From contig CAZJWK010000002.1 of the NCBI GenBank assembly GCA_964549595.1, positions 31,823-94,747 on the forward strand: 62,925 nucleotides of DNA, read 5' to 3'. This document shows positions 1 through 62,925 of this stretch, piece after piece. Position numbers and translations under genes: made by a program. Every line of letters starts with the position of its first letter. Position 1 is the stretch's first letter. This stretch comes from an uncultured Sphingobacteriales bacterium (GTDB taxonomy: Bacteria > Bacteroidota > Bacteroidia > CAILMK01 > CAYYUA01). The notes under the pieces were generated by a model that was not told the origin of the DNA, did not search any database, and was given only the letters and a program-made list of their open reading frames with translations.

Positions 1-92
1 CCGAAGCTTCCCCTGGTCCCCATGATGCGCGTTATCTTTTTAATCACTTTCATCAATTATTGAGTCAATACAAAGGTCACTCCGTTCAATAA
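1..92 (+). CDS. carA: carbamoyl-phosphate synthase small subunit, 3' end (5'-truncated by window)
   Basis: Frame from nt 3 reads EASPGPHDARYLFNHF...VQ*; (HP)EASPGPHD is the CarA C-terminal signature; TAA at 90-92. Confidence 0.9.
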   Translation, partial: EASPGPHDARYLFNHFHQLLSQYKGHSVQ

Positions 93-1405
<1,313 letters not shown>

Positions 1406-1531
1406 ATCATTTTAAAGAGCGGAATGGGTTTTCTCGTTCCGCTTATTATTTTGCTTAGCAAAAAGGTCCATCCAATAACTATTGTTTGAATTCCTTTCAG
1501 TGATTTTTTTATTTTTGGAAAAGCTTTTGTT

Positions 1532-1837
1532 ATGAAGGAGCAATACCTGAATATCCTTAAAAATAAATACTTCATCGTTACCGCTATTGTTTTGGTTTGG
1601 ATGACTTTCTTTGATAGCAACAACTTTATCCATATAGTCAATAAAACAGTGAAATTACAAGCGTTAAAGAAAGAGAAGAACTATTACCTGGAAAAGATGA
1701 AAGAAACCAAAAAAGCAAGGCGAGAGCTTATGAAAAACGGGGAATCCCTGGAAAGGTTTGCCCGTGAAAAATACTTTATGAAAAAGCCTAATGAAGATTT
1801 ATACGTGGTTATTGAAGAAGATAACCAGCATGATTAA
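1532..1837 (+). CDS. ftsB: septum formation initiator FtsB/DivIC family
   Basis: Single TM, coiled coil, LERFAREKYFMKKPNEDLY motif; eno-ftsB synteny. Confidence 0.85.
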   Translation: MKEQYLNILKNKYFIVTAIVLVWMTFFDSNNFIHIVNKTVKLQALKKEKNYYLEKMKETKKARRELMKNGESLERFAREKYFMKKPNEDLYVVIEEDNQHD

Positions 1838-1844
1838 TGCATTG

Positions 1845-3155
1845 CTAATTGCTCTTCAGGGCCCTCTTTAATTTATCGATTTTTACATTGCATTCTTCAA
1901 ATTCCTCTTCAGGATTGGCATCAAAGGTGATGGCCGAGCCAACGGGGATAGATACATATTGATTATCAGCATTGTAAAGGAAGGACCTGATGATCACATT
2001 GAAATCAAAATCCCCCCAGGGAGTGATATAACCTATTGCACCAGAAAAAATACCCCTTTTGAAATTTTCATATTTTTCAATAAGTGTCATTGCGCTAACC
2101 TTTGGTGCTCCGGTCATTGAACCCATTGGGAAAGCATTTTTAATGGCTTCTATGGTATCCGTTTGGTCAGTCATCTCTGCGGTTACTGTGGATATCATTT
2201 GATGGACGGCAGGAAAGGGGTATATTCCAAACAATTCTTCTACCTGCACAGAACCCGGGATGGCACTTTTGGCCAGGTCATTTCTTACAAGGTCTACTAT
2301 CATGACATTTTCAGCCCTTTCCTTATCATTATTCCTGAGCGCTTCTTTTAAGGCTTTATCTTTTTCCGGGGTTTGGCCCCGCTTAATGGTACCCTTAATA
2401 GGCTGGGATATAAGTTTTCTACCGGTTTTCTTCAAAAAACGCTCCATGCTTGCAGAAATAACATAATGTTCATGGTAACGATAAAAACAAGCAAAGGGCG
2501 TTGGTGAGGTTTTCATTAAATCCTTAAAAAGTGAAAAGGGATTTAACCTGGTCTTTTCGGCATAAAATTCCTGGCAAAAGTTGACTTCATAAACATTGCC
2601 ATCAATAATCTCCTGGATTAAGGAATTAGCCCTGCTTATGTACTCCTTTCGAGGGAGGTTGTTATAGAATCTAACGCTTTGGGAATTTTTATTCTTCCTC
2701 GTTTCGCATTCCGTTTGAATATTTTGGTATAGTTGTTCAATGGTTGATTGGTTAGGACCGTAAATGATTAAATCATTCTTTTTAAGGGCAATCACCCATT
2801 CGGGGATAAAAAAGTGCAAGTCATCAAATTGTTGATTGTCCTCATTTTTAGAAGATAATGCTTCCAAATCATTTTTTAGGTCATAGGCCAAATGCCCAAA
2901 ACACCATTCATTGTTCAGCCAATGGCTAAGGGCTTCAAAATTTTTTCCTTTTGGGGATGAAAATATTTGGTCTTTGGCTCCTCCACCGACCAGTAAATCA
3001 TAGGTATGATATTGCGGGGAAGCGTCAGCAGTTGTTTGAGAATAAAAATTATTGGAGTCAAGGTAACAGAATACCGAATAATTTTCTAAAAGAGCGAGGA
3101 TATTATTTCGTAAGGAGGAATGGTTTCCCTCCCAGCGAAAATGCTTTTCCTTCAT
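1845..3155 (-). CDS. pabB: aminodeoxychorismate synthase component I (chorismate-binding family)
   Basis: PIKGT, KERAENVMIVDLVRNDL, FPMGSMTGAPK motifs; PIKGT favours PabB over TrpE. Confidence 0.8.
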   Translation of the reverse strand: MKEKHFRWEGNHSSLRNNILALLENYSVFCYLDSNNFYSQTTADASPQYHTYDLLVGGGAKDQIFSSPKGKNFEALSHWLNNEWCFGHLAYDLKNDLEALSSKNEDNQQFDDLHFFIPEWVIALKKNDLIIYGPNQSTIEQLYQNIQTECETRKNKNSQSVRFYNNLPRKEYISRANSLIQEIIDGNVYEVNFCQEFYAEKTRLNPFSLFKDLMKTSPTPFACFYRYHEHYVISASMERFLKKTGRKLISQPIKGTIKRGQTPEKDKALKEALRNNDKERAENVMIVDLVRNDLAKSAIPGSVQVEELFGIYPFPAVHQMISTVTAEMTDQTDTIEAIKNAFPMGSMTGAPKVSAMTLIEKYENFKRGIFSGAIGYITPWGDFDFNVIIRSFLYNADNQYVSIPVGSAITFDANPEEEFEECNVKIDKLKRALKSN

Positions 3156-3170
3156 GGATTTACCCTTTTC

Positions 3171-6100
3171 CTAACGCATGAGGTAAAGTTTTCCGATATT
3201 TTTTTCGAAAAATTGATCACCTGCGGTTTTTCGATGGTCAATGCTTTCTCCATTCAGGTAAGCCTTTACTTTATAAAAATAAACACCGTTTCCTACCGGG
3301 TCCCCAAATTCATCCTTTCCGTGCCAGACATAATTGGTTTTGTTAACACCAATATTTAGGGGGCCAAGTTCATCTTTGGTAATTTCTTTTATGACTTTCC
3401 CTCTGATAGTCATTATTTGGATATTGATTTTATCGGGGACCTGAGAACCTGTTAGGGTAAACACAAAACGCATACGGCTGGTAAAAGGGTTGGGATAGGG
3501 GTAAAAATTGGTGATAGTGGATTCGTTAATGACTTTAAATTGCTTTTGGTACAACCTATTCCCTGATCGGTTCCCGGTTTCGTCCTTTGCTTGTATTTTA
3601 AGTTCGTAATCGCCGTTTTTCAAGCTTTTCTGCGGCTCATACATGACGGTAGCTTTATTTTGTTTCCCGTTTTCAGCCGGATAGAAATCCAGATCTTCCT
3701 GGTAGTCCAGCTTTTGTTCCTTACCCCCGGGCTTTTTTAATAAAACCTTGATTTGAGCAGTATCATTCAGTAGTAAATAGTTGTTGTCATCCTCTGCTTT
3801 AATTCGGATTTTCGGTTGTGGGGAAACTATGGCTCCGTCCATTATATGTCTGCCATTAAATGTGACATCAATGGCGGGATCTGTTTTGTCCTTCTTGACA
3901 TAAAAATCTCTTGTAATCACGTTGTTGAACAGGTACTGCTCCGGTTGATCCAATTCCGGATTAACAGTGGACCTTATAGTGTAGGAACCGGAAAGGTTAT
4001 TGGTGGGCCATTTTTTTCCATCAATAATGGAATCTTTTGGATCCAGGGGATTATGGGTTTTACTTACATTAAATACCTGGTTACGGTTATCATCCAAAAT
4101 TTTATGCTTCCATAACACACTGTCCATTGCAAACTGACTAATGTTTTGATAGGCAGTTTTGAATCTTAAACTATCTCCTTGTTGCAATGTATCCTTATAA
4201 AAATTAAAAGCCAAATTGGGCTGAATAGTACCTTCCGGAACAAATTCATAAAGCACTATCCAATTAGCCAGTTTTGGAGGTGTGACATTAGTGGAATCGA
4301 AAAAATCTGCTTTTAACTTGAGAAATGGATATTGCTCTGCGTTTATGTCTTCAATAGAGTGACTACCTGTTGGCAAGTCTGTTTTTAACGTTTCCTCATC
4401 ACCGTTTTTTTTAACACCAATAATGGAAAAAGAAGCAGAATCATCTGAGGGACTTTCTAGTGGAGAAGTTTGAAGGGTGGCTTCCTGCCAGTTTTTGGAT
4501 GGCCCTATCAATGTAGATGTGACCTGTCCAAAAGGTTGTATTGGAGCCATTTGCAAAGTGGTGCTTAGGTTCTGATTAGACGGTTGGGTAGAAATGCTTG
4601 TATCCGGGAGTTTTTCAGATGTTGAACCAATTGCCTCACCTTTTTCCCCTTTCAGGATATAAGGCCAGCCATTCTTTATTTGTCTTATTTGGTCACCGCC
4701 CAAATTTTCTATTTTTCGATAGACCTCTCCCCACAAGTTTTCAAATTGATGCTCATTTCGGGTAGAGAGTAATATCTTATACCCGTTGGGGATGGAATCC
4801 AAATGATTAAGGAAATCCTTGACAACAGCAGTATCTATTTCCCCGTTATTCTTTGTCCAATCGAACGTGAATACACCAGTGTATTTTTTATTATGGCCGT
4901 CTTTGTCGCCTACGTTTGACAATTTATTGTAAGGGCTTTCATAATAAAACCTTTCTACTTGATCCGGCTCAATGGCGAGGACAAGTACTCCATTTTTAGG
5001 CCCCCCATAGTAAAGAAGCTGAGATCCTCTATTCTCATATCGGAATGTAATACCTTGAGGCCTTACATTCGTCTTATAACGTCCTCTCACTTGGCGGTTA
5101 AAATTTAATATTCTACTCCCCGTATCAATGGTCATATCCCTGGTTTTACTACCTAAAATCTGGTAATAATTACCTTGCGCCCACCCTGATGGGCTACCTT
5201 TAATATATATAAAGGAACTGGTTTCCCAGGCATTGTTTCCATTATTGCCTTTTAACCGAACCCGCCAGAAATAAACTGTTGAATCCTTATTAAGTAGCCT
5301 TGTATTCCATCCTACGAAAGATCCGTCTTTAATAGGTCCGGAGCTTTTCTTATAAGGACTGGAAAATGAAGGGGTTGTGTCAATTTCAAATTCATAAGTG
5401 GCTTGATTAAGGAAAAGGTTGTTAGCTTGTGCTTTTAGCCTGACATTTTTTTGAGGTACGATGCCAAATTCCCGTGGCGAAATGGGGCTAACTCCCTTTG
5501 AAGGGAAGAATTTCTCAATTATAGCCGTATTATTGCTTTCACTGATTTCACGTATCTTTTTCTTTGGGTCTAATGTGATTTTGAATTTATTTTTTCCTTT
5601 GAATTTGCTATTGGGTTTTATGTAAATCACTGTCGTATCACTGAAATAGGGGGCTTTTATTTTAAAGGAATCGTAAACCTTAGAGGAAAAATCAGCAAAA
5701 GTTTGTTTGACCCTGATCGAGAAGGAATCATTAACAGCCCTCCCCAGATTTGAGGTTATAATGCTTAACCCGAAAGAATCCATTGAAGTGTTAGGATTAG
5801 AGGGGATAAATTTTATTTGGGCTTTGTTTGTTTCGTAATCGGGCTTTTTCGGTGAATAAAGTTTCAAGGCAGGATCTCCTTGCAATGTTTTTTGAAAGAT
5901 TTGGTTTTCATTTTGAATATGATATCGAGAGGAGCCTCCATCATGCTTAAAGTCGTTAATTGTGCCCAATAGGATATCACCTAAGTTTTGCCCGTATTTT
6001 TTCTGGAATAAATTTTTGTAAAAGTCTCTTGTATAGGGCTGAAGGAAACTTGGGAAGCTGAAATGGGATTCAGCAAGCCAAGCAATTCCTCCCTTTTTGG

Positions 6101-8201
6101 ACATAATGAATCGATCCACCATTTTCGGCGATGGATTGTACGAATCACCCAATATACAGCCACTAAAGTAGAATATGGGATAGTTGGCTTTGTTTTGGGT
6201 ATAGGCCTCTGGCTCCCCAATATCCACTTCCAGTTTTTCAGCCGCACCATGCCCAAAATAATTTACCATTTGCAAACCATTGTTAAGCTTTTCTATAAAA
6301 TCCGCTTTAAGGGTTTTGTCGACCGGGAAGGACTTACTTTTCGAAAGGTTATAAATATTGGCCCCAAAATTGGTATCCCTTGCAATATCCGCGTAATTTC
6401 TCAAATAGGTTTTGATTCGTTCGTTAAGGCCTTTACCTTTACCCCCTGCTATATGCATAAGATTTTTTCGCCACTTGAGCCCTTCCTGCTTGGTTTTGAT
6501 TTGGTTTTCGTAAGCAGTAAGCTTATTAAAATAGTTGAGGGCTTTTTGATTGTCGGTGGCAGGTATGCGACCCACAGCTACCGGAATATTGGTAGTTTTT
6601 TGGTTAAATTTTTTAAGGTTGTAGACGAATAAATTATCTGAGGGAGGGTTCCCGATAGCAGGCACCAAATCTTCGTTAATAAGATTCTCTCTTCTTACGT
6701 GTTTGTTAGAGAGCCCATTTCCCAATAATAAGAGGTAATCCGGCAATTTGGATCTTTTAGCCAGGCTTTTCATAAAATACCGGATGGATAACGGATGATG
6801 GATACCGTAACTAAATTGGTTAAAAAGGTCTGAAACGTAAACTTTATTGACTGTATAATCCCTCGAGCGATAATTGGCATATTGTTGGGCTACTTTTTTT
6901 AGCTTTTTGTTGGTGATTATTAGATACTCGAGGTCTTCCGGGATTTTTTGATCGAAATTTTTCATTTCCACCTTAACCGGGTCCACTTTAGTCAATTTGT
7001 TTTCATCAGTAAGTAATAAATCTTGTTTCCCCACTATGGCAGGGATTAATGCCTTAAACTTATTTTGGGCAAGGGTTCCTTTCACAATGGCCTGATTGGC
7101 TTTATCAAAAATTAACGGTTTATTAAGATTAGAAGGATATCCGGGAAATTCAACCAGGTATTGGCCGTTGTTCTTTTTATTGAAGGCAAAGCTGAAAGGT
7201 AATGTCCCACCAAGCTCAAATGTTTTAGGGTATTTGAGTTTGATATAAAATATATAACACCGCCCGTAACCAATATTGCCAGGTGATTGAAATCGGGGAG
7301 TGCGTTTTATATTAAATTTAGTCTTTTTATTTTTTAAGGCTTTCTGATTTAGGGGAAATGTTTCTAACTTATATTGGAAAGATTTATGCCAAACGTTGTG
7401 TTTGACCTGCCCGCCATTTACACGGATTTCTGTTCGGTGATTATATCGCTCTCCTGAGTTGTCTTCGTAGAATCCGTTTTTTTCGGGGCTGAACAATAAT
7501 AATTCTGCCTTTGGTTGGGGGCCGGCTTGGTAGAAGTTTTCGGTATTGATAGAAAAGTTTCTGTCTATATAGGGTGTATATTCCACGGACCACCCTTCGC
7601 CTGTTGTGTAATGGGAATTGCCAAAAACACCAGCATTCTCAACATTGGAAAACCCGGATCGGTAATCCTTTTGGATTGTATAATTACGGTTGGTTAGGGT
7701 AAGGCCTGTTTTAATAAAGTACTTCTCGGGGTTGTAATTAGCATAATTGGTGTTTTTGATGGTTTTGTAACGCTTCCCATTCGCTCCTTGCTTCCAGGTC
7801 AGAAAATAAGATGCTGAGTCCGTGTAAAGGCTTGAAAATTTATGGGGTTGATCTTCAGGGTTTTTATAGAGTCCCGAGTCCAGGGCGCCGTCATTTTTTT
7901 CCCCCAAAAAAATGATATGATCACCCTGGTCAAAGCTGTTATCTCCACCTGTTTGAATACGGATGGGCTGCTCTTTGCCCATATTAAATAACTGAAAATT
8001 ATTGGGGTCAATGGTAGAAGGATTAATGCTGGTTTTTTGATCTATTGATTTAAAAGTGATTTTATAAACTCCTTTTTCGCCCACTTTAAATTTCAGGTAA
8101 GTCTGGTTTGGGTTAATCCATTCATTGGAAGGAACCTGGCTATCCGCAAAAAAAGGAAGGGATATTAGTAGGAGACTTGAAGTCACTAAAACCTTGTTCA
8201 T
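3171..8201 (-). CDS. C25 (gingipain/PorU-like) cysteine peptidase with Ig-like domains and T9SS-type C-terminal domain, 1676 aa
   Basis: Signal peptide; YLIIT, YLLLLG, SDNLF, AVGRIPA, NYFGHG (His), FSGC (Cys), LQGDPA; C-terminal YPNPF...WHGKD...GVYFYKV. Confidence 0.85.
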   Translation of the reverse strand: MNKVLVTSSLLLISLPFFADSQVPSNEWINPNQTYLKFKVGEKGVYKITFKSIDQKTSINPSTIDPNNFQLFNMGKEQPIRIQTGGDNSFDQGDHIIFLGEKNDGALDSGLYKNPEDQPHKFSSLYTDSASYFLTWKQGANGKRYKTIKNTNYANYNPEKYFIKTGLTLTNRNYTIQKDYRSGFSNVENAGVFGNSHYTTGEGWSVEYTPYIDRNFSINTENFYQAGPQPKAELLLFSPEKNGFYEDNSGERYNHRTEIRVNGGQVKHNVWHKSFQYKLETFPLNQKALKNKKTKFNIKRTPRFQSPGNIGYGRCYIFYIKLKYPKTFELGGTLPFSFAFNKKNNGQYLVEFPGYPSNLNKPLIFDKANQAIVKGTLAQNKFKALIPAIVGKQDLLLTDENKLTKVDPVKVEMKNFDQKIPEDLEYLIITNKKLKKVAQQYANYRSRDYTVNKVYVSDLFNQFSYGIHHPLSIRYFMKSLAKRSKLPDYLLLLGNGLSNKHVRRENLINEDLVPAIGNPPSDNLFVYNLKKFNQKTTNIPVAVGRIPATDNQKALNYFNKLTAYENQIKTKQEGLKWRKNLMHIAGGKGKGLNERIKTYLRNYADIARDTNFGANIYNLSKSKSFPVDKTLKADFIEKLNNGLQMVNYFGHGAAEKLEVDIGEPEAYTQNKANYPIFYFSGCILGDSYNPSPKMVDRFIMSKKGGIAWLAESHFSFPSFLQPYTRDFYKNLFQKKYGQNLGDILLGTINDFKHDGGSSRYHIQNENQIFQKTLQGDPALKLYSPKKPDYETNKAQIKFIPSNPNTSMDSFGLSIITSNLGRAVNDSFSIRVKQTFADFSSKVYDSFKIKAPYFSDTTVIYIKPNSKFKGKNKFKITLDPKKKIREISESNNTAIIEKFFPSKGVSPISPREFGIVPQKNVRLKAQANNLFLNQATYEFEIDTTPSFSSPYKKSSGPIKDGSFVGWNTRLLNKDSTVYFWRVRLKGNNGNNAWETSSFIYIKGSPSGWAQGNYYQILGSKTRDMTIDTGSRILNFNRQVRGRYKTNVRPQGITFRYENRGSQLLYYGGPKNGVLVLAIEPDQVERFYYESPYNKLSNVGDKDGHNKKYTGVFTFDWTKNNGEIDTAVVKDFLNHLDSIPNGYKILLSTRNEHQFENLWGEVYRKIENLGGDQIRQIKNGWPYILKGEKGEAIGSTSEKLPDTSISTQPSNQNLSTTLQMAPIQPFGQVTSTLIGPSKNWQEATLQTSPLESPSDDSASFSIIGVKKNGDEETLKTDLPTGSHSIEDINAEQYPFLKLKADFFDSTNVTPPKLANWIVLYEFVPEGTIQPNLAFNFYKDTLQQGDSLRFKTAYQNISQFAMDSVLWKHKILDDNRNQVFNVSKTHNPLDPKDSIIDGKKWPTNNLSGSYTIRSTVNPELDQPEQYLFNNVITRDFYVKKDKTDPAIDVTFNGRHIMDGAIVSPQPKIRIKAEDDNNYLLLNDTAQIKVLLKKPGGKEQKLDYQEDLDFYPAENGKQNKATVMYEPQKSLKNGDYELKIQAKDETGNRSGNRLYQKQFKVINESTITNFYPYPNPFTSRMRFVFTLTGSQVPDKINIQIMTIRGKVIKEITKDELGPLNIGVNKTNYVWHGKDEFGDPVGNGVYFYKVKAYLNGESIDHRKTAGDQFFEKNIGKLYLMR

Positions 8202-8237
8202 ATTTTGTTTTTATTCCTATAGTTATGAACAAAGAAA

Positions 8238-8245
8238 CAAAGATA
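8238..8245 (-). promoter_or_regulatory. Bacteroidota sigma-ABfr -7 element for the C25 peptidase gene
   Basis: TATCTTTG on minus strand matches TAnnTTTG, about 36 nt before ATG. Confidence 0.55.
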
Positions 8246-8369
8246 TTCTAATAAAAGGTTTCTTATTGGGTTTTTCATTTTAAGTGGGTTCTACTATCAA
8301 AGGATTTAAATGAACCATTTATTTCCTGTTGTAATTTCATTTTAATGGCCTAAAAATACTATTTATCTT

Positions 8370-8377
8370 TAAATTTG
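8370..8377 (+). promoter_or_regulatory. -7 promoter element for sucA-sucB-lpdA
   Basis: TAAATTTG(C) about 28 nt before sucA ATG. Confidence 0.6.
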
Positions 8378-8405
8378 CAAAAATAAAATAGCCGGGAATT
8401 GAATT

Positions 8406-11132
8406 ATGAATCCAATGTCAATCATTTATAGTGCTGATAGCAAATACGTGGATTCCTTGTACAAAACCTACAAAGACAATCCGGAAGCAGTTGACGAAAC
8501 CTGGAGGCAATTCTTTGAAGGGTTTGATTTTGCCCTTACTATGAATGGAACGGGACAGGATTTATCGGAAGGGCAACTTCAAAAGGAAATCAATGTTTAC
8601 CGGTTGATTGAAGGCTACCGTTACAGGGGGCATTTATTGTCTGATACCAACCCGATTCGAGAGCGGAAAGACCGGGAGGCGCACTTGTCCCTTGAACATT
8701 ATGGTTTAAGTGAAAACGATTGGGATTCAGAATTTTTAGTGGGAAGCGATTTAGGCTTAGGCACGGCTACTTTAAGGGACATTATCAATCACCTTCAGAA
8801 AATTTATACAGGTTCCATAGGTGTCGAGTATAAACACATCAGAAAGAATGAGCACCTGGAATGGGTTAAAGGAAAATTTGAACAGGAATATCCTAACTTA
8901 AAGTTCTCATTAAATAAGAAGAAAAGAATACTGGAAAAGCTAAATGAGGCTGCGGTATTCGAGAATTTTCTCCATACCAAATACGTGGGCCAAAAGAGGT
9001 TTTCCCTTGAGGGTGGTGAAAATACCATTCCCGCTCTGGATGCTATTATTTCAGACAGTGCTGAGCAAGGTGTACAGGAGGTTGTCTTAGGCATGGCTCA
9101 TCGAGGAAGGTTAAATGTGTTAGCGAATATTCTTGGTAAGACTTATGAATACATATTCAGTGAGTTTGAGGGAGAAGCCGAGCCGGATTTAACGATGGGT
9201 GACGGGGACGTTAAATATCACCTCGGTTTTGGTTCACAGGTTCAAACCTCCGAAGGTAAAGACGTTCATGTCAAACTGGCTCCTAACCCTTCTCATTTGG
9301 AGTCTGTGGATCCCGTTGTTGAGGGTTATGCCCGTGGAAAATCAGATGTCCTGTACAATGAGGATTCTAACAAAATTTTACCCATTTTACTTCACGGGGA
9401 TGCAGCCTTATCCGGTCAGGGAGTTGTTTACGAGGTAATGCAGATGTCCGCTTTAGATGGTTATACAACGGGCGGAACCATCCATTTTGTAATCAACAAC
9501 CAAATTGGATTTACCACGGATTTTGATCAAGGTCGTTCTTCAGATTACTCCACAAGCGTGGGAAAAGTAGTGGATACACCGATTATTCATGTGAACGGGG
9601 ACGATGCAGAGGCTGTGGTGTATGCGGTTCAATTGGCGGTTGAATTTCGTCAGAAATTTAACCATGATATTTTCGTGGACATGGTTTGTTACCGCAAACA
9701 CGGCCACAACGAAGGAGACGATCCAAAAATTACCCAACCAAGCCTCTATCAAAAAATTGCGGACCATCCGGATCCCAGGGAAGTTTATAGCCAGCGGCTG
9801 GTTGAAGAGGGAGATATTGAAGCGCAAATGGCGAAAGACCTCAAAAAGGATTTCAAGAAAAAGCTTCAGGACCGCCTTAATATGGTCCGGGAACAACCCT
9901 TGGAATATGAATACCAAGAGCCGGATAAGGAATGGCGAAAATTAAGAAGATCTCAGCCTGAGGATTTTAACGAATCTCCTGATACTAGTGTGAGTAAGGA
10001 ATCTCTTGAAAAAGTAATTAAGGCATTAACCTATAAACCGGAAGAATTTACCCCCATAAAACAAATAAAAAAGGAGCTTGAAAAACGCCAAAAGGGTTGG
10101 GAAGAAGGGCAATTTGATTGGGCTTTAGGGGAATTGACGGCTTATGGCACCTTAATGCTTGATGGCAATGATGTTAGATTAAGTGGTCAGGATACAGTGA
10201 GGGGTACTTTTGCTCATCGGCATTCTGTTATCTTTGACGCTAATGATAATACGCCCTTTAACAGCCTTAATCACATTGATAACGCTAAAGGGAATTTTCG
10301 TGTGTATAATTCCCTTCTGTCAGAAAACGCTGCTTTGGGATTTGAATATGGTTATGCCCTGGCTTATCCTTATTCGTTGACCATTTGGGAAGCGCAATTC
10401 GGAGATTTTAATAATGGTGCACAAACCGTGATTGATCAGTTTATTGCCTCCGGAGAATCCAAATGGCAAAAAATGAACGGATTGGTAATGCTTCTTCCTC
10501 ATGGTTACGAGGGGCAAGGGCCGGAACATTCAAATGCCCGGCCCGAAAGGTTTCTGCAACTTGCCGCTGAGCAAAATTTAGTATTGGGCAATTTTACAAC
10601 ACCCGCCAATTTTTTCCATGCCCTGAGGCGGCAACTCAAATGGGAATTCCGAAAGCCGTTGATTGTCATGAGTCCAAAATCCCTCCTGAGGCATCCTCGC
10701 TGCGTTTCGGATATTAGTGAGTTTACAGAGGGAAAATTCAGAGAGCTCATTGATGATGAAGCGTTTAGGGATAATCCCGAAAAAGCGGAGCGGGTTTTGT
10801 TATGCAGCGGCAAAGTTTATTACGACTTGTTAGCCAAAAAAGAGGAACAAGGGATCGATAACATAGCCATTATTCGATTGGAACAACTATACCCCATGCC
10901 TGAAAATCAATTGGAGGCTGTTTACGAAAGGTATAGCAATGCGGATTTTTATTGGGTTCAGGAAGAGCCCAAAAATATGGGACCTTGGACTTACTTACTA
11001 AGGTGGGAGGAAAACTGTAAACATTTAAAATTGATTGCCAGAAAAGCGAGTGCTTCACCTGCTACTGGTTTTCACAAAGTCCATGAGCGGGAGCAGCAAG
11101 CTATTGTCAATGAAGCATTAGGGTTAGAATGA
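8406..11132 (+). CDS. sucA: 2-oxoglutarate dehydrogenase E1
   Basis: KRFSLEGGE, GMAHRGRLN, GDVKYHLG, HGDAA, WEAQFGDF, HGYEGQGPEHS. Confidence 0.97.
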   Translation: MNPMSIIYSADSKYVDSLYKTYKDNPEAVDETWRQFFEGFDFALTMNGTGQDLSEGQLQKEINVYRLIEGYRYRGHLLSDTNPIRERKDREAHLSLEHYGLSENDWDSEFLVGSDLGLGTATLRDIINHLQKIYTGSIGVEYKHIRKNEHLEWVKGKFEQEYPNLKFSLNKKKRILEKLNEAAVFENFLHTKYVGQKRFSLEGGENTIPALDAIISDSAEQGVQEVVLGMAHRGRLNVLANILGKTYEYIFSEFEGEAEPDLTMGDGDVKYHLGFGSQVQTSEGKDVHVKLAPNPSHLESVDPVVEGYARGKSDVLYNEDSNKILPILLHGDAALSGQGVVYEVMQMSALDGYTTGGTIHFVINNQIGFTTDFDQGRSSDYSTSVGKVVDTPIIHVNGDDAEAVVYAVQLAVEFRQKFNHDIFVDMVCYRKHGHNEGDDPKITQPSLYQKIADHPDPREVYSQRLVEEGDIEAQMAKDLKKDFKKKLQDRLNMVREQPLEYEYQEPDKEWRKLRRSQPEDFNESPDTSVSKESLEKVIKALTYKPEEFTPIKQIKKELEKRQKGWEEGQFDWALGELTAYGTLMLDGNDVRLSGQDTVRGTFAHRHSVIFDANDNTPFNSLNHIDNAKGNFRVYNSLLSENAALGFEYGYALAYPYSLTIWEAQFGDFNNGAQTVIDQFIASGESKWQKMNGLVMLLPHGYEGQGPEHSNARPERFLQLAAEQNLVLGNFTTPANFFHALRRQLKWEFRKPLIVMSPKSLLRHPRCVSDISEFTEGKFRELIDDEAFRDNPEKAERVLLCSGKVYYDLLAKKEEQGIDNIAIIRLEQLYPMPENQLEAVYERYSNADFYWVQEEPKNMGPWTYLLRWEENCKHLKLIARKASASPATGFHKVHEREQQAIVNEALGLE

Positions 11133-11162
11133 TCAACTGAGAACAATAAATAATTATTCACC

Positions 11163-12467
11163 ATGCCAGTAGATATTAAAGTGCCCAACATTGGAGAATC
11201 TGTTAGTGAAGTAACTATTTCCAGCTGGACGAAAAATGAAGGGGATTATGTGGAAATGGATGAAGTCATTTGCGAGATAGAATCCGATAAAGCTACCTTT
11301 GAGCTCAATGCCGAGGATGATGGTATTTTACATATTGAGGTTGAAGAGGGCGAAACGGTTAGTGTAGGTGATAAAGTCGCTTCCATTGATACTGAAGCGG
11401 CTGCTCCTGAGAAGGCAAGTGAGGAAGAAGAAAAAGCTGAAGCGGTTTCTGAGGAAACTGAGAAAAAAGAAAGTGCTCCTGCTGCCGAACCTGAAGGTAA
11501 GCAAACCTACGCCACGGGTACTCCATCGCCTGCTGCTAAGAAGATTTTAGATGAAAATGGTATCAACCCGGATGAAGTGAAGGGAACGGGTAAAGATGGG
11601 CGCATTACAAAGGATGATGCGCAAAAAGCTGTTGCTGAAAAGTCAGCTCCCAAGGAAAAAGCAGAAAAAACTAAGGAGGAACCTGCTAAAGAAAAAGCTT
11701 CTTCCGAAAACGAAACCCCCGAGTTGGGTGAAGCACCCAAACCTAAAAGTCACGGGATAACCCGCGAGGTCAGAAAAGAAAAAATGACCACGCTAAGGAA
11801 GACCATCTCCAAAAAACTGGTGGCTGCTAAGAATGAGACGGCCATGCTAACCACCTTCAATGAGGTAGACATGAAAAACCTCATGGATCTGCGCAAAAAA
11901 TACAAAGACCCATTCAAGGAAAAGTTTGATGTAAACCTGGGTTTCATGTCTTTTTTTGCGAAGGCAGTTTGTGAAGCCGTCAAGGAATATCCTGCCGTTA
12001 ATGCCAAGATCCTTGAGGAAGAAGAAGCCATTGAATACTATGACTATGTGGACCTTGGTATTGCCGTTTCCACTCCACGGGGATTGGTGGTCCCGAATAT
12101 CAGGAATGCCGAATCCATGAGTTTTGAAGAAATAGAAAAATCGGTCATCCATTTTGCACAGAAGGCCAGGGATAATAAGATAGGTGTGGATGAAATGCAG
12201 GGAGGCACATTTTCCATCACCAATGGAGGCATTTTTGGCTCTATGCTTTCCACCCCGATACTGAATGCCCCACAATCAGCCATTTTAGGGATGCACAATA
12301 TTGTGGAGAGGCCCGTGGCTATTGATGGAGAAGTAGTGATCAGACCCATTATGTACGTAGCACTTTCCTATGATCACAGGCTGGTTGATGGCAAGGAATC
12401 GGTTAGTTTCCTTTACCGGATTAAGGAGTTCATTGAGGACCCTGCCAGGTTATTATTAGGGGTTTAA
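11163..12467 (+). CDS. sucB: dihydrolipoyl succinyltransferase E2
   Basis: Lipoyl ESDKA, E3-binding GTGKDGRIT, catalytic SYDHRLVDG. Confidence 0.97.
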
Positions 12468-12532
12468 TGGATTCATTAAATTTAAATACAAGAAAAACAA
12501 TCATTTAGCCAACAAAAGATAATTCTAAACCA

Positions 12533-13936
12533 ATGGCAAAATACGATGTTACGGTAATCGGATCAGGACCCGGTGGTTATTACGCGGCGATCCGTTGCGC
12601 GCAATTAGGTTTCAAAACAGCCATCATTGAAAAGTATGATTCTTTGGGAGGTACTTGTCTGAACGTGGGTTGCATCCCTTCAAAAGCCCTTCTGGATTCC
12701 ACCCATCTTTACCATGATGCCGTTACGGAATTTCCTGAGCATGGTATTCAAATAGAGGACAAGGGGATAGATTTTAAACAAATGATAGAGCGGAAACGCC
12801 AAGTCGTTAAGCAAACTGTGGATGGGATCAATTTTTTAATGAAAAAGAATAAGATTGACGTTTATACGGGTGTTGGGAGTTTCAAGGATAAGAATACCAT
12901 TACCGTTCATAAAAATGATGATTCCACTGAAGAGGTGAGTACGGATAAAACCATTATAGCTACCGGTTCTAAACCCTCTTCGCTACCTAACATAGAGATT
13001 GATAAAGAACGGATTATTTCTTCAACCGAAGCCCTTGAGCTTTCCGAGGTACCCGGAAAAATGGTGGTAATAGGAGGGGGATACATTGGTTTGGAAATGG
13101 GTTCCGTATACAAAAGGCTTGGCACGGAGGTAAAAGTACTTGAATATTTGGATAGCGTGCTACCCAATATGGAAAAAGCCCTGGGTAAAGAATTGAAAAA
13201 AGTGCTTAAGAAACAAGGAATGAATTTTCATTTCAATACGAAGGTGACAAGTGTTGAAAATACAGGGGAAGGAGTAGTGGTCAAGGCCGAAAACAAAAAA
13301 GGGGAAGCTCAGGAATTTCAGGGTGATTATTGCTTAGTTGCTGTGGGAAGAAAGGCTTATACCCAAAATTTAGGTCTGGAAAATGTTGGACTCTCTACTG
13401 ATGATCACGGAAAAGTAACTGTAAATGAGCAACTCGAAACTCAGGTTCCGGGTATTTACGCCATTGGTGATGTGGTTGCCGGACCCATGCTTGCCCATAA
13501 AGCTGAGGAAGAAGGCAGTTTTGTAGCAGAAGTGATGGCCGGGCAAAAGCCCCATATGAATTATAACCTTATCCCAGAAGTGGTCTATACTTGGCCCGAA
13601 GTGGCTTCTGTGGGTTACAAGGAATATGAGCTTAAAGAAAAGGGGTTTGAATACAAAACAGGTAGTTTCCCTTACAGGGCTTCTGGAAGAGCAAGGGCTA
13701 GTAATGATTTGGATGGAGAAGTTCGTGTTTTTGCCGATAGCCAAACTGATGAATTATTGGGTGTACACATTATTGGTCCGCGGGCCTCTGATATGATTGC
13801 TGAGGGTGTTGTGGCTATGGAATACAGGGCCTCTGCTGAGGATATTGCGCGCATGAGCCATGCCCATCCGACTTTTACAGAAGCCATAAAAGAAGCTTGC
13901 TTGGCTGCTACCGATGACCGGGCCATTCACATTTAA
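12533..13936 (+). CDS. lpdA: dihydrolipoyl dehydrogenase E3
   Basis: GSGPGG, GGTCLNVGCIPSK, HAHPTFTE. Confidence 0.97.
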   Translation: MAKYDVTVIGSGPGGYYAAIRCAQLGFKTAIIEKYDSLGGTCLNVGCIPSKALLDSTHLYHDAVTEFPEHGIQIEDKGIDFKQMIERKRQVVKQTVDGINFLMKKNKIDVYTGVGSFKDKNTITVHKNDDSTEEVSTDKTIIATGSKPSSLPNIEIDKERIISSTEALELSEVPGKMVVIGGGYIGLEMGSVYKRLGTEVKVLEYLDSVLPNMEKALGKELKKVLKKQGMNFHFNTKVTSVENTGEGVVVKAENKKGEAQEFQGDYCLVAVGRKAYTQNLGLENVGLSTDDHGKVTVNEQLETQVPGIYAIGDVVAGPMLAHKAEEEGSFVAEVMAGQKPHMNYNLIPEVVYTWPEVASVGYKEYELKEKGFEYKTGSFPYRASGRARASNDLDGEVRVFADSQTDELLGVHIIGPRASDMIAEGVVAMEYRASAEDIARMSHAHPTFTEAIKEACLAATDDRAIHI

Positions 13937-13971
13937 AACCTTAAAATTTAAAACGTCAAAAACTGAAAACT

Positions 13972-14505
13972 ATGCATTACTTAGCGTTTTTATTGATCAT
14001 TGGTATGAGCTTAACAGCTTGTCAAAACAATTCGAAAGAACAAACCAACAAGGAAGAGGACGATAACAAAGCGTCAGATTCCGTTGCGATGAAAAAGGAA
14101 AAAGATCAGTATGATACGGTTCATTACGGGAAAAAGATAAAGGAGAAAGGGGCGTTATCACTGGCTTCGGCACTGGATTCTATGGGTGATAAGGAGGAAT
14201 ACCATGCTAAGGTAAAAGGCAAAGTGACTTCCGTTTGTCAAAAGAAAGGTTGCTGGATGAAATTAGAACGGCCTGATGGCCAATCCATGCGAGTAACCTT
14301 TAAAGATTATGGTTTTTTTGTCCCGAAAGACCTTGCCGGAGAAAAAGTGGTCATGCAGGGAAAGGCTTACACAGATACCCTTTCTGTGAAGCATAGGAAG
14401 CATTTTGCCCGTGATGCGGGAAAATCAGAGAAAGAAGTTGAGGAAATAACCGAGCCGAAAATGCAGGTTGCTTTTAAAGCGGAGGGGGTTAAAATTCTGC
14501 AATAA
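13972..14505 (+). CDS. DUF4920-family lipoprotein
   Basis: Lipobox LTAC; VCQKKGCWM and TFKDYGFFVPKD motifs. Confidence 0.8.
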   Translation: MHYLAFLLIIGMSLTACQNNSKEQTNKEEDDNKASDSVAMKKEKDQYDTVHYGKKIKEKGALSLASALDSMGDKEEYHAKVKGKVTSVCQKKGCWMKLERPDGQSMRVTFKDYGFFVPKDLAGEKVVMQGKAYTDTLSVKHRKHFARDAGKSEKEVEEITEPKMQVAFKAEGVKILQ

Positions 14506-14645
14506 ATTTCACCCTATAAGATCCCGAAGGAAATGGATATTTGATTGATGAGGTGTTTCTCTTACGCTGCTTTGTTTTAAGCCAAAGGGTTTCTTAAAAG
14601 CCATATTCAAGAGTCCCTGATTATTTATAATTTATATTTAACTTT

Positions 14646-14745
14646 TTAACTGTCTAAAAAGGAAATGCCTAAATAACATAATAGAGCCGACCAAAGGTCA
14701 ACAAACGGCATCGAACTATTCGGGCATTTCCATTTAGTCAACCAT
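14646..14745 (+). ncRNA. putative 6S-like RNA (6S-Flavo/Bacteroidales-1 type); ends approximate
   Basis: Closing stem GGAAATGCCTAAATA (14661-75) / TATTCGGGCATTTCC (14717-31), A-rich bubble, inner GCCG/CGGC and GACC-AAA-GGTC; GAGCCG...AACA.AC.G.ATCGAACT resembles my recollection of these families; TATATTTA -7-like box at 14633-40. Confidence 0.6.
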
Positions 14746-14823
14746 AAGCAAATAAACATTGGCTCTTAACTCAGGTCAAGCAGGGGTTATAAATCATTGT
14801 TGACTCGAAAGGTTGAACTAAAA

Positions 14824-15915
14824 CTACAACCGATCATCTCGGCTTCTTAAGCAATGATCGGTTAAAACAACCGCTGTCATGGCTTCTACAATTGGTACCG
14901 CTCTTGGCACTACACAGGGATCGTGCCTTCCCTTTCCTTCAAGGTTTACCTCATTGCCTGATTTATCAACCGTTTTTTGTGGTTTGGCGATGGTCGCCAC
15001 TGGTTTAAAAGCTATCCGAAATTCCAGGGGAGCGCCATTACTGATACCCCCTTGCACACCTCCTGAGTGATTGGTTTCAGTTTGGATTTGGCCTTCATTT
15101 CCGGTTGCTGTGAAAAGATCGTTATGGGCTGAACCATTCATGGAAGCCGCCTTGAAGCCTTCACCGATCTCAAATCCTTTGCTTGCATTAATGGAAAGCA
15201 TTGCTTTGGCCAAATCACTTTCAAGCTTATCAAAAACCGGTTCGCCCCAGCCTTCCGGAATATTCCTGACTTGGCAACCAATGCAACCGCCAAGACTGTC
15301 TTTTTCTTTCCTGGCTTTTTTAATGGCTTCTTCCATTACTTGAGCTTTTGCCTGATCCGGGCACCTAACAGGATTTTGCTCAATTTGACTCAAGTCAATG
15401 TATGACCAATCTTCATCAAGTTTTACATCACCGATCTGATCAACAAAGGCATGGATAGCTAAATCGGGGGACAGGTGTTTCAATAATTGTTTTGCGATGG
15501 CTCCGGCTGCCACCCAATTGACTGTTTCTCGAGCAGAGGAACGGCCGCCACCGCGGTAATCACGAATGCCATATTTGGCTTCATATGTATAGTCAGCATG
15601 AGATGGACGGTAAACGTCTTTAAAACGTTGGTATTCTTCTGGCTTAGCGTCTTTATTAGGGATGGAGATGGCGATAGGGCTTCCTAAGGTTTGATTCTCA
15701 AATATCCCTGATTGTATCTGGAAGCTTTCATCCTCCTTGCGTTGGGTTGTAAGCTTGGATTGACCAGGTTTCCTTCTGTCCAATGCTTCCCGGATTGCTT
15801 GGGTATCGATAGGAATGCCGGCCGGGCATCCTTCAATGACAACGCCCATTCTTTTCCCATGGGATTCCCCAAATGTAGTTATCCTGAAAAGCTTGCCAAA
15901 GCTGTTTCCTCCCAT
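14824..15915 (-). CDS. aroC: chorismate synthase
   Basis: GESHG, RPSHAD, GGGRSSARET, GRHDPCV. Confidence 0.97.
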   Translation of the reverse strand: MGGNSFGKLFRITTFGESHGKRMGVVIEGCPAGIPIDTQAIREALDRRKPGQSKLTTQRKEDESFQIQSGIFENQTLGSPIAISIPNKDAKPEEYQRFKDVYRPSHADYTYEAKYGIRDYRGGGRSSARETVNWVAAGAIAKQLLKHLSPDLAIHAFVDQIGDVKLDEDWSYIDLSQIEQNPVRCPDQAKAQVMEEAIKKARKEKDSLGGCIGCQVRNIPEGWGEPVFDKLESDLAKAMLSINASKGFEIGEGFKAASMNGSAHNDLFTATGNEGQIQTETNHSGGVQGGISNGAPLEFRIAFKPVATIAKPQKTVDKSGNEVNLEGKGRHDPCVVPRAVPIVEAMTAVVLTDHCLRSRDDRL

Positions 15916-16019
15916 ATAGCTTGTTTCTTAAGTTTGTGTTTTACGCCCCATTTTCAAAATGCCTAACATACTTTAAAAAACAATTCTTCTTCAAAATGGA
16001 TTGCTTAGACAAAAACAAA

Positions 16020-17249
16020 TTATTGGCAATTAAATCCCATTTGATTTAATTGCTTCCAAAATCCGGGATAGGATTTATCAACAACCTCCGGTTCGGCTAT
16101 CTTTAACTGTTTATTAAGGGCAGCTAATATGGGCCAGCTCATGGCCAGGCGGTGGTCATTATAAGTTTCCAGAACCTGGGAAGATGCCGGTACTGGATCA
16201 AACTCATAGCAGGAAAGCTCCGTGTCAGTGCTATTCATTTTTGCACCCGTTTTTTGTAACTCTTTGCTGAGGGCTTTCAGGCGATCCGTTTCCTTATGCT
16301 TTAAGTGAGCCAGGCCTTTAAAACTGAACGGAATTTGTAAAGCCCTGCAAAGAGTGGCCAAAGTGGGTACCAGGTCCGGGTGATCGGTCATTAACGCTTC
16401 GAATTCTGAAGGGTAAAAGCTTTCTGACTCAACCAATAATCCTTCTCTTTTTTCAAAATTAAAACTTAAACCAAAGCGCGAAAGCAAAGAAATGATAGCC
16501 CGATCCCCCTGCCAGGAATTTTTTGATAAGCCGGAAAAGACAAGGTTACTACCCGGGAAAATACAAGCCAGACCAAACCAGTAAGAAGCCGATGTCCAAT
16601 CAGGTTCAATAGTCAATGGCTTGTCCGTAATTTGGGCTTTAGGGAACACTGCCACTTCATTGGACTTTTGCCGTACTTTCACATTAAAATATTCCAGCAT
16701 TTTAATGGTCATATTGAAGTAAGGCCGTGATACCGGAATTCCTGAAAAAACCAAATGAATGCCTTTTTGGGTAAAGGGTGCTATGAGCAACAATGCGGTA
16801 ATAAATTGGCTGCTTTCAGAAGCATCCAATTTCACCTGCCCGCCTTTCAGGGGTTTACCTTTTATTTCGATAGGCGGGTATCCTTGTTCTTCCAGGTATT
16901 GGATTTTAGCACCAAGTTGGTTCAGGGCATCTACAAGGGGGCCGATAGGGCGATTTTTCATACGGTTTTTCCCGGTTAGGGTCTTCTTTTCCCCGGTCAT
17001 GGCGAAATAAGCTGTCAAGAACCGTAGTGTAGTCCCGGCATTTTGGCAATCCAGGGTGGTATCCTGGCTTTCAATAAGTTTTTGCATTAAACGGGTGTCA
17101 TCCGCATCAGAGAGGTTTTTGATAGAAAAATTGCCGTTGCTCAAAGCTTGCAAAATTAATGCACGGTTACTCAAACTTTTGGAGGAAGGCAGGTTGATGG
17201 TGCCCTCCAACTTATTCGGTGTGGATTCGATTGAGATTACTTCGGTCAT
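16020..17249 (-). CDS. aroA: 3-phosphoshikimate 1-carboxyvinyltransferase (EPSP synthase)
   Basis: PSSKSLSNR, NAGTTLRF, SSQF, KETDRL, DHRLAM, KSYPGFW. Confidence 0.95.
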   Translation of the reverse strand: MTEVISIESTPNKLEGTINLPSSKSLSNRALILQALSNGNFSIKNLSDADDTRLMQKLIESQDTTLDCQNAGTTLRFLTAYFAMTGEKKTLTGKNRMKNRPIGPLVDALNQLGAKIQYLEEQGYPPIEIKGKPLKGGQVKLDASESSQFITALLLIAPFTQKGIHLVFSGIPVSRPYFNMTIKMLEYFNVKVRQKSNEVAVFPKAQITDKPLTIEPDWTSASYWFGLACIFPGSNLVFSGLSKNSWQGDRAIISLLSRFGLSFNFEKREGLLVESESFYPSEFEALMTDHPDLVPTLATLCRALQIPFSFKGLAHLKHKETDRLKALSKELQKTGAKMNSTDTELSCYEFDPVPASSQVLETYNDHRLAMSWPILAALNKQLKIAEPEVVDKSYPGFWKQLNQMGFNCQ

Positions 17250-17257
17250 ACGCTTTT

Positions 17258-18472
17258 TTAACCGATTACGGCTTCCTGAATAAATGCTTGAATTCGCTCA
17301 TCCGCATAACCCAAATCCTGCTTTAAAATGGCTTCCCCTTCCGCGTTAAGATGAGGCGGTGGTGCCAGATGATTGTTTTGGTAATGTTCTGTCTCCCTAA
17401 ATGCGATGGTTTTCAACCCTTTAAAGCATTCTGAGGTAAGTAATAAAGATTGGGCCTCTGGCTTTTCAAATATGGCTTTCATATCCAGAACCCTTCCTAT
17501 GGGGATATTATGCTTACTCAAAGCTTTAATCAGGGGGTCTGCTTGCCATTTGGCAATAATTTGCTCAAGTGTTTTGTTGAGCATTGAACGGTTCTTAACC
17601 CGTTCATGGTTGGTTTTAAAATGGGGATCCCCGGCTAAATCAGGTTGATTAAGGATCCTGCAAAAATCAATAAATTGGCGGTTTGAACCAATGGCCAAAA
17701 CCAAGGGTTGGTCATCTTTTGTATAAAAAATCGTACCGTATGGCGCAATATTAGGATGTTCAGAGCCGGTTCTTTGCGGAATTTTTCCTCCGACTAACCA
17801 ATTTGTCGCTTGATTGGCCAGTGATGAAATTCCGGACTGTATTAGGGAAGTGGAAACCTTTTGCCCGTTTCCGGTTTGTTGCTTTCGGATGATGGCGGTC
17901 AATAAACCTTCTTTCAGTTGATGAGCCGCCATCAAATCCATTAGGGCCACAGGCATTTTAAGCGGTGGGCCATCGGGCATACCATTCATAAAAGTAAAAC
18001 CCGCTTCCGCTTGAATTATGGCATCGTAACCCACTCTTGAATCGTTTGGACCAAAACCTGTAATTTCCCCATAGAGGACGGAAGGATTTAAAACTTTCAG
18101 CCTTTCGTAATTAAGACCAAGCCTTTCGGCATCTCCATGTTTAAAACTTGTAAGTATAATATCAGCTTTCTCAGCCAGGCTTTTGACTATGGCTATCCCT
18201 TCATTTTTCCGCAGGTCTACGGAAAGTGATTCCTTACCCCAGTTGACACTGGAAAAGTAAGATGAAATGTCGGATTCTTCCGGTTCCTTTTCCGTTTTCC
18301 ATTGCCTTGTAACATCGCCTGCTGTTCGGTTGTTTTCCACTTTAATGACGCGAGCACCCAGTTCAGCAAAGAACATCCCCACAGCCGGCCCTGCTAAAAC
18401 TCCGGACAGCTCAAGGACCATATAATCTTTAAATAGGGTGTTATTTTCCTGGTTTGAATGAATAAATGACAA
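17258..18472 (-). CDS. CaiB/BaiF family III CoA-transferase
   Basis: VLELSGVLAGP, ELGARVIKVE, GDVTR, GYDAIIQAEAG, VALMD (catalytic Asp position); TTG start. Confidence 0.9.
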   Translation of the reverse strand: MSFIHSNQENNTLFKDYMVLELSGVLAGPAVGMFFAELGARVIKVENNRTAGDVTRQWKTEKEPEESDISSYFSSVNWGKESLSVDLRKNEGIAIVKSLAEKADIILTSFKHGDAERLGLNYERLKVLNPSVLYGEITGFGPNDSRVGYDAIIQAEAGFTFMNGMPDGPPLKMPVALMDLMAAHQLKEGLLTAIIRKQQTGNGQKVSTSLIQSGISSLANQATNWLVGGKIPQRTGSEHPNIAPYGTIFYTKDDQPLVLAIGSNRQFIDFCRILNQPDLAGDPHFKTNHERVKNRSMLNKTLEQIIAKWQADPLIKALSKHNIPIGRVLDMKAIFEKPEAQSLLLTSECFKGLKTIAFRETEHYQNNHLAPPPHLNAEGEAILKQDLGYADERIQAFIQEAVIG

Positions 18473-18703
18473 AAATTTAATGAGGCAACGTTATTCAAAA
18501 ATTAAAGAATTAGCCAAAGTTGGCCCAATAAGGTTAATTATCATCCTTATGGCTTTTTATTTCGCTTGATCTTAATCAACCCCTTTTGACCCTTTTTTGG
18601 CCAAGGGATAAAACGGGCCTTTCCTGTTTAATGGGATATAATTAGAACCCATTCAGTTCTTTAATGGTCATGTTTTTTTAGACTGTTTTCCAATGCCGCA
18701 TTT

Positions 18704-19018
18704 TCATTTGGTTTCTTCGTTTATCCAATCCAGGAAAGCCTGGTTGCCCCCTTCTAAGGGTAACGTGACAATACAAGGGCAATCGTAACTGTGGACTTCC
18801 TTTACCTTTTGAATGAGTTCATCGACCAATGTTGCTTTGGTCTTTGCGATGAGCACTACCTCCTTTTCATTCTGGAAATCCCCTTCCCACATGAACATGG
18901 ATTCCATATTTTCCAGCATGTTAACGCAAGCTACGAGTTTTTCTTTAATCAAAACTTTGCCAACTTCCCTGGCCTCTTCCATGTTTTCAGTGGTAATGTA
19001 AACAAAGTAATGTTTCAT
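18704..19018 (-). CDS. cutA: divalent-cation tolerance protein CutA
   Basis: LVACVN, HSYDCPCI; start trimmed to MKHYFVYIT (ATG 19018) because the longer ORF overlaps pdxH. Confidence 0.9.
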   Translation of the reverse strand: MKHYFVYITTENMEEAREVGKVLIKEKLVACVNMLENMESMFMWEGDFQNEKEVVLIAKTKATLVDELIQKVKEVHSYDCPCIVTLPLEGGNQAFLDWINEETK

Positions 19019-19122
19019 AATTCGGGATTTTATTTTTTCACTGCAAATATCGGGGATTGGTTTGATTATTATAAATGAACAATTCTGTACGACAAGGTTT
19101 AATTTTGAGAAAAATTCAAAAT

Positions 19123-19776
19123 ATGGAAAGTGCAAATCAGGATATTGCCGGGCTCCGTAAAGAATATTCAAAAAAGTCCCTGGATGTTAATCATGTTAAA
19201 GAAGATCCTTTTGAACAATTCAGGGAATGGTTTGATGAGGCGCTCAAATCTGAAGTCCCGGAAGCCAATGCCATGACTTTATCTACGACTGATGAGGGTG
19301 GGAGGCCCTCGGGGCGAATCGTCCTATTGAAAGCGGTTGATGAAAAGGGTTTTGTTTTTTATACAAATTTTCAATCCCGGAAAGGAAAGGAATTGGAAAA
19401 TAATCCTTATGCCGCAATCACTTTTTTTTGGGTTGAATTAGAGCGGCAAGTGCGGGTTAGGGGAGCCGTAGAAAAAGTGGATGGTAAGACAGCTGATGAA
19501 TATTTTAGCTCTCGGCCCATTGGCAGTAAGCAGGGTGCTTGGGTTTCCCCGCAGAGCCAACCTATACCGGGCAAGGAAACGCTTTTAGAAAAATTCCGGG
19601 AAGTGCAGGAAACTTACCCCGGGGAAGATATTCCTCGGCCTCCTTACTGGGGTGGATTTAGAGTAATACCGGATGAAATTGAATTTTGGCAGGGAAGGCC
19701 TAATCGCTTACATGACCGTATTTGGTATGGTTTGAGTGAGGAACAGGGTTGGACCTTAAAACGGTTGGCCCCTTAG
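19123..19776 (+). CDS. pdxH: pyridoxamine 5'-phosphate oxidase
   Basis: LRKEY, RIVLLK, FYTN..SRKG, ERQVR, EFWQGRPNRLHDR, RLAP; start at ATG 19123 is supported by TAATTTTG at 19100-07. Confidence 0.95.
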   Translation: MESANQDIAGLRKEYSKKSLDVNHVKEDPFEQFREWFDEALKSEVPEANAMTLSTTDEGGRPSGRIVLLKAVDEKGFVFYTNFQSRKGKELENNPYAAITFFWVELERQVRVRGAVEKVDGKTADEYFSSRPIGSKQGAWVSPQSQPIPGKETLLEKFREVQETYPGEDIPRPPYWGGFRVIPDEIEFWQGRPNRLHDRIWYGLSEEQGWTLKRLAP

Positions 19777-19810
19777 TAAGAAAGCTCCCCCTTAACCTAA
19801 TGAAGCTTCT

Positions 19811-20380
19811 CTATTCTATTTCTTCCTTGGTTTGCTCTTGCTCATGTTGATCTTCAGGCGCAGTTGATTCTGTTGTTTGATGGGTTATCACCCATAAAAG
19901 TCCTATGTCAATGATTGCGTGCGCTACAATAGCAGAATAGATACCCGGGAAACGAAATAAGTAACCTAAACCGGCAGCCACAAACACCATAAAAATCCCA
20001 TAAATAGTTAAATGCCAATCTCTGATGCTTAAATAGCCATGAAGCAAGACAAATAATATGGCAGTAATCCAGATGCCAAGTAAAGGCTGAATAGAGGCCC
20101 TGAATAATAATTCTTCACCTATTCCCGCGCAAAAAGAAATAAAAATAATATCTATGAACCTGAACTGAAAGGGTTTTAAAAACTTAATGAAAAAGCGCCT
20201 GACTTCTTTTAAAATGTCGGACATTATGATACGCCAGGCAAAGAACGATGCTAAAGTTCCGAATCCCAGCCCTATTAAAATTTGCTGCCAGATTGGCCAG
20301 CCCTTAAAAAAAACATGGAACAATGTTACGGTTAAAAAATGATGATGGATTAAGGCTCCTATTGCGGTAAAAATTACCAA
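19811..20380 (-). CDS. CPBP (CAAX/Abi) intramembrane glutamic endopeptidase; start possibly further upstream (ATT 20419/20422)
   Basis: GEELLFR, FVLLHG, AH..ID motifs; multiple TM segments. Confidence 0.85.
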   Translation of the reverse strand: MVIFTAIGALIHHHFLTVTLFHVFFKGWPIWQQILIGLGFGTLASFFAWRIIMSDILKEVRRFFIKFLKPFQFRFIDIIFISFCAGIGEELLFRASIQPLLGIWITAILFVLLHGYLSIRDWHLTIYGIFMVFVAAGLGYLFRFPGIYSAIVAHAIIDIGLLWVITHQTTESTAPEDQHEQEQTKEEIE

Positions 20381-20585
20381 AGATAGAAATGCCAGGAAAT
20401 TTAGCTGTTGTCGTTTAATAATGAGTGGGTTTTGTCCCTACAAAGGTAATGAACTTAACCCTTAAATGTGACTTTTAGAAATCTTAAGGTGCTATTTTCT
20501 CTTATTAATCTTAAGTTTGCTTTTTGTTTTCAAAAAATTAAACCTTTAAATACTTCTACCCTTTAAAAAGGAACCTCGTTTACTT

Positions 20586-21425
20586 ATGCATGGGATTTTA
20601 AGAAATGCAGTCTGGCGATATGACCTACTGGGGTGGTTGATTGTTATAGTTTTTTTTGGGACATCTGCCTACTTCAATGACAAAAACATGGCACTAACCT
20701 TTATAGGTGCCATAGGGATAATTGGCCTGATGTTTCTGATCGGACTTTCCGTGGAGTTGCTCATTGAATCCATTAAGCATTTAAAAGGAATAGGGACCAT
20801 TACCGGCCTTCTGACTAATTTTCCCGAGGCACTGGTAGTTATAGTGGGCTTGGTGGACAATGATATTCTGTTTGCTAATTCTACTCCCTTGGGGTCAAAC
20901 TTTGCCAATCCTTTGGTCCTGATTTTTGCAGCCTTAATCCTTAGAAATTTAGGGACCATCGCCAAAATTTTTCCTGGCTATACTTTGATTACGTTGTTTT
21001 TTACCCTTTTGGTGGCAAGCACCTTCTTTTTTATCCCGATTGCCTGGTATCCTTATTGGTTAGGCGTCTTATTGATTGGTACGTTAACGCTCTTTTTCAA
21101 AAGGCCTGATGAAATTGATGAGGAAGAAGAGTTCACCGAAAATATCAGTGGTTGGTGGTTTTTTCCATCCACCATAGTACTTGTCATGGCCGGTTATTAT
21201 TTGGATCCTGTGGTGGAATTTGCTTCTGAATCTTCTTCTGCCCCAAAAGGTTTAATTGGTTTTGCTGTATTGTCCATATTATCAAGCTGGCCTGAATTCA
21301 AGACTATTTTTGCTTTAATAAATCGAAAAAAACAATCTGCCGGTATTCTAAACATTTTGATCAGCAATATTATAAACCTTTGGCTGGCTGGAGCCGGGGT
21401 TGTTTTGTACTGGATTTTCGGATAA
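20586..21425 (+). CDS. cation:cation (CaCA/YrbG-like) antiporter
   Basis: Multi-TM; two alpha-repeat-like motifs LTNFPE...GSNFAN and LSSWPE...SNIIN; TAAGTTTG promoter box at 20512-19. Confidence 0.7.
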   Translation: MHGILRNAVWRYDLLGWLIVIVFFGTSAYFNDKNMALTFIGAIGIIGLMFLIGLSVELLIESIKHLKGIGTITGLLTNFPEALVVIVGLVDNDILFANSTPLGSNFANPLVLIFAALILRNLGTIAKIFPGYTLITLFFTLLVASTFFFIPIAWYPYWLGVLLIGTLTLFFKRPDEIDEEEEFTENISGWWFFPSTIVLVMAGYYLDPVVEFASESSSAPKGLIGFAVLSILSSWPEFKTIFALINRKKQSAGILNILISNIINLWLAGAGVVLYWIFG

Positions 21426-21453
21426 AAAAAAGGCCGGAATATCCGGCCTTTTT
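21424..21453. terminator. bidirectional intrinsic terminator
   Basis: A8-GGCCGGA-ATA-TCCGGCC-T5 between the convergent antiporter and gap genes. Confidence 0.85.
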
Positions 21454-21486
21454 AAATGGAAAATGATTTCAGTTTAAGAAAATGGG

Positions 21487-22491
21487 TTAGATCACCTGGC
21501 CTAATTTATCCAGTAGTTCTGCCGTCCTTTTTGAATAACCACTTTCGTTGTCATACCAACCGATGATTTTTACGGTGTTGGCGACTTTATCAGTGAGTTT
21601 GGAATCGAAAATACAGGAATGGGTATTACCCAAAATATCACTGGAAACCAGTGGATCTTCTGAGTATTCTAAAATGCCCCTTAAATTGGTCTCAGCGGCT
21701 TCCCGGAATGCGTTATTAATAGCCTCAATGCTTAAATCTTTTTCTAATGTACAAGAAAAATCTGTAGTTGAGCCGGCTATCACAGGTACCCGGTAAGCCA
21801 GTGCGGAAAGTTTCCCTTCAAGATGCGGGAGTACTTTTGTTGTTGCATTGGCAGCACCAGTAGAAGTGGGTATGATGTTTTGGGCTGCAGCCCTTGCCCT
21901 TCTTATATCCTTATGGGGGCCATCCTGTAAACTTTGATCTGCCGTATACGCATGAATGGTAGACATCATGCCTTCCTTGATACCCCCCACATCATCCAGG
22001 ATTTTAACCATAGGGGCAAAGCAATTCGTGGTGCAAGAGGCGTTTGATACGATGCTATTGTCATGGGCGATAATGTCGTCATTGACCCCCTGTACTACAG
22101 TAGGAATGTCTTTGCTTTTTGCCGGTGCGGATAATACAACCTTTTGCGCTCCGGCATCTATGTGTTTCTGCGCATCTTCTTTTTTAAGAAATTTACCGGT
22201 AGATTCCAGCACCACATCGACCTCGTAATCTTTCCACGGAAGCTCTGCCGGGTCCTTAATGGCTGTAACCACTACTTCCTTTCCCGCTATGTTCAAACTG
22301 TTTTCCCTGGCTTCTACACTTTTTCCGAATTGCCCCTGGGCAGTATCAAACCTGAGAAGGTGAGCAAGGGTGGCATTGTCTGTCAGGTCATTAATAGCTA
22401 CGATTTCAATATTGGGATTTTCCCATAAGTATCTAAAAGTGAGCCTACCGATACGTCCGAAACCATTAATTCCTACTTTAGTTGTCGCCAT
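21487..22491 (-). CDS. gap: type I glyceraldehyde-3-phosphate dehydrogenase
   Basis: GINGFGRIGR, SNASCTTNC, IIPTSTGAA, WYDNE.GY. Confidence 0.97.
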   Translation of the reverse strand: MATTKVGINGFGRIGRLTFRYLWENPNIEIVAINDLTDNATLAHLLRFDTAQGQFGKSVEARENSLNIAGKEVVVTAIKDPAELPWKDYEVDVVLESTGKFLKKEDAQKHIDAGAQKVVLSAPAKSKDIPTVVQGVNDDIIAHDNSIVSNASCTTNCFAPMVKILDDVGGIKEGMMSTIHAYTADQSLQDGPHKDIRRARAAAQNIIPTSTGAANATTKVLPHLEGKLSALAYRVPVIAGSTTDFSCTLEKDLSIEAINNAFREAAETNLRGILEYSEDPLVSSDILGNTHSCIFDSKLTDKVANTVKIIGWYDNESGYSKRTAELLDKLGQVI

Positions 22492-22522
22492 GGTTGAAAT
22501 ATTTTTGCGTTGTTTATTAGTG

Positions 22523-22580
22523 CAAAGTTAATTAAAAATTGGCTGGGTTTTTTGAAAATTAAGAAATCAAATTACCTTTG
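22523..22580. promoter_or_regulatory. divergent promoters for gap (-) and tRNA-Glu (+)
   Basis: TAACTTTG on minus strand (22523-30); TACCTTTG on plus strand (22573-80) with TTTG at 22551-54. Confidence 0.65.
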
Positions 22581-22632
22581 CACCCGTTAATCGGAAGCAT
22601 TTTTGATTAAAGATTCTTTTGAATTCCCATCT

Positions 22633-22707
22633 GGCCCGTTCGTCTAAAGGTTAGGACGCCAGGTTTTCAACCTGGAAATAGGGGTTCAATTCCCCTACGG
22701 GCTACCA
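22633..22707 (+). tRNA. tRNA-Glu (anticodon TTC), CCA encoded
   Basis: Acceptor GGCCCGT/ACGGGCT; anticodon arm CCAGG-TTTTCAA-CCTGG; T arm AGGGG-TTCAATT-CCCCT; ends ACCA. Confidence 0.97.
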
Positions 22708-22718
22708 TCAATATCATT

Positions 22719-22754
22719 AAGCCCTTGTTTTGCAGCAATTTACAAGGGTTTTTT
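22719..22754 (+). terminator. tRNA terminator-like hairpin (may also be an att-flank palindrome)
   Basis: CCCTTGT-N13-ACAAGGG followed by T6. Confidence 0.6.
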
Positions 22755-22759
22755 GTTTT

Positions 22760-22781
22760 TAGGGGACGGCATAGGGGACGG
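22760..22781. repeat. 10-bp direct repeat, 12-bp period (integrase arm-site-like)
   Basis: TAGGGGACGG-CA-TAGGGGACGG about 50 nt after the tRNA 3' end. Confidence 0.7.
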
Positions 22782-23023
22782 TTTTTCAAAATTACTACGT
22801 TTCTTTAGCCTTACCCTTATTTCGATTCATCTTTCCTGGAAAAATTCGATAACTGCTTTACCCTTACCGGAAACATTATCTCCACGTTTTTCTTACCATT
22901 CCCTGGAGTTTCCTTAAAAATTATCCTCGGCTAATTGTATAATTAGCACTGGCAGGGATTCTGTAGGCCAACAAGGTGCAATCCCGCTTTTTTCAGAATT
23001 TCAGGAAATTTCTTCAAAAAATT

Positions 23024-23086
23024 AGGTGTGCCACGAGTTTCTTTATTCCATTGGTTACTTCTTGCCCTGATAATCGTGGCACACCT
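23024..23086. repeat. perfect 13-bp inverted repeat with 37-nt spacer
   Basis: AGGTGTGCCACGA (23024-36) / TCGTGGCACACCT (23074-86). Confidence 0.8.
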
Positions 23087-23263
23087 GAGTAAACTGACCA
23101 GCCAAAACTACCACCAAAAGAAAATTTCCAGCCATCCTCGAATTTCGACTGGATTTTGGGGAAACTCCAGTACCATTCCAAATTTTTGAAAAGCAATAGA
23201 ATTATTTCATTTGATAGAAAAAAATGGGATTGTTCAAAAAAGTGTGTCATTTGATCCACCCAA

Positions 23264-23292
23264 CCCCCCGAAGGCTTTAAGCCGAAGGGAGG
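23264..23292. repeat. REP-like hairpin with symmetric GAA/GAA internal loop
   Basis: CCCCCC-GAA-GGC-TTTAA-GCC-GAA-GGGAGG. Confidence 0.5.
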
Positions 23293-23599
23293 CTGGACGT
23301 GTGTTGCTCTTTATTCGAGGTACTTTTCATACCGCTCTCCAAATTGCTCTTTTTGTTAAAAAATTTTCTGTCCCAATATTGTCCCATTCTATTTATCCTG
23401 AATATGTTCCTTTCCTAATTATGCAATATCAGAAAATCTCAAGCCGGTTTGGCAGGACAAGTAAAAAATATCCCAGGCCTTCTCAACCCTTTTATGATTG
23501 TTTAGGTCTAATTCATAAAGCCTTTGTAGCTCCTCGTTATTCAGGTAGATAACTTCTTTTTCAACATCCCTTGTTTTAAATTCTTAAAGATACTAAATT

Positions 23600-24010
23600 T
23601 TAATCCAAAAAACGTCCTTGTAAATCCGGAGTTGGTACCATGCAAGATTCCCTTTTTCCGAACCACTGATACCGGTAACGGGCAATAACGTCATAAAATA
23701 AGTCTCTTATGAATGGAGGGATCAATATGAGAGGGAAAATTAATTTTAGGGATCCGCCTAATATTTTGGCAATCTTGAGTACTGCGGTTGATTTAACAAA
23801 AACTTCATCATTGTGAACCAAAATAAGGGAATCAATATTTTGTTGAATGGTTTCTGGAATCACTTCTTTGGCATAATGGGAATTTAATGGCGCCAATAAA
23901 AAGATTCCCCTGGGATCCTGGTTTATGATCCATTGAACGGCTTTATTGCAGAGGTTACAATAACCATCAAAGAAAATAACAGGTTGGTTATTTCGTTTTT
24001 TTATGTTCAT
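23600..24010 (-). CDS. DCC1/YuxK-family thiol-disulfide oxidoreductase
   Basis: FFDGYCNLC (DxxCxxC), RD.FYD.IA.YRY.WFG. Confidence 0.9.
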   Translation of the reverse strand: MNIKKRNNQPVIFFDGYCNLCNKAVQWIINQDPRGIFLLAPLNSHYAKEVIPETIQQNIDSLILVHNDEVFVKSTAVLKIAKILGGSLKLIFPLILIPPFIRDLFYDVIARYRYQWFGKRESCMVPTPDLQGRFLD

Positions 24011-24105
24011 AAAAACTTTGATTAATCAAATTTGTTTATCTAAAGTCATTCAGTTTTAGGCAACGGATCCAAAAAGCCTTTGACCACGTAAAATGAAATT
24101 ACCCC

Positions 24106-26451
24106 ATGATTAAAAACCTGATCTTTTCCCTGATTTTAATGGGCTCCTTTTGTCCTTCCAATGCCCAACAAACTTATACATTAAGTGGTTACATCAAGGA
24201 TAAAGAGACCGGTGAAAACCTGAGTGATGCGAATATAAAGATTAAAAGTAGTGGGGAGGGTACCGTAAGTAACGATTACGGGTTTTATTCTATTAGCCTT
24301 CCAAAAGGGGATTATGAAGTATTATATTCTTATGTTGGTTATTCAGTGGAGAAGAAAACCATTACCCTCAATGAGGATAAGCGGTTGAATATTTCATTAG
24401 CCCCCAAAGCCATAAGTGGTGAAACCGTTGAAATAAAAGGTGAAAAACCGGATGCTAATGTTGAAAATGTAGAGATAGGTTCTGAATCTTTAGAGATCGA
24501 AAAGGTTGAGAAAATGCCCGCTTTAATGGGGGAAGTGGATATTTTGAAAACCCTTCAGCTTTTGCCGGGTGTTCAATCAGCCGGAGAAGGCAGTTCAGGA
24601 TTTCGTGTCAGAGGCGGTGGCCCCAATCAAAACCTGGTATTGCTGGATGAAGCAGTGGTTTACAATACCGGTCATTTGTTTGGTTTCTTTTCAGTGTTTA
24701 ATTCGGACGCCATCAATAATACCAAGCTTTTAAAAGGGGGAATACCCGCTAAATATGGTGGCCGGCTTTCTTCAGTGGTGGATGTTTCAATGAAGGAGGG
24801 TAACACCAAGGAATTCAAAGCAGAAGGGGGCGTAGGATTAATATCTTCTAAACTCACTATGGAGGGTCCTATTGATGAAGGGAATGGTTCTTTCATGGTT
24901 TCCGGTAGGCGAACGTATATTGATGTGTTAACCAAGCCTTTTATTCGGGGAACTGAGTTTGAAGGAAATTCCTACTATTTCTATGATTTGAATGCAAAAG
25001 CCAATTACCGTTTTTCGGATAAAGACCGGGTATTTCTAAGCGGCTATTTTGGCAGGGACGTTTTCGAATTCAATAGCAGTTCCAGCGATTTTGGGGTTAA
25101 TATGCCCTGGGGTAATGCCACGGCTACCCTTCGGTGGAATCATCTTTTTAGTGATAAATTATTTATGAATGCTTCTGCTGTCTATAATGAATACGATTTT
25201 GAGATAGGATTAAACCAGGAAAACTGGGATTTTAGTTTGTTTTCGGGGATTAAGGATTGGAATTTTAAAACGGATTTTACCTGGTATCCGGGCCCTAAAC
25301 ACACTGTAAAATTCGGATCTAATTATACTTATCATACTTTTATACCAAGTACGGCATCCGGTGAGTCCAGTGAAGGGGTTGAAATCCAGACAGACCAGGT
25401 AAAAAGGAAATTTGCCCATGAGGGGGCTTTATATATACAGGACGAATTCGAACTATCCGAAAAATGGCGGCTAAATGGAGGGTTGAGGTTTTCTGTTTTT
25501 CACCAGGTTGGTCCTTACAGATATTACAAAGATGGCGAGCTGATTAAAAAATATTCGGATGGGGAAGGGGTTAAAACGTACACAGGTTTTGAACCGAGAA
25601 TTAAAGCTCGCTACAAGATTAATGAGAAATCTTCCTTAAAAGCCTCATTTTCCCGGACTAAGCAATACATTCATTTGGTCTCGAATTCAGGAACCACGTT
25701 ACCTACTGATGTTTGGGTACCCAGCACCAAAAATGTAAAGCCGGAAAAAGCCAATCAATATTCAGGCGGGTATTTCCGTAATTTTAATGATAACATGTTC
25801 GAAACTTCCCTCCAGGTTTATTACAGGAAAATGGACAACCAAATAGAATATGGCAATGGCTATCAACCTGAGTTAGGCCGCCAGTTGGAAAGGGATTTCG
25901 TTTATGGGTTAGGAGAATCATTCGGGGCTGAACTCTATGTGAAGAAACGGAAAGGGGATTTTACCGGATGGATTAGTTACACCTTGTCTAAAACCACCCG
26001 CTTTTTTGAGGATTTAAGGACTGAAGTTTTCCCTTCCCAATACGACCGCAGGCATGATTTATCAGTGGTCGGTAATTATGAAATCGGTGACAGATGGACC
26101 ATAAGCACCACCTTTGTTTACGGTACCGGTCAGGCTACCACTATTCCTATCAGGCGAACATTAATCGAAGGCAGTGTACATAATTTCTATGGTAAAAGAA
26201 ATAATTATCGCCTGGAACCTTATCACCGGCTTGATCTATCTGTCACTTTAGGGCCCAAAAACCCTGAAGAGAAAAAATTTCACTCATCTTGGGTTTTTTC
26301 CGTTTACAATGTTTACAATAAGAAGAATCCTTTTTTTCTATACTTTGAAAATGAAGGAAACTTGCTGGCTGGTTCATTGAATACCCAGGCCAAGAAAGTC
26401 TCTTTGTTCCCTATATTGCCATCGATAAGGTGGAATTTCAAATTCAATTAA
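24106..26451 (+). CDS. TonB-dependent receptor with N-terminal carboxypeptidase-regulatory-like domain
   Basis: Signal peptide; SNDYGFYSI, GEVDILKTLQLLPGV, VRGG...N, YGGRLSSV, YHRLDLS; aromatic-alternating C-terminus. Confidence 0.9.
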   Translation: MIKNLIFSLILMGSFCPSNAQQTYTLSGYIKDKETGENLSDANIKIKSSGEGTVSNDYGFYSISLPKGDYEVLYSYVGYSVEKKTITLNEDKRLNISLAPKAISGETVEIKGEKPDANVENVEIGSESLEIEKVEKMPALMGEVDILKTLQLLPGVQSAGEGSSGFRVRGGGPNQNLVLLDEAVVYNTGHLFGFFSVFNSDAINNTKLLKGGIPAKYGGRLSSVVDVSMKEGNTKEFKAEGGVGLISSKLTMEGPIDEGNGSFMVSGRRTYIDVLTKPFIRGTEFEGNSYYFYDLNAKANYRFSDKDRVFLSGYFGRDVFEFNSSSSDFGVNMPWGNATATLRWNHLFSDKLFMNASAVYNEYDFEIGLNQENWDFSLFSGIKDWNFKTDFTWYPGPKHTVKFGSNYTYHTFIPSTASGESSEGVEIQTDQVKRKFAHEGALYIQDEFELSEKWRLNGGLRFSVFHQVGPYRYYKDGELIKKYSDGEGVKTYTGFEPRIKARYKINEKSSLKASFSRTKQYIHLVSNSGTTLPTDVWVPSTKNVKPEKANQYSGGYFRNFNDNMFETSLQVYYRKMDNQIEYGNGYQPELGRQLERDFVYGLGESFGAELYVKKRKGDFTGWISYTLSKTTRFFEDLRTEVFPSQYDRRHDLSVVGNYEIGDRWTISTTFVYGTGQATTIPIRRTLIEGSVHNFYGKRNNYRLEPYHRLDLSVTLGPKNPEEKKFHSSWVFSVYNVYNKKNPFFLYFENEGNLLAGSLNTQAKKVSLFPILPSIRWNFKFN

Positions 26452-26467
26452 AAGACTGCCCTGTGCT

Positions 26468-27433
26468 ATGAAAGTCAATTTGAAACCTAAAGCATTGTTT
26501 AAATTTCCTGTTTTTGCCTTTGCTTTTATTTTTATCGCCATTGGTTGCGAGGAAGATGTAACGGTTGATTTACCAAAAGGAGATGAGCATTTGGTCATTG
26601 AAAGCCATATTGAAAACGGGGCCCCTCCCTATGCCATTCTTACAAGGGATCAGGCTTATTTTACCCAAATAAACCAGGAAACGTTAAATGATTTGTTCAT
26701 CCGGAATGTGGATACATTTTGGATAACAGATTATCAAGATACCATGGCCCTGCAAAAAATCAACCCAAGGGATTTGCCTCCAGACCTGGAAAATGAATTT
26801 CTGGATGCGTTCAGGGTTGGTGAGTCGGAATTTAGGAGAGGCTTGGATTTAGTAATTTATTTGCCCGATTTTTCCAGTGGTAATGTCATTAGAGGATCAG
26901 AAGGGGGAGAATATAAGCTATATGTAAAAACTCCCAATCATGAAGCTTCTGCCACAACCACCATAACAGAAAGGGCGAAACTGGATTCTGTGTATTATAA
27001 GCCGGATGGCCCCGAAAACAAATATGCACAGGTTTTTATTAAGGTAGATGATCCAAAGGGTAAACCTTCATTTTATCGCTACCTCACCAAGAGAAATTCA
27101 GAACCCTTTTACGCCCCTTTATCCGGCTCTGTAGCCACTGATGAGGCCGTTGACGGAACCGTATTCAATTTCCCAATAAACAGGGCCTATCCCAGGACAG
27201 GAACAACCCCTTCCAATGAAACCTTTGGCCTTTTCAAAAAAGGGGATACGGTAGTGGTGAAATTTTGTGCCCTTGACCGGGAGCACTACAAATTTTGGAG
27301 TACTTTGGAGGAAGACCTTAGAAATCAGGGCAATCCTTTTGGCTCCCCAACAATAATACAAAATAATATTAATGGAGGTTTAGGGATTTTTGGCGGATAT
27401 TCCTGTGATTACGATACGGTGGTAATACGCTAA
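26468..27433 (+). CDS. DUF4249-family lipoprotein (TonB receptor partner)
   Basis: Lipobox AIGC followed by EEDV; C-terminal NINGGLGIFGGY; directly after the receptor. Confidence 0.75.
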   Translation: MKVNLKPKALFKFPVFAFAFIFIAIGCEEDVTVDLPKGDEHLVIESHIENGAPPYAILTRDQAYFTQINQETLNDLFIRNVDTFWITDYQDTMALQKINPRDLPPDLENEFLDAFRVGESEFRRGLDLVIYLPDFSSGNVIRGSEGGEYKLYVKTPNHEASATTTITERAKLDSVYYKPDGPENKYAQVFIKVDDPKGKPSFYRYLTKRNSEPFYAPLSGSVATDEAVDGTVFNFPINRAYPRTGTTPSNETFGLFKKGDTVVVKFCALDREHYKFWSTLEEDLRNQGNPFGSPTIIQNNINGGLGIFGGYSCDYDTVVIR

Positions 27434-27444
27434 TAAGGCTATTA

Positions 27445-27891
27445 TTAACGTTTTTCTTTGAAAAATTTCTGAATAAAAGCGCGGCAATCTTCTTCTTCGA
27501 CACCAGAGGTTATCTGAGTATTAGGATGAAGGATATTTGGCTCATACTTAGTGAAACCCTTCTTATCATCGAGGGCACCAAAAATTAATCCTTCAATCTG
27601 GGCCCAGGCCAAAGCCCCTGCGCACATAGCACAAGGCTCAATGGTTACGAATATCCGGCAATGGTTCAAATATTTACTGCCTAAATATTCCGTTGCTGAA
27701 GTGAGGGCGATCATTTCTGCATGGGCTGTCACATCCTGTAATTGTTCCGTCATGTTGTACCCTTTGGCTATTACTTTCCTGTTGCTCACTATTACAGCCC
27801 CAATGGGGATTTCTCCTTTTTCATAGGCCATTCGGGCCATTTTCAGGGCTTCTTTCATGTAATGTTCATCGGAAAATACACTAAAAGTCAT
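27445..27891 (-). CDS. tadA: TadA-like nucleoside/tRNA adenosine deaminase
   Basis: GEIPIGAVIV, TAHAE, EPCAMC zinc motif. Confidence 0.8.
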   Translation of the reverse strand: MTFSVFSDEHYMKEALKMARMAYEKGEIPIGAVIVSNRKVIAKGYNMTEQLQDVTAHAEMIALTSATEYLGSKYLNHCRIFVTIEPCAMCAGALAWAQIEGLIFGALDDKKGFTKYEPNILHPNTQITSGVEEEDCRAFIQKFFKEKR

Positions 27892-28136
27892 CAAGGGCCG
27901 GTTTTGAGTCGAAATATAATGGTGTTGTGGAAAATTCCTTTAAACAATGAAAAAAATCCTTCTCATCAGAGATCAATCTGACCGGCCACTTTGGGGTAAG
28001 GGTGGTCAAAGGATTAGCGGATTTTAAGGCATGATTTTTTCATTGCTGATCCACAGTTCAGTGAACCTTGATATTTTGTAAAATCTGGAACGCTGGTGAA
28101 AATGAAGGTTGTTATCACCCAATAAAAAGCCATTTT

Positions 28137-30548
28137 ATGCTAAACCGGTTGTTTTTACCCTTTTTAGCCTTCCTTTTAGGCATTTTGGGGACCTTAGACG
28201 CTCAAATCCTCAAACCCGTTGAATGGAATTATGAAGTGGAAAAGAAGGGGCCAAAATTGTATGAGCTCCGTTTAATTGCAAATATTGACTCCGGTTGGCA
28301 TATTTACGGCCAGGAAATTGACGGGGAAGGGCCTATTCCCACTTCATTTAAATTTCAAAAGGAAGAAAATTTCAAACTCATTGGAAAAGTAAAGCCCCTC
28401 ACCAAAGGTAAATTTAAGCATGACAAAATGTACGGGGCTAAATTTACCACATTCAGTGGTAAAACCATTTTTGCTCAAAAGGTAGAAATAAAAGACGAAG
28501 GGCAAGTTGACCGTATTAGCGGTGAGCTTACTTTCATGACCTGTAAAGAGGACAAATGCTTAAGCCCTACCACCAAGAATTTTACCTTCAATTTAAATGA
28601 AGCACAGAGAAATGAAGAAAAAGGTGCTAACACCAATAAATCGGGAGGGGGTTGGCAAAGCGTGTCCAAGGATGAAGGGTCTGAGCCTTCCAAAACGGAA
28701 GATCAAAAAAACCAGATACTGGATCCGGTGAATTGGAACTATAAATTGGAACATGTTCAAGACAATGTCTTTGAATTAAGTTTGAAAGCAAATATTGATA
28801 AAGGTTGGCGTATCTATGGCAGGGATTTAGATGAGGGTGGCCCTGAAGCCACGAGTTTTGATTTTAAAGAAGATGATCAGGATTTAACCATTAAGGGCAA
28901 AACGGAACCTGTTACCGAGCCTGTTACTAAATATGACTCGGTTTTTCAGATGGAACTTACCTATTTTGAGGAGTCAGCCCATTTTGCTCAAAAGATTAAA
29001 TTATTGGATAAAGTCAAAAGTTTTGACGCCAAAGTCAGATTCATGGCTTGTGACGATTCCCGCTGCTTACCGCCAAAGAACAAAACCGTGGAAATAACCT
29101 TGAGCGAAGACCAAATCGCTGAGGTTAAGCAACTTGAATCTGCCGATAAGGGTAGTGATCAAAAAACGATGTGGGGCATATTCATAGCCGGCTTTGCTGG
29201 TGGCTTATTGGCTTTTTTGACGCCTTGTGTTTTTCCGATGGTTCCACTCACTGTAAGCTTTTTTACGAAGAGCAGCGGGAATAAAAGCAAAGGCGTTTTG
29301 AATGCCATAGTTTATGGCTTGTCCATTATCCTTATATATGTGTTATTGGGTTTCTTGGTCACCAAATTATTTGGCTCCAGTGCTTTGAATCAATTAGCCA
29401 GTAATATTTGGTTCAACCTGGCTTTCTTTTTTATATTCATTCTTTTTGCCATTTCATTTTTCGGGGCATTTGAAATCACATTGCCCAGCTCGTGGGTAAA
29501 CCGATCGGACCGGGTTGCCGATAGAGGAGGGTTTGTAGGCATATTTTTCATGGCTTTCACCTTAGGCTTGGTCTCATTTTCCTGCACAGGCCCTATCATT
29601 GGTACTTTGTTGGTACAAGCTGCTGTTGTTGGGAGTAATACAGGACCCCTTATTGGGATGTTTGGCTTTTCTCTTGCGTTAGCCCTTCCTTTTACCATTT
29701 TTGCTGCTTTTCCGGGATGGCTTAACTCAATGCCCAAATCCGGGGGTTGGCTAAACACCGTTAAGGTGGTTTTAGGCTTTCTGGAATTGGGGTTAGCACT
29801 GAAGTTTCTCTCTAATGTCGACATGGCTTATAGTTGGGGTATATTACCACGTGAGGTTTTCCTGGGTGTTTGGATTCTCATAGGACTTGGGTTGATAGCC
29901 TATTTAGTTGGACTGATAAAATTCCCGCATGATAGTCCGGGTAAAAAATTAACGTTTCCCAGACTCGGCTTATCACTTGTTGTATTACTTTTCGTAGGGT
30001 ATTTGGCCAGAGGTATGGGTGGTCAGCCATTGCAACTATTAAGCGGTTTCCCACCTCCCACATTTTATTCAGTTTGGGAAAGTAAAAATTGTCCCCAGGA
30101 TTTTAACTGCTTTCACGATTATGATAAAGGTTTGGCGTATGCAAAAAAAGTTAACAAGCCCATAATGCTGGATTTTACGGGCTGGTCGTGTGTGAATTGC
30201 CGGAAGATGGAGGAGAATGTATGGGTTGATCCGGAAATTAAAAAACTTATTGGCGATAGGTATGTGCTGGTTTCCCTTTATGTGGATGAAAAAGAAAAAC
30301 TACCGGAAAGTGAGCGGTACGTTTCAGATTTTAGTGGAAAGAAAATAAATACGGTGGGTAAGAAATGGAGCGATTTTCAGGCCAGTAGATTTAAGGCCAA
30401 TTCCCAACCCTACTACGTTTTACTGAATACTGAAGAACAAAAGTTAATTGAGCCGAAAGGCTATACGCCTAATCCCGAGGAATACGAAAAATTCCTGAAA
30501 AAAGGCTTAAAAGAATTCAAAGAACAAAATAAGCAGGCCTTTCGGTAG
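28137..30548 (+). CDS. dsbD: thiol:disulfide interchange protein DsbD with two N-terminal domains
   Basis: Signal peptide from MLNRLF; two repeats PV.W...GW.IY...C-X4-CL.P; TM TPCVFP and SCTGP; C-terminal thioredoxin WSCVNC. Confidence 0.9.
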   Translation: MLNRLFLPFLAFLLGILGTLDAQILKPVEWNYEVEKKGPKLYELRLIANIDSGWHIYGQEIDGEGPIPTSFKFQKEENFKLIGKVKPLTKGKFKHDKMYGAKFTTFSGKTIFAQKVEIKDEGQVDRISGELTFMTCKEDKCLSPTTKNFTFNLNEAQRNEEKGANTNKSGGGWQSVSKDEGSEPSKTEDQKNQILDPVNWNYKLEHVQDNVFELSLKANIDKGWRIYGRDLDEGGPEATSFDFKEDDQDLTIKGKTEPVTEPVTKYDSVFQMELTYFEESAHFAQKIKLLDKVKSFDAKVRFMACDDSRCLPPKNKTVEITLSEDQIAEVKQLESADKGSDQKTMWGIFIAGFAGGLLAFLTPCVFPMVPLTVSFFTKSSGNKSKGVLNAIVYGLSIILIYVLLGFLVTKLFGSSALNQLASNIWFNLAFFFIFILFAISFFGAFEITLPSSWVNRSDRVADRGGFVGIFFMAFTLGLVSFSCTGPIIGTLLVQAAVVGSNTGPLIGMFGFSLALALPFTIFAAFPGWLNSMPKSGGWLNTVKVVLGFLELGLALKFLSNVDMAYSWGILPREVFLGVWILIGLGLIAYLVGLIKFPHDSPGKKLTFPRLGLSLVVLLFVGYLARGMGGQPLQLLSGFPPPTFYSVWESKNCPQDFNCFHDYDKGLAYAKKVNKPIMLDFTGWSCVNCRKMEENVWVDPEIKKLIGDRYVLVSLYVDEKEKLPESERYVSDFSGKKINTVGKKWSDFQASRFKANSQPYYVLLNTEEQKLIEPKGYTPNPEEYEKFLKKGLKEFKEQNKQAFR

Positions 30549-30561
30549 AAAACTGTAATTT

Positions 30562-31146
30562 ATGGAAATAGCCCGTAAACACCTTGAAGAGGCCCAGGAT
30601 TTGCTTAATTGGTTCCTGGCCGAGGAAAGTAACATTCAAACCATTGAGGAAGGCGGCAAACTTTTGGCTCAAGCTTTAAAAAGCGGGAATAAAGTACTAT
30701 CCTGTGGAAACGGGGGATCGATGAGTGATTCCATGCATTTTGCTGAGGAATTAGTGGGTAAATTCCGGGATGAACGAAAAGCATTACCGGCAATTGCACT
30801 GGGTGCTGATCCCTCCTATACCAGTTGTATTTCCAATGATTTTGGTTATGAATACGCCTTTTCCAGGGGAGTAGAAGCTTTTGGCCAGGAAGGGGATGTG
30901 TTAATGGGCATTTCCACAAGTGGTAATTCGGGTAATGTACTTAAAGCCGTAGATGCAGCCAGAGAAAAGGGCATGCATGTCATTGGATTAACCGGAAAGG
31001 ATGGAGGTAAAATGGCCGGAAAAAGTGATGTGGAAATCCGTGTTCCTCATTTTGGTTATGCAGACCGCATTCAGGAAATCCACATCAAGGTCATTCACGT
31101 TTTTATAGATTTTGTGGAAAAGGAACTTGGGCTTTCCCAATCTTAG
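30562..31146 (+). CDS. gmhA: D-sedoheptulose 7-phosphate isomerase
   Basis: CGNGGS, NDFGY, ISTSGNS, RIQEIH. Confidence 0.95.
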
Positions 31147-31182
31147 TAATCTGAATAAAGGCCTTTTTAGTCGAACACTGGC

Positions 31183-31794
31183 CTAATCAAAGTTTTTTTC
31201 ACCTGCTTTTATAGCCACTCCCAGCTTGTTTTCCTCCGGCGGAACCGGGCAAGCATAATTTTTATTATAAGCGCAGTAGGGGTTGTAAGCTTTGTTAAAA
31301 TCTACTAAAGTGGTATCTCCTCCCCCTAAAGAATCAATGTCCAGGTAGCGTCCGCCACCATAGGTACTGTGGCCATTGGTATGATCATAAAAAGGAATAA
31401 AGAGTTGATTGGCAGAGCCTTTATCGTTATCCAGGTTTTTGTAAGCATTGAGGGATAGGTTTTTGTCCTTCAATTTAAATTGCAGGCTGGCATATTGGGT
31501 ATAGGTTTTTTCTTCACCGTTGGTATATGCCATTGATATGGTATCCTGTTGGTCTGGCTTTTTAATGGTCGCTGATACACGATACTGCTTCTTAACCGGA
31601 AAGTAATCCAGGCTACGAAAACTCTTCTGTTGCTTTTCTGTTAGCGGCGAATTGTCCGAATATTTAAAGTGCTTATCTTTTTCAAAGCGTTGCCGCTTTA
31701 TCTTGCTTTCGTAGTCTATTTTGTTTTTTGAGCATCCGATAAAGGTTAGAGGAATGGCTAAAAAAATCCACAGAATAATCTTTTTGTCGGGCAT
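31183..31794 (-). CDS. DUF1684-family lipoprotein
   Basis: Lipobox FIGC; LFIPF.D.TNG..TYGGGRY, DFNKAYNPYCAYN..Y.CP.PP.EN. Confidence 0.9.
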   Translation of the reverse strand: MPDKKIILWIFLAIPLTFIGCSKNKIDYESKIKRQRFEKDKHFKYSDNSPLTEKQQKSFRSLDYFPVKKQYRVSATIKKPDQQDTISMAYTNGEEKTYTQYASLQFKLKDKNLSLNAYKNLDNDKGSANQLFIPFYDHTNGHSTYGGGRYLDIDSLGGGDTTLVDFNKAYNPYCAYNKNYACPVPPEENKLGVAIKAGEKNFD

Positions 31795-31798
31795 TGTT

Positions 31799-32692
31799 TT
31801 AAATGGGTATTTTTTGGGTTTGCAAAACCGTTAATTTAGGCTGGCTCTTGTGCACAAAGGCTACCAAATTCAAATTGTTCAAGTCCCATTTTTCCTCAAT
31901 AGAAAAGCGGAATTCTTTGTAAATGACTTGCCTTTTCTCGGGATTATCAAAAATTTTGGTGCCTTTGTAAGGGGTAACAATTTTTCGCAAAAGATGATTA
32001 AGCACGTAATCAGATTTTTTTCCTTGCGGGGTTGCTTGTTTATCCACAATACTATCTTGAGTCACAGCCAGGGTCAGGTTTAATGGATGATCAACATTTT
32101 CATTGAGAAAAACTTTAACACCTGCCGTAACCTGATTCTTTTCCTTCTCCAGTTTTTTAATGAGGTAAATGTTGGCCTTGGTTTGCTGGTTTAATCGGGC
32201 AGGGGCTTTGCCTTTCCATTTTTGATAATCCAAAATGGGACCATCCTCACCGGAAAATTGATACCGATCAATCATACCGGCAGGCTGGGCCGGTTTATCG
32301 AACATTTCATAAAGGGACTGCCCTTTTTTAATTCGATAGTTTTCCTTGCTGCCGGGGTAGGGCCTCGAAAAATTCAGATTGCAGTGAATACCCAAAGCAA
32401 CGACCCGGTCTCCGTATTCTTTTTGAAGGGCTTTAATTTTTTCGGTGGCTTTAGGACAATTGTTACAACGAACACCGGTAAAATCTTCAATCAAAATATT
32501 TTTGGTTTGCCGGTTCGTATCTGAATCCGCATAATAGGAAGTGTCTTTTAGATTTCCGGTTAAAGGAGGTTCCAGCTGAATATTCGGCCCCTCTTCCTCA
32601 CAAGAGGCTAATCCCAATATCAGTACCAGTGATACCAAGCCATGTGGCAATTGGAGCTTATCTAAAATCTTTTTTATGCGATCCCTTTTCAT
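31799..32692 (-). CDS. Omp28-related outer-membrane lipoprotein with thioredoxin-like CxxC
   Basis: Start MKRDRIKK (ATG 32692); lipobox LASC-EEEG; LIEDFTGVRCNNCP; NHLLR; LVAFV. Confidence 0.85.
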   Translation of the reverse strand: MKRDRIKKILDKLQLPHGLVSLVLILGLASCEEEGPNIQLEPPLTGNLKDTSYYADSDTNRQTKNILIEDFTGVRCNNCPKATEKIKALQKEYGDRVVALGIHCNLNFSRPYPGSKENYRIKKGQSLYEMFDKPAQPAGMIDRYQFSGEDGPILDYQKWKGKAPARLNQQTKANIYLIKKLEKEKNQVTAGVKVFLNENVDHPLNLTLAVTQDSIVDKQATPQGKKSDYVLNHLLRKIVTPYKGTKIFDNPEKRQVIYKEFRFSIEEKWDLNNLNLVAFVHKSQPKLTVLQTQKIPI

Positions 32693-32712
32693 AAGCAAGC
32701 CATTATTTTTTA

Positions 32713-34383
32713 TTAGAAATTGGTGGTTACACCGATTTGAGCCCCACTGAAAGCTGGCTCTACCCGGCAGACACCGCCGGTACAAACAATACCTTGCACC
32801 CTTTTCACGTAACCCACACTAAAGCGGGTTTGGTTTTTGGTATAAGTGCCCAGAATGCTGTAATAATGAACCCAGGATTGATCGGATAGCAAATTGCCGT
32901 TTCTCCTTGGTTCCGTATTGACCATATCGGTTACTGAAAGGGTATAATGGGGCGCCACACTAAATTCCAATAGCCCAAACAGGAAATCCCCTTTATCTTG
33001 CTCGGTGGATAAATATTGAAATTCGGCCCTTAGGGATTTTTTTCTGGTAAATTTATAGGTCACCTCAGTATAAGGCGTAACAGTCCGTACCATATTGGCA
33101 CTTGGTTTACCCTGGTAAACAGCCCGGTCATAGTTAACATTTTGAATACCGATGATTGTTTTTAAATTACGACTCCACCGCCTTTGGTAATTAAAATTGA
33201 TTTCCTTGTAAATCTTTTTACCTGGGTTATAAATATCCCCTTCATTGGTTATGCGTTGGAAACCCACAACAGGTGCGGAAATAAGCCTTTTATCCTCACC
33301 ATCTTTAATGTAAGAAAGGTTTAAATTAAAAGTGTTGTTCAGGTCAGGTGAATATTTAACATCACCTTGGTAGGCTTCTTCTCCGAAAGAAAGGGTTTGT
33401 GGCGAATATCGACCTGTTAACCTTCGATTGTGTTGCTTAGCTATGGGGGGCATAAAGTTGATTCTTCCTCTGAATTGCTCCGCATAAGGTGTTGTTTTCA
33501 GCAAGTAGGTGCGGTTTTTCCGGTATTGGAAAGAGATACCCAGACCGGGAAGGGTGTAGTCAATCGAGCTATAGAGGGCATAGCCATCCCGGTTAATGAA
33601 TTTATCCCCGGCTTTATTCCGAATGGCTTCCTGGGATTTATCAGCATATTCCAGGTACCAGCTAAGGTTTTTGTAGTTTAATTGGTTATAAATACTATAA
33701 GCGTAAACATTGTACTTGGGAATAAAACGGTCGTCAAAATTCTGGTAATTCCGGATTTCATTGGCTATATTGTTCATGGTCTGATCATCCAATGTCCTGT
33801 TTACGAAAGCAGCCCCCGGAAAGAGAGATAAGGTGTCGGAAATAAAAATATCCTTTTCCACATTCACCCCTTTTAATATGGGATTGTAGGCACTAAAACG
33901 CTGCTTCTGTTTGCCCGTAAAGCCCGTTACTCTGAATTGATCTGAAAAATCGTATTTTAGCCTCACCCCTTGCACAGCGTTGTCAATGCCAAGAAGCCGG
34001 TCCTCATAAGCCCTGAAAATCATACCGCTTCCAAATTGCTCGTAAAAATGACCACCGGTTATCGTAAGGTTGTTGATCTCTTTGCTCAGTGAATAATAGC
34101 CTAAGCCTTGTTTGCTGTAGGCTTCCTGGGGATCAAAGAGCGGGGAATTATGAAATGCATCAAAACGGGCTGAAACCTTGAAACCCTTGAGCCGGTAGTT
34201 CAGGTAAAACCATCCTTTAGCCGAAGAAAGCTCCTCTTTGTAGTGGGTGGTATTGGTACCGATCTTCGGATCGGAATCGTAAAAATTTCCCTTAAGCTGT
34301 AAATCCCCTGAAAGCCGTCCCTGGGAAAAAAGCCAGACCGGTATCAGTAGATAAAAGCCAAAAAGTAAAAGAATAACCCGCAT
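32713..34383 (-). CDS. DUF6029-family predicted outer-membrane beta-barrel
   Basis: Signal peptide; G.FYEQFGSG...RAYEDR.LGIDN; C-terminal G..CTGGVCR..PAF.G...TTNF; terminal Phe. Confidence 0.8.
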   Translation of the reverse strand: MRVILLLFGFYLLIPVWLFSQGRLSGDLQLKGNFYDSDPKIGTNTTHYKEELSSAKGWFYLNYRLKGFKVSARFDAFHNSPLFDPQEAYSKQGLGYYSLSKEINNLTITGGHFYEQFGSGMIFRAYEDRLLGIDNAVQGVRLKYDFSDQFRVTGFTGKQKQRFSAYNPILKGVNVEKDIFISDTLSLFPGAAFVNRTLDDQTMNNIANEIRNYQNFDDRFIPKYNVYAYSIYNQLNYKNLSWYLEYADKSQEAIRNKAGDKFINRDGYALYSSIDYTLPGLGISFQYRKNRTYLLKTTPYAEQFRGRINFMPPIAKQHNRRLTGRYSPQTLSFGEEAYQGDVKYSPDLNNTFNLNLSYIKDGEDKRLISAPVVGFQRITNEGDIYNPGKKIYKEINFNYQRRWSRNLKTIIGIQNVNYDRAVYQGKPSANMVRTVTPYTEVTYKFTRKKSLRAEFQYLSTEQDKGDFLFGLLEFSVAPHYTLSVTDMVNTEPRRNGNLLSDQSWVHYYSILGTYTKNQTRFSVGYVKRVQGIVCTGGVCRVEPAFSGAQIGVTTNF

Positions 34384-34462
34384 AAAAGATATTGTTAAAA
34401 GTCTTTAAACAAGCTAAGTTAGCGGAGTAATCACATTTAGAAAAATTTTTAAAAGGAAATTT

Positions 34463-35167
34463 TTAGAGAATGCCCTCGTCAGCAAAACTATAGTAACCGT
34501 TATCGGCAAATATGAGGTGGTCTAACACCTTAATGTCCAAAGTTTCCCCTGCTTCTTTGAGTTTTTGGGTTAAGTTTTTATCCTCAGCGCTGGGTTTTTT
34601 GTTGCCGGATGGATGGTTATGACATAGGATGATGGATGAGGCCAGATTTTCCAAAGCCGTTTTAAAGATGATTTTGGGATCCACTACGGTTCCTGAAACC
34701 CCACCTTTACTAATGTTATGTTGGCCTATCACTTTGTTGGCCCGGTCGAGCAAAATCAGGTAAAATTGTTCATGGGATAAATCGGCGAAATAAGGGTAGA
34801 TATGTTCGTAAACTTTATCGCTGCTGTCGACTTTGGGCTTTTCGGCGGGGTCTGCCTTTTTCCGTCTTCTTCCAAGCTCCAGGGCAGCTGCCACTGTAAT
34901 GGCCTTGGCATCTCCAACGCCGGGATTCTCAGTAAGTTGGTTGATGGAAAATTTGCCTAATTGGTTTAGGTTGTTACCGGCACTTTTGAGCATATTTTTG
35001 GCTACATCCACTGCTGATTGTTTCTTAGTGCCGGACCCTAATAAAATCGCTATTAACTCCGCATTGGTAAGTGCCTGATAACCCTTGAGCATCATTTTTT
35101 CCCGTGGGCGATCTTCTTCGGACCAGCCCTTGATACCCAAGTAATTGTTATCAGCGGGGTCACTCAC
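34463..35167 (-). CDS. radC: RadC/JAB-domain protein
   Basis: DRPREK, ELIAILLGSG, AALELGRR, HNHPSG..PS..D, LDH; GTG start. Confidence 0.93.
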   Translation of the reverse strand: MSDPADNNYLGIKGWSEEDRPREKMMLKGYQALTNAELIAILLGSGTKKQSAVDVAKNMLKSAGNNLNQLGKFSINQLTENPGVGDAKAITVAAALELGRRRKKADPAEKPKVDSSDKVYEHIYPYFADLSHEQFYLILLDRANKVIGQHNISKGGVSGTVVDPKIIFKTALENLASSIILCHNHPSGNKKPSAEDKNLTQKLKEAGETLDIKVLDHLIFADNGYYSFADEGIL

Positions 35168-35178
35168 CGGGATTTATT

Positions 35179-35433
35179 TTAAGAGAGGTTGTTAACGTGT
35201 CTCCTGAGCTTGGATTTCAGGTTATTGGCTTTGTTCTTGTGAATCATGTTTCTCCGGGCTAAACGATCCAACCGCGAAGCAACGGTGTTATACCATTTTT
35301 CAGCCTCTTTTTTGTCCGTCATCAAGCGAAGCTTTTTAACGGAATTACGGGCTGTTTTTTTATAATAATGATTATTGGCTTTACGCTTTACGTTCTGTCT
35401 TAACCGCTTTTCTGCTGATGGATAATTTGGCAT
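35179..35433 (-). CDS. rpsT: 30S ribosomal protein S20
   Basis: SAEKRLRQ, IHKNKA..LKSKL; very basic, 84 aa. Confidence 0.95.
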   Translation of the reverse strand: MPNYPSAEKRLRQNVKRKANNHYYKKTARNSVKKLRLMTDKKEAEKWYNTVASRLDRLARRNMIHKNKANNLKSKLRRHVNNLS

Positions 35434-35464
35434 ATCACTCTTCTCCTTTTCATGTTTAAAGGTG

Positions 35465-35472
35465 CAAAATTA
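35465..35472 (-). promoter_or_regulatory. -7 promoter element for rpsT-radC
   Basis: TAATTTTG(CA) about 31 nt before rpsT ATG. Confidence 0.65.
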
Positions 35473-35929
35473 GGGTTTTCTCATTAAATTAAGAAATGGG
35501 TTGAAGAGTGGATGGTTGGGGGATTGTTTGTCGTGGGTTCCTTATGTAGGGTGGCTTGCAATAAAGGTCGCTTGAGGTTGACTGTTGAAAGATTGACCAA
35601 AGTGATTAGCCGGTTTTTACCATTCATTTGCTAACCATTTTTTATGGTACGTTTTTGTCTTTTTCAATCAGAAGATCAAAAATATGGATTTTTGCCGGGG
35701 TTCGCTTGTTCAGGAATAACTACTGATTAATTAGGCCTTATGGATGAAAAATTGCAAGGGTCAAGCCATTAATAGGATAGAAAATAATAAGTTTTTGGCT
35801 TAGATCAGTGGCCATGAAAATCATTGCGCATTGTCAAAGGCTTTTTACCATGGCTTTGACCGACATGCCTGGAAACCAGGAACCATTAAGAGGGAATAAC
35901 CGGGATCTGCCTTGAAGGGATTTTAAAGC

Positions 35930-36457
35930 TTAATTACTTTTTTTCTCTTTATCATCCTTATTCAGTGCTTTTAGTTTTTCCTCCAGCTCATACTCATCGC
36001 CTTCTTTATAGCCGGAATGTTTGTAAACGATCTTACCTTCTTTATTGACGACCATTGAATAGGGTATTGCGGAAAAGTTTAGTTCCCTTTTTGTTTTTTT
36101 ATTGACATCCAGTAAAACATCAAACTGCCAGCGTTCTCCTTTGACAAATGAGCTGACTTTTCTGGTACTACGGGAGTTATCAAGTGAGATGGCTACTAAT
36201 TCCGCATCATACTTTTCTTTCCAATCCGGCATAAGGTATTTTAGGTTATTGAGCTCTTTCTTACAAGGCTTGCACCACGTTGCCCAGAAAGAAAAAATGG
36301 TGATTTTTCCGTTATCGGCATATTTTTCCAAATTGACTTGCTCACCCTCAACGGTTTTTAGGTCAATGGAGGGCACCTTCATCTTACCACCTACCTGCTG
36401 GGCGGAAAGACCCAGTGTGAATAGCATTAAGCCAATAAAAACGTAGGATAATTTCAT
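35930..36457 (-). CDS. TlpA-family periplasmic disulfide reductase
   Basis: Signal peptide MKLSYVF..; SFWATWCKPC; cis-Pro loop AIP. Confidence 0.9.
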   Translation of the reverse strand: MKLSYVFIGLMLFTLGLSAQQVGGKMKVPSIDLKTVEGEQVNLEKYADNGKITIFSFWATWCKPCKKELNNLKYLMPDWKEKYDAELVAISLDNSRSTRKVSSFVKGERWQFDVLLDVNKKTKRELNFSAIPYSMVVNKEGKIVYKHSGYKEGDEYELEEKLKALNKDDKEKKSN

Positions 36458-36506
36458 TGTTTTCGTTTTTGAATTCAAGCTCAAATTAAATAAAATGCTA
36501 AAAGGT

Positions 36507-36535
36507 AAAAAAGCCCGCCAAATGACGGGCTTTTT
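36507..36535 (-). terminator. intrinsic terminator after hppD
   Basis: Minus strand: GCCCGTC-ATTT-GGCGGGC-T6. Confidence 0.85.
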
Positions 36536-36565
36536 CTGCTTATGACATTTATCAACTTTTCCCTG

Positions 36566-37687
36566 TTAAAGGTTACCGCGTTTTTGTTGCTCCCTTTCTA
36601 TGGCCTCGAAAAGGGCTTTAAAGTTGCCTTTACCAAAGGATTTGGCCCCTTTACGCTGAATAACCTCGAAGAAAAGGGTTGGCCTTGGTTCGACAGGCAG
36701 GGTAAAGATTTGCAACATGTAGCCTTCATCGTCCCGGTCTACGAGAATGCCCTCTTCTCTCAGGTCTTGAACCCTTTCGTCAATGTTCCCTACCCGGTCA
36801 AGCAAATCATCGTAATAGGTATCGGGTACGCGAATGAATTCAATACCCCTTTCTTTCATGGCTCTTACGGTGCTTAAAATATCATCAGTTGCCAGTGCGA
36901 TGTGTTGGACGCCGGGGCCATTGTTGTATTCCAGGAATTCCTCGATCTGGGATTTTTTCTTGCCTTCGGCCGGTTCGTTAATGGGGAACTTCACTTTGCC
37001 GTCCCCATTTGTCATCACCTTACTCATTAGGGCGGAGTATTCAGTAGAAATGTCCTGGTCGTCAAAGGAAAGTAAGTTGGTAAAGCCCATGACATCGGCA
37101 TAAAAATCCACCCATTTGTCCATGTGGCCTAATGGCACGTTGCCAACACAATGGTCTACGTGTTTGAAGCCAATTTCGGTAGGTTTGTAAACCGTATTCC
37201 ATTCCTTAAAACCCGGCATGAAAGGCCCGTTATACTGATTACGCTCAACGAAAACATGAACCACATCCCCGTAAGTATGGATACCCGAAAGTTTTACTTT
37301 ACCATTTTCGTCATCCAGGGTTTTGGGTTCCATATATTTTTCACCCCCGCGCTTGGTGGTTTCGTTGAAAGAATATTCCGCATCATCGACCCAAAGCCCG
37401 TAAGCTTTTACTGCATCACCGTGTTGACGAATAAACTCTGAAATTTGACTATCCTTTTCCAAAGGAGAGGTTAATATGAGGGTCACATTGCCTTGCTTAA
37501 CCACGTATGAAACACGGTCATGGACGCCGGTTTCGGGGCCCGAATAGGCGTAGGGCTGAAATCCAAACGCGGTTTGGTAAAAATGAGCGGCTTGTTTGGA
37601 ATTGCTCACATAGAATTCAATGTAATCTGTTCCGTTTATGGGAAGGAAATCTACTTCCTGACCTTCTTTTGCTACTAACTGTTCCAT
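36566..37687 (-). CDS. hppD: 4-hydroxyphenylpyruvate dioxygenase
   Basis: DHCVGNV, SQIEEFL, QHIAL, LQIFT, FFEVIQR, FGKGNFKALFEAIEREQ. Confidence 0.97.
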   Translation of the reverse strand: MEQLVAKEGQEVDFLPINGTDYIEFYVSNSKQAAHFYQTAFGFQPYAYSGPETGVHDRVSYVVKQGNVTLILTSPLEKDSQISEFIRQHGDAVKAYGLWVDDAEYSFNETTKRGGEKYMEPKTLDDENGKVKLSGIHTYGDVVHVFVERNQYNGPFMPGFKEWNTVYKPTEIGFKHVDHCVGNVPLGHMDKWVDFYADVMGFTNLLSFDDQDISTEYSALMSKVMTNGDGKVKFPINEPAEGKKKSQIEEFLEYNNGPGVQHIALATDDILSTVRAMKERGIEFIRVPDTYYDDLLDRVGNIDERVQDLREEGILVDRDDEGYMLQIFTLPVEPRPTLFFEVIQRKGAKSFGKGNFKALFEAIEREQQKRGNL

Positions 37688-37717
37688 AAGCTTAGTTTTT
37701 TATGTTTTTTTCAATTT

Positions 37718-38896
37718 TTATTTATCACTTTTCTTGTTTTCTTCAGCCAACCAGGTTTGGTAATACTCCTTAAATTCGGTGCTCAGGGCATTATCGGTTA
37801 ACCACAGAGGCCTGAAGGTATCCACCATAACGGCTAATTCATCGGTTCCTTCTTTGCCTATGCTTGCTTCGGCAGCACCGGGATGAGGCCCATGGGGAAT
37901 CCCCTGTGGATGAAGGCTTATCATGCCTTTTTCTACATGTTTCCGGCTCATAAAGTTGCCTTCCACGTAATAAAGTACTTCATCAGAATCTACATTGCTG
38001 TGGGTATAGGGTGCGGGTATGGCTTCAGGGTGGTAATCAAACTTTCTGGGGCAAAAAGAACAAATCACGTAATTCTTGGCCTCAAAAGTTTGATGAACCG
38101 GAGGAGGCTGATGAATCCGACCCGTAATGGGTTCAAAATCGTGAATGGAAAAACCATAGGGGTAGGCATAACCATCCCAGCCTACCACATCAAAAGGATG
38201 GGTGGCATAAATATAGGGGTAAATCTCATCGTATTTCTTGATTTTGATCTCGAAATCGCCTACCTCATCATAAGTTTCCAGATCCCTTGGTTTTTTGATG
38301 TCCCTTTCACAGTAGGGCGAATGTTCCATGAATTGACCGAATTCGTTCAAGTACTTTTTTGGGGGCCGGACGTGAGTAGCGGATTCCAGAAAAAGTAGCC
38401 GGTTATCATTATCGTTGAATTCAATTTGGTAAATGGTGCCCCTTGGAATAATCAGGTAATCTCCGTATTCGAAGGGAATTTGACCAAACATGGTCTTGAG
38501 ATTCCCCTCTCCGCGATGAATGAAGAGGACTTCGTCACAATTGGCGTTTTTGTAAAAATAATCTTTCATGGATTGTTTCGGAGCCGCTACACCCATTTTC
38601 ACATCATGGTTCACCATCAGGATTTTACGGCTATCAAGGAAATCGCCCACCGGTTCTACCTGAAAACTCATGAAAGCGCGGTGCTGCATATTGTTTTTTA
38701 CCGCAATGTTCGGGCTCACATCGACCGGATCATGAATTTCCCGGATTTGGGTGGGTCGCTGGACATGGTAAGTAAGGGAGCTAATGTTGGAAAAGCCTTC
38801 AGTGGATATAAGCTGTTCCGGATAAAGCTCACCGTTAGGCTGGCGGAATATTGTGTGTCTTTTGTGGGGTATCTTCCCTAACTGGTAGTAGTGCAT
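37718..38896 (-). CDS. hmgA: homogentisate 1,2-dioxygenase
   Basis: HPFDVVGWDG, HQPPPVH, PY.HSNVDSDE, HP.GIPHGP, ELAVMVDT; start at MHYYQLG. Confidence 0.93.
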   Translation of the reverse strand: MHYYQLGKIPHKRHTIFRQPNGELYPEQLISTEGFSNISSLTYHVQRPTQIREIHDPVDVSPNIAVKNNMQHRAFMSFQVEPVGDFLDSRKILMVNHDVKMGVAAPKQSMKDYFYKNANCDEVLFIHRGEGNLKTMFGQIPFEYGDYLIIPRGTIYQIEFNDNDNRLLFLESATHVRPPKKYLNEFGQFMEHSPYCERDIKKPRDLETYDEVGDFEIKIKKYDEIYPYIYATHPFDVVGWDGYAYPYGFSIHDFEPITGRIHQPPPVHQTFEAKNYVICSFCPRKFDYHPEAIPAPYTHSNVDSDEVLYYVEGNFMSRKHVEKGMISLHPQGIPHGPHPGAAEASIGKEGTDELAVMVDTFRPLWLTDNALSTEFKEYYQTWLAEENKKSDK

Positions 38897-38970
38897 AACT
38901 TTTAAGTTTTTCCTGTTCACTAATTCGTTCTAATATACAATATTTCGAGCTAATTTACAAGGTATTATGA

Positions 38971-41196
38971 CTAAAATTCGATGTCCCTGCTTTTTTCAGA
39001 TTTTTTTGAGTTGAACGCTTTACAATCAATTTCTACCGGCAATTCTTCCTGGGGTTTTTCAAATGCCTTTTTGGAGACATTTAATTCGTCATCCGAGTAA
39101 CAATTTTTCATGAATTTAGCCCAAATGGGAAGAGCCATATTGGCCCCCTGCCCAAGTCTAATACTACGAAAGTGTATGCTACGGTTGTCCCCGCCTACCC
39201 ATACACCACCGGTTAAGTTGGGTACGGCACCCAGAAACCAACCATCGGATTGATTTTGAGTCGTACCTGTTTTTCCGGCTATTGGGTTTCTAAAGTCATA
39301 TTTGAACCTTAACCTTTGGGCTGTCCCATTATTAACCACGTGTTTGAGCATATCCAACATGATGTAGTTAATTTTCTCCTGGAGTACTTCGCGGTTTTTC
39401 CCGAGGAATTTCTCTAACACATTGCCATTTTTATCCTCAATGCGGGTATACAAAACGGGTTCGCGCCAAACGCCTTTATTGGCAAAGGTGTTAAAGGCAG
39501 AAACCATTTCAAATACCGAAATGTCAGGGGTTCCCAGAGCTATTGAAGGAAAAGGTTTCATCGGGCTCTTAATACCCATTTCCCTGCTGATTTCTACCAC
39601 GGCTTCGGGCGAAACCCGCTTGATCAACCTTGCGGTAATACAGTTAATGGATTTCCCCAAACCGTCCTTAATGGGTACCATCCCTCCATATTCTCCAGTT
39701 GCGTTCTTCGGGGACCATCCGTCATAATTCTCAAAAACAATAGGTGTGTTAGGCATTTTCATACAAGGGGAAAAACCTTCATCCACAGCCTTGGTATAAA
39801 CAAAGGGTTTAAAGGTTGAGCCTACTTGCCGCTTTGCGTTGATGTTGACATGATCGTACTTAAAGTGCCGAAAATTCACTCCTCCTACCCATGCTTTTAC
39901 ATATCCGTTGGAAGGACGCATAGCCATAAAACCGGAGTGGAGAAAATATTTGTAATATTTAATAGAATCCAATGGGGACATGACCGTGTCCTTCCTTTGG
40001 TCATCTCCATCATAAGTGAATACCTCCATTTTGACGGGCTTTTTGAATACTGTCATTATGGAATCCTTGGAAAGCCCTTCTCTTTTCAACCGCTTATACC
40101 TGTCAGATTGCTTTATGGCTTGGTCAATAATCTCTTCGTTGTTTTTCCAGGGAGGCCCACGCCCTTTCCAATGCTGAAAAAAATTATCCTGTAGATTGCT
40201 CATGTGTTCTGTTACAGCTTGTTGCGCATGCTTTTGCATTTTGCTGTTGATAGTGGTATGGATTTTTAAACCGTCCGTATAAAGGTTATAGCCATTTTTT
40301 TCACACCAATTCTCCAGTTTTTGCCGTAGGTGAGCCCTGAAATAACGAGCCTCTCCCTTATTATGGCTTTCCACATTATAGTTCAGTGCGATGGGTTTTT
40401 TCTTTAAAGAATCATAGGCCTCTTCTGAAAGGTACTCATTCTTCACCATTTGATAAAGCACTACATTTCGCCGCTTTTTTGAATTGGCTTTGTTGTAAAC
40501 CGGTGAATATTTGTGTGTGGCTTTTAAAGAGCCTATTAACACCGCTGCCTCCTCCGGTTTTAAATTTTTCGGGGATTTATTGAAAAAGGTGCTTGAAGCC
40601 GCTTTTATGCCATAAGTATTACTCCCAAAAGTTACCGTATTAAGGTACATTTGTATGATTTCTTCCTTGGTGTAATAGCGTTCCAAACGGACAGCAATAA
40701 CCCATTCCTTCAGCTTTCTTACGATTTTTTCTGACCATGTATCAAAGTTCTTCCTGGGAAAAAGGTTTTTTGCCAACTGTTGGGTCACTGTACTGCCACC
40801 TCCGGCACTTTCCTGCCCAAGGATTAACCGGTAAAATAATACCCGGAATAAAGCAATAAGATCTATGCCGGGATGTTTGTAAAACCGGGCATCTTCAGTG
40901 GCAATTAAGGCATTGACCAGATGAGGACTGAGCTTTTGGAAGTTTACATTAGACCGGTTCTGGGTGAAATATTTTCCCAATAAAACGCCGTCCTGGGAAT
41001 ACACTTTGGAAGCCAGGTTGGTTTCGGGGTTTTCCAATTGTTGAGTGGAGGGAAGTTCACCGAACCATTCGCTGGCAATGCCTGTCAGGAAAAGGACTAT
41101 AGACAGGAAAATAATTAGTAAAACCGTCCAGAAATATAGAATAAATTTTTTAGCAATGGATTTTGAAAAGCCCTTAGCATTATTACGGGAATTCAT
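38971..41196 (-). CDS. class A penicillin-binding protein 1A
   Basis: EDARFY.H.G.D, GGSTVTQQLAKN, RKLKE; transpeptidase STFK, SIN, KTGT. Confidence 0.93.
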   Translation of the reverse strand: MNSRNNAKGFSKSIAKKFILYFWTVLLIIFLSIVLFLTGIASEWFGELPSTQQLENPETNLASKVYSQDGVLLGKYFTQNRSNVNFQKLSPHLVNALIATEDARFYKHPGIDLIALFRVLFYRLILGQESAGGGSTVTQQLAKNLFPRKNFDTWSEKIVRKLKEWVIAVRLERYYTKEEIIQMYLNTVTFGSNTYGIKAASSTFFNKSPKNLKPEEAAVLIGSLKATHKYSPVYNKANSKKRRNVVLYQMVKNEYLSEEAYDSLKKKPIALNYNVESHNKGEARYFRAHLRQKLENWCEKNGYNLYTDGLKIHTTINSKMQKHAQQAVTEHMSNLQDNFFQHWKGRGPPWKNNEEIIDQAIKQSDRYKRLKREGLSKDSIMTVFKKPVKMEVFTYDGDDQRKDTVMSPLDSIKYYKYFLHSGFMAMRPSNGYVKAWVGGVNFRHFKYDHVNINAKRQVGSTFKPFVYTKAVDEGFSPCMKMPNTPIVFENYDGWSPKNATGEYGGMVPIKDGLGKSINCITARLIKRVSPEAVVEISREMGIKSPMKPFPSIALGTPDISVFEMVSAFNTFANKGVWREPVLYTRIEDKNGNVLEKFLGKNREVLQEKINYIMLDMLKHVVNNGTAQRLRFKYDFRNPIAGKTGTTQNQSDGWFLGAVPNLTGGVWVGGDNRSIHFRSIRLGQGANMALPIWAKFMKNCYSDDELNVSKKAFEKPQEELPVEIDCKAFNSKKSEKSRDIEF

Positions 41197-41204
41197 TCAA
41201 TAAT

Positions 41205-43886
41205 TCACCTTTTGGTTTTTAAGTATTCTTGGTTAAAAAATTGTTCGTAAAGTGGCAGTGCCTTTTCGCTGATGACCTGCTTGTAATTGGCAATGTTGGC
41301 TACGTAATGGTTTGGGGATTCTAGCCCGAGTTTTTCTTTAAAATCCTTATCATTGGCAATACTTTTCAAGTAACTGAGGGCCTGATTTTTGTCCTTGAAA
41401 TCCCTGATCAGGATCAGGCGCTTTTTCCTGCCATACATCAGTGAGGAAATATCCAGGTTTAAAAACTTGTAATATTCGTTGTTGTATTCAGCAAAAGCTT
41501 GCTTGATTTTCTGCGTATTATGTTTTTCCAAAGATAATACCATGAAGTACAAATGGGTTTTATCTGAATCTTCATTAAAGGGAAAATCTTTTTCCTGTTT
41601 GTTGGAAACAGTTTGCTTGCCTTCATGCTTTACCAAATAATTGTAAACATTCTGGGCATGACTGACCGTGGCTTTCTCTTGAGGATATTTTTCCATGTAA
41701 TCCTTTAATTTTTGCTTAAAGGTGCTTTTGGTATCTTCATTTTTCCCTTCGCATAAAATCCTGATGTATTCAAATTTGTGACTAAGGTAATTCGCTTCAA
41801 AATTGCTATCCGCTTTCTTTTGTCTAACCCTTACTTTCTCACATTTGCCATCCTTGTAATATTGAAAAGTTTTTTGGTAAAATTGCTCTAATTCAGAGTT
41901 ATTTTCCCGAGCTTTTTGCCTGAGCTTTTCAGGATTTTCGATTAAAGTGGTGTATTTACTTTCCGGGTATTGGTTTTTTAACTTTTGGCTATAGATCTTG
42001 GCTTTCTCGGCTTGATTTTTTTCGTGGTAAATTTTGTATAAATAGAAAAGGGAACGTGGCTTATATTGGCTATTGGGAAAATTTTGGTTTAGCTTTTTGA
42101 AATACCGGATGGCCTTTTCAAAATCTTGAAGGGATTGGTAATAAATACTGCCGATGTTAAAAAGGGCTTTCTGAACCTTTTTCCGGGAATTTATTTTTTG
42201 AGAACTATCAAATGGAATTTGGACGTAAAATAATTTTTGGGCTTTAGGCAATTTTTCAAAATTTTCCGGAATGACTTCGTTTTGCTTTGCAAAATTGTTT
42301 ATATCGGATTTCCGCTTATTTTGAGCAGTGTCTTTTTTAGTTGGGGATTTTTCTTCTTTTTCGGCTTCTTTAAAATCAGAGGATTTTTCAGTTTTGATTC
42401 GCCAGTTATCCTGAAGGGGGCGTTTACCCCATTGACGTTCAAATGCCGGCAATCCACGACTTTTGGCTTTTGAATTATAGAAATACCAATTTCCTCCTCT
42501 GTTGGAGGAACGGCCAAAGTTCTGCCCTTCAGCCAATTGCTTTTGCTGGTTTCTGCGGAGCCTTTCCAGTTGTTTTTTCTTTTTTTGTTGTTGTTTTTTG
42601 GCCTTCTTTTTTTGCTTTTGCTTTTTCAAAACCTTTTTGAATTGGGAACGAAATCTATTTTTACCCCAATTGGCCATTTCCTGCAAACTATCCTGCCGTT
42701 GCATAGTTTGCTTATGACGGATTAAATCATCCAGTACGGATTTTTTGCTTTTAACCTGCTGGTAAGCTTCATGCTCTGGTGAAATCAGTTGAAAAGTATT
42801 ATCAAAATAAGTTTGGGCCTTACCGTAGTTACCCTTTTTAAAGTGGTAGTTGGCAAGGTTACGATAGGCATTGGCTTTTTGCTTTGGTGTGGCTTGCTCG
42901 GCCTCAAGGGCTTTATTTAAGTAACGGACGAATTGTTCCTGGTTGTTGTTTTTCTTTGCCAGCTGGGCAAGCTCAAAAAAGATACGGCTTTTATAATCCA
43001 CATTTTTATCGTCTTTAAGCATCTTTTTAAGGTTTTTCTGGACCTTTTTGATATCCCTTGTTCCATGCTTTTGAAAACAAGAAGCCTTATTGATTTTTGC
43101 ATGAAATGCCATCTCGTAAACCGGACGATTGGAGAGGACTTTGTTATAATTAATGATGGCCTTGGAGTATTTACCTCTTTCCTGGGCTATTTGACCAAGG
43201 ATAAATAAGTAACGGGTTTTGAGTGCCTTTTCATTGACTTTAGGTAAAACGTTTTTGATCTTTTTGGAAGCTGTGCTGTACTTATTTCGCTCTAAGGCTA
43301 CTGTGGCTTCTGCCAATGCCAAGTCCTTTTTCAAGCTATTCGGAAATTCCCCTTCAGTCTTGATGTTTGTAAGCATGGCCTGTGCCTGATCCACATCACC
43401 CTGTTGAAGGTAAGCAAAAGCAATCCAGATTAAGGACTCATAAGCCCTTTTTCCTCCACTAAATTTGCTTTTTACATACCGAAAACGTTCAATGGCGGAA
43501 ATGTATTCCCCTTTGTAAAAATAGGCTTTTCCCATTAAGAAATAACAGTCGTCAGTCCATTTACTGGGTTCATGCTTTTGAATAACCCGGGTACTTTTTT
43601 TGATAACTTTGTCACAATTAGAGGTATTTTGCTTGGCTAAACTTTCAGTAGGAAAACGGTGCAAAGGGAGGACCTCATTGAAGTCATCTTTGTAAGATTT
43701 TCTTGTGGAATGAACCACATCTTTCATAAGTTCTCTTGCATTAAAGTAACCGTTGTACTTAGCGGTAATGTCATGGTAAATCTGGGCAATTTTGGTCCCC
43801 TCTAACGATTTACAACCGTTCAACACAAAGGCGGTTACTAAAAAGCCCGCAATTAAAACGATGGTTTTAACTTTTCTTAAAATCAA
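41205..43886 (-). CDS. porW: T9SS periplasmic TPR lipoprotein PorW/SprE
   Basis: Lipobox LNGC; YH..TAKYNGYFNA; TPRs; WYFYN...G...F...WG.R.L.DNWR; TTG start; TAATTTTG box at 43934-41. Confidence 0.85.
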   Translation of the reverse strand: MILRKVKTIVLIAGFLVTAFVLNGCKSLEGTKIAQIYHDITAKYNGYFNARELMKDVVHSTRKSYKDDFNEVLPLHRFPTESLAKQNTSNCDKVIKKSTRVIQKHEPSKWTDDCYFLMGKAYFYKGEYISAIERFRYVKSKFSGGKRAYESLIWIAFAYLQQGDVDQAQAMLTNIKTEGEFPNSLKKDLALAEATVALERNKYSTASKKIKNVLPKVNEKALKTRYLFILGQIAQERGKYSKAIINYNKVLSNRPVYEMAFHAKINKASCFQKHGTRDIKKVQKNLKKMLKDDKNVDYKSRIFFELAQLAKKNNNQEQFVRYLNKALEAEQATPKQKANAYRNLANYHFKKGNYGKAQTYFDNTFQLISPEHEAYQQVKSKKSVLDDLIRHKQTMQRQDSLQEMANWGKNRFRSQFKKVLKKQKQKKKAKKQQQKKKKQLERLRRNQQKQLAEGQNFGRSSNRGGNWYFYNSKAKSRGLPAFERQWGKRPLQDNWRIKTEKSSDFKEAEKEEKSPTKKDTAQNKRKSDINNFAKQNEVIPENFEKLPKAQKLFYVQIPFDSSQKINSRKKVQKALFNIGSIYYQSLQDFEKAIRYFKKLNQNFPNSQYKPRSLFYLYKIYHEKNQAEKAKIYSQKLKNQYPESKYTTLIENPEKLRQKARENNSELEQFYQKTFQYYKDGKCEKVRVRQKKADSNFEANYLSHKFEYIRILCEGKNEDTKSTFKQKLKDYMEKYPQEKATVSHAQNVYNYLVKHEGKQTVSNKQEKDFPFNEDSDKTHLYFMVLSLEKHNTQKIKQAFAEYNNEYYKFLNLDISSLMYGRKKRLILIRDFKDKNQALSYLKSIANDKDFKEKLGLESPNHYVANIANYKQVISEKALPLYEQFFNQEYLKTKR

Positions 43887-44117
43887 AAAATCCGGTTTTA
43901 AATGTTTTAGCTATTGTAATAACTTCGCATCCGCAAAATTATTTTAATTATAGCAATCTCGGAATTCATTTCTGCACCAATCGATTAATGCTTTTAAAAT
44001 AGCTTTCGTTCGAATTTGAAAAACATTTGCCTAAAAATTAACAAATGAGTGTCTTGACAACAAAGGATAAGTCAAAATACTCCTAAAAGTCAAATATACA
44101 AAATCCAAACGTAACGC

Positions 44118-44969
44118 TTGCGTAGATTAAGAAATAGATACAGGTTAGTAATTCTCAAGGAAACAGATTTTCAAGAAAAAGCATCTTTTTCGATTAAAGG
44201 GTTTAATGTGTTTGCTTTTCTTAGTGTTATTTTCATCCTGATGTTCTTTGTGTTTTACTTGTTGTTTGGCTTTACTCCCCTTTATAACTTTTTACCCGGC
44301 AACAAAGCGTCTTTGAATGAAAAGAAGGCTGTTAGGTTGGCCTATAAAGTGGACTCCTTAAGCCGGGTAGTAAAGACCAGAGAACGGTATTTGGAAAATA
44401 TTAAGGAAATCTTAACCGGTAACGTAAAAGATAGTCCCAGGATTAAGAAACGGCCTAAAAAGGAGCTTGAAGTAAAAAGTGAAAAGGTGGATTTGGATAC
44501 CAATACGGTTAGTGATTCGATATTTCAGGAAAAAATGAAATCCAGGGATCCCTATAAGCTCAATTTTGAATCATTAAGGAATGAAAAGAACACCCTTAAT
44601 AACTATGCTTTTTTCCCTCCCTTAAAAGGGATTATAACCTCTTCATACGATGAAAGTAAAGGACACTATGCGGTAGATGTAGTAGGGCCGAAAGATATCG
44701 GGATCAAAGCGGTTTTGAATGGTACTGTTATTTATTCAGGTTGGTCGGTTTCAACCGGTTACATAATTATGGTACAACACCCGGACAATTTAATTTCCGT
44801 TTATAAACACAATTCTGAATTGTTAAAAAAAGTTGGTAATTTTGTGGAAGCAGGTGAAGTAATAGCCATTATAGGCGAATCCGGGGCGCTAAGTACCGGC
44901 CCTCATTTACATTTTGAACTTTGGCATAATGGTGATCCGGTGAACCCGGAAAAATACATCGCTTTTTAA
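44118..44969 (+). CDS. M23 family metallopeptidase (peptidoglycan hydrolase-like)
   Basis: N-terminal TM; HYAVD, YKH, GPHLHFE. Confidence 0.9.
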   Translation: MRRLRNRYRLVILKETDFQEKASFSIKGFNVFAFLSVIFILMFFVFYLLFGFTPLYNFLPGNKASLNEKKAVRLAYKVDSLSRVVKTRERYLENIKEILTGNVKDSPRIKKRPKKELEVKSEKVDLDTNTVSDSIFQEKMKSRDPYKLNFESLRNEKNTLNNYAFFPPLKGIITSSYDESKGHYAVDVVGPKDIGIKAVLNGTVIYSGWSVSTGYIIMVQHPDNLISVYKHNSELLKKVGNFVEAGEVIAIIGESGALSTGPHLHFELWHNGDPVNPEKYIAF

Positions 44970-45093
44970 GGTTTTTATCGGCCTTTAAATGGGAACGCTT
45001 ACCTCTGATGGTTTGGGAATAAATAACTTTACAAGGAAATTTTTAAAAATTATAAATTCCCTTTTTATTTAGCAGAAAATTAAATTTGTGATC

Positions 45094-45603
45094 ATGTTTA
45101 AAAAAGACAATAAGGTGGAAAATCGGGGGAAGGAAGATAATAATGGAAGTTCCATCAATTTGGTAGGTGATTCAACGCACATCTCTGGTGAAGTGTATAC
45201 TGAAACGGATATTCGTGTGGATGGTACCATTGAAGGGGATATTATCACTAAGGGCAAATTGGTGCTTGGTGAAAATGCCTTAATAACCGGAAATAGTTAT
45301 TGCCAATCAGGGGATATATCAGGAAAAATTGAAGGTGATATTTATTCTAAGGATTTGCTAAACCTCAAATCCACAGCTCAGGTAAATGGAGATATTTACA
45401 CCAAGCGGTTAATCATTGAAAAAGATGCCAGTTTTAATGGTAAATGTGAAATGAGGGATCAAGTAACTTTTCCACAGGGAAAAACCATAAATAAAGAAAG
45501 TGGCTCAAAACAAGGAATTCAACAGGGAGAGGCAAGATCAGGACAACCAGAAGGTAAAGGAAAAGAAAAACCCGGGGCAGAAGAGAAAACCACCACTGCA
45601 TAA
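45094..45603 (+). CDS. bactofilin (polymer-forming cytoskeletal protein, CcmA family)
   Basis: Beta-helix repeats IRVDG.IEGDI, I.G.IEGDI, A.VNGDI, A.FNGKCEM; charged tail. Confidence 0.9.
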   Translation: MFKKDNKVENRGKEDNNGSSINLVGDSTHISGEVYTETDIRVDGTIEGDIITKGKLVLGENALITGNSYCQSGDISGKIEGDIYSKDLLNLKSTAQVNGDIYTKRLIIEKDASFNGKCEMRDQVTFPQGKTINKESGSKQGIQQGEARSGQPEGKGKEKPGAEEKTTTA

Positions 45604-45778
45604 CTATGCTTATTACATGGGAATTGGTTTTCGCATTTTGGGGACGGTCCTGGCCGGATTAGCCATAGGTTATTGGATAGACAGTGCCATGGAAAATGAT
45701 ACCCCCTACTTCATGCTTATACTTGGTTTCCTGGCCATCCTTTTAACCCTTTATCAAATTATTCGAGAATTTGCTTAG
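45500..45778 (+). CDS. AtpZ/AtpI-family small membrane protein
   Basis: Two TMs with GYWID motif; upstream of atpB; GTG start overlapping bactofilin. Confidence 0.75.
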   Translation: MAQNKEFNRERQDQDNQKVKEKKNPGQKRKPPLHNYAYYMGIGFRILGTVLAGLAIGYWIDSAMENDTPYFMLILGFLAILLTLYQIIREFA

Positions 45779-45781
45779 CCG

Positions 45782-46195
45782 ATGCTTTCAGCCACTTCCA
45801 CTCAATTTTTAAAAACTTATCTGGTTTTTGGTCTCCTGGTATTTTTATCACTGATTCCTATTTCCTTTTTAATGACTGATAAAGCGGTCATCATTTTGAT
45901 TAGCAATGCTTGCTTTTTATTCTTCATCACATTAATCACCGGTGTTTCGCTAATCCAAACCATTGAAAGCCGGCATTTTCGATTCATGCTTGCATTAACA
46001 GCAGGCACTTTTAGTAAGCTATTAATAGCGCCTTTGTTTTTGTATTTGTTAATCACTCAATATCCTCAAAATAAGCTTTTAATTGTGTTTTCATTTTTAA
46101 CAGGTTATTTATTGTTTACTGGATTTGAACTTTTCCAATTATTCCGTAACTTGCGCCCGCATTTAAAAAAGGAAGAAAAAAGTGAAAATCGCTAA
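45782..46195 (+). CDS. 4-TM membrane protein at the ATP synthase I (AtpI) position
   Basis: Four hydrophobic segments, K-L-L and YLLFT.FE pattern; immediately upstream of atpB. Confidence 0.65.
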   Translation: MLSATSTQFLKTYLVFGLLVFLSLIPISFLMTDKAVIILISNACFLFFITLITGVSLIQTIESRHFRFMLALTAGTFSKLLIAPLFLYLLITQYPQNKLLIVFSFLTGYLLFTGFELFQLFRNLRPHLKKEEKSENR

Positions 46196-47294
46196 AGCCC
46201 CTGTCAAACGGTCAGTTTTACTCCTAACCTTACTAACATTTCTGTTCGGATTAAATGATAACGCTCTGGCTTCCAAAGAAAAAGATCAAGGCGGTAGCCA
46301 CAGCCAGGAAGAAGGGTTTAATCCCGGTGATGTGATTATTCATCACATAAAAGATTCTTATAAATGGCACTTCTTCTCAATAGGGAATTTTGACGCTACC
46401 GTTTATTTTCCGGTTATTTTATATTCCGCGGATAAAGGATTGGTCGCCTTTAACTCCAAACATCTTTACCAAAATGATAATTACCGGGGGTTTAAACTTG
46501 ATCATAATGAGATTAAATCCGCAACCGGCGCCTCGGTTTACGACTTTTCCCTTACTAAGAATGTGGCTTCCATGTTAGTAAGTGCGTTACTCATGCTTTG
46601 GATATTTCTTGCGGTGGCTAAACGGTATAAGCAGCAACCTGCTAAGCCACCAAGGGGTTTACAATCTTTACTTGAGCCGATCATTATTTTTATTCGGGAT
46701 GAAGTGACTAAGCCGGTCATCGGAAAAGATTGGCACAAATATTTTCCTTACATCATTACCGTATTCTTTTTTATCTGGATCAATAACCTTTTGGGTTTAT
46801 TACCCGGTGCTGCTAATGTGACGGGTAACATTGCCGTCACCCTGTGCCTGGCCTTAATTACATTCCTTATAGTAAATGTGAATGGCACCAAAGATTATTG
46901 GAAACATATTTTTAATACACCCGGTGTTCCCTGGTGGTTGAAAATTCCTGTTCCCTTAATGCCGGCAGTAGAATTTTTAAGCATTTTTACTAAGCCCTTT
47001 GCCTTAACCGTACGGCTTTTTGCCAACATTACAGCAGGGCACTTGTTAATCCTTAGTGTAATTTCTCTTATCTTCATTTTTGGCCAGCAAAGTGCGTCCC
47101 TTGGCTATGGCATTATTGCCCCGATCTCGATTGGGTTTACCATATTTTTATATTTTATTGAATTGTTAGTAGCTGTTGTTCAGGCTTATATATTTGCTAT
47201 GCTTTCAGCCGTATTTATAGGCGAATCCATTTCCACCCATCACGAAGATGAGGAGGCTGAGGAAGCGATGGTTGAAGGACAACAAACCAGTTAG
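46182..47294 (+). CDS. atpB: F0F1 ATP synthase subunit a
   Basis: HHIKD, NLLGLLP, KPFAL.VRLFANITAGH, ELLVA.VQAYIF. Confidence 0.96.
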   Translation: MKIAKAPVKRSVLLLTLLTFLFGLNDNALASKEKDQGGSHSQEEGFNPGDVIIHHIKDSYKWHFFSIGNFDATVYFPVILYSADKGLVAFNSKHLYQNDNYRGFKLDHNEIKSATGASVYDFSLTKNVASMLVSALLMLWIFLAVAKRYKQQPAKPPRGLQSLLEPIIIFIRDEVTKPVIGKDWHKYFPYIITVFFFIWINNLLGLLPGAANVTGNIAVTLCLALITFLIVNVNGTKDYWKHIFNTPGVPWWLKIPVPLMPAVEFLSIFTKPFALTVRLFANITAGHLLILSVISLIFIFGQQSASLGYGIIAPISIGFTIFLYFIELLVAVVQAYIFAMLSAVFIGESISTHHEDEEAEEAMVEGQQTS

Positions 47295-47339
47295 TAAGTG
47301 TTTAATAAATAAGTTTCGTTTTTTTAACCTTTTAAATAA

Positions 47340-47597
<258 letters not shown>

Positions 47598-47616
47598 GAA
47601 GTTTAACAAGCAATCA

Positions 47617-47655
47617 ATGGCTTTGCTTTTAGCGGTTGGCTAAAAGCAAAGCCAT
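47617..47655 (+). promoter_or_regulatory. 17-bp perfect stem-loop between atpE and atpF
   Basis: ATGGCTTTGCTTTTAGC-GGTTG-GCTAAAAGCAAAGCCAT, then CC and a T run. Confidence 0.75.
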
Positions 47656-47687
47656 CCTTTTTTGAAACAAACGAAAAGTAGTTTAAT

Positions 47688-48182
47688 ATGGAATTATTAC
47701 TTCCGGAATTAGGATTATTTGTCTGGACTTCGATTGTTTTCTTAATTGTACTCTTCATCCTCTCCAAGAAAGCCTGGACACCTATTGCCAATGCACTAAA
47801 AAACCGGGAACAATCTATTGAAGATGCTTTAAATGAGGCTAGCAAAGCCCGGGAAGAGATCAATAACCTGAAAGCTGAAAATGATAAACTTATCCAGGAG
47901 GCTAAAGTGGAGCGGGATAAGATACTCAAAGAAGCCCGGGAGACCAAGGAGAAAATGATTAATGATGCCAAGGAAGAGGCTCAAAAGGAAAGCCAAAAGA
48001 TAAAGGACGAAGCCCAGAAAGATATTCAAAAGGAGAGGGATCGGGCTTTTCAGAATCTGAAAAATGAAGTGGCGGATATTGCCATGGATATCGCTTCAAA
48101 GATCGTCCGTGAAAAGCTTGATAAAGCCGAAAATCAGGAGGAGTTGGTAGAGAAGTATATTGAAGAATCTCAGTTAAACTAA
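47688..48182 (+). CDS. atpF: F0F1 ATP synthase subunit b
   Basis: N-terminal TM, AW.PI..AL..RE, long coiled coil. Confidence 0.95.
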   Translation: MELLLPELGLFVWTSIVFLIVLFILSKKAWTPIANALKNREQSIEDALNEASKAREEINNLKAENDKLIQEAKVERDKILKEARETKEKMINDAKEEAQKESQKIKDEAQKDIQKERDRAFQNLKNEVADIAMDIASKIVREKLDKAENQEELVEKYIEESQLN

Positions 48183-48188
48183 AATCCT

Positions 48189-48734
48189 ATGTCTGAAATC
48201 AGGGTCGCGAATAGGTATGCAAAGGCCTTAATGGATTTAGCCAGGCAAAATGACTCCTTGGAAGAAGTCCATAATGATGCGCAGCATTTTTTAGAGGTTT
48301 GTAAAGACAATCGTGATTTTGAGGTAATCTTAAGCAATCCGATTATTCCCCAGCATAAAAAATATGATATTGCGCACCGGGTCTTTTCGGAGGGTCTCTC
48401 TCAGCAAACCATGAAATTTATAGACCTTATTATTAGCAAGCAAAGAGGCTCTTTGCTTGTGCCCATTTTTGAACGCTTTGAATCTTTCTATAAGTCAATC
48501 AAAGGAATTACCCAAGCGACAGTTTATTCCCCTATTGCGCTTTCTGATAAAATCCAGGAAAGCCTTAAAGAAATTGTAAAAAAGGGAAAAGGGGGAAATG
48601 TGAATGAAGTTAATTTGGAAAACAAAATTGATGAGTCCTTATTAGGTGGCTTTGTGTTACAATTTGAAGACAAGCTATTAGATAAAAGTGTGAATACCCA
48701 GTTGAAATCGCTTAAAAAAGCCCTTAAAAATTAA
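48189..48734 (+). CDS. atpH: F0F1 ATP synthase subunit delta
   Basis: [19 protein letters not shown]. Confidence 0.95.
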
Positions 48735-48760
48735 TTAGTGAAAAATTAAATCAGATTATA

Positions 48761-50359
48761 ATGGTAGATGTAAAGCCTAATGAAGTATCCGAAATATTAA
48801 GAGAAGAACTTTCTGGTTATAAGACGGAAGAAGACCTCCAGGAAGTGGGTACGGTTCTCCAGGTTGGAGATGGCATTGCCCGGATTTATGGATTAAATTC
48901 CGTACAATCCGGAGAATTGATTGAGTTTGATAATGGTACCCAGGGAATTGTGCTAAATCTCGAAGAAGATAATGTTGGGGGCGTTCTTTTAGGAACTGAC
49001 GAAGGCATTAAAGAAGGCTCCAACGTTAAGCGGACAGGAAGGATTGCCTCAGTCAAAGTGGGTGAAGGCATGTTAGGCCGGGTGGTTAACACGCTGGGGG
49101 AACCTATTGACGGGAAAGGCCCCATTGAGGGAGAGCTCTATGAGATGCCCATTGAAAGGAAGGCTCCTGGTGTAATTTACAGAGAACCTGTTGAAGAACC
49201 TCTGCAAACCGGTATCAAATCTATCGATTCTATTATTCCCATTGGACGTGGTCAACGGGAATTGATTATTGGTGATCGTCAAACGGGAAAAAGTACCATT
49301 GGTATCGATACGATCATTAATCAAAGAGAAAATTACGAAAGGGGAGAACCGGTTTATTGTGTTTATGTAGCAACGGGTCAAAAGAACTCTACCATTGCTC
49401 AGACGGTGGCTACCCTTGAAGAACATGGTGCTATGGATTACACCGTAGTGGTCGCAGCCAGTGCTGCTTACCCTGCGCCCCTTCAATTTTATGCACCGTT
49501 TACCGGTTGTGCCATCGGGGAGTTTTTCCGTGACACAGGGCGTTCTTCCTTGTTAATCTATGATGACCTTTCCAAGCAAGCTGTCGCTTATCGTGAGGTT
49601 TCTCTGCTTTTAAGGCGTCCTCCGGGCCGTGAAGCCTATCCGGGTGATGTGTTTTACTTACACTCTCGGTTACTGGAGAGGGCTTGTAAATTGATCAGCA
49701 GTGACGAATTGGTTCAGAATATGAACGATCTTCCCGAATCCGTTAAGGATAAAGCAAAAGGCGGGGGGTCGCTCACTGCCTTACCCATTGTAGAAACCCA
49801 GGCAGGAGACGTTTCTGCTTATATTCCTACAAACGTCATTTCTATCACTGACGGGCAGATTTTCCTGGAAACAGAACTTTTCAACGCTGGTGTCCGACCG
49901 GCCATTAACGTGGGAATTTCCGTTTCGCGTGTGGGAGGTAGTGCGCAGCTTAAGCCGATGAAGAAAACGGCTGGTACACTTAAGTTGGATTTGGCTCAAT
50001 ACCGAGAATTAGAAGCATTTGCCAAGTTTGGTTCTGATTTAGACCCTACCACCAAGCAAGTATTGGATAAAGGGGTCAGAAACGTGGAAATCCTTAAGCA
50101 GGGTCAAAACTCACCGATACCCGTTGAAAAGCAGGTGGCCATCATTTATTGTGGTACAGCAGGTTTATTAAAAGATATTCCTGTGGAAAAGGTAACCGAA
50201 TTTGAAAAAGAACTCCTGGAGATGTTAGAGACTAAACATAAGGATGCCCTTGATCAGATCAAGAATAGTGAGTGGAATGATGAAATTAAAAATAAAATTG
50301 AGGAAGTTGCTAATGACCTGAAATCCACTTATGTGGCTGAAGCAACGCAAAATCAATAA
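48761..50359 (+). CDS. atpA: F0F1 ATP synthase subunit alpha
   Basis: [30 protein letters not shown], Bacteroidota-type MNDLPES insertion. Confidence 0.98.
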
Positions 50360-50392
50360 AAGAGAAAAGGGGCATTGGCCTCTTTTTCTTTT
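50358..50392 (+). terminator. terminator-like hairpin between atpA and atpG
   Basis: AAAAGGGGC-ATTG-GCCTCTTTT followed by further T residues. Confidence 0.5.
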
Positions 50393-50415
50393 ACTAATCC
50401 TTAAAAGGCAACAGA

Positions 50416-51345
50416 ATGGGTAGCTTAAAAGAAATCAGGAACCGAATAGGGTCAATCCAAAATACCCAGCAGATTACCAAAGCCATGAAAATGGTTGCGG
50501 CCGCTAAGTTACGTAAGGCCCAGGACGCCATTCAAAAAATGCGTCCTTATGCGAGTAAGCTCCATGAAATTACGGCTCATGTATCCGATAGCCTTGAAGA
50601 TTCCAGTTCCTATTACAAGTATTTTAAACAGCGGGAATTAAACCGGGTACTAATTATTCCCATGACAGGCGATAAAGGGCTTTGTGGTGCTTTTAACAAT
50701 AATATCCAGAAGTTAACCAATCAAGTAATCAACGAACGGTACGCGGAAATGTACAAAGCTGGTAAATTAGACCTTCTTTGTATTGGGAAGAAGGGTTATG
50801 AATTCTTTAAGAAGCGCGATTTCAATATTGTGGATAGCTACACCAATTTCTTTAACAAACCCACCTATGAGGAAGCGAAGAATATCGTTGACCGGATTGT
50901 AAGCTGGTATGATGAGGAACAGTACGACCGGATTGAAATCATTTACAATTGGTTTAAAAATGCTGCCACTTATTTTCCTCAGGCTCATCAATTCCTGCCC
51001 ATTACCAGTATAGAGGACCTTGGCGAACAAACCAGGGCTAAAGAGGGCCAAAAAACGGAAGAAAGTTCAACCGGCAGGAAATACGATTATATTTTTGAAC
51101 CCAGTAAGGAAGGAATCATTGAGGAGCTGGTGCCTAAAAGTTTAAAAATCATGTTCTACAAGGATGTGCTTGATTCCAGTGCTTCCGAGCATGGTTCCCG
51201 TATGACGGCAATGGATAATGCCACTGAAAATGCGGAGGAATTGATTAACGACCTAAAGCTTCAGTATAATAAAGCCCGGCAAGCCGCCATTACCAAAGAA
51301 ATTAGTGAAATTGTCGGTGGAGCGGAAGCCTTGGGGAATGGCTAG
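50416..51345 (+). CDS. atpG: F0F1 ATP synthase subunit gamma
   Basis: ITKAMKMVAAAKL, DKGLCGAFN, RMTAM..AT.NA, RQAAIT.EI.EIVGGA. Confidence 0.97.
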   Translation: MGSLKEIRNRIGSIQNTQQITKAMKMVAAAKLRKAQDAIQKMRPYASKLHEITAHVSDSLEDSSSYYKYFKQRELNRVLIIPMTGDKGLCGAFNNNIQKLTNQVINERYAEMYKAGKLDLLCIGKKGYEFFKKRDFNIVDSYTNFFNKPTYEEAKNIVDRIVSWYDEEQYDRIEIIYNWFKNAATYFPQAHQFLPITSIEDLGEQTRAKEGQKTEESSTGRKYDYIFEPSKEGIIEELVPKSLKIMFYKDVLDSSASEHGSRMTAMDNATENAEELINDLKLQYNKARQAAITKEISEIVGGAEALGNG

Positions 51346-51451
51346 TTTAAAAAGCTTTTCGCCATTTAAGATGCTTGACTTCCTTTTCAGTAATTTTGAT
51401 CTATTAAGATATAAAGCTGGTCTAATTTGCCCTTTTTCAGGGTTTGTAACG

Positions 51452-52027
51452 TCATTCAAACCAAGGGCTTAGCTTTTCATAAACCTTATGAATCGGAAGT
51501 CCCATCACGTTAAAATAAGACCCCTTAATAGATTCGATGCCGATTAAACCAATCCACTCCTGAATGGCATAACTACCCGCTTTGTCATAAGGATGGTAGT
51601 GGTTAATGTAGTAATCGATCTCTTTTTCCGCTAAGTTCTTGAACTGTACGCTGGTTATGTCGTAAAAACTTTCTTCACCTGCTTCGGTTATTAGGGTTAC
51701 CCCTGTAATTACCTCATGCTTTTGCCCTGATAGCTTATTTAAATGGGCTTTAGCATCTTTTGCCTGGGCCGGCTTGTTAAGGATTTGATCTTCCAGGGAA
51801 ACAATGGTATCAGCGGTAATAATAAGGCATTCTTCCCCCTTGTCTTTTAAAGCCCTGGCTTTTTTTTCAGAAAGGTGTAAAGCTACCTCATGGGTTTTAA
51901 AATATTCCGGATAATTTTCATTGGTTCCGGTTTTTTCGATCGTAAAATCAAAACCGGCCTGGGATAGGATTTCTTTTCTACGGGGTGATGAAGACCCCAG
52001 GATTAAAGGTTTTTTAAGGGTTATCAT
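51452..52027 (-). CDS. maf: Maf-family nucleotide pyrophosphatase
   Basis: ILGSSSPRR, ADTIV, KP, DKAGSY.IQ, G.YFNVMGLP. Confidence 0.92.
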   Translation of the reverse strand: MITLKKPLILGSSSPRRKEILSQAGFDFTIEKTGTNENYPEYFKTHEVALHLSEKKARALKDKGEECLIITADTIVSLEDQILNKPAQAKDAKAHLNKLSGQKHEVITGVTLITEAGEESFYDITSVQFKNLAEKEIDYYINHYHPYDKAGSYAIQEWIGLIGIESIKGSYFNVMGLPIHKVYEKLSPWFE

Positions 52028-52134
52028 GGCTTAACTTACCTTATTTTTAATTGAGAAGGTTTGAAAACTCCTCCTTTTCTAAAATTTCGGGCTAAAATAA
52101 CTTGTACCAAAAGGGACTGACAACTAATGAATGA

Positions 52135-52758
52135 TTAATGACCTTTATAGTGCTCAACGTTTAAAACAGCGTGACAAGCTTCGTAATCCTCAGCATTGTT
52201 AGAGGAAATAATGACACATTGATTTTTGGTGTAATCCCGGATCAGGCTTTTATACCAATGTATTCCCTCCTCGTCAAGATGGCTGGTGGGTTCGTCCAGA
52301 AGCAATAATGCACTTTCAAAAAAAAAGGAAAGGGCTAACCTTAACCTTTGGACCATTCCTGAAGAAAATTCTTTGATGGGTTTATTGCGGTGCCTGTAAA
52401 GATTGGTAATATCCATTATTTTTTCTACTGTAAACCCTGGTTTAAGGGATTTAAATTGGGTTTGGAACGTCAAATGTTCCTTGAGGGTAAATTCTTCCAA
52501 TAAATCCAAATGAGGAGTGACCAAGGAGACATATTGATACAGGTCTTTGTAAGCAAGGTATAAGTTTTGGTTTTGGTAGGTGACCTTCCCTTTGCTTGGC
52601 GTTAGAAAGCCGCTAATGATCTGTAACAAAGTGGATTTACCGGAACCATTACTTCCGGTGATGGCGTAAATGTTATTGGGCTCAAAATCGTAGGAAATGT
52701 TCCTGAAGACCCAGGAATAGTGAAAATGTTTGCCAATATTTTGGAGACTAACCTCCAT
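52135..52758 (-). CDS. stand-alone ABC ATP-binding protein
   Basis: GSNGSGKST, FSSGM.QR, LLLDEP; start trimmed to MEVSL. Confidence 0.88.
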   Translation of the reverse strand: MEVSLQNIGKHFHYSWVFRNISYDFEPNNIYAITGSNGSGKSTLLQIISGFLTPSKGKVTYQNQNLYLAYKDLYQYVSLVTPHLDLLEEFTLKEHLTFQTQFKSLKPGFTVEKIMDITNLYRHRNKPIKEFSSGMVQRLRLALSFFFESALLLLDEPTSHLDEEGIHWYKSLIRDYTKNQCVIISSNNAEDYEACHAVLNVEHYKGH

Positions 52759-52855
52759 TTTATAGAATTGCCTTTTAACCAATCAGGGATGCTATTATTC
52801 CCAAATTCTGCTGAAAGCCTTTTTGTTTTAAAAGGTAAGGATTTCGGAAAATGGT

Positions 52856-53635
52856 TTAAGGCCTGTAACCCCGCATTATTCCCCTTTCGGAGGCACGGAT
52901 AAAGCTAATGATGTCATCCCTTTCCTGTGTGGCGGGTAATTCCTTTTCCACAATTTCAAGCGCCTGACTGATGTTATTGCCTTTTAAATAAATATGCCTG
53001 TAAATTTCCTGTATTTCTTTGATTTTTTCAGGGTCCATGCCTCTTCTCCGCATGCCGATGGAGTTAATGCCTACGTAGGAGAGAGGCTCCCTGGCTGCTT
53101 TTGTGTAAGGGGGCACATCTTTCCTCACAAGGGAGCCACCGGATACCATGACAAACTCGCCGATTTTCACAAATTGTTGAATCGCAGTCAATCCACCGAC
53201 CAGGGCAAAATCATTAAGGGTTACGTGGCCGGCAATATTGACGGAATTGGCGATGATGCAATTTTCTCCCACAAGGCAATCATGGGCTATGTGGGTATAA
53301 GCCATTAAAAGCGAGTTTTCCCCGATAATGGTTTTGTATTTGTCCGAGGTCCCCCGATTAATTGTGGCATATTCCCGGATAACAACGCCATCTTCTATGA
53401 TCACTAAAGATTCTTCGCCTTTATATTTTAAATCCTGGGGGATGGCAGAAACTACGCTTCCGGGAAAAATTTTTACATTCTTACCAATTCTGGCCCCTTC
53501 CATAATGGTGGTATGGGGCCCTATCCAGCTACCTTCATCAATTTCAACGTTGCTGTGAATGGTAACGAAAGGCTCTATAACTACGTTTTGAGCAATTTTG
53601 GCTTCAGGATGAACGTATGCAAGGGGTTGATGCAT
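52856..53635 (-). CDS. lpxA: UDP-N-acetylglucosamine O-acyltransferase
   Basis: Hexapeptide repeats, PQDLKY, HIAHDC, KDVPPY. Confidence 0.96.
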   Translation of the reverse strand: MHQPLAYVHPEAKIAQNVVIEPFVTIHSNVEIDEGSWIGPHTTIMEGARIGKNVKIFPGSVVSAIPQDLKYKGEESLVIIEDGVVIREYATINRGTSDKYKTIIGENSLLMAYTHIAHDCLVGENCIIANSVNIAGHVTLNDFALVGGLTAIQQFVKIGEFVMVSGGSLVRKDVPPYTKAAREPLSYVGINSIGMRRRGMDPEKIKEIQEIYRHIYLKGNNISQALEIVEKELPATQERDDIISFIRASERGIMRGYRP

Positions 53636-53641
53636 GGGGGT

Positions 53642-55039
53642 TTAGTTGTTTTTTACAATTTGTGCCATTAACTCCGCCTCCGTAACAAGTTTGTTACCGA
53701 CAAATGCTTGCCCTTTCATGTTACAGACACCCCTCCGGATAGGGGAAAGTAATTCCAAGCTTAAAATCAATTGGTCTCCGGGCAGCACTTTCTCCCTGAA
53801 CTTAGCATTTTCTATCTTCATAAAATAGGTAGAATAGGCTTCCGGATTGTCTATTTGGCTAAGTATCATTACACCGCCCACTTGGGACATGGCTTCAATC
53901 TGCAATACACCGGGCATAACCGGATTTTGTGGAAAATGCCCCTCAAAGAAAGGCTCTGTCATGGTGACATTTTTAATCCCCACTATATGCTTGTCCGATA
54001 AATCAATAATCTTATCAACGTATATGAAGGGGTGTTCATGAGGAAGGAATTTACTTATTTGCTTGGCATCGTAAATGGGATCCTTGTTGGTATTGATATT
54101 GGGTGAGTCCTGCTTTTTCTTGACTTTTTTCATTACTTGCTTGATTTTCTTAGCAAATTCAATATTTGCCGCATGGCCTGGTCTGGCTGCCATAATCTGG
54201 GCCTTAATGGGTATCCCGATTAGTGCCAGGTCTCCGATTAAATCAAGCAATTTATGGCGTGCAGGCTCATTTTGGTATCTTAAATCAATGTTATTAAGAA
54301 TTCCCTCACTTTTGACATTAATGTCCTCTTTTTTAAAAAGCTTCGCAAGGTTACCCATCTCCTCGTTGGAGATCTGCTTATCTACAATAACAATGGCATT
54401 GTTAAGGTCGCCTCCTTTAATTAAGTTGTTATTCACCAATTCCTCTAATTCATGGAGGAAACAAAATGTCCTGCTACTGGCGATTTCTTTGTTGAATTCA
54501 TGTATTTCGGAAATGGAGGCATGTTGACTGCCAAGTACAGGCGAATTGTAATCTACCATTACAGTGGAACGATAACCATCCAGGGGCATGGCTATCATTT
54601 CCACATTTCGGTTTTCTTCGGAATAATGGATATTGAAAGGAATTTCAAAATAATCCCTGTCAGCACTTTGATCTTTCAGGCCGGCCTTGCTAAGCACTTC
54701 AATAAAAGGCTGGGCACTGCCATCCATTATCGGGGTTTCAGGGCCGTCTAACTCTACCAGGATATTATCCAGCTCCATCCCGGCTAATGCTGCCATTACG
54801 TGCTCTACCGTGGCCACCAATACTTCCCCGTCAAACCCCAGGGTCGTTCCTCTCGAAGTATCCACAACATTATCCAGATCAGCGTTGATAACCGGTTGGT
54901 CCTCGAGGTCTGATCGCTTAAATTTTATTCCGTGATTTTCAGGGGCAGGTTTAAATTCCAGTTTGACTTCTTTGCCAGTATGTAGCCCAACACCTTCAAT
55001 GGTAATAGCCTTATTTATCGTAGACTGTTTGCTTTTCAT
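53642..55039 (-). CDS. lpxC-fabZ: bifunctional LpxC/FabZ
   Basis: GVGLHTG, TVEH, DGSA, RHKLLD.IGD; C-terminal LPH..PF..VD, F.GHFP..PVMPGVL..EA. Confidence 0.95.
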
Positions 55040-56088
55040 GAGTTATTGTCCTTGGCTTTTGATCCTTTAACCAGTTGTTCAATATTTTTAAGCCTTTCGT
55101 AGAGGTCAGGCAATTTTTTATAAATGATGCTGGATTTTAGTCCTTCTTTCACCGGCGCAACGGGTGAGCCAAACCATTGCTGATTCTCCTTTTTTATGGA
55201 GTTTGATACACCACTTTGAGCTCCGATTTGGGAACCATCTGCTATACTTATGTGGCCGGAAATCCCAACCTGGCCTCCAATGACGCAATTCTTTCCAATT
55301 TTGGAACTTCCGGAAATACCTGTTTGAGAGGCAATGGCAGTATTTTCCCCTATTTCTACGTTGTGAGCTACCTGGATCAAATTATCAAGTTTTACCCCTT
55401 TTCGAATAATGGTAGCCCTCATAGTGGCACGGTCAATAGTGGTGTTAGACCCTATCTCCACATCGTCTTCAATGATTACATTTCCCGTTTGAGGCATTTT
55501 CTTAAAAACCCCGTTTTCTTGAGGTGCAAAGCCAAAACCATCCGAGCCAATCACACAGCCTGAGTGAATAATACAATTTTTTCCGATACGAGTATCTTCA
55601 TATAACTTCACAGAAGAATAAATTATGGTATTGTCGCCAATTTTTGTATTATCGTTTATAACGACATGCGGGTAAATTTTGACACCATCCCCGATTTTTA
55701 CGTTTTCTCCAATATAGGAAAAAGCCCCCACGTAAACATTCCTGCCGTGTTGAGCCGAATTGGCCATGTGAACGGATTCGTCAATGCCTTGTTTTTTATT
55801 GCCGTTGGTTTTAAATTTTTCCATTAAAATGGATAAAGTCGAATACACATCATCTACGTATATGAGGGTGGTTCCATTAATGGGTTCTTCAGGCACAAAG
55901 TCCCGGCTTACCAAAACTGCAGAAGCTTCTGTATTATAAAGGTGTTGGGCATATTTAGGATTGGATAAAAAGGTAATGGAGCCTTCAGTAGCTTCTTCAA
56001 TAGGGGAAAAACCCTCAATTAAAGTATTTTTATTACCTTTAACAGTGCCTTGAATGATTTGGTTGATTTCTTCTACTGTAATTTCCAT
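55036..56088 (-). CDS. lpxD: UDP-3-O-acyl-glucosamine N-acyltransferase
   Basis: [25 protein letters not shown]. Confidence 0.96.
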
Positions 56089-56111
56089 TAATATGCAAAT
56101 TTATAGAACGA

Positions 56112-57359
56112 CTAAAAATTTAATGCGCCTAATTCACGGGGATAACATAAAAAGTACTTTTTTACGGGCTTACTAAGGGCTGAAATACTGTACTGATCGG
56201 AAGCTTCAGCAATATCCGCTACTTTGCCGCTATTAAAAAGAATATTGATGTTGATCCCTTCTGCCGGTTCATAAGCCGCATTAGTAATAGTGCTGTGAAA
56301 AACCATATAGCCGGCTTCTTCCTCATTCACACCAAAAAGATGGGCAACACGGTTTTTGAGTTGCATAATTTGTTTAGCTTCAATAGGCTGGTCTGTTATA
56401 ACAGTTTTAAAAAGGTTCCGATTGATCATATTCTGGCAAAGCCTTGCAAGCATTTTATCCGAATGCGAAGCCCACGTTTTAATAGCCGACATCACATCAT
56501 GATCATCCAAATTTGCAAAGGTAGCGATTAAACTTGAATTTCCCTGAAAATCCGAACTTTTCACCTGGTTGTAAAGAAAAAATTCAAGGGCTGGTGTACA
56601 AAAAAGTGAATGGCCTTTTCTTGCTAAATCCATGGCCCTTTCCAGGATTTTAACCAATAATTGTTCAGCACTCAATACCGTTTTGTGCAAATAAACCTGC
56701 CAATACATCAACCGTCTGGAAATTAAAAATTTTTCGATCGAATAAATGCCTTTGTTTTCAACGGTTAATCTTCCCTGTATGACGTTAATCATTTTTATGA
56801 TTCGCTCTACTCCTACGACTCCCTCAGAAACCCCTGTATAAAAGCTATCCCTTGCCAGGTAATCCAGGCGATCCAGATCAAGCTGACTTGAAACCAATTC
56901 ATGCAGGAATTTTTTACTGGCATTGGTTTTGCCATTAAAAATATCAATTGCATCTGTTAATTGGCCGTCAAGGTCTTTGTTAAGTTGGTCCATGAAAATA
57001 CGCGATATTTCTTCATGGCTGATGTCACTTACGAGGCTTTTTTCCAGGGCATGCGAAAAAGGGCCATGACCAATATCATGTAGCAAAATGGCAATTTCGG
57101 CAGCGCTTTTTTCCTCATCATTGATTTCCAGGCCCTTTTGCCTGAGGGTTTCTATGGCATTGTTCATGAGATGGAAAGCTCCCAGGGCATGATGAAAACG
57201 CGTATGCAAGGCACCTGGATATACCAGATGCGTTAAACCTAATTGTTTGATTCTTCTCAATCTTTGAAAGTAAGGGTGATTAATCAAAGAAAGCGTAACA
57301 TCGTAAGGGACGGTGATGAAACCGTGAACCGGGTCATTAATTATCTTTACTTGGCTCAA
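56112..57359 (-). CDS. HD-domain phosphohydrolase (dGTPase/SAMHD1-like)
   Basis: DPVHG, QRLRRIKQLG, HTRF.H.LG, LLHDIGHGPFSH, D.DRLDYL.RD; TTG start; TACCTTTG box at 57447-54. Confidence 0.92.
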   Translation of the reverse strand: MSQVKIINDPVHGFITVPYDVTLSLINHPYFQRLRRIKQLGLTHLVYPGALHTRFHHALGAFHLMNNAIETLRQKGLEINDEEKSAAEIAILLHDIGHGPFSHALEKSLVSDISHEEISRIFMDQLNKDLDGQLTDAIDIFNGKTNASKKFLHELVSSQLDLDRLDYLARDSFYTGVSEGVVGVERIIKMINVIQGRLTVENKGIYSIEKFLISRRLMYWQVYLHKTVLSAEQLLVKILERAMDLARKGHSLFCTPALEFFLYNQVKSSDFQGNSSLIATFANLDDHDVMSAIKTWASHSDKMLARLCQNMINRNLFKTVITDQPIEAKQIMQLKNRVAHLFGVNEEEAGYMVFHSTITNAAYEPAEGININILFNSGKVADIAEASDQYSISALSKPVKKYFLCYPRELGALNF

Positions 57360-57460
57360 AGCGGTGAAAAAATTTTCTTATGGAGAAAGCCTTTTACAAT
57401 AAATCAGCTTTTCAATAAGTTTTTGAAACGACAACATAAAACAATTCAAAGGTAGCATTT

Positions 57461-59014
57461 ATGGAGAAAATTAAAATCCTTTGGGCTGACGATGAAATTG
57501 ATATGCTCAAACCCCACATTTTATTCCTGGAAGAAAAAGGTTACGAGGTAGAGTCGGCTAAAAGTGCCGATGAGGCTATGGAATCCATAAAGAATAAGCA
57601 TTTTGACCTGCTTTTCCTGGATGAAAACATGCCCGGCCAAACCGGATTGGAGGTACTACCGGAAATCAAGGAATCAAATCCTGATATACCGGTGATTATG
57701 ATCACCAAAAGTGAGGAGGAGTTTTTAATGGAAGATGCCATTGGATCGCAAATTTCAGATTACCTCATTAAGCCGGTTAACCCGAACCAGATCCTGTTAT
57801 CTATTAAAAAACAAATTGATAATAAACGACTGGTTAGTGAAAAAGTAACCCAGTCCTATCAGCAGGATTTTACCAACCTATCCATGCAGGTGAATGAAAA
57901 ATTATCTGCCAATGAATGGATTGATATTTACAAGCGCTTGGTGTATTGGGACATTGAACTGGAAAAGTCCAGTGAGGAAAACATGAAGGAAGTGCTGGCT
58001 ACCCAGAAAGCTGATGCCAACGCTAATTTTTCCCGTTTTGTGGAAAGGCATTATATGGATTGGATTAACAACCCTGAGGAAGCCCCTTTAATGTCTCATA
58101 AGTTGCTTTATAACAAAGTTTTACCAAAATTAGAGGATTCAGGGACGACTTTTCTTTTGATACTGGATAATTTCCGTTATGATCAATGGAAAGCCATTCA
58201 GCCTTATGTTTCCGAATTATTCAATATCCAGGAAGACACGGCTTATTACAGCATTCTACCCACAGCCACCAATTATTCTCGTAATGCCATGTTTTCAGGT
58301 TTGATGCCAGCGCAAATCCAGGAACGGTTCCCCGATAAATGGATAAATGATGAGGAAAAAGGCGGAAAAAATCAGCATGAAGCGGAATTTTTCAGTGATT
58401 ACCTGGGCCGTTTAAAAAAGGACATCAAATTTAGTTACAACAAGATTACCAAACTGGAATATGGAAAATCCCTGCCTGAAAATGTGAATAATTTCATGAA
58501 AAACGATTTGGTGGTCGTTATTTACAACTTTATTGATTTGATGTCCCATGTTCGCACGGAAATGGAAGTTTTAAAGGAGTTGGCTGAGGATGAACCGGCT
58601 TACCGATCCCTAACCCAAAGCTGGTTTGAACATTCACCTTTGTATGAAATGCTGAAAAAATTGTCTGAAAAGAATATCAATCTGGTAATTACCACTGACC
58701 ATGGCTCCATTAGGGTTAAAAAACCATCCAAAGTAGTGGGCGACCGAAACACTACTACCAATCTTCGCTATAAGCAGGGTAAAAGCCTGGATTTTGAAAA
58801 GAAAGAAGTGTTTGAAGCGAGCAACCCTAAGGATGCCATGCTACCCCGTCCTCACGTAAGCTCTTCTTTTATTTTTGCCAAAGAAGACCATTACTTTGTG
58901 TATCCCAATAATTACAATTATTACGTCAATTTTTTTAAAAATACCTTTCAACATGGAGGTGTTTCCCTCGAAGAAATGATTATTCCTGTCATTTCTCTGA
59001 CCAGCAAAAAATAA
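57461..59014 (+). CDS. porX: T9SS response regulator PorX (receiver plus PglZ/alkaline-phosphatase domain)
   Basis: ILWADDE, LDENMPG, MITKSEEE, LPTAT.YSRN, TTDHG, TFQHGG.S.EEM; HD-porX-tsaE synteny. Confidence 0.93.
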   Translation: MEKIKILWADDEIDMLKPHILFLEEKGYEVESAKSADEAMESIKNKHFDLLFLDENMPGQTGLEVLPEIKESNPDIPVIMITKSEEEFLMEDAIGSQISDYLIKPVNPNQILLSIKKQIDNKRLVSEKVTQSYQQDFTNLSMQVNEKLSANEWIDIYKRLVYWDIELEKSSEENMKEVLATQKADANANFSRFVERHYMDWINNPEEAPLMSHKLLYNKVLPKLEDSGTTFLLILDNFRYDQWKAIQPYVSELFNIQEDTAYYSILPTATNYSRNAMFSGLMPAQIQERFPDKWINDEEKGGKNQHEAEFFSDYLGRLKKDIKFSYNKITKLEYGKSLPENVNNFMKNDLVVVIYNFIDLMSHVRTEMEVLKELAEDEPAYRSLTQSWFEHSPLYEMLKKLSEKNINLVITTDHGSIRVKKPSKVVGDRNTTTNLRYKQGKSLDFEKKEVFEASNPKDAMLPRPHVSSSFIFAKEDHYFVYPNNYNYYVNFFKNTFQHGGVSLEEMIIPVISLTSKK

Positions 59015-59021
59015 AAGCCCC

Positions 59022-59441
59022 TTGGCACAATCAAGCCACGCCGTAAATATTCAAAACCTTGAGGATTTGAGAAAGTTTGGCAAGGAGCTTCTTGATCAGG
59101 GTTGGAAGAAATTTGCGCTTTACGGGGAACTCGGGGCTGGTAAAACCGCTTTTGTCAAGGAAGTATCGGCTTTAATCGAACTTAACACCAATATTCAAAG
59201 CCCTACTTATGCCTTGCTTTTTGAGTATCCGGTAGGAGAGGCCTTCCTTTATCATTTTGACCTTTACCGTTTAACCACTTCTGAGGAAATTCTTGACCTC
59301 GGTTTTGAAGAATATTGGGAAGCGGATGCTTACGAATTCATTGAATGGCCTGAACTCGTCAAGGATGATCTGCCCAATGATTTTATCCATCTGTATATTG
59401 AACATTTAAAAAACGGTACAAGAAAAATTACTTGCCTTTAA
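59022..59441 (+). CDS. tsaE: tRNA threonylcarbamoyladenosine biosynthesis ATPase
   Basis: GELGAGKT, SPTY, YHFDLYR, IEWPE. Confidence 0.93.
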   Translation: MAQSSHAVNIQNLEDLRKFGKELLDQGWKKFALYGELGAGKTAFVKEVSALIELNTNIQSPTYALLFEYPVGEAFLYHFDLYRLTTSEEILDLGFEEYWEADAYEFIEWPELVKDDLPNDFIHLYIEHLKNGTRKITCL

Positions 59442-59641
59442 AATCCCGGAAAAAACCATTTAAATTTTGTCAATTTTTTAAGGACCTAAATATCCCTTTT
59501 TGTTGAATTTTCTTAAATTTACAATTTAGGTTTAATGGGAAAATTTACCCTTATTCTGGATAAGGTAGTAATGAGATAAGACCGAATGATTGCCGAAACA
59601 GTGAAATAACCTAACTTTGACAGTTAAGACAAATTGAGGAT

Positions 59642-60868
59642 ATGGAAAAACATTACCATTCCGAGTTTTATGAATTGGCAAAAGAGGCCGTGACCCACCC
59701 ACAGGAATCAATGGTGGGCATTCCGAAAGGTAATAAATCCATTAGCATTGGGGTTCCAAAGGAAATTTCATTTCAAGAGAACCGTATCGGCCTTACCCCG
59801 CAAGCGGTTAACCTTTTGGTCAACAATGGTCATGAAGTCACTATTGAAAGCAAAGCCGGGGAAGAAGCTAAATTTACTGATAATGAATATAGCGAAGCCG
59901 GCGCTACCATTGCTTACGAAACGGAAAAGGTATATGAATCCGATATCATTATAAAAGTTGCCTTTCCTACCGATTCTGAGATTGAATACATGAAGGTAGG
60001 CCAGACCTTAATCTCAGCCCTGCACCTGCCCTTATTGAAGAAGACCCAGCTAAAGCACTTAATGGATAAAAAGGTAACGGCCATTGCTTTTGAGTTTTTA
60101 AAGGATGAATTTGATTTATTTCCTGTCATTCAGTCAATGAGTGAAATTGCAGGTAGTGCTGCCATTTTAATCGGTGCCGAATACCTGACCAATTTTACCC
60201 ACGGTAAAGGGGTTATGCTGGGTGGCACCTCCGGTGTCCCTCCTTCAGAAGTAGTCATTATTGGAGCAGGAACAGTGGGCCAGAATGCAGCTCAGGCAGC
60301 CCTGGGGTTGGGTGCCCAGGTTAAGGTTTTTGACAACTCCCTTTTTAAACTCAGAAGAATGAAAAATTTCATGATGGCAAATGTTTACACCTCCATCAGC
60401 CATCCCGATATTTTAGGTGAAGCCCTCAAAGAAGCCGATGTAGCCATTGGCGCTATTCGCGGGGAAGATGGAAGGACACCTGTTGTTGTGAATGAAGAAA
60501 TGGTGGGGCAAATGAAACCGGGTTCCGTGGTGGTTGATATAAGTATTGACCAGGGTGGTTGTTTTGAAACATCCGAAGTTACCAATCATTTAGACCCGAT
60601 TTTCCTTAAATATGATGTAATCCATTACTGTGTGCCTAACGTTCCTTCTAGGGTGGCTCGAACTGCCTCTAATGCCCTGAGTAATATTTTTGCTCCGATT
60701 CTGCTTAAAATTGGTGAATTCGGGGGTATTAAAAATTATCTCTGGGAAAAGGTGGGGGTCAGGCAAGGGGTTTATATCTACAAAGGAAATTTAACCCATA
60801 AATTCCTGGGAGAACGGTTCAATTTATCTGCTAAAGAAATTGATTTACTTATTGCGGCGCACATTTGA
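59642..60868 (+). CDS. ald: alanine dehydrogenase (Bacteroidota long form)
   Basis: IGVPKE, ENR, MSEIAG, GAGTVG, D.SIDQGGCFETS, HYCVPN; TAACTTTG box at 59612-19. Confidence 0.9.
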   Translation: MEKHYHSEFYELAKEAVTHPQESMVGIPKGNKSISIGVPKEISFQENRIGLTPQAVNLLVNNGHEVTIESKAGEEAKFTDNEYSEAGATIAYETEKVYESDIIIKVAFPTDSEIEYMKVGQTLISALHLPLLKKTQLKHLMDKKVTAIAFEFLKDEFDLFPVIQSMSEIAGSAAILIGAEYLTNFTHGKGVMLGGTSGVPPSEVVIIGAGTVGQNAAQAALGLGAQVKVFDNSLFKLRRMKNFMMANVYTSISHPDILGEALKEADVAIGAIRGEDGRTPVVVNEEMVGQMKPGSVVVDISIDQGGCFETSEVTNHLDPIFLKYDVIHYCVPNVPSRVARTASNALSNIFAPILLKIGEFGGIKNYLWEKVGVRQGVYIYKGNLTHKFLGERFNLSAKEIDLLIAAHI

Positions 60869-60958
60869 TGGTATTAAATCAGTGAAGAATTGGAAACCCC
60901 TTATTAGGGTAAAAATTTGTGATCTGGTAATTTTTTAAATACGCTTTTAACCATCTTT

Positions 60959-61765
60959 ATGAGAAGGTCAAGGATAAGCCTTTTATTGATTGTGCTTTTA
61001 GCCGCATTGGTAAGGCCGGTTAAAGGACAAGACTTTAAGTGGTTGGCTAAGGGCGAGTTTAGTAACTTTTATTTGGCCCCATCCAATCAGGTTTATTTGG
61101 TCAAGCCTAATCAGGCATTGCTCAAGCATAATTTAAAGGGGGGAAAGCAATATTCGATTAACGTAAAAATGCTTGGAAGGCTGGGTTCCGTGGATGTCTT
61201 GAATCCCCTGGAAATTTTGCTCTATTATCCGGAGCCTAACGTAGCAGTGTTTACAGACAACACCCTAACCGAAAAAAAGCGCTGGAATCTGGACAATCTG
61301 GGATTTAGCCAGGCCAAACTTGCGACCAGGTCTTCGGAAACAGGCATTTGGATTTATGATGAAAGCGATGTGGATTTAAAAAGGATTGACCAGGAAGGGA
61401 AAATCATTTACGAAAGTGACCAGCTTTACCGCTATGTTAAAAAGGATATTAATCCGATTGCCCTTAAAGCACAAAGCAAACAGGTTTATTTGAATGTACC
61501 CGCCAAAGGCATTTTATTATTTGATAACTTTGGTAGTTACATCAAAACAGTACCGATAAAAGGGATTAGAACTTTTCAAGTCGCTAATGATGTTCTTTTT
61601 TACTGGAAAAAAGGTAAGGTGGGGAAGTTTAATCTGAATACCTTTGCCAGGAAAAAGGCTGATTTCTCTTTTGACCAACTGCCTGAAAAAGTCAAAAAAC
61701 TTCGTTTTTGGAAGGGGAGTTTTTATGTGTTGGATCAATCGGGGCTAAAGTTGTATAAAGATTGA
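60959..61765 (+). CDS. exported hypothetical protein, probably beta-propeller-like
   Basis: Signal peptide; repeated short beta strands (VYLV, ILLY, IWIYD, VYL, ILLFD.FG.Y). Confidence 0.7.
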
Positions 61766-61770
61766 ATGTT

Positions 61771-62859
61771 ATGAATTTACTGAAACGATTAGAAGACATT
61801 GTTAACCGAAGGAAAGAGGTTGAAAAAGAATTGTCCGACCACGAAGTCGTTAATGACATCGAAAGGTTTACCAAACTCAATAAGGAATACAGTGAATTAG
61901 AGCCCTTATACGAAATTTATTTCCAATACAAGGACTTGCTTGACAATATAGAAAACAATAAGCAAATCCTGGACAACGATAAGGATGAAGAACTCCGAGA
62001 AATGGCCAAAGAGGAATTGGAAAAATTAGCCCAGGAAAAGGAGCCGATGGAGGAAAAAATAAAACAAATGCTGGTACCTAAGGATCCTGAGGACGAAAAG
62101 AATGCCATTGTGGAAATCAGGGCTGGTTCAGGGGGTGATGAAGCCGCTATATTTGCCGGGGATCTTTACCGGATGTACGATAAGTATTGTGAACGCCAGG
62201 GTTGGAAAATAGAGGTGATGAATGCTACGGAAGGGGCTACGGGTGGTTTTAAAGAGGTGATTTTTAGTGTCAACGGCAATCATGTTTATGGTACCTTGAA
62301 ATATGAGTCCGGTGTTCATCGCGTCCAGAGGGTTCCTGAAACAGAATCTCAGGGGCGTGTGCACACTTCTGCGGCTTCGGTTGCGGTGCTACCGGAAGTT
62401 GAAGAGGTAGATGTGGACATTAATGAAAGTGATGTCAAAAGGGATGTCTTTTGTGCTTCCGGACCTGGTGGCCAATCCGTGAACACCACTTATTCTGCCA
62501 TCCGTTTGACGCACGAACCAACCGGAATTGTGGCCACCTGCCAGGACGAAAAATCCCAATGGAAAAACCATGAAAAGGCAATGAAGGTGTTGCGCTCCCG
62601 TATTTACGAGATTGAAAAGGCGAAGCAACAAGAAGAAATCGATTCCAAACGTAAAAGCATGGTGTCCACAGGGGATCGCTCAGCAAAAATACGTACCTAC
62701 AATTTTCCGCAGAGCCGGGTGACTGATCACCGTATTAATTTAACTGTTCACAATCTTCAGCAGATAATGGACGGGGAAATTGACGAATTAATAGAAGGGC
62801 TAAAGGTCGCTGAAAATGCGGAAAAGCTCAAAGAAGGGGAAATGGAGCAAGAATCATGA
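61771..62859 (+). CDS. prfA: peptide chain release factor 1
   Basis: [14 protein letters not shown] (PxT), [22 protein letters not shown]. Confidence 0.97.
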
Positions 62860-62864
62860 AGGTT

Positions 62865-62925
62865 TTGGCTATTGGCAATTAGCTTTTGGCCATTAGCAAT
62901 GGGTTGTTAACCATTGGCTATTAGC
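62865..62925. repeat. degenerate 7-nt tandem array (runs off window)
   Basis: TTGGCTA TTGGCAA TTAGCTT TTGGCCA TTAGCAA TGGGTTG TTAACCA TTGGCTA TTAGC. Confidence 0.85.

Follow-up and report, generated by a model that had tools for sequence, protein, structure and literature searches.

Genes and features of the locus

The window, a stretch of 62,925 nt of contig CAZJWK010000002.1 from an uncultured Sphingobacteriales bacterium, encodes a TlpA-like thiol:disulfide oxidoreductase, a DUF6029 outer-membrane beta-barrel and an Omp28/HBP35-like lipoprotein, accompanied by a DsbD homolog and by several other genes. The features relevant to this analysis are the following:

23600-24010, minus strand: DCC1-like protein (Pfam)
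28137-30548, plus strand: DsbD, with two DsbD_N domains (CKEDKC and CDDSRC), DsbD_TM and a C-terminal thioredoxin domain (CVNC) (Pfam)
31183-31794, minus strand: DUF1684 lipoprotein (PF07920, 158.7 bits), 4 nt downstream of Omp28
31799-32692, minus strand: Omp28/HBP35-like thioredoxin-fold lipoprotein (PF11551, 86 bits, cut-off 34.9)
32453-32467, minus strand: CNNCP motif of Omp28 (translation)
32600-32602, minus strand: Cys31 of Omp28, in the lipobox LASC and followed by EEEG (translation)
32713-34383, minus strand: DUF6029 outer-membrane beta-barrel, 556 aa, with a signal peptide (PF19494, 414.4 bits, cut-off 27, residues 19-556)
32758-32793, minus strand: cysteine hairpin of the barrel, GIVCTGGVCRVE, residues 531-542 (translation)
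34463-35167, minus strand: radC (Pfam RadC and UPF0758_N), between TlpA and the barrel
35179-35433, minus strand: rpsT, between TlpA and the barrel
35930-36457, minus strand: TlpA/ResA-like periplasmic thiol:disulfide oxidoreductase, with a signal peptide (Pfam AhpC-TSA 76 bits, Redoxin 61 bits)
36263-36277, minus strand: WCKPC motif of the TlpA-like protein (translation)

The genes and motifs listed in a first-pass annotation of the window were all found in place by ORF prediction, Pfam and NCBIfam searches and translation. The translation also bore out its description of the barrel, which contains exactly two cysteines, spaced C-x4-C near the C-terminus, and ends in Phe, and of Omp28, which carries CNNCP and C-EEEG and starts 20 nt after the stop codon of the barrel gene, on the same strand.

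The TlpA-like protein combines the Redoxin/AhpC-TSA fold, the WCxPC motif and the signal peptide of the TlpA/ResA type, with ResA, StoA and 2m72 as solved relatives; the closest of these is 2m72 (E 6e-34; about 1e-16 to 1e-17 for ResA and StoA). It scores below the equivalog or subfamily cut-offs of NF047696 (rhizobial TlpA, 45.7 against 230) and NF002854 (ResA, 78.4 against 170). Similarly, Omp28 falls just below the cut-off of NCBIfam model NF033782 (143.4 bits against 150). DsbD contains the domains and cysteines expected of this family (364, 483, 685/688 and the two N-domain pairs), scores 169 against PRK00293, under the cut-off of 330, and is the only DsbD-like tblastn match in the 97%-complete assembly.

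Conservation of the gene neighborhood

The co-occurrence of DUF6029 and Omp28 is near-perfect. Among 301 sampled genomes of the phylum, 79 encode DUF6029, and all 49 genomes with an Omp28 match above the Pfam cut-off belong to the 52 DUF6029 genomes outside one family, denoted f29; such a match is present in none of the 222 DUF6029-negative genomes, 8 of which have sub-threshold matches. When the 52 sampled loci outside f29 were searched with profile HMMs to a limit of 2 kb from the barrel, a TlpA-type ORF was found in 45 (absent in 7), an Omp28-type ORF in 46 (absent in 6), both in 39, and at least one of them in all 52. In f29, TlpA-type ORFs flank the barrel on both sides in 7 of 7 sampled loci, and in the f29 locus that was examined, the barrel lies beside two Redoxins with CPHC, one of them a lipoprotein and the other with a T9SS tail. 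No other gene family near the barrel recurs in more than 7 of 37 clustered loci. In a set of the 80 nearest loci, taken with 3-kb flanks from Chitinophagales and Saprospiraceae MAGs, TlpA is present in 50 and Omp28 in 48. These data support the TlpA-like reductase, the DUF6029 barrel and the Omp28/HBP35-like CxxC lipoprotein as a conserved functional unit in Bacteroidota. Each of the three proteins has an invariant cysteine pair. We found no description of this module as such in the literature.

In the window, TlpA and the barrel are separated by 1.5 kb that includes two housekeeping genes. Homologs of S20 and RadC adjoin the barrel in only 2 of the 80 nearest loci, with RadC alone in one more, and both are absent from the 58 sampled loci; rpsT and radC are inserted housekeeping genes outside the module. 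With 42 module TlpAs from other genomes as tblastn queries, the best match in the source genome was the window's TlpA in every case, with a bit score roughly double that of the next paralog, and by this measure it is the ortholog of the barrel-adjacent TlpA of other genomes. The insertion, along with promoter and terminator scans of the window in which no signal rose above chance, is what could be expected of coincidental neighbors that share no function. However, the kept neighborhood (all 52 sampled loci, which come from many families, and 7 of 7 in f29) contradicts such a reading, as does the co-occurrence pattern, and we consider it extremely improbable.

The first-pass annotation had drawn DsbD, TlpA, DUF6029 and Omp28 together as a four-part unit and had noted the DCC protein nearby. 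Across Bacteroidota, tlpA, DUF6029 and omp28 are indeed linked, but dsbD is not: among 58 further loci, just one resembles the window in having a dsbD at 8 kb or less from the barrel, and a limit of 3 kb leaves one among the 80 nearest loci. A DCC homolog was found in none of the 58 other barrel loci. DsbD, the DCC protein, GmhA, RadC and S20 are thus not conserved neighbors of the barrel; DsbD is the general supplier of periplasmic reducing power in this genome and a chance neighbor of the module here. The C25 protein of the window, previously suggested as a secreted cysteine protease kept reduced by the relay, is a PorU2-type sortase instead.

The DUF1684 gene follows Omp28 in 11 of the 80 nearest loci, and its C-x7-C pair is kept in the 10 full-length copies and in the solved relative 2lnu. 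This protein is a lineage-specific companion of the module, and the pair is general to its family. DUF6029 was also considered as a core T9SS component and rejected as such: in the class to which the source genome belongs, PorP/SprF is present in 74 of 75 sampled genomes and DUF6029 in only 17 of 75.

The barrel hairpin and the lipoprotein

The AF2 model of the DUF6029 protein (pLDDT 92.9, pTM 0.88) has about 24 predicted strands, and the mature protein opens directly with strand 1, leaving no plug or TonB box. Its two cysteines, C534 and C539, sit on either side of a G-G turn that lies between the final two membrane strands (DSSP strands 519-528, 531-535, 538-542 and 545-555), and by strand order, this hairpin is the last extracellular loop. 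In an alignment of 98 diverse homologs with a mean column identity of 24%, C534, G537 and C539 are invariant, and G531, G536, R540, P543 and F556 are each at least 90% conserved. The protein shows the pattern of its family, a C-x-G-G-x-C hairpin near the C-terminus with an aromatic last residue, and distant variants keep the pair as C-[TS]-[NS]-G-[IV]-C. The poor conservation of the pair that the first-pass annotation had named as grounds against its proposal is therefore not observed. In Omp28 relatives, the lipobox C31 and C76, N78, C79 and P80 are invariant in 50 of 50 sequences. Because of this invariance in both families, and given the low overall identity among DUF6029 homologs, the alignments indicate that the cysteine motifs of the two proteins are not chance.

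The topology bears directly on the relay as originally conceived, in which electrons would travel from DsbD via TlpA and the C-x4-C pair of the barrel to surface Omp28, with that pair as the membrane-crossing carrier and the barrel as the equivalent of DsbD in the outer membrane. This scheme is favored by the linkage of the genes and by the invariance of the cysteine pairs; the C-x4-C spacing is common to the barrel and to both DsbD_N domains of the window, and the conservation of R540 and P543 beside the pair exceeds the needs of a simple staple. However, the model places the pair in the last extracellular loop and not in the membrane plane, a rigid barrel offers no obvious alternating-access motion, a single pair at the rim cannot alone span the distance to the periplasm, and DsbD is not a conserved neighbor. 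On the predicted strand order, we rejected the barrel as a DsbD-like membrane-crossing thiol carrier, and the literal relay is unlikely. With the hairpin at the extracellular end of the barrel, far from the periplasm, TlpA could reach it only via the lumen.

The AF2 model of Omp28 (pLDDT 87) has HBP35 (5y1a) as its best fold match (E 1.2e-12, TMq 0.61), with 2r2c also matched, so that the thioredoxin-like assignment of the first-pass annotation held. The protein has the layout of its family: a lipobox, a CxxC thioredoxin-like domain and an Ig-like domain. Acidic residues follow the lipobox Cys in most Omp28 partners, mostly as C-D-[VI]-[VI]-[DE]; in the window, the sequence is C-EEEG. Lipoprotein export signals of Bacteroidota, as they are defined in PMC5080379, include K-(D/E)2, Q-A-(D/E)2, SDDDD and SDDFE, and we took as the criterion a polar or Lys residue followed by at least two D/E, at +2 to +6 relative to the lipidated Cys. 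Set against these definitions, the EEEG of Omp28 resembles an export signal but has no polar or Lys residue before the acidic pair; Omp28 is probably surface-exposed. In two other loci (L065 and L067), Omp28-domain CxxC proteins with T9SS sorting tails adjoin TlpA and the barrel. These T9SS-sorted relatives are supported as surface proteins, and the partners of the barrel would thus reach the surface by two independent routes. The source genome also encodes a separate HBP35-like T9SS protein elsewhere (L003).

Complex prediction for the barrel and Omp28 yielded a score of 0.35 (0.35, 0.38 and 0.27 in individual runs), compared with 0.00 for the best of three controls, with no interface returned; at least 64% of contacts are common to the runs, and the pLDDT of the partner is 85 or higher. 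In the calibration of this score, the mark was reached by 116 of 157 solved complexes and by 2 of 215 mismatched pairs; among scores of 0.60 or less, only 18 of the 157 solved complexes reach it, and so do both passing mismatches. The prediction thus weakly suggests that the barrel may bind Omp28.

A stapled hairpin beside the C-terminal strand could be purely structural. In that case, the barrel might serve as a surface anchor for Omp28 or as its exporter, as in Slam or the LptD-LptE plug-and-barrel systems, TlpA only keeping the cysteines of the barrel or lipoprotein reduced in transit. The position of the hairpin at the barrel seam, the presence of LptDE among the fold matches (rank 25) and the complex prediction point in this direction. 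Yet T9SS-tailed partners need no such barrel for export and nevertheless remain linked to it, and a dedicated reductase would be unusual for a structural staple. Furthermore, the invariant CxxC of the lipoprotein and the existence of an NCBIfam model named 'Omp28-related selenoprotein' (NF045500) suggest catalysis. We regard a device for assembly or display as distinctly unlikely.

Proposed function and comparison with known systems

Under the explanation that we favor, the window contains, in split form, one copy of an outer-membrane thiol-redox module that is conserved in Bacteroidota; taken whole, mechanism included, this is quite possible, at a little below even confidence. To the observed gene linkage, invariant cysteine pairs, folds and strand-order topology, it adds a surface location of Omp28, physical contact among the parts and a direction and path of electron flow, all of which we infer. 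A soluble periplasmic TlpA-type reductase, kept reduced by the single DsbD of the genome, would cooperate with the DUF6029 barrel of roughly 24 strands, and the barrel, in turn, with the probably surface-exposed Omp28/HBP35-type thioredoxin-fold lipoprotein, with which it would form a complex. Through the wide barrel, the reductase could gain access to cysteine pairs that lie at the outer membrane or past it, namely, the C-x-N-C of the lipoprotein and the stapled extracellular hairpin of the barrel itself, and cell-surface thioredoxin-like proteins could therefore be recycled. If so, thiol chemistry would be brought to the Bacteroidota cell surface by a previously undescribed route.

The best sequence match to Omp28 is HBP35 of Porphyromonas gingivalis (5y1a; E 1e-4, spanning the CxxC region), and in both proteins, a thioredoxin-like domain with CxxC precedes an Ig-like domain. 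HBP35 is described in PMC2907840 as a cell-surface protein whose thioredoxin activity requires its two cysteines and whose reduction of insulin is likewise cysteine-dependent. HBP35, however, carries a C-terminal sorting domain as cargo of the T9SS, and the window protein is instead a lipoprotein whose motif is CNNC; a barrel or TlpA partner of HBP35 has not been described. According to PMC2907840, HBP35 also binds hemin, via the region matching the Ig-like domain of Omp28, and is needed under hemin limitation. This would suit an uptake channel with a surface lid, in which the barrel imports a nutrient or an oxidized compound (for example, heme or iron), Omp28 is a surface binding lipoprotein like the SusD and HmuY partners, and TlpA reduces or protects something periplasmic. 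The fold lists are rich in substrate channels and TonB-dependent transporters, and for the T9SS and lipoprotein thioredoxins of Muribaculaceae, a 2026 preprint (PMC13404670) proposes an iron-related role. However, the residues kept invariant are the redox motifs, the f29 partners are plain Redoxins that lack the Ig-like domain, TlpA-family proteins act on protein disulfides, and the barrel has no TonB box or plug, as the mature protein begins with strand 1. An uptake role appears improbable to us.

In P. gingivalis, consecutive tags denote a thioredoxin-domain protein (PG2175), an uncharacterized vesicle protein (PG2174), Omp28 (PG2173, 2r2c) and PorA (PG2172). The Omp28 domain of the window matches 2r2c, but the window has no PorA-like neighbor and contains the inserted rpsT and radC; we found no functional work on the P. 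gingivalis locus in the literature.

The best fold matches of the barrel are the ushers FimD and PapC (3ohn and 2vqi; Z 19.3 and 18.6, Foldseek E 1e-10), which fits 24 strands. Unlike the ushers, DUF6029 has no plug or N- or C-terminal usher domains; it is 9-11% identical to them, and genes for chaperones or pilins are absent from the module. For the capsule-assembly protein Wzi, also an outer-membrane barrel, PMC9603273 reports HHpred similarity of Wzi-like hits to DUF6029; however, Wzi, with 18 strands according to a heading in that paper, ranks only 16th by fold (Z 13.6), and among the 37 clustered loci, polysaccharide-export genes are not a recurring neighbor of DUF6029.

The pathways from DsbD or CcdA to TlpA, ResA or CcmG share with this system DsbD and a TlpA-family protein with a signal peptide and WCxPC, and the electron supply is presumably the same. 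Their known targets, apocytochrome c, ScoI and CoxB, are periplasmic, whereas the conserved partners here are an outer-membrane barrel and a lipoprotein.

In outline, the module resembles MtrCAB of Shewanella (6r2q), whose jointly encoded parts are a redox protein of the periplasm, a large barrel in the outer membrane and a redox lipoprotein at the surface. MtrB is among the DUF6029 fold matches (Z 13.7, rmsd 5.1, 354 residues aligned), although it is no better than many other barrels. MtrCAB employs hemes in place of the cysteine pairs found here, and the two systems are unrelated in sequence. Given that none of the three module proteins matches a cytochrome family in Pfam or NCBIfam, an MtrCAB-type conduit, with multiheme cytochromes threaded in the barrel, was rejected. 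A thiol-based counterpart of porin-cytochrome conduits, a reading that we consider doubtful, would have DsbD-fed TlpA dock in the barrel and reducing equivalents pass by thiol-disulfide exchange, via the barrel hairpin, the lipoprotein CxxC or both, to thioredoxin-fold proteins of the surface, that is, Omp28 lipoproteins and T9SS-attached HBP35-like proteins. If this were the case, Bacteroidota would possess a pathway for carrying reducing power across the outer membrane.

TlpA, DUF6029 and Omp28 genes in the window

The region was annotated using ORF calls, Pfam and NCBIfam, and all the genes and motifs that the first-pass annotation had listed are present there.

Features of the region
3171-8201, minus strand: C25 protein, putative PorU2-type sortase (NF052324)
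23600-24010: DCC1-like protein
24106-27433, plus strand: TonB-dependent receptor with a CarboxypepD_reg domain, followed by a DUF4249 protein
28137-30548, plus strand: DsbD, with two DsbD_N stretches, DsbD_TM and a C-terminal thioredoxin (Pfam/NCBIfam)
30562-31146, plus strand: GmhA
31183-31794, minus strand: DUF1684 lipoprotein
31799-32692, minus strand: Omp28, with an LASC lipobox followed by EEEG, and CNNCP
32713-34383, minus strand: DUF6029 barrel, 556 aa, 414 bits, with only two cysteines and a terminal Phe
32758-32793, minus strand: cysteine hairpin of the DUF6029 barrel, GIVCTGGVCRVE
34463-35167, minus strand: radC
35179-35433, minus strand: rpsT
35930-36457, minus strand: TlpA-like protein, with a signal peptide and WCKPC
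57461-59014, plus strand: PorX-type response regulator (NF052313)

The minus-strand genes are transcribed in the order TlpA, rpsT, radC, DUF6029, Omp28, DUF1684, with 20 nt between the barrel stop and Omp28, and 4 nt between Omp28 and DUF1684. TlpA and rpsT are separated by 496 nt (35434-35929) that contain no ORF of at least 80 aa and no Rfam match, presumably the promoter region of the five genes from rpsT to DUF1684. A promoter and terminator scan of 31000-36800, based on a sigma-70 consensus unsuited to Bacteroidota, yielded 11 promoter-like and 8 terminator-like sites, compared to the shuffle expectation of 11.0 and 7.6. The sole Rfam match in the whole window is a tRNA (22633-22704). The stretch is contained in four DNA sequencing runs, all from one sediment study, and no RNA runs containing it are listed. 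The TonB-dependent receptor and DUF4249 protein represent a separate outer-membrane pair located between the DCC gene and DsbD.

Conservation of the trio across Bacteroidota

The link between TlpA, the DUF6029 barrel and Omp28 proposed in the first-pass annotation is real and strongly conserved. Among 301 sampled genomes of the phylum, DUF6029 was detected in 79, including 27 from a single family (f29) that carries a divergent form. Omp28 scored above the Pfam cut-off in 49 genomes, all among the 52 non-f29 genomes with DUF6029, and in none of the 222 genomes lacking DUF6029. To survey the gene neighbourhoods, ORFs in the 8-kb flanks of 58 of these barrels were searched with the window proteins and then with profile HMMs. 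Among the 52 non-f29 loci (the window included), the profile HMMs detected a TlpA-type ORF within 2 kb of the barrel in 45, an Omp28-type ORF in 46, both in 39, and at least one of the two in all 52. By coordinates, an Omp28 match lies directly downstream of the barrel on the same strand in 37 of the 52; a 38th genome with a downstream Omp28 (G077) is visible by phmmer alone. When all neighbouring ORFs of 37 loci were clustered, no further family was found in more than seven loci. The three genes adjoin one another in roughly 90 genomes.

Homologues of DCC, GmhA, S20 and RadC were not found beside the barrel in any of the 58 sampled loci, so that the DCC protein, previously listed as lying nearby, does not belong to the module. 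Among the 80 nearest relatives, which are Chitinophagales and Saprospiraceae MAGs, TlpA is present in 50 loci, Omp28 in 48, and DUF1684 downstream in 11; the exact order of the window (TlpA, S20, RadC, barrel, Omp28, DUF1684) recurs in one. The DUF1684 lipoprotein carries a C-x7-C-P-x-P-P cysteine pair that is also found in its solved relative 2lnu; the pair is thus a family trait and was rejected as a module-specific feature. In four loci without an adjacent TlpA (L037, L040, L048 and L052), an ORF of about 216 aa lies just upstream of the barrel (for example, L040:9635-10282). The one scanned, in L040, encodes a TPR protein; its TPR_Slam match (E 3.4e-4) is below the cut-off and was dismissed as a generic TPR cross-hit.

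In the window, TlpA is 1.5 kb away from the barrel. All 42 barrel-adjacent TlpAs of other genomes had the window TlpA as their best tblastn match in the window genome, with about twice the bits of the next paralogue; judged by these matches, the window TlpA belongs to the module despite the separation. Among solved structures, 2m72 is the nearest to it (E 6e-34), with ResA and StoA well behind. DsbD, which had been placed at the head of the pathway, is not a part of the module: apart from the window, only one of the 58 sampled loci (L034) has a DsbD at a distance of up to 8 kb from the barrel, and one of the 80 nearest loci has one within 3 kb. This protein, with two tandem DsbD_N domains containing one C-x4-C pair each (CKEDKC and CDDSRC), is the sole DsbD-like match in the 97%-complete assembly and, therefore, would be the general electron supplier to every periplasmic TlpA-type protein rather than a dedicated component.

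In family f29 (L084-L090), the composition differs: TlpA-type ORFs detected with profile HMMs flank the barrel on both sides in all seven sampled loci, in the order TlpA, barrel, two further TlpA-type ORFs (for example, L085:7459-10839), and a search up to 8 kb from these barrels detected no Omp28 domain. The f29 barrel is 503-517 aa long, with the cysteine motif C-T-S-G-I-C-Y-E. The downstream pair in L085 consists of a lipoprotein Redoxin and a T9SS-tailed Redoxin, each with CPHC.

The module is not a core part of the T9SS. In the window's class, PorP/SprF is present in 74 of the 75 sampled genomes, compared to 17 of the 75 for DUF6029; the comparison was kept within this class, and PorP/SprF was dropped as a phylum-wide T9SS marker, because its model hardly reaches beyond the class. 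The 1676-aa C25 protein, formerly considered a secreted protease served by the module, matches NF052324 with 672.8 bits (cut-off 450) and is a putative T9SS sortase of the PorU2 type rather than a secreted protease like the gingipains. The PorX-type regulator combines a receiver and a PglZ domain (NF052313, 813.8 bits, cut-off 300).

The DUF6029 barrel and its predicted surface partners

DUF6029 comprises 807 cluster representatives at E-values up to 0.001, and species-representative genomes carry it at no fewer than 592 loci. In the literature, it appears in one paper and its preprint copy, where the passages naming the family note only that HHpred finds it similar to Wzi-like barrels (PMC9603273). 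Across 98 aligned full-length homologues (mean column identity 24%), the only invariant residues are five glycines together with C534, G537 and C539; conservation is 90% or higher at R540, P543, G531, G536 and F556. Distant forms retain the cysteine pair as C-[TS]-[NS]-G-[IV]-C. Besides the hairpin, the most conserved parts of the alignment consensus are the barrel loops at about 105-145 and 305-345; loops 114-136 and 293-332 of the barrel model are highly conserved.

DSSP assigns 24 membrane strands to the confident AF2 model of the barrel (pLDDT 92.9, pTM 0.88), connected alternately by short turns and long loops. Strand 1 opens the mature protein, which therefore lacks a plug domain. The last two strands (519-528 and 545-555) are joined by a 12-residue hairpin (531-535, G-G, 538-542) in which the two cysteines face each other. 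Both termini of barrels of this kind are periplasmic, and hence, from strand order alone, the hairpin is predicted to be the last extracellular loop, beside the strand-1 seam. Such a location of the cysteines argues against the earlier suggestion that the barrel is a DsbD-like carrier. The best fold matches, also by Foldseek, are the 24-strand pores FimD and PapC (Z 19.3 and 18.6), with MtrB (Z 13.7) and Wzi (Z 13.6) among many weaker ones. Searching the barrel sequence against solved structures gave nothing relevant (best E 0.54, a viral penton).

The invariant residues of Omp28 include the lipobox Cys, C76, N78, C79 and P80. The best match of its model (pLDDT 87) is HBP35 of P. gingivalis (E 1.2e-12, TMq 0.61), followed by the Omp28 domain 2r2c, in agreement with the sequence search. 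HBP35, which the T9SS exports and which is attached to the cell surface, outpaces E. coli thioredoxin in reducing insulin, an activity lost once its two cysteines are altered (PMC2907840). In the partners from other genomes, the lipidated Cys is mostly accompanied by D/E at +2 and again at about +5, a pattern that resembles but does not equal the lipoprotein export signals defined in the accessible part of PMC5080379. In two loci (L065 and L067), Omp28-domain CxxC proteins with Por_Secre_tail adjoin TlpA and the barrel. Elsewhere in the window genome (contig C44, L003:1207-3324, minus strand), a 706-aa protein combines a signal peptide, CARDB, an Omp28/HBP35-like domain (CGYC) and a T9SS sorting tail, and is a predicted second thioredoxin-like, surface-secreted protein of this genome. 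Thus, going by their signals, the thioredoxin-fold partners of the barrel appear to be directed to the surface along two unrelated routes, which argues that the role of the barrel is not merely export of its partners. Some Omp28 matches contain in-frame TGA codons; in the one worked through (G101, L070), the TGA is, by coordinates, the ORF's own stop, and no selenocysteine partner was found in the sampled loci.

Complex prediction with barrel residues 21-556 and Omp28 residues 31-297 gave a score of 0.35 (runs 0.35, 0.38 and 0.27; best of three controls 0.00), graded by the tool as weak support. Of 157 solved complexes, 116 reach the mark, as do 2 of 215 mismatched pairs; at scores of 0.60 or less, it is reached by only 18 of the solved complexes and by both passing mismatches. 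The runs share at least 64% of contacts, with partner pLDDT of at least 85; the prediction gave no interface.

Probable thiol chemistry at the outer membrane

Of the pathway originally proposed, the link between TlpA, the barrel and Omp28 stands, whereas the membership of DsbD, DCC and C25 and the DsbD-like carrier role do not. The theme of the module is most likely thiol chemistry at the outer membrane. Our tentative preference, held at slightly short of even odds, is for a barrel-lipoprotein complex that TlpA would service from the periplasmic side. A true relay of thiol electrons across the membrane seems unlikely; if reducing power did cross the outer membrane by thiol exchange, the envelope would have a pathway of a new kind, and DUF6029 its first function.

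Judging from published locus tags, the gum pathogen P. gingivalis is among the members of the phylum. Proteome lists, the only literature found on its PG2174 and PG2175, assign a thioredoxin domain to PG2175, list PG2174 as an uncharacterised protein of vesicles, and name PG2173 Omp28 and PG2172 PorA. The available sections of the PorA paper mention no operon, Omp28 or disulfide (PMC12152298). By title or abstract, none of the publications found that join Omp28 with thioredoxin concerns the module. A 2026 preprint treats T9SS and lipoprotein thioredoxins in Muribaculaceae, and neither Omp28 nor TlpA was found in its accessible text (PMC13404670).

A dedicated periplasmic reductase and a barrel with an invariant cysteine pair are kept beside surface thioredoxins phylum-wide. 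HBP35 and similar surface thioredoxins show activity in vitro and reside outside the outer membrane, and the conserved arrangement makes the question of where their electrons come from directly testable.
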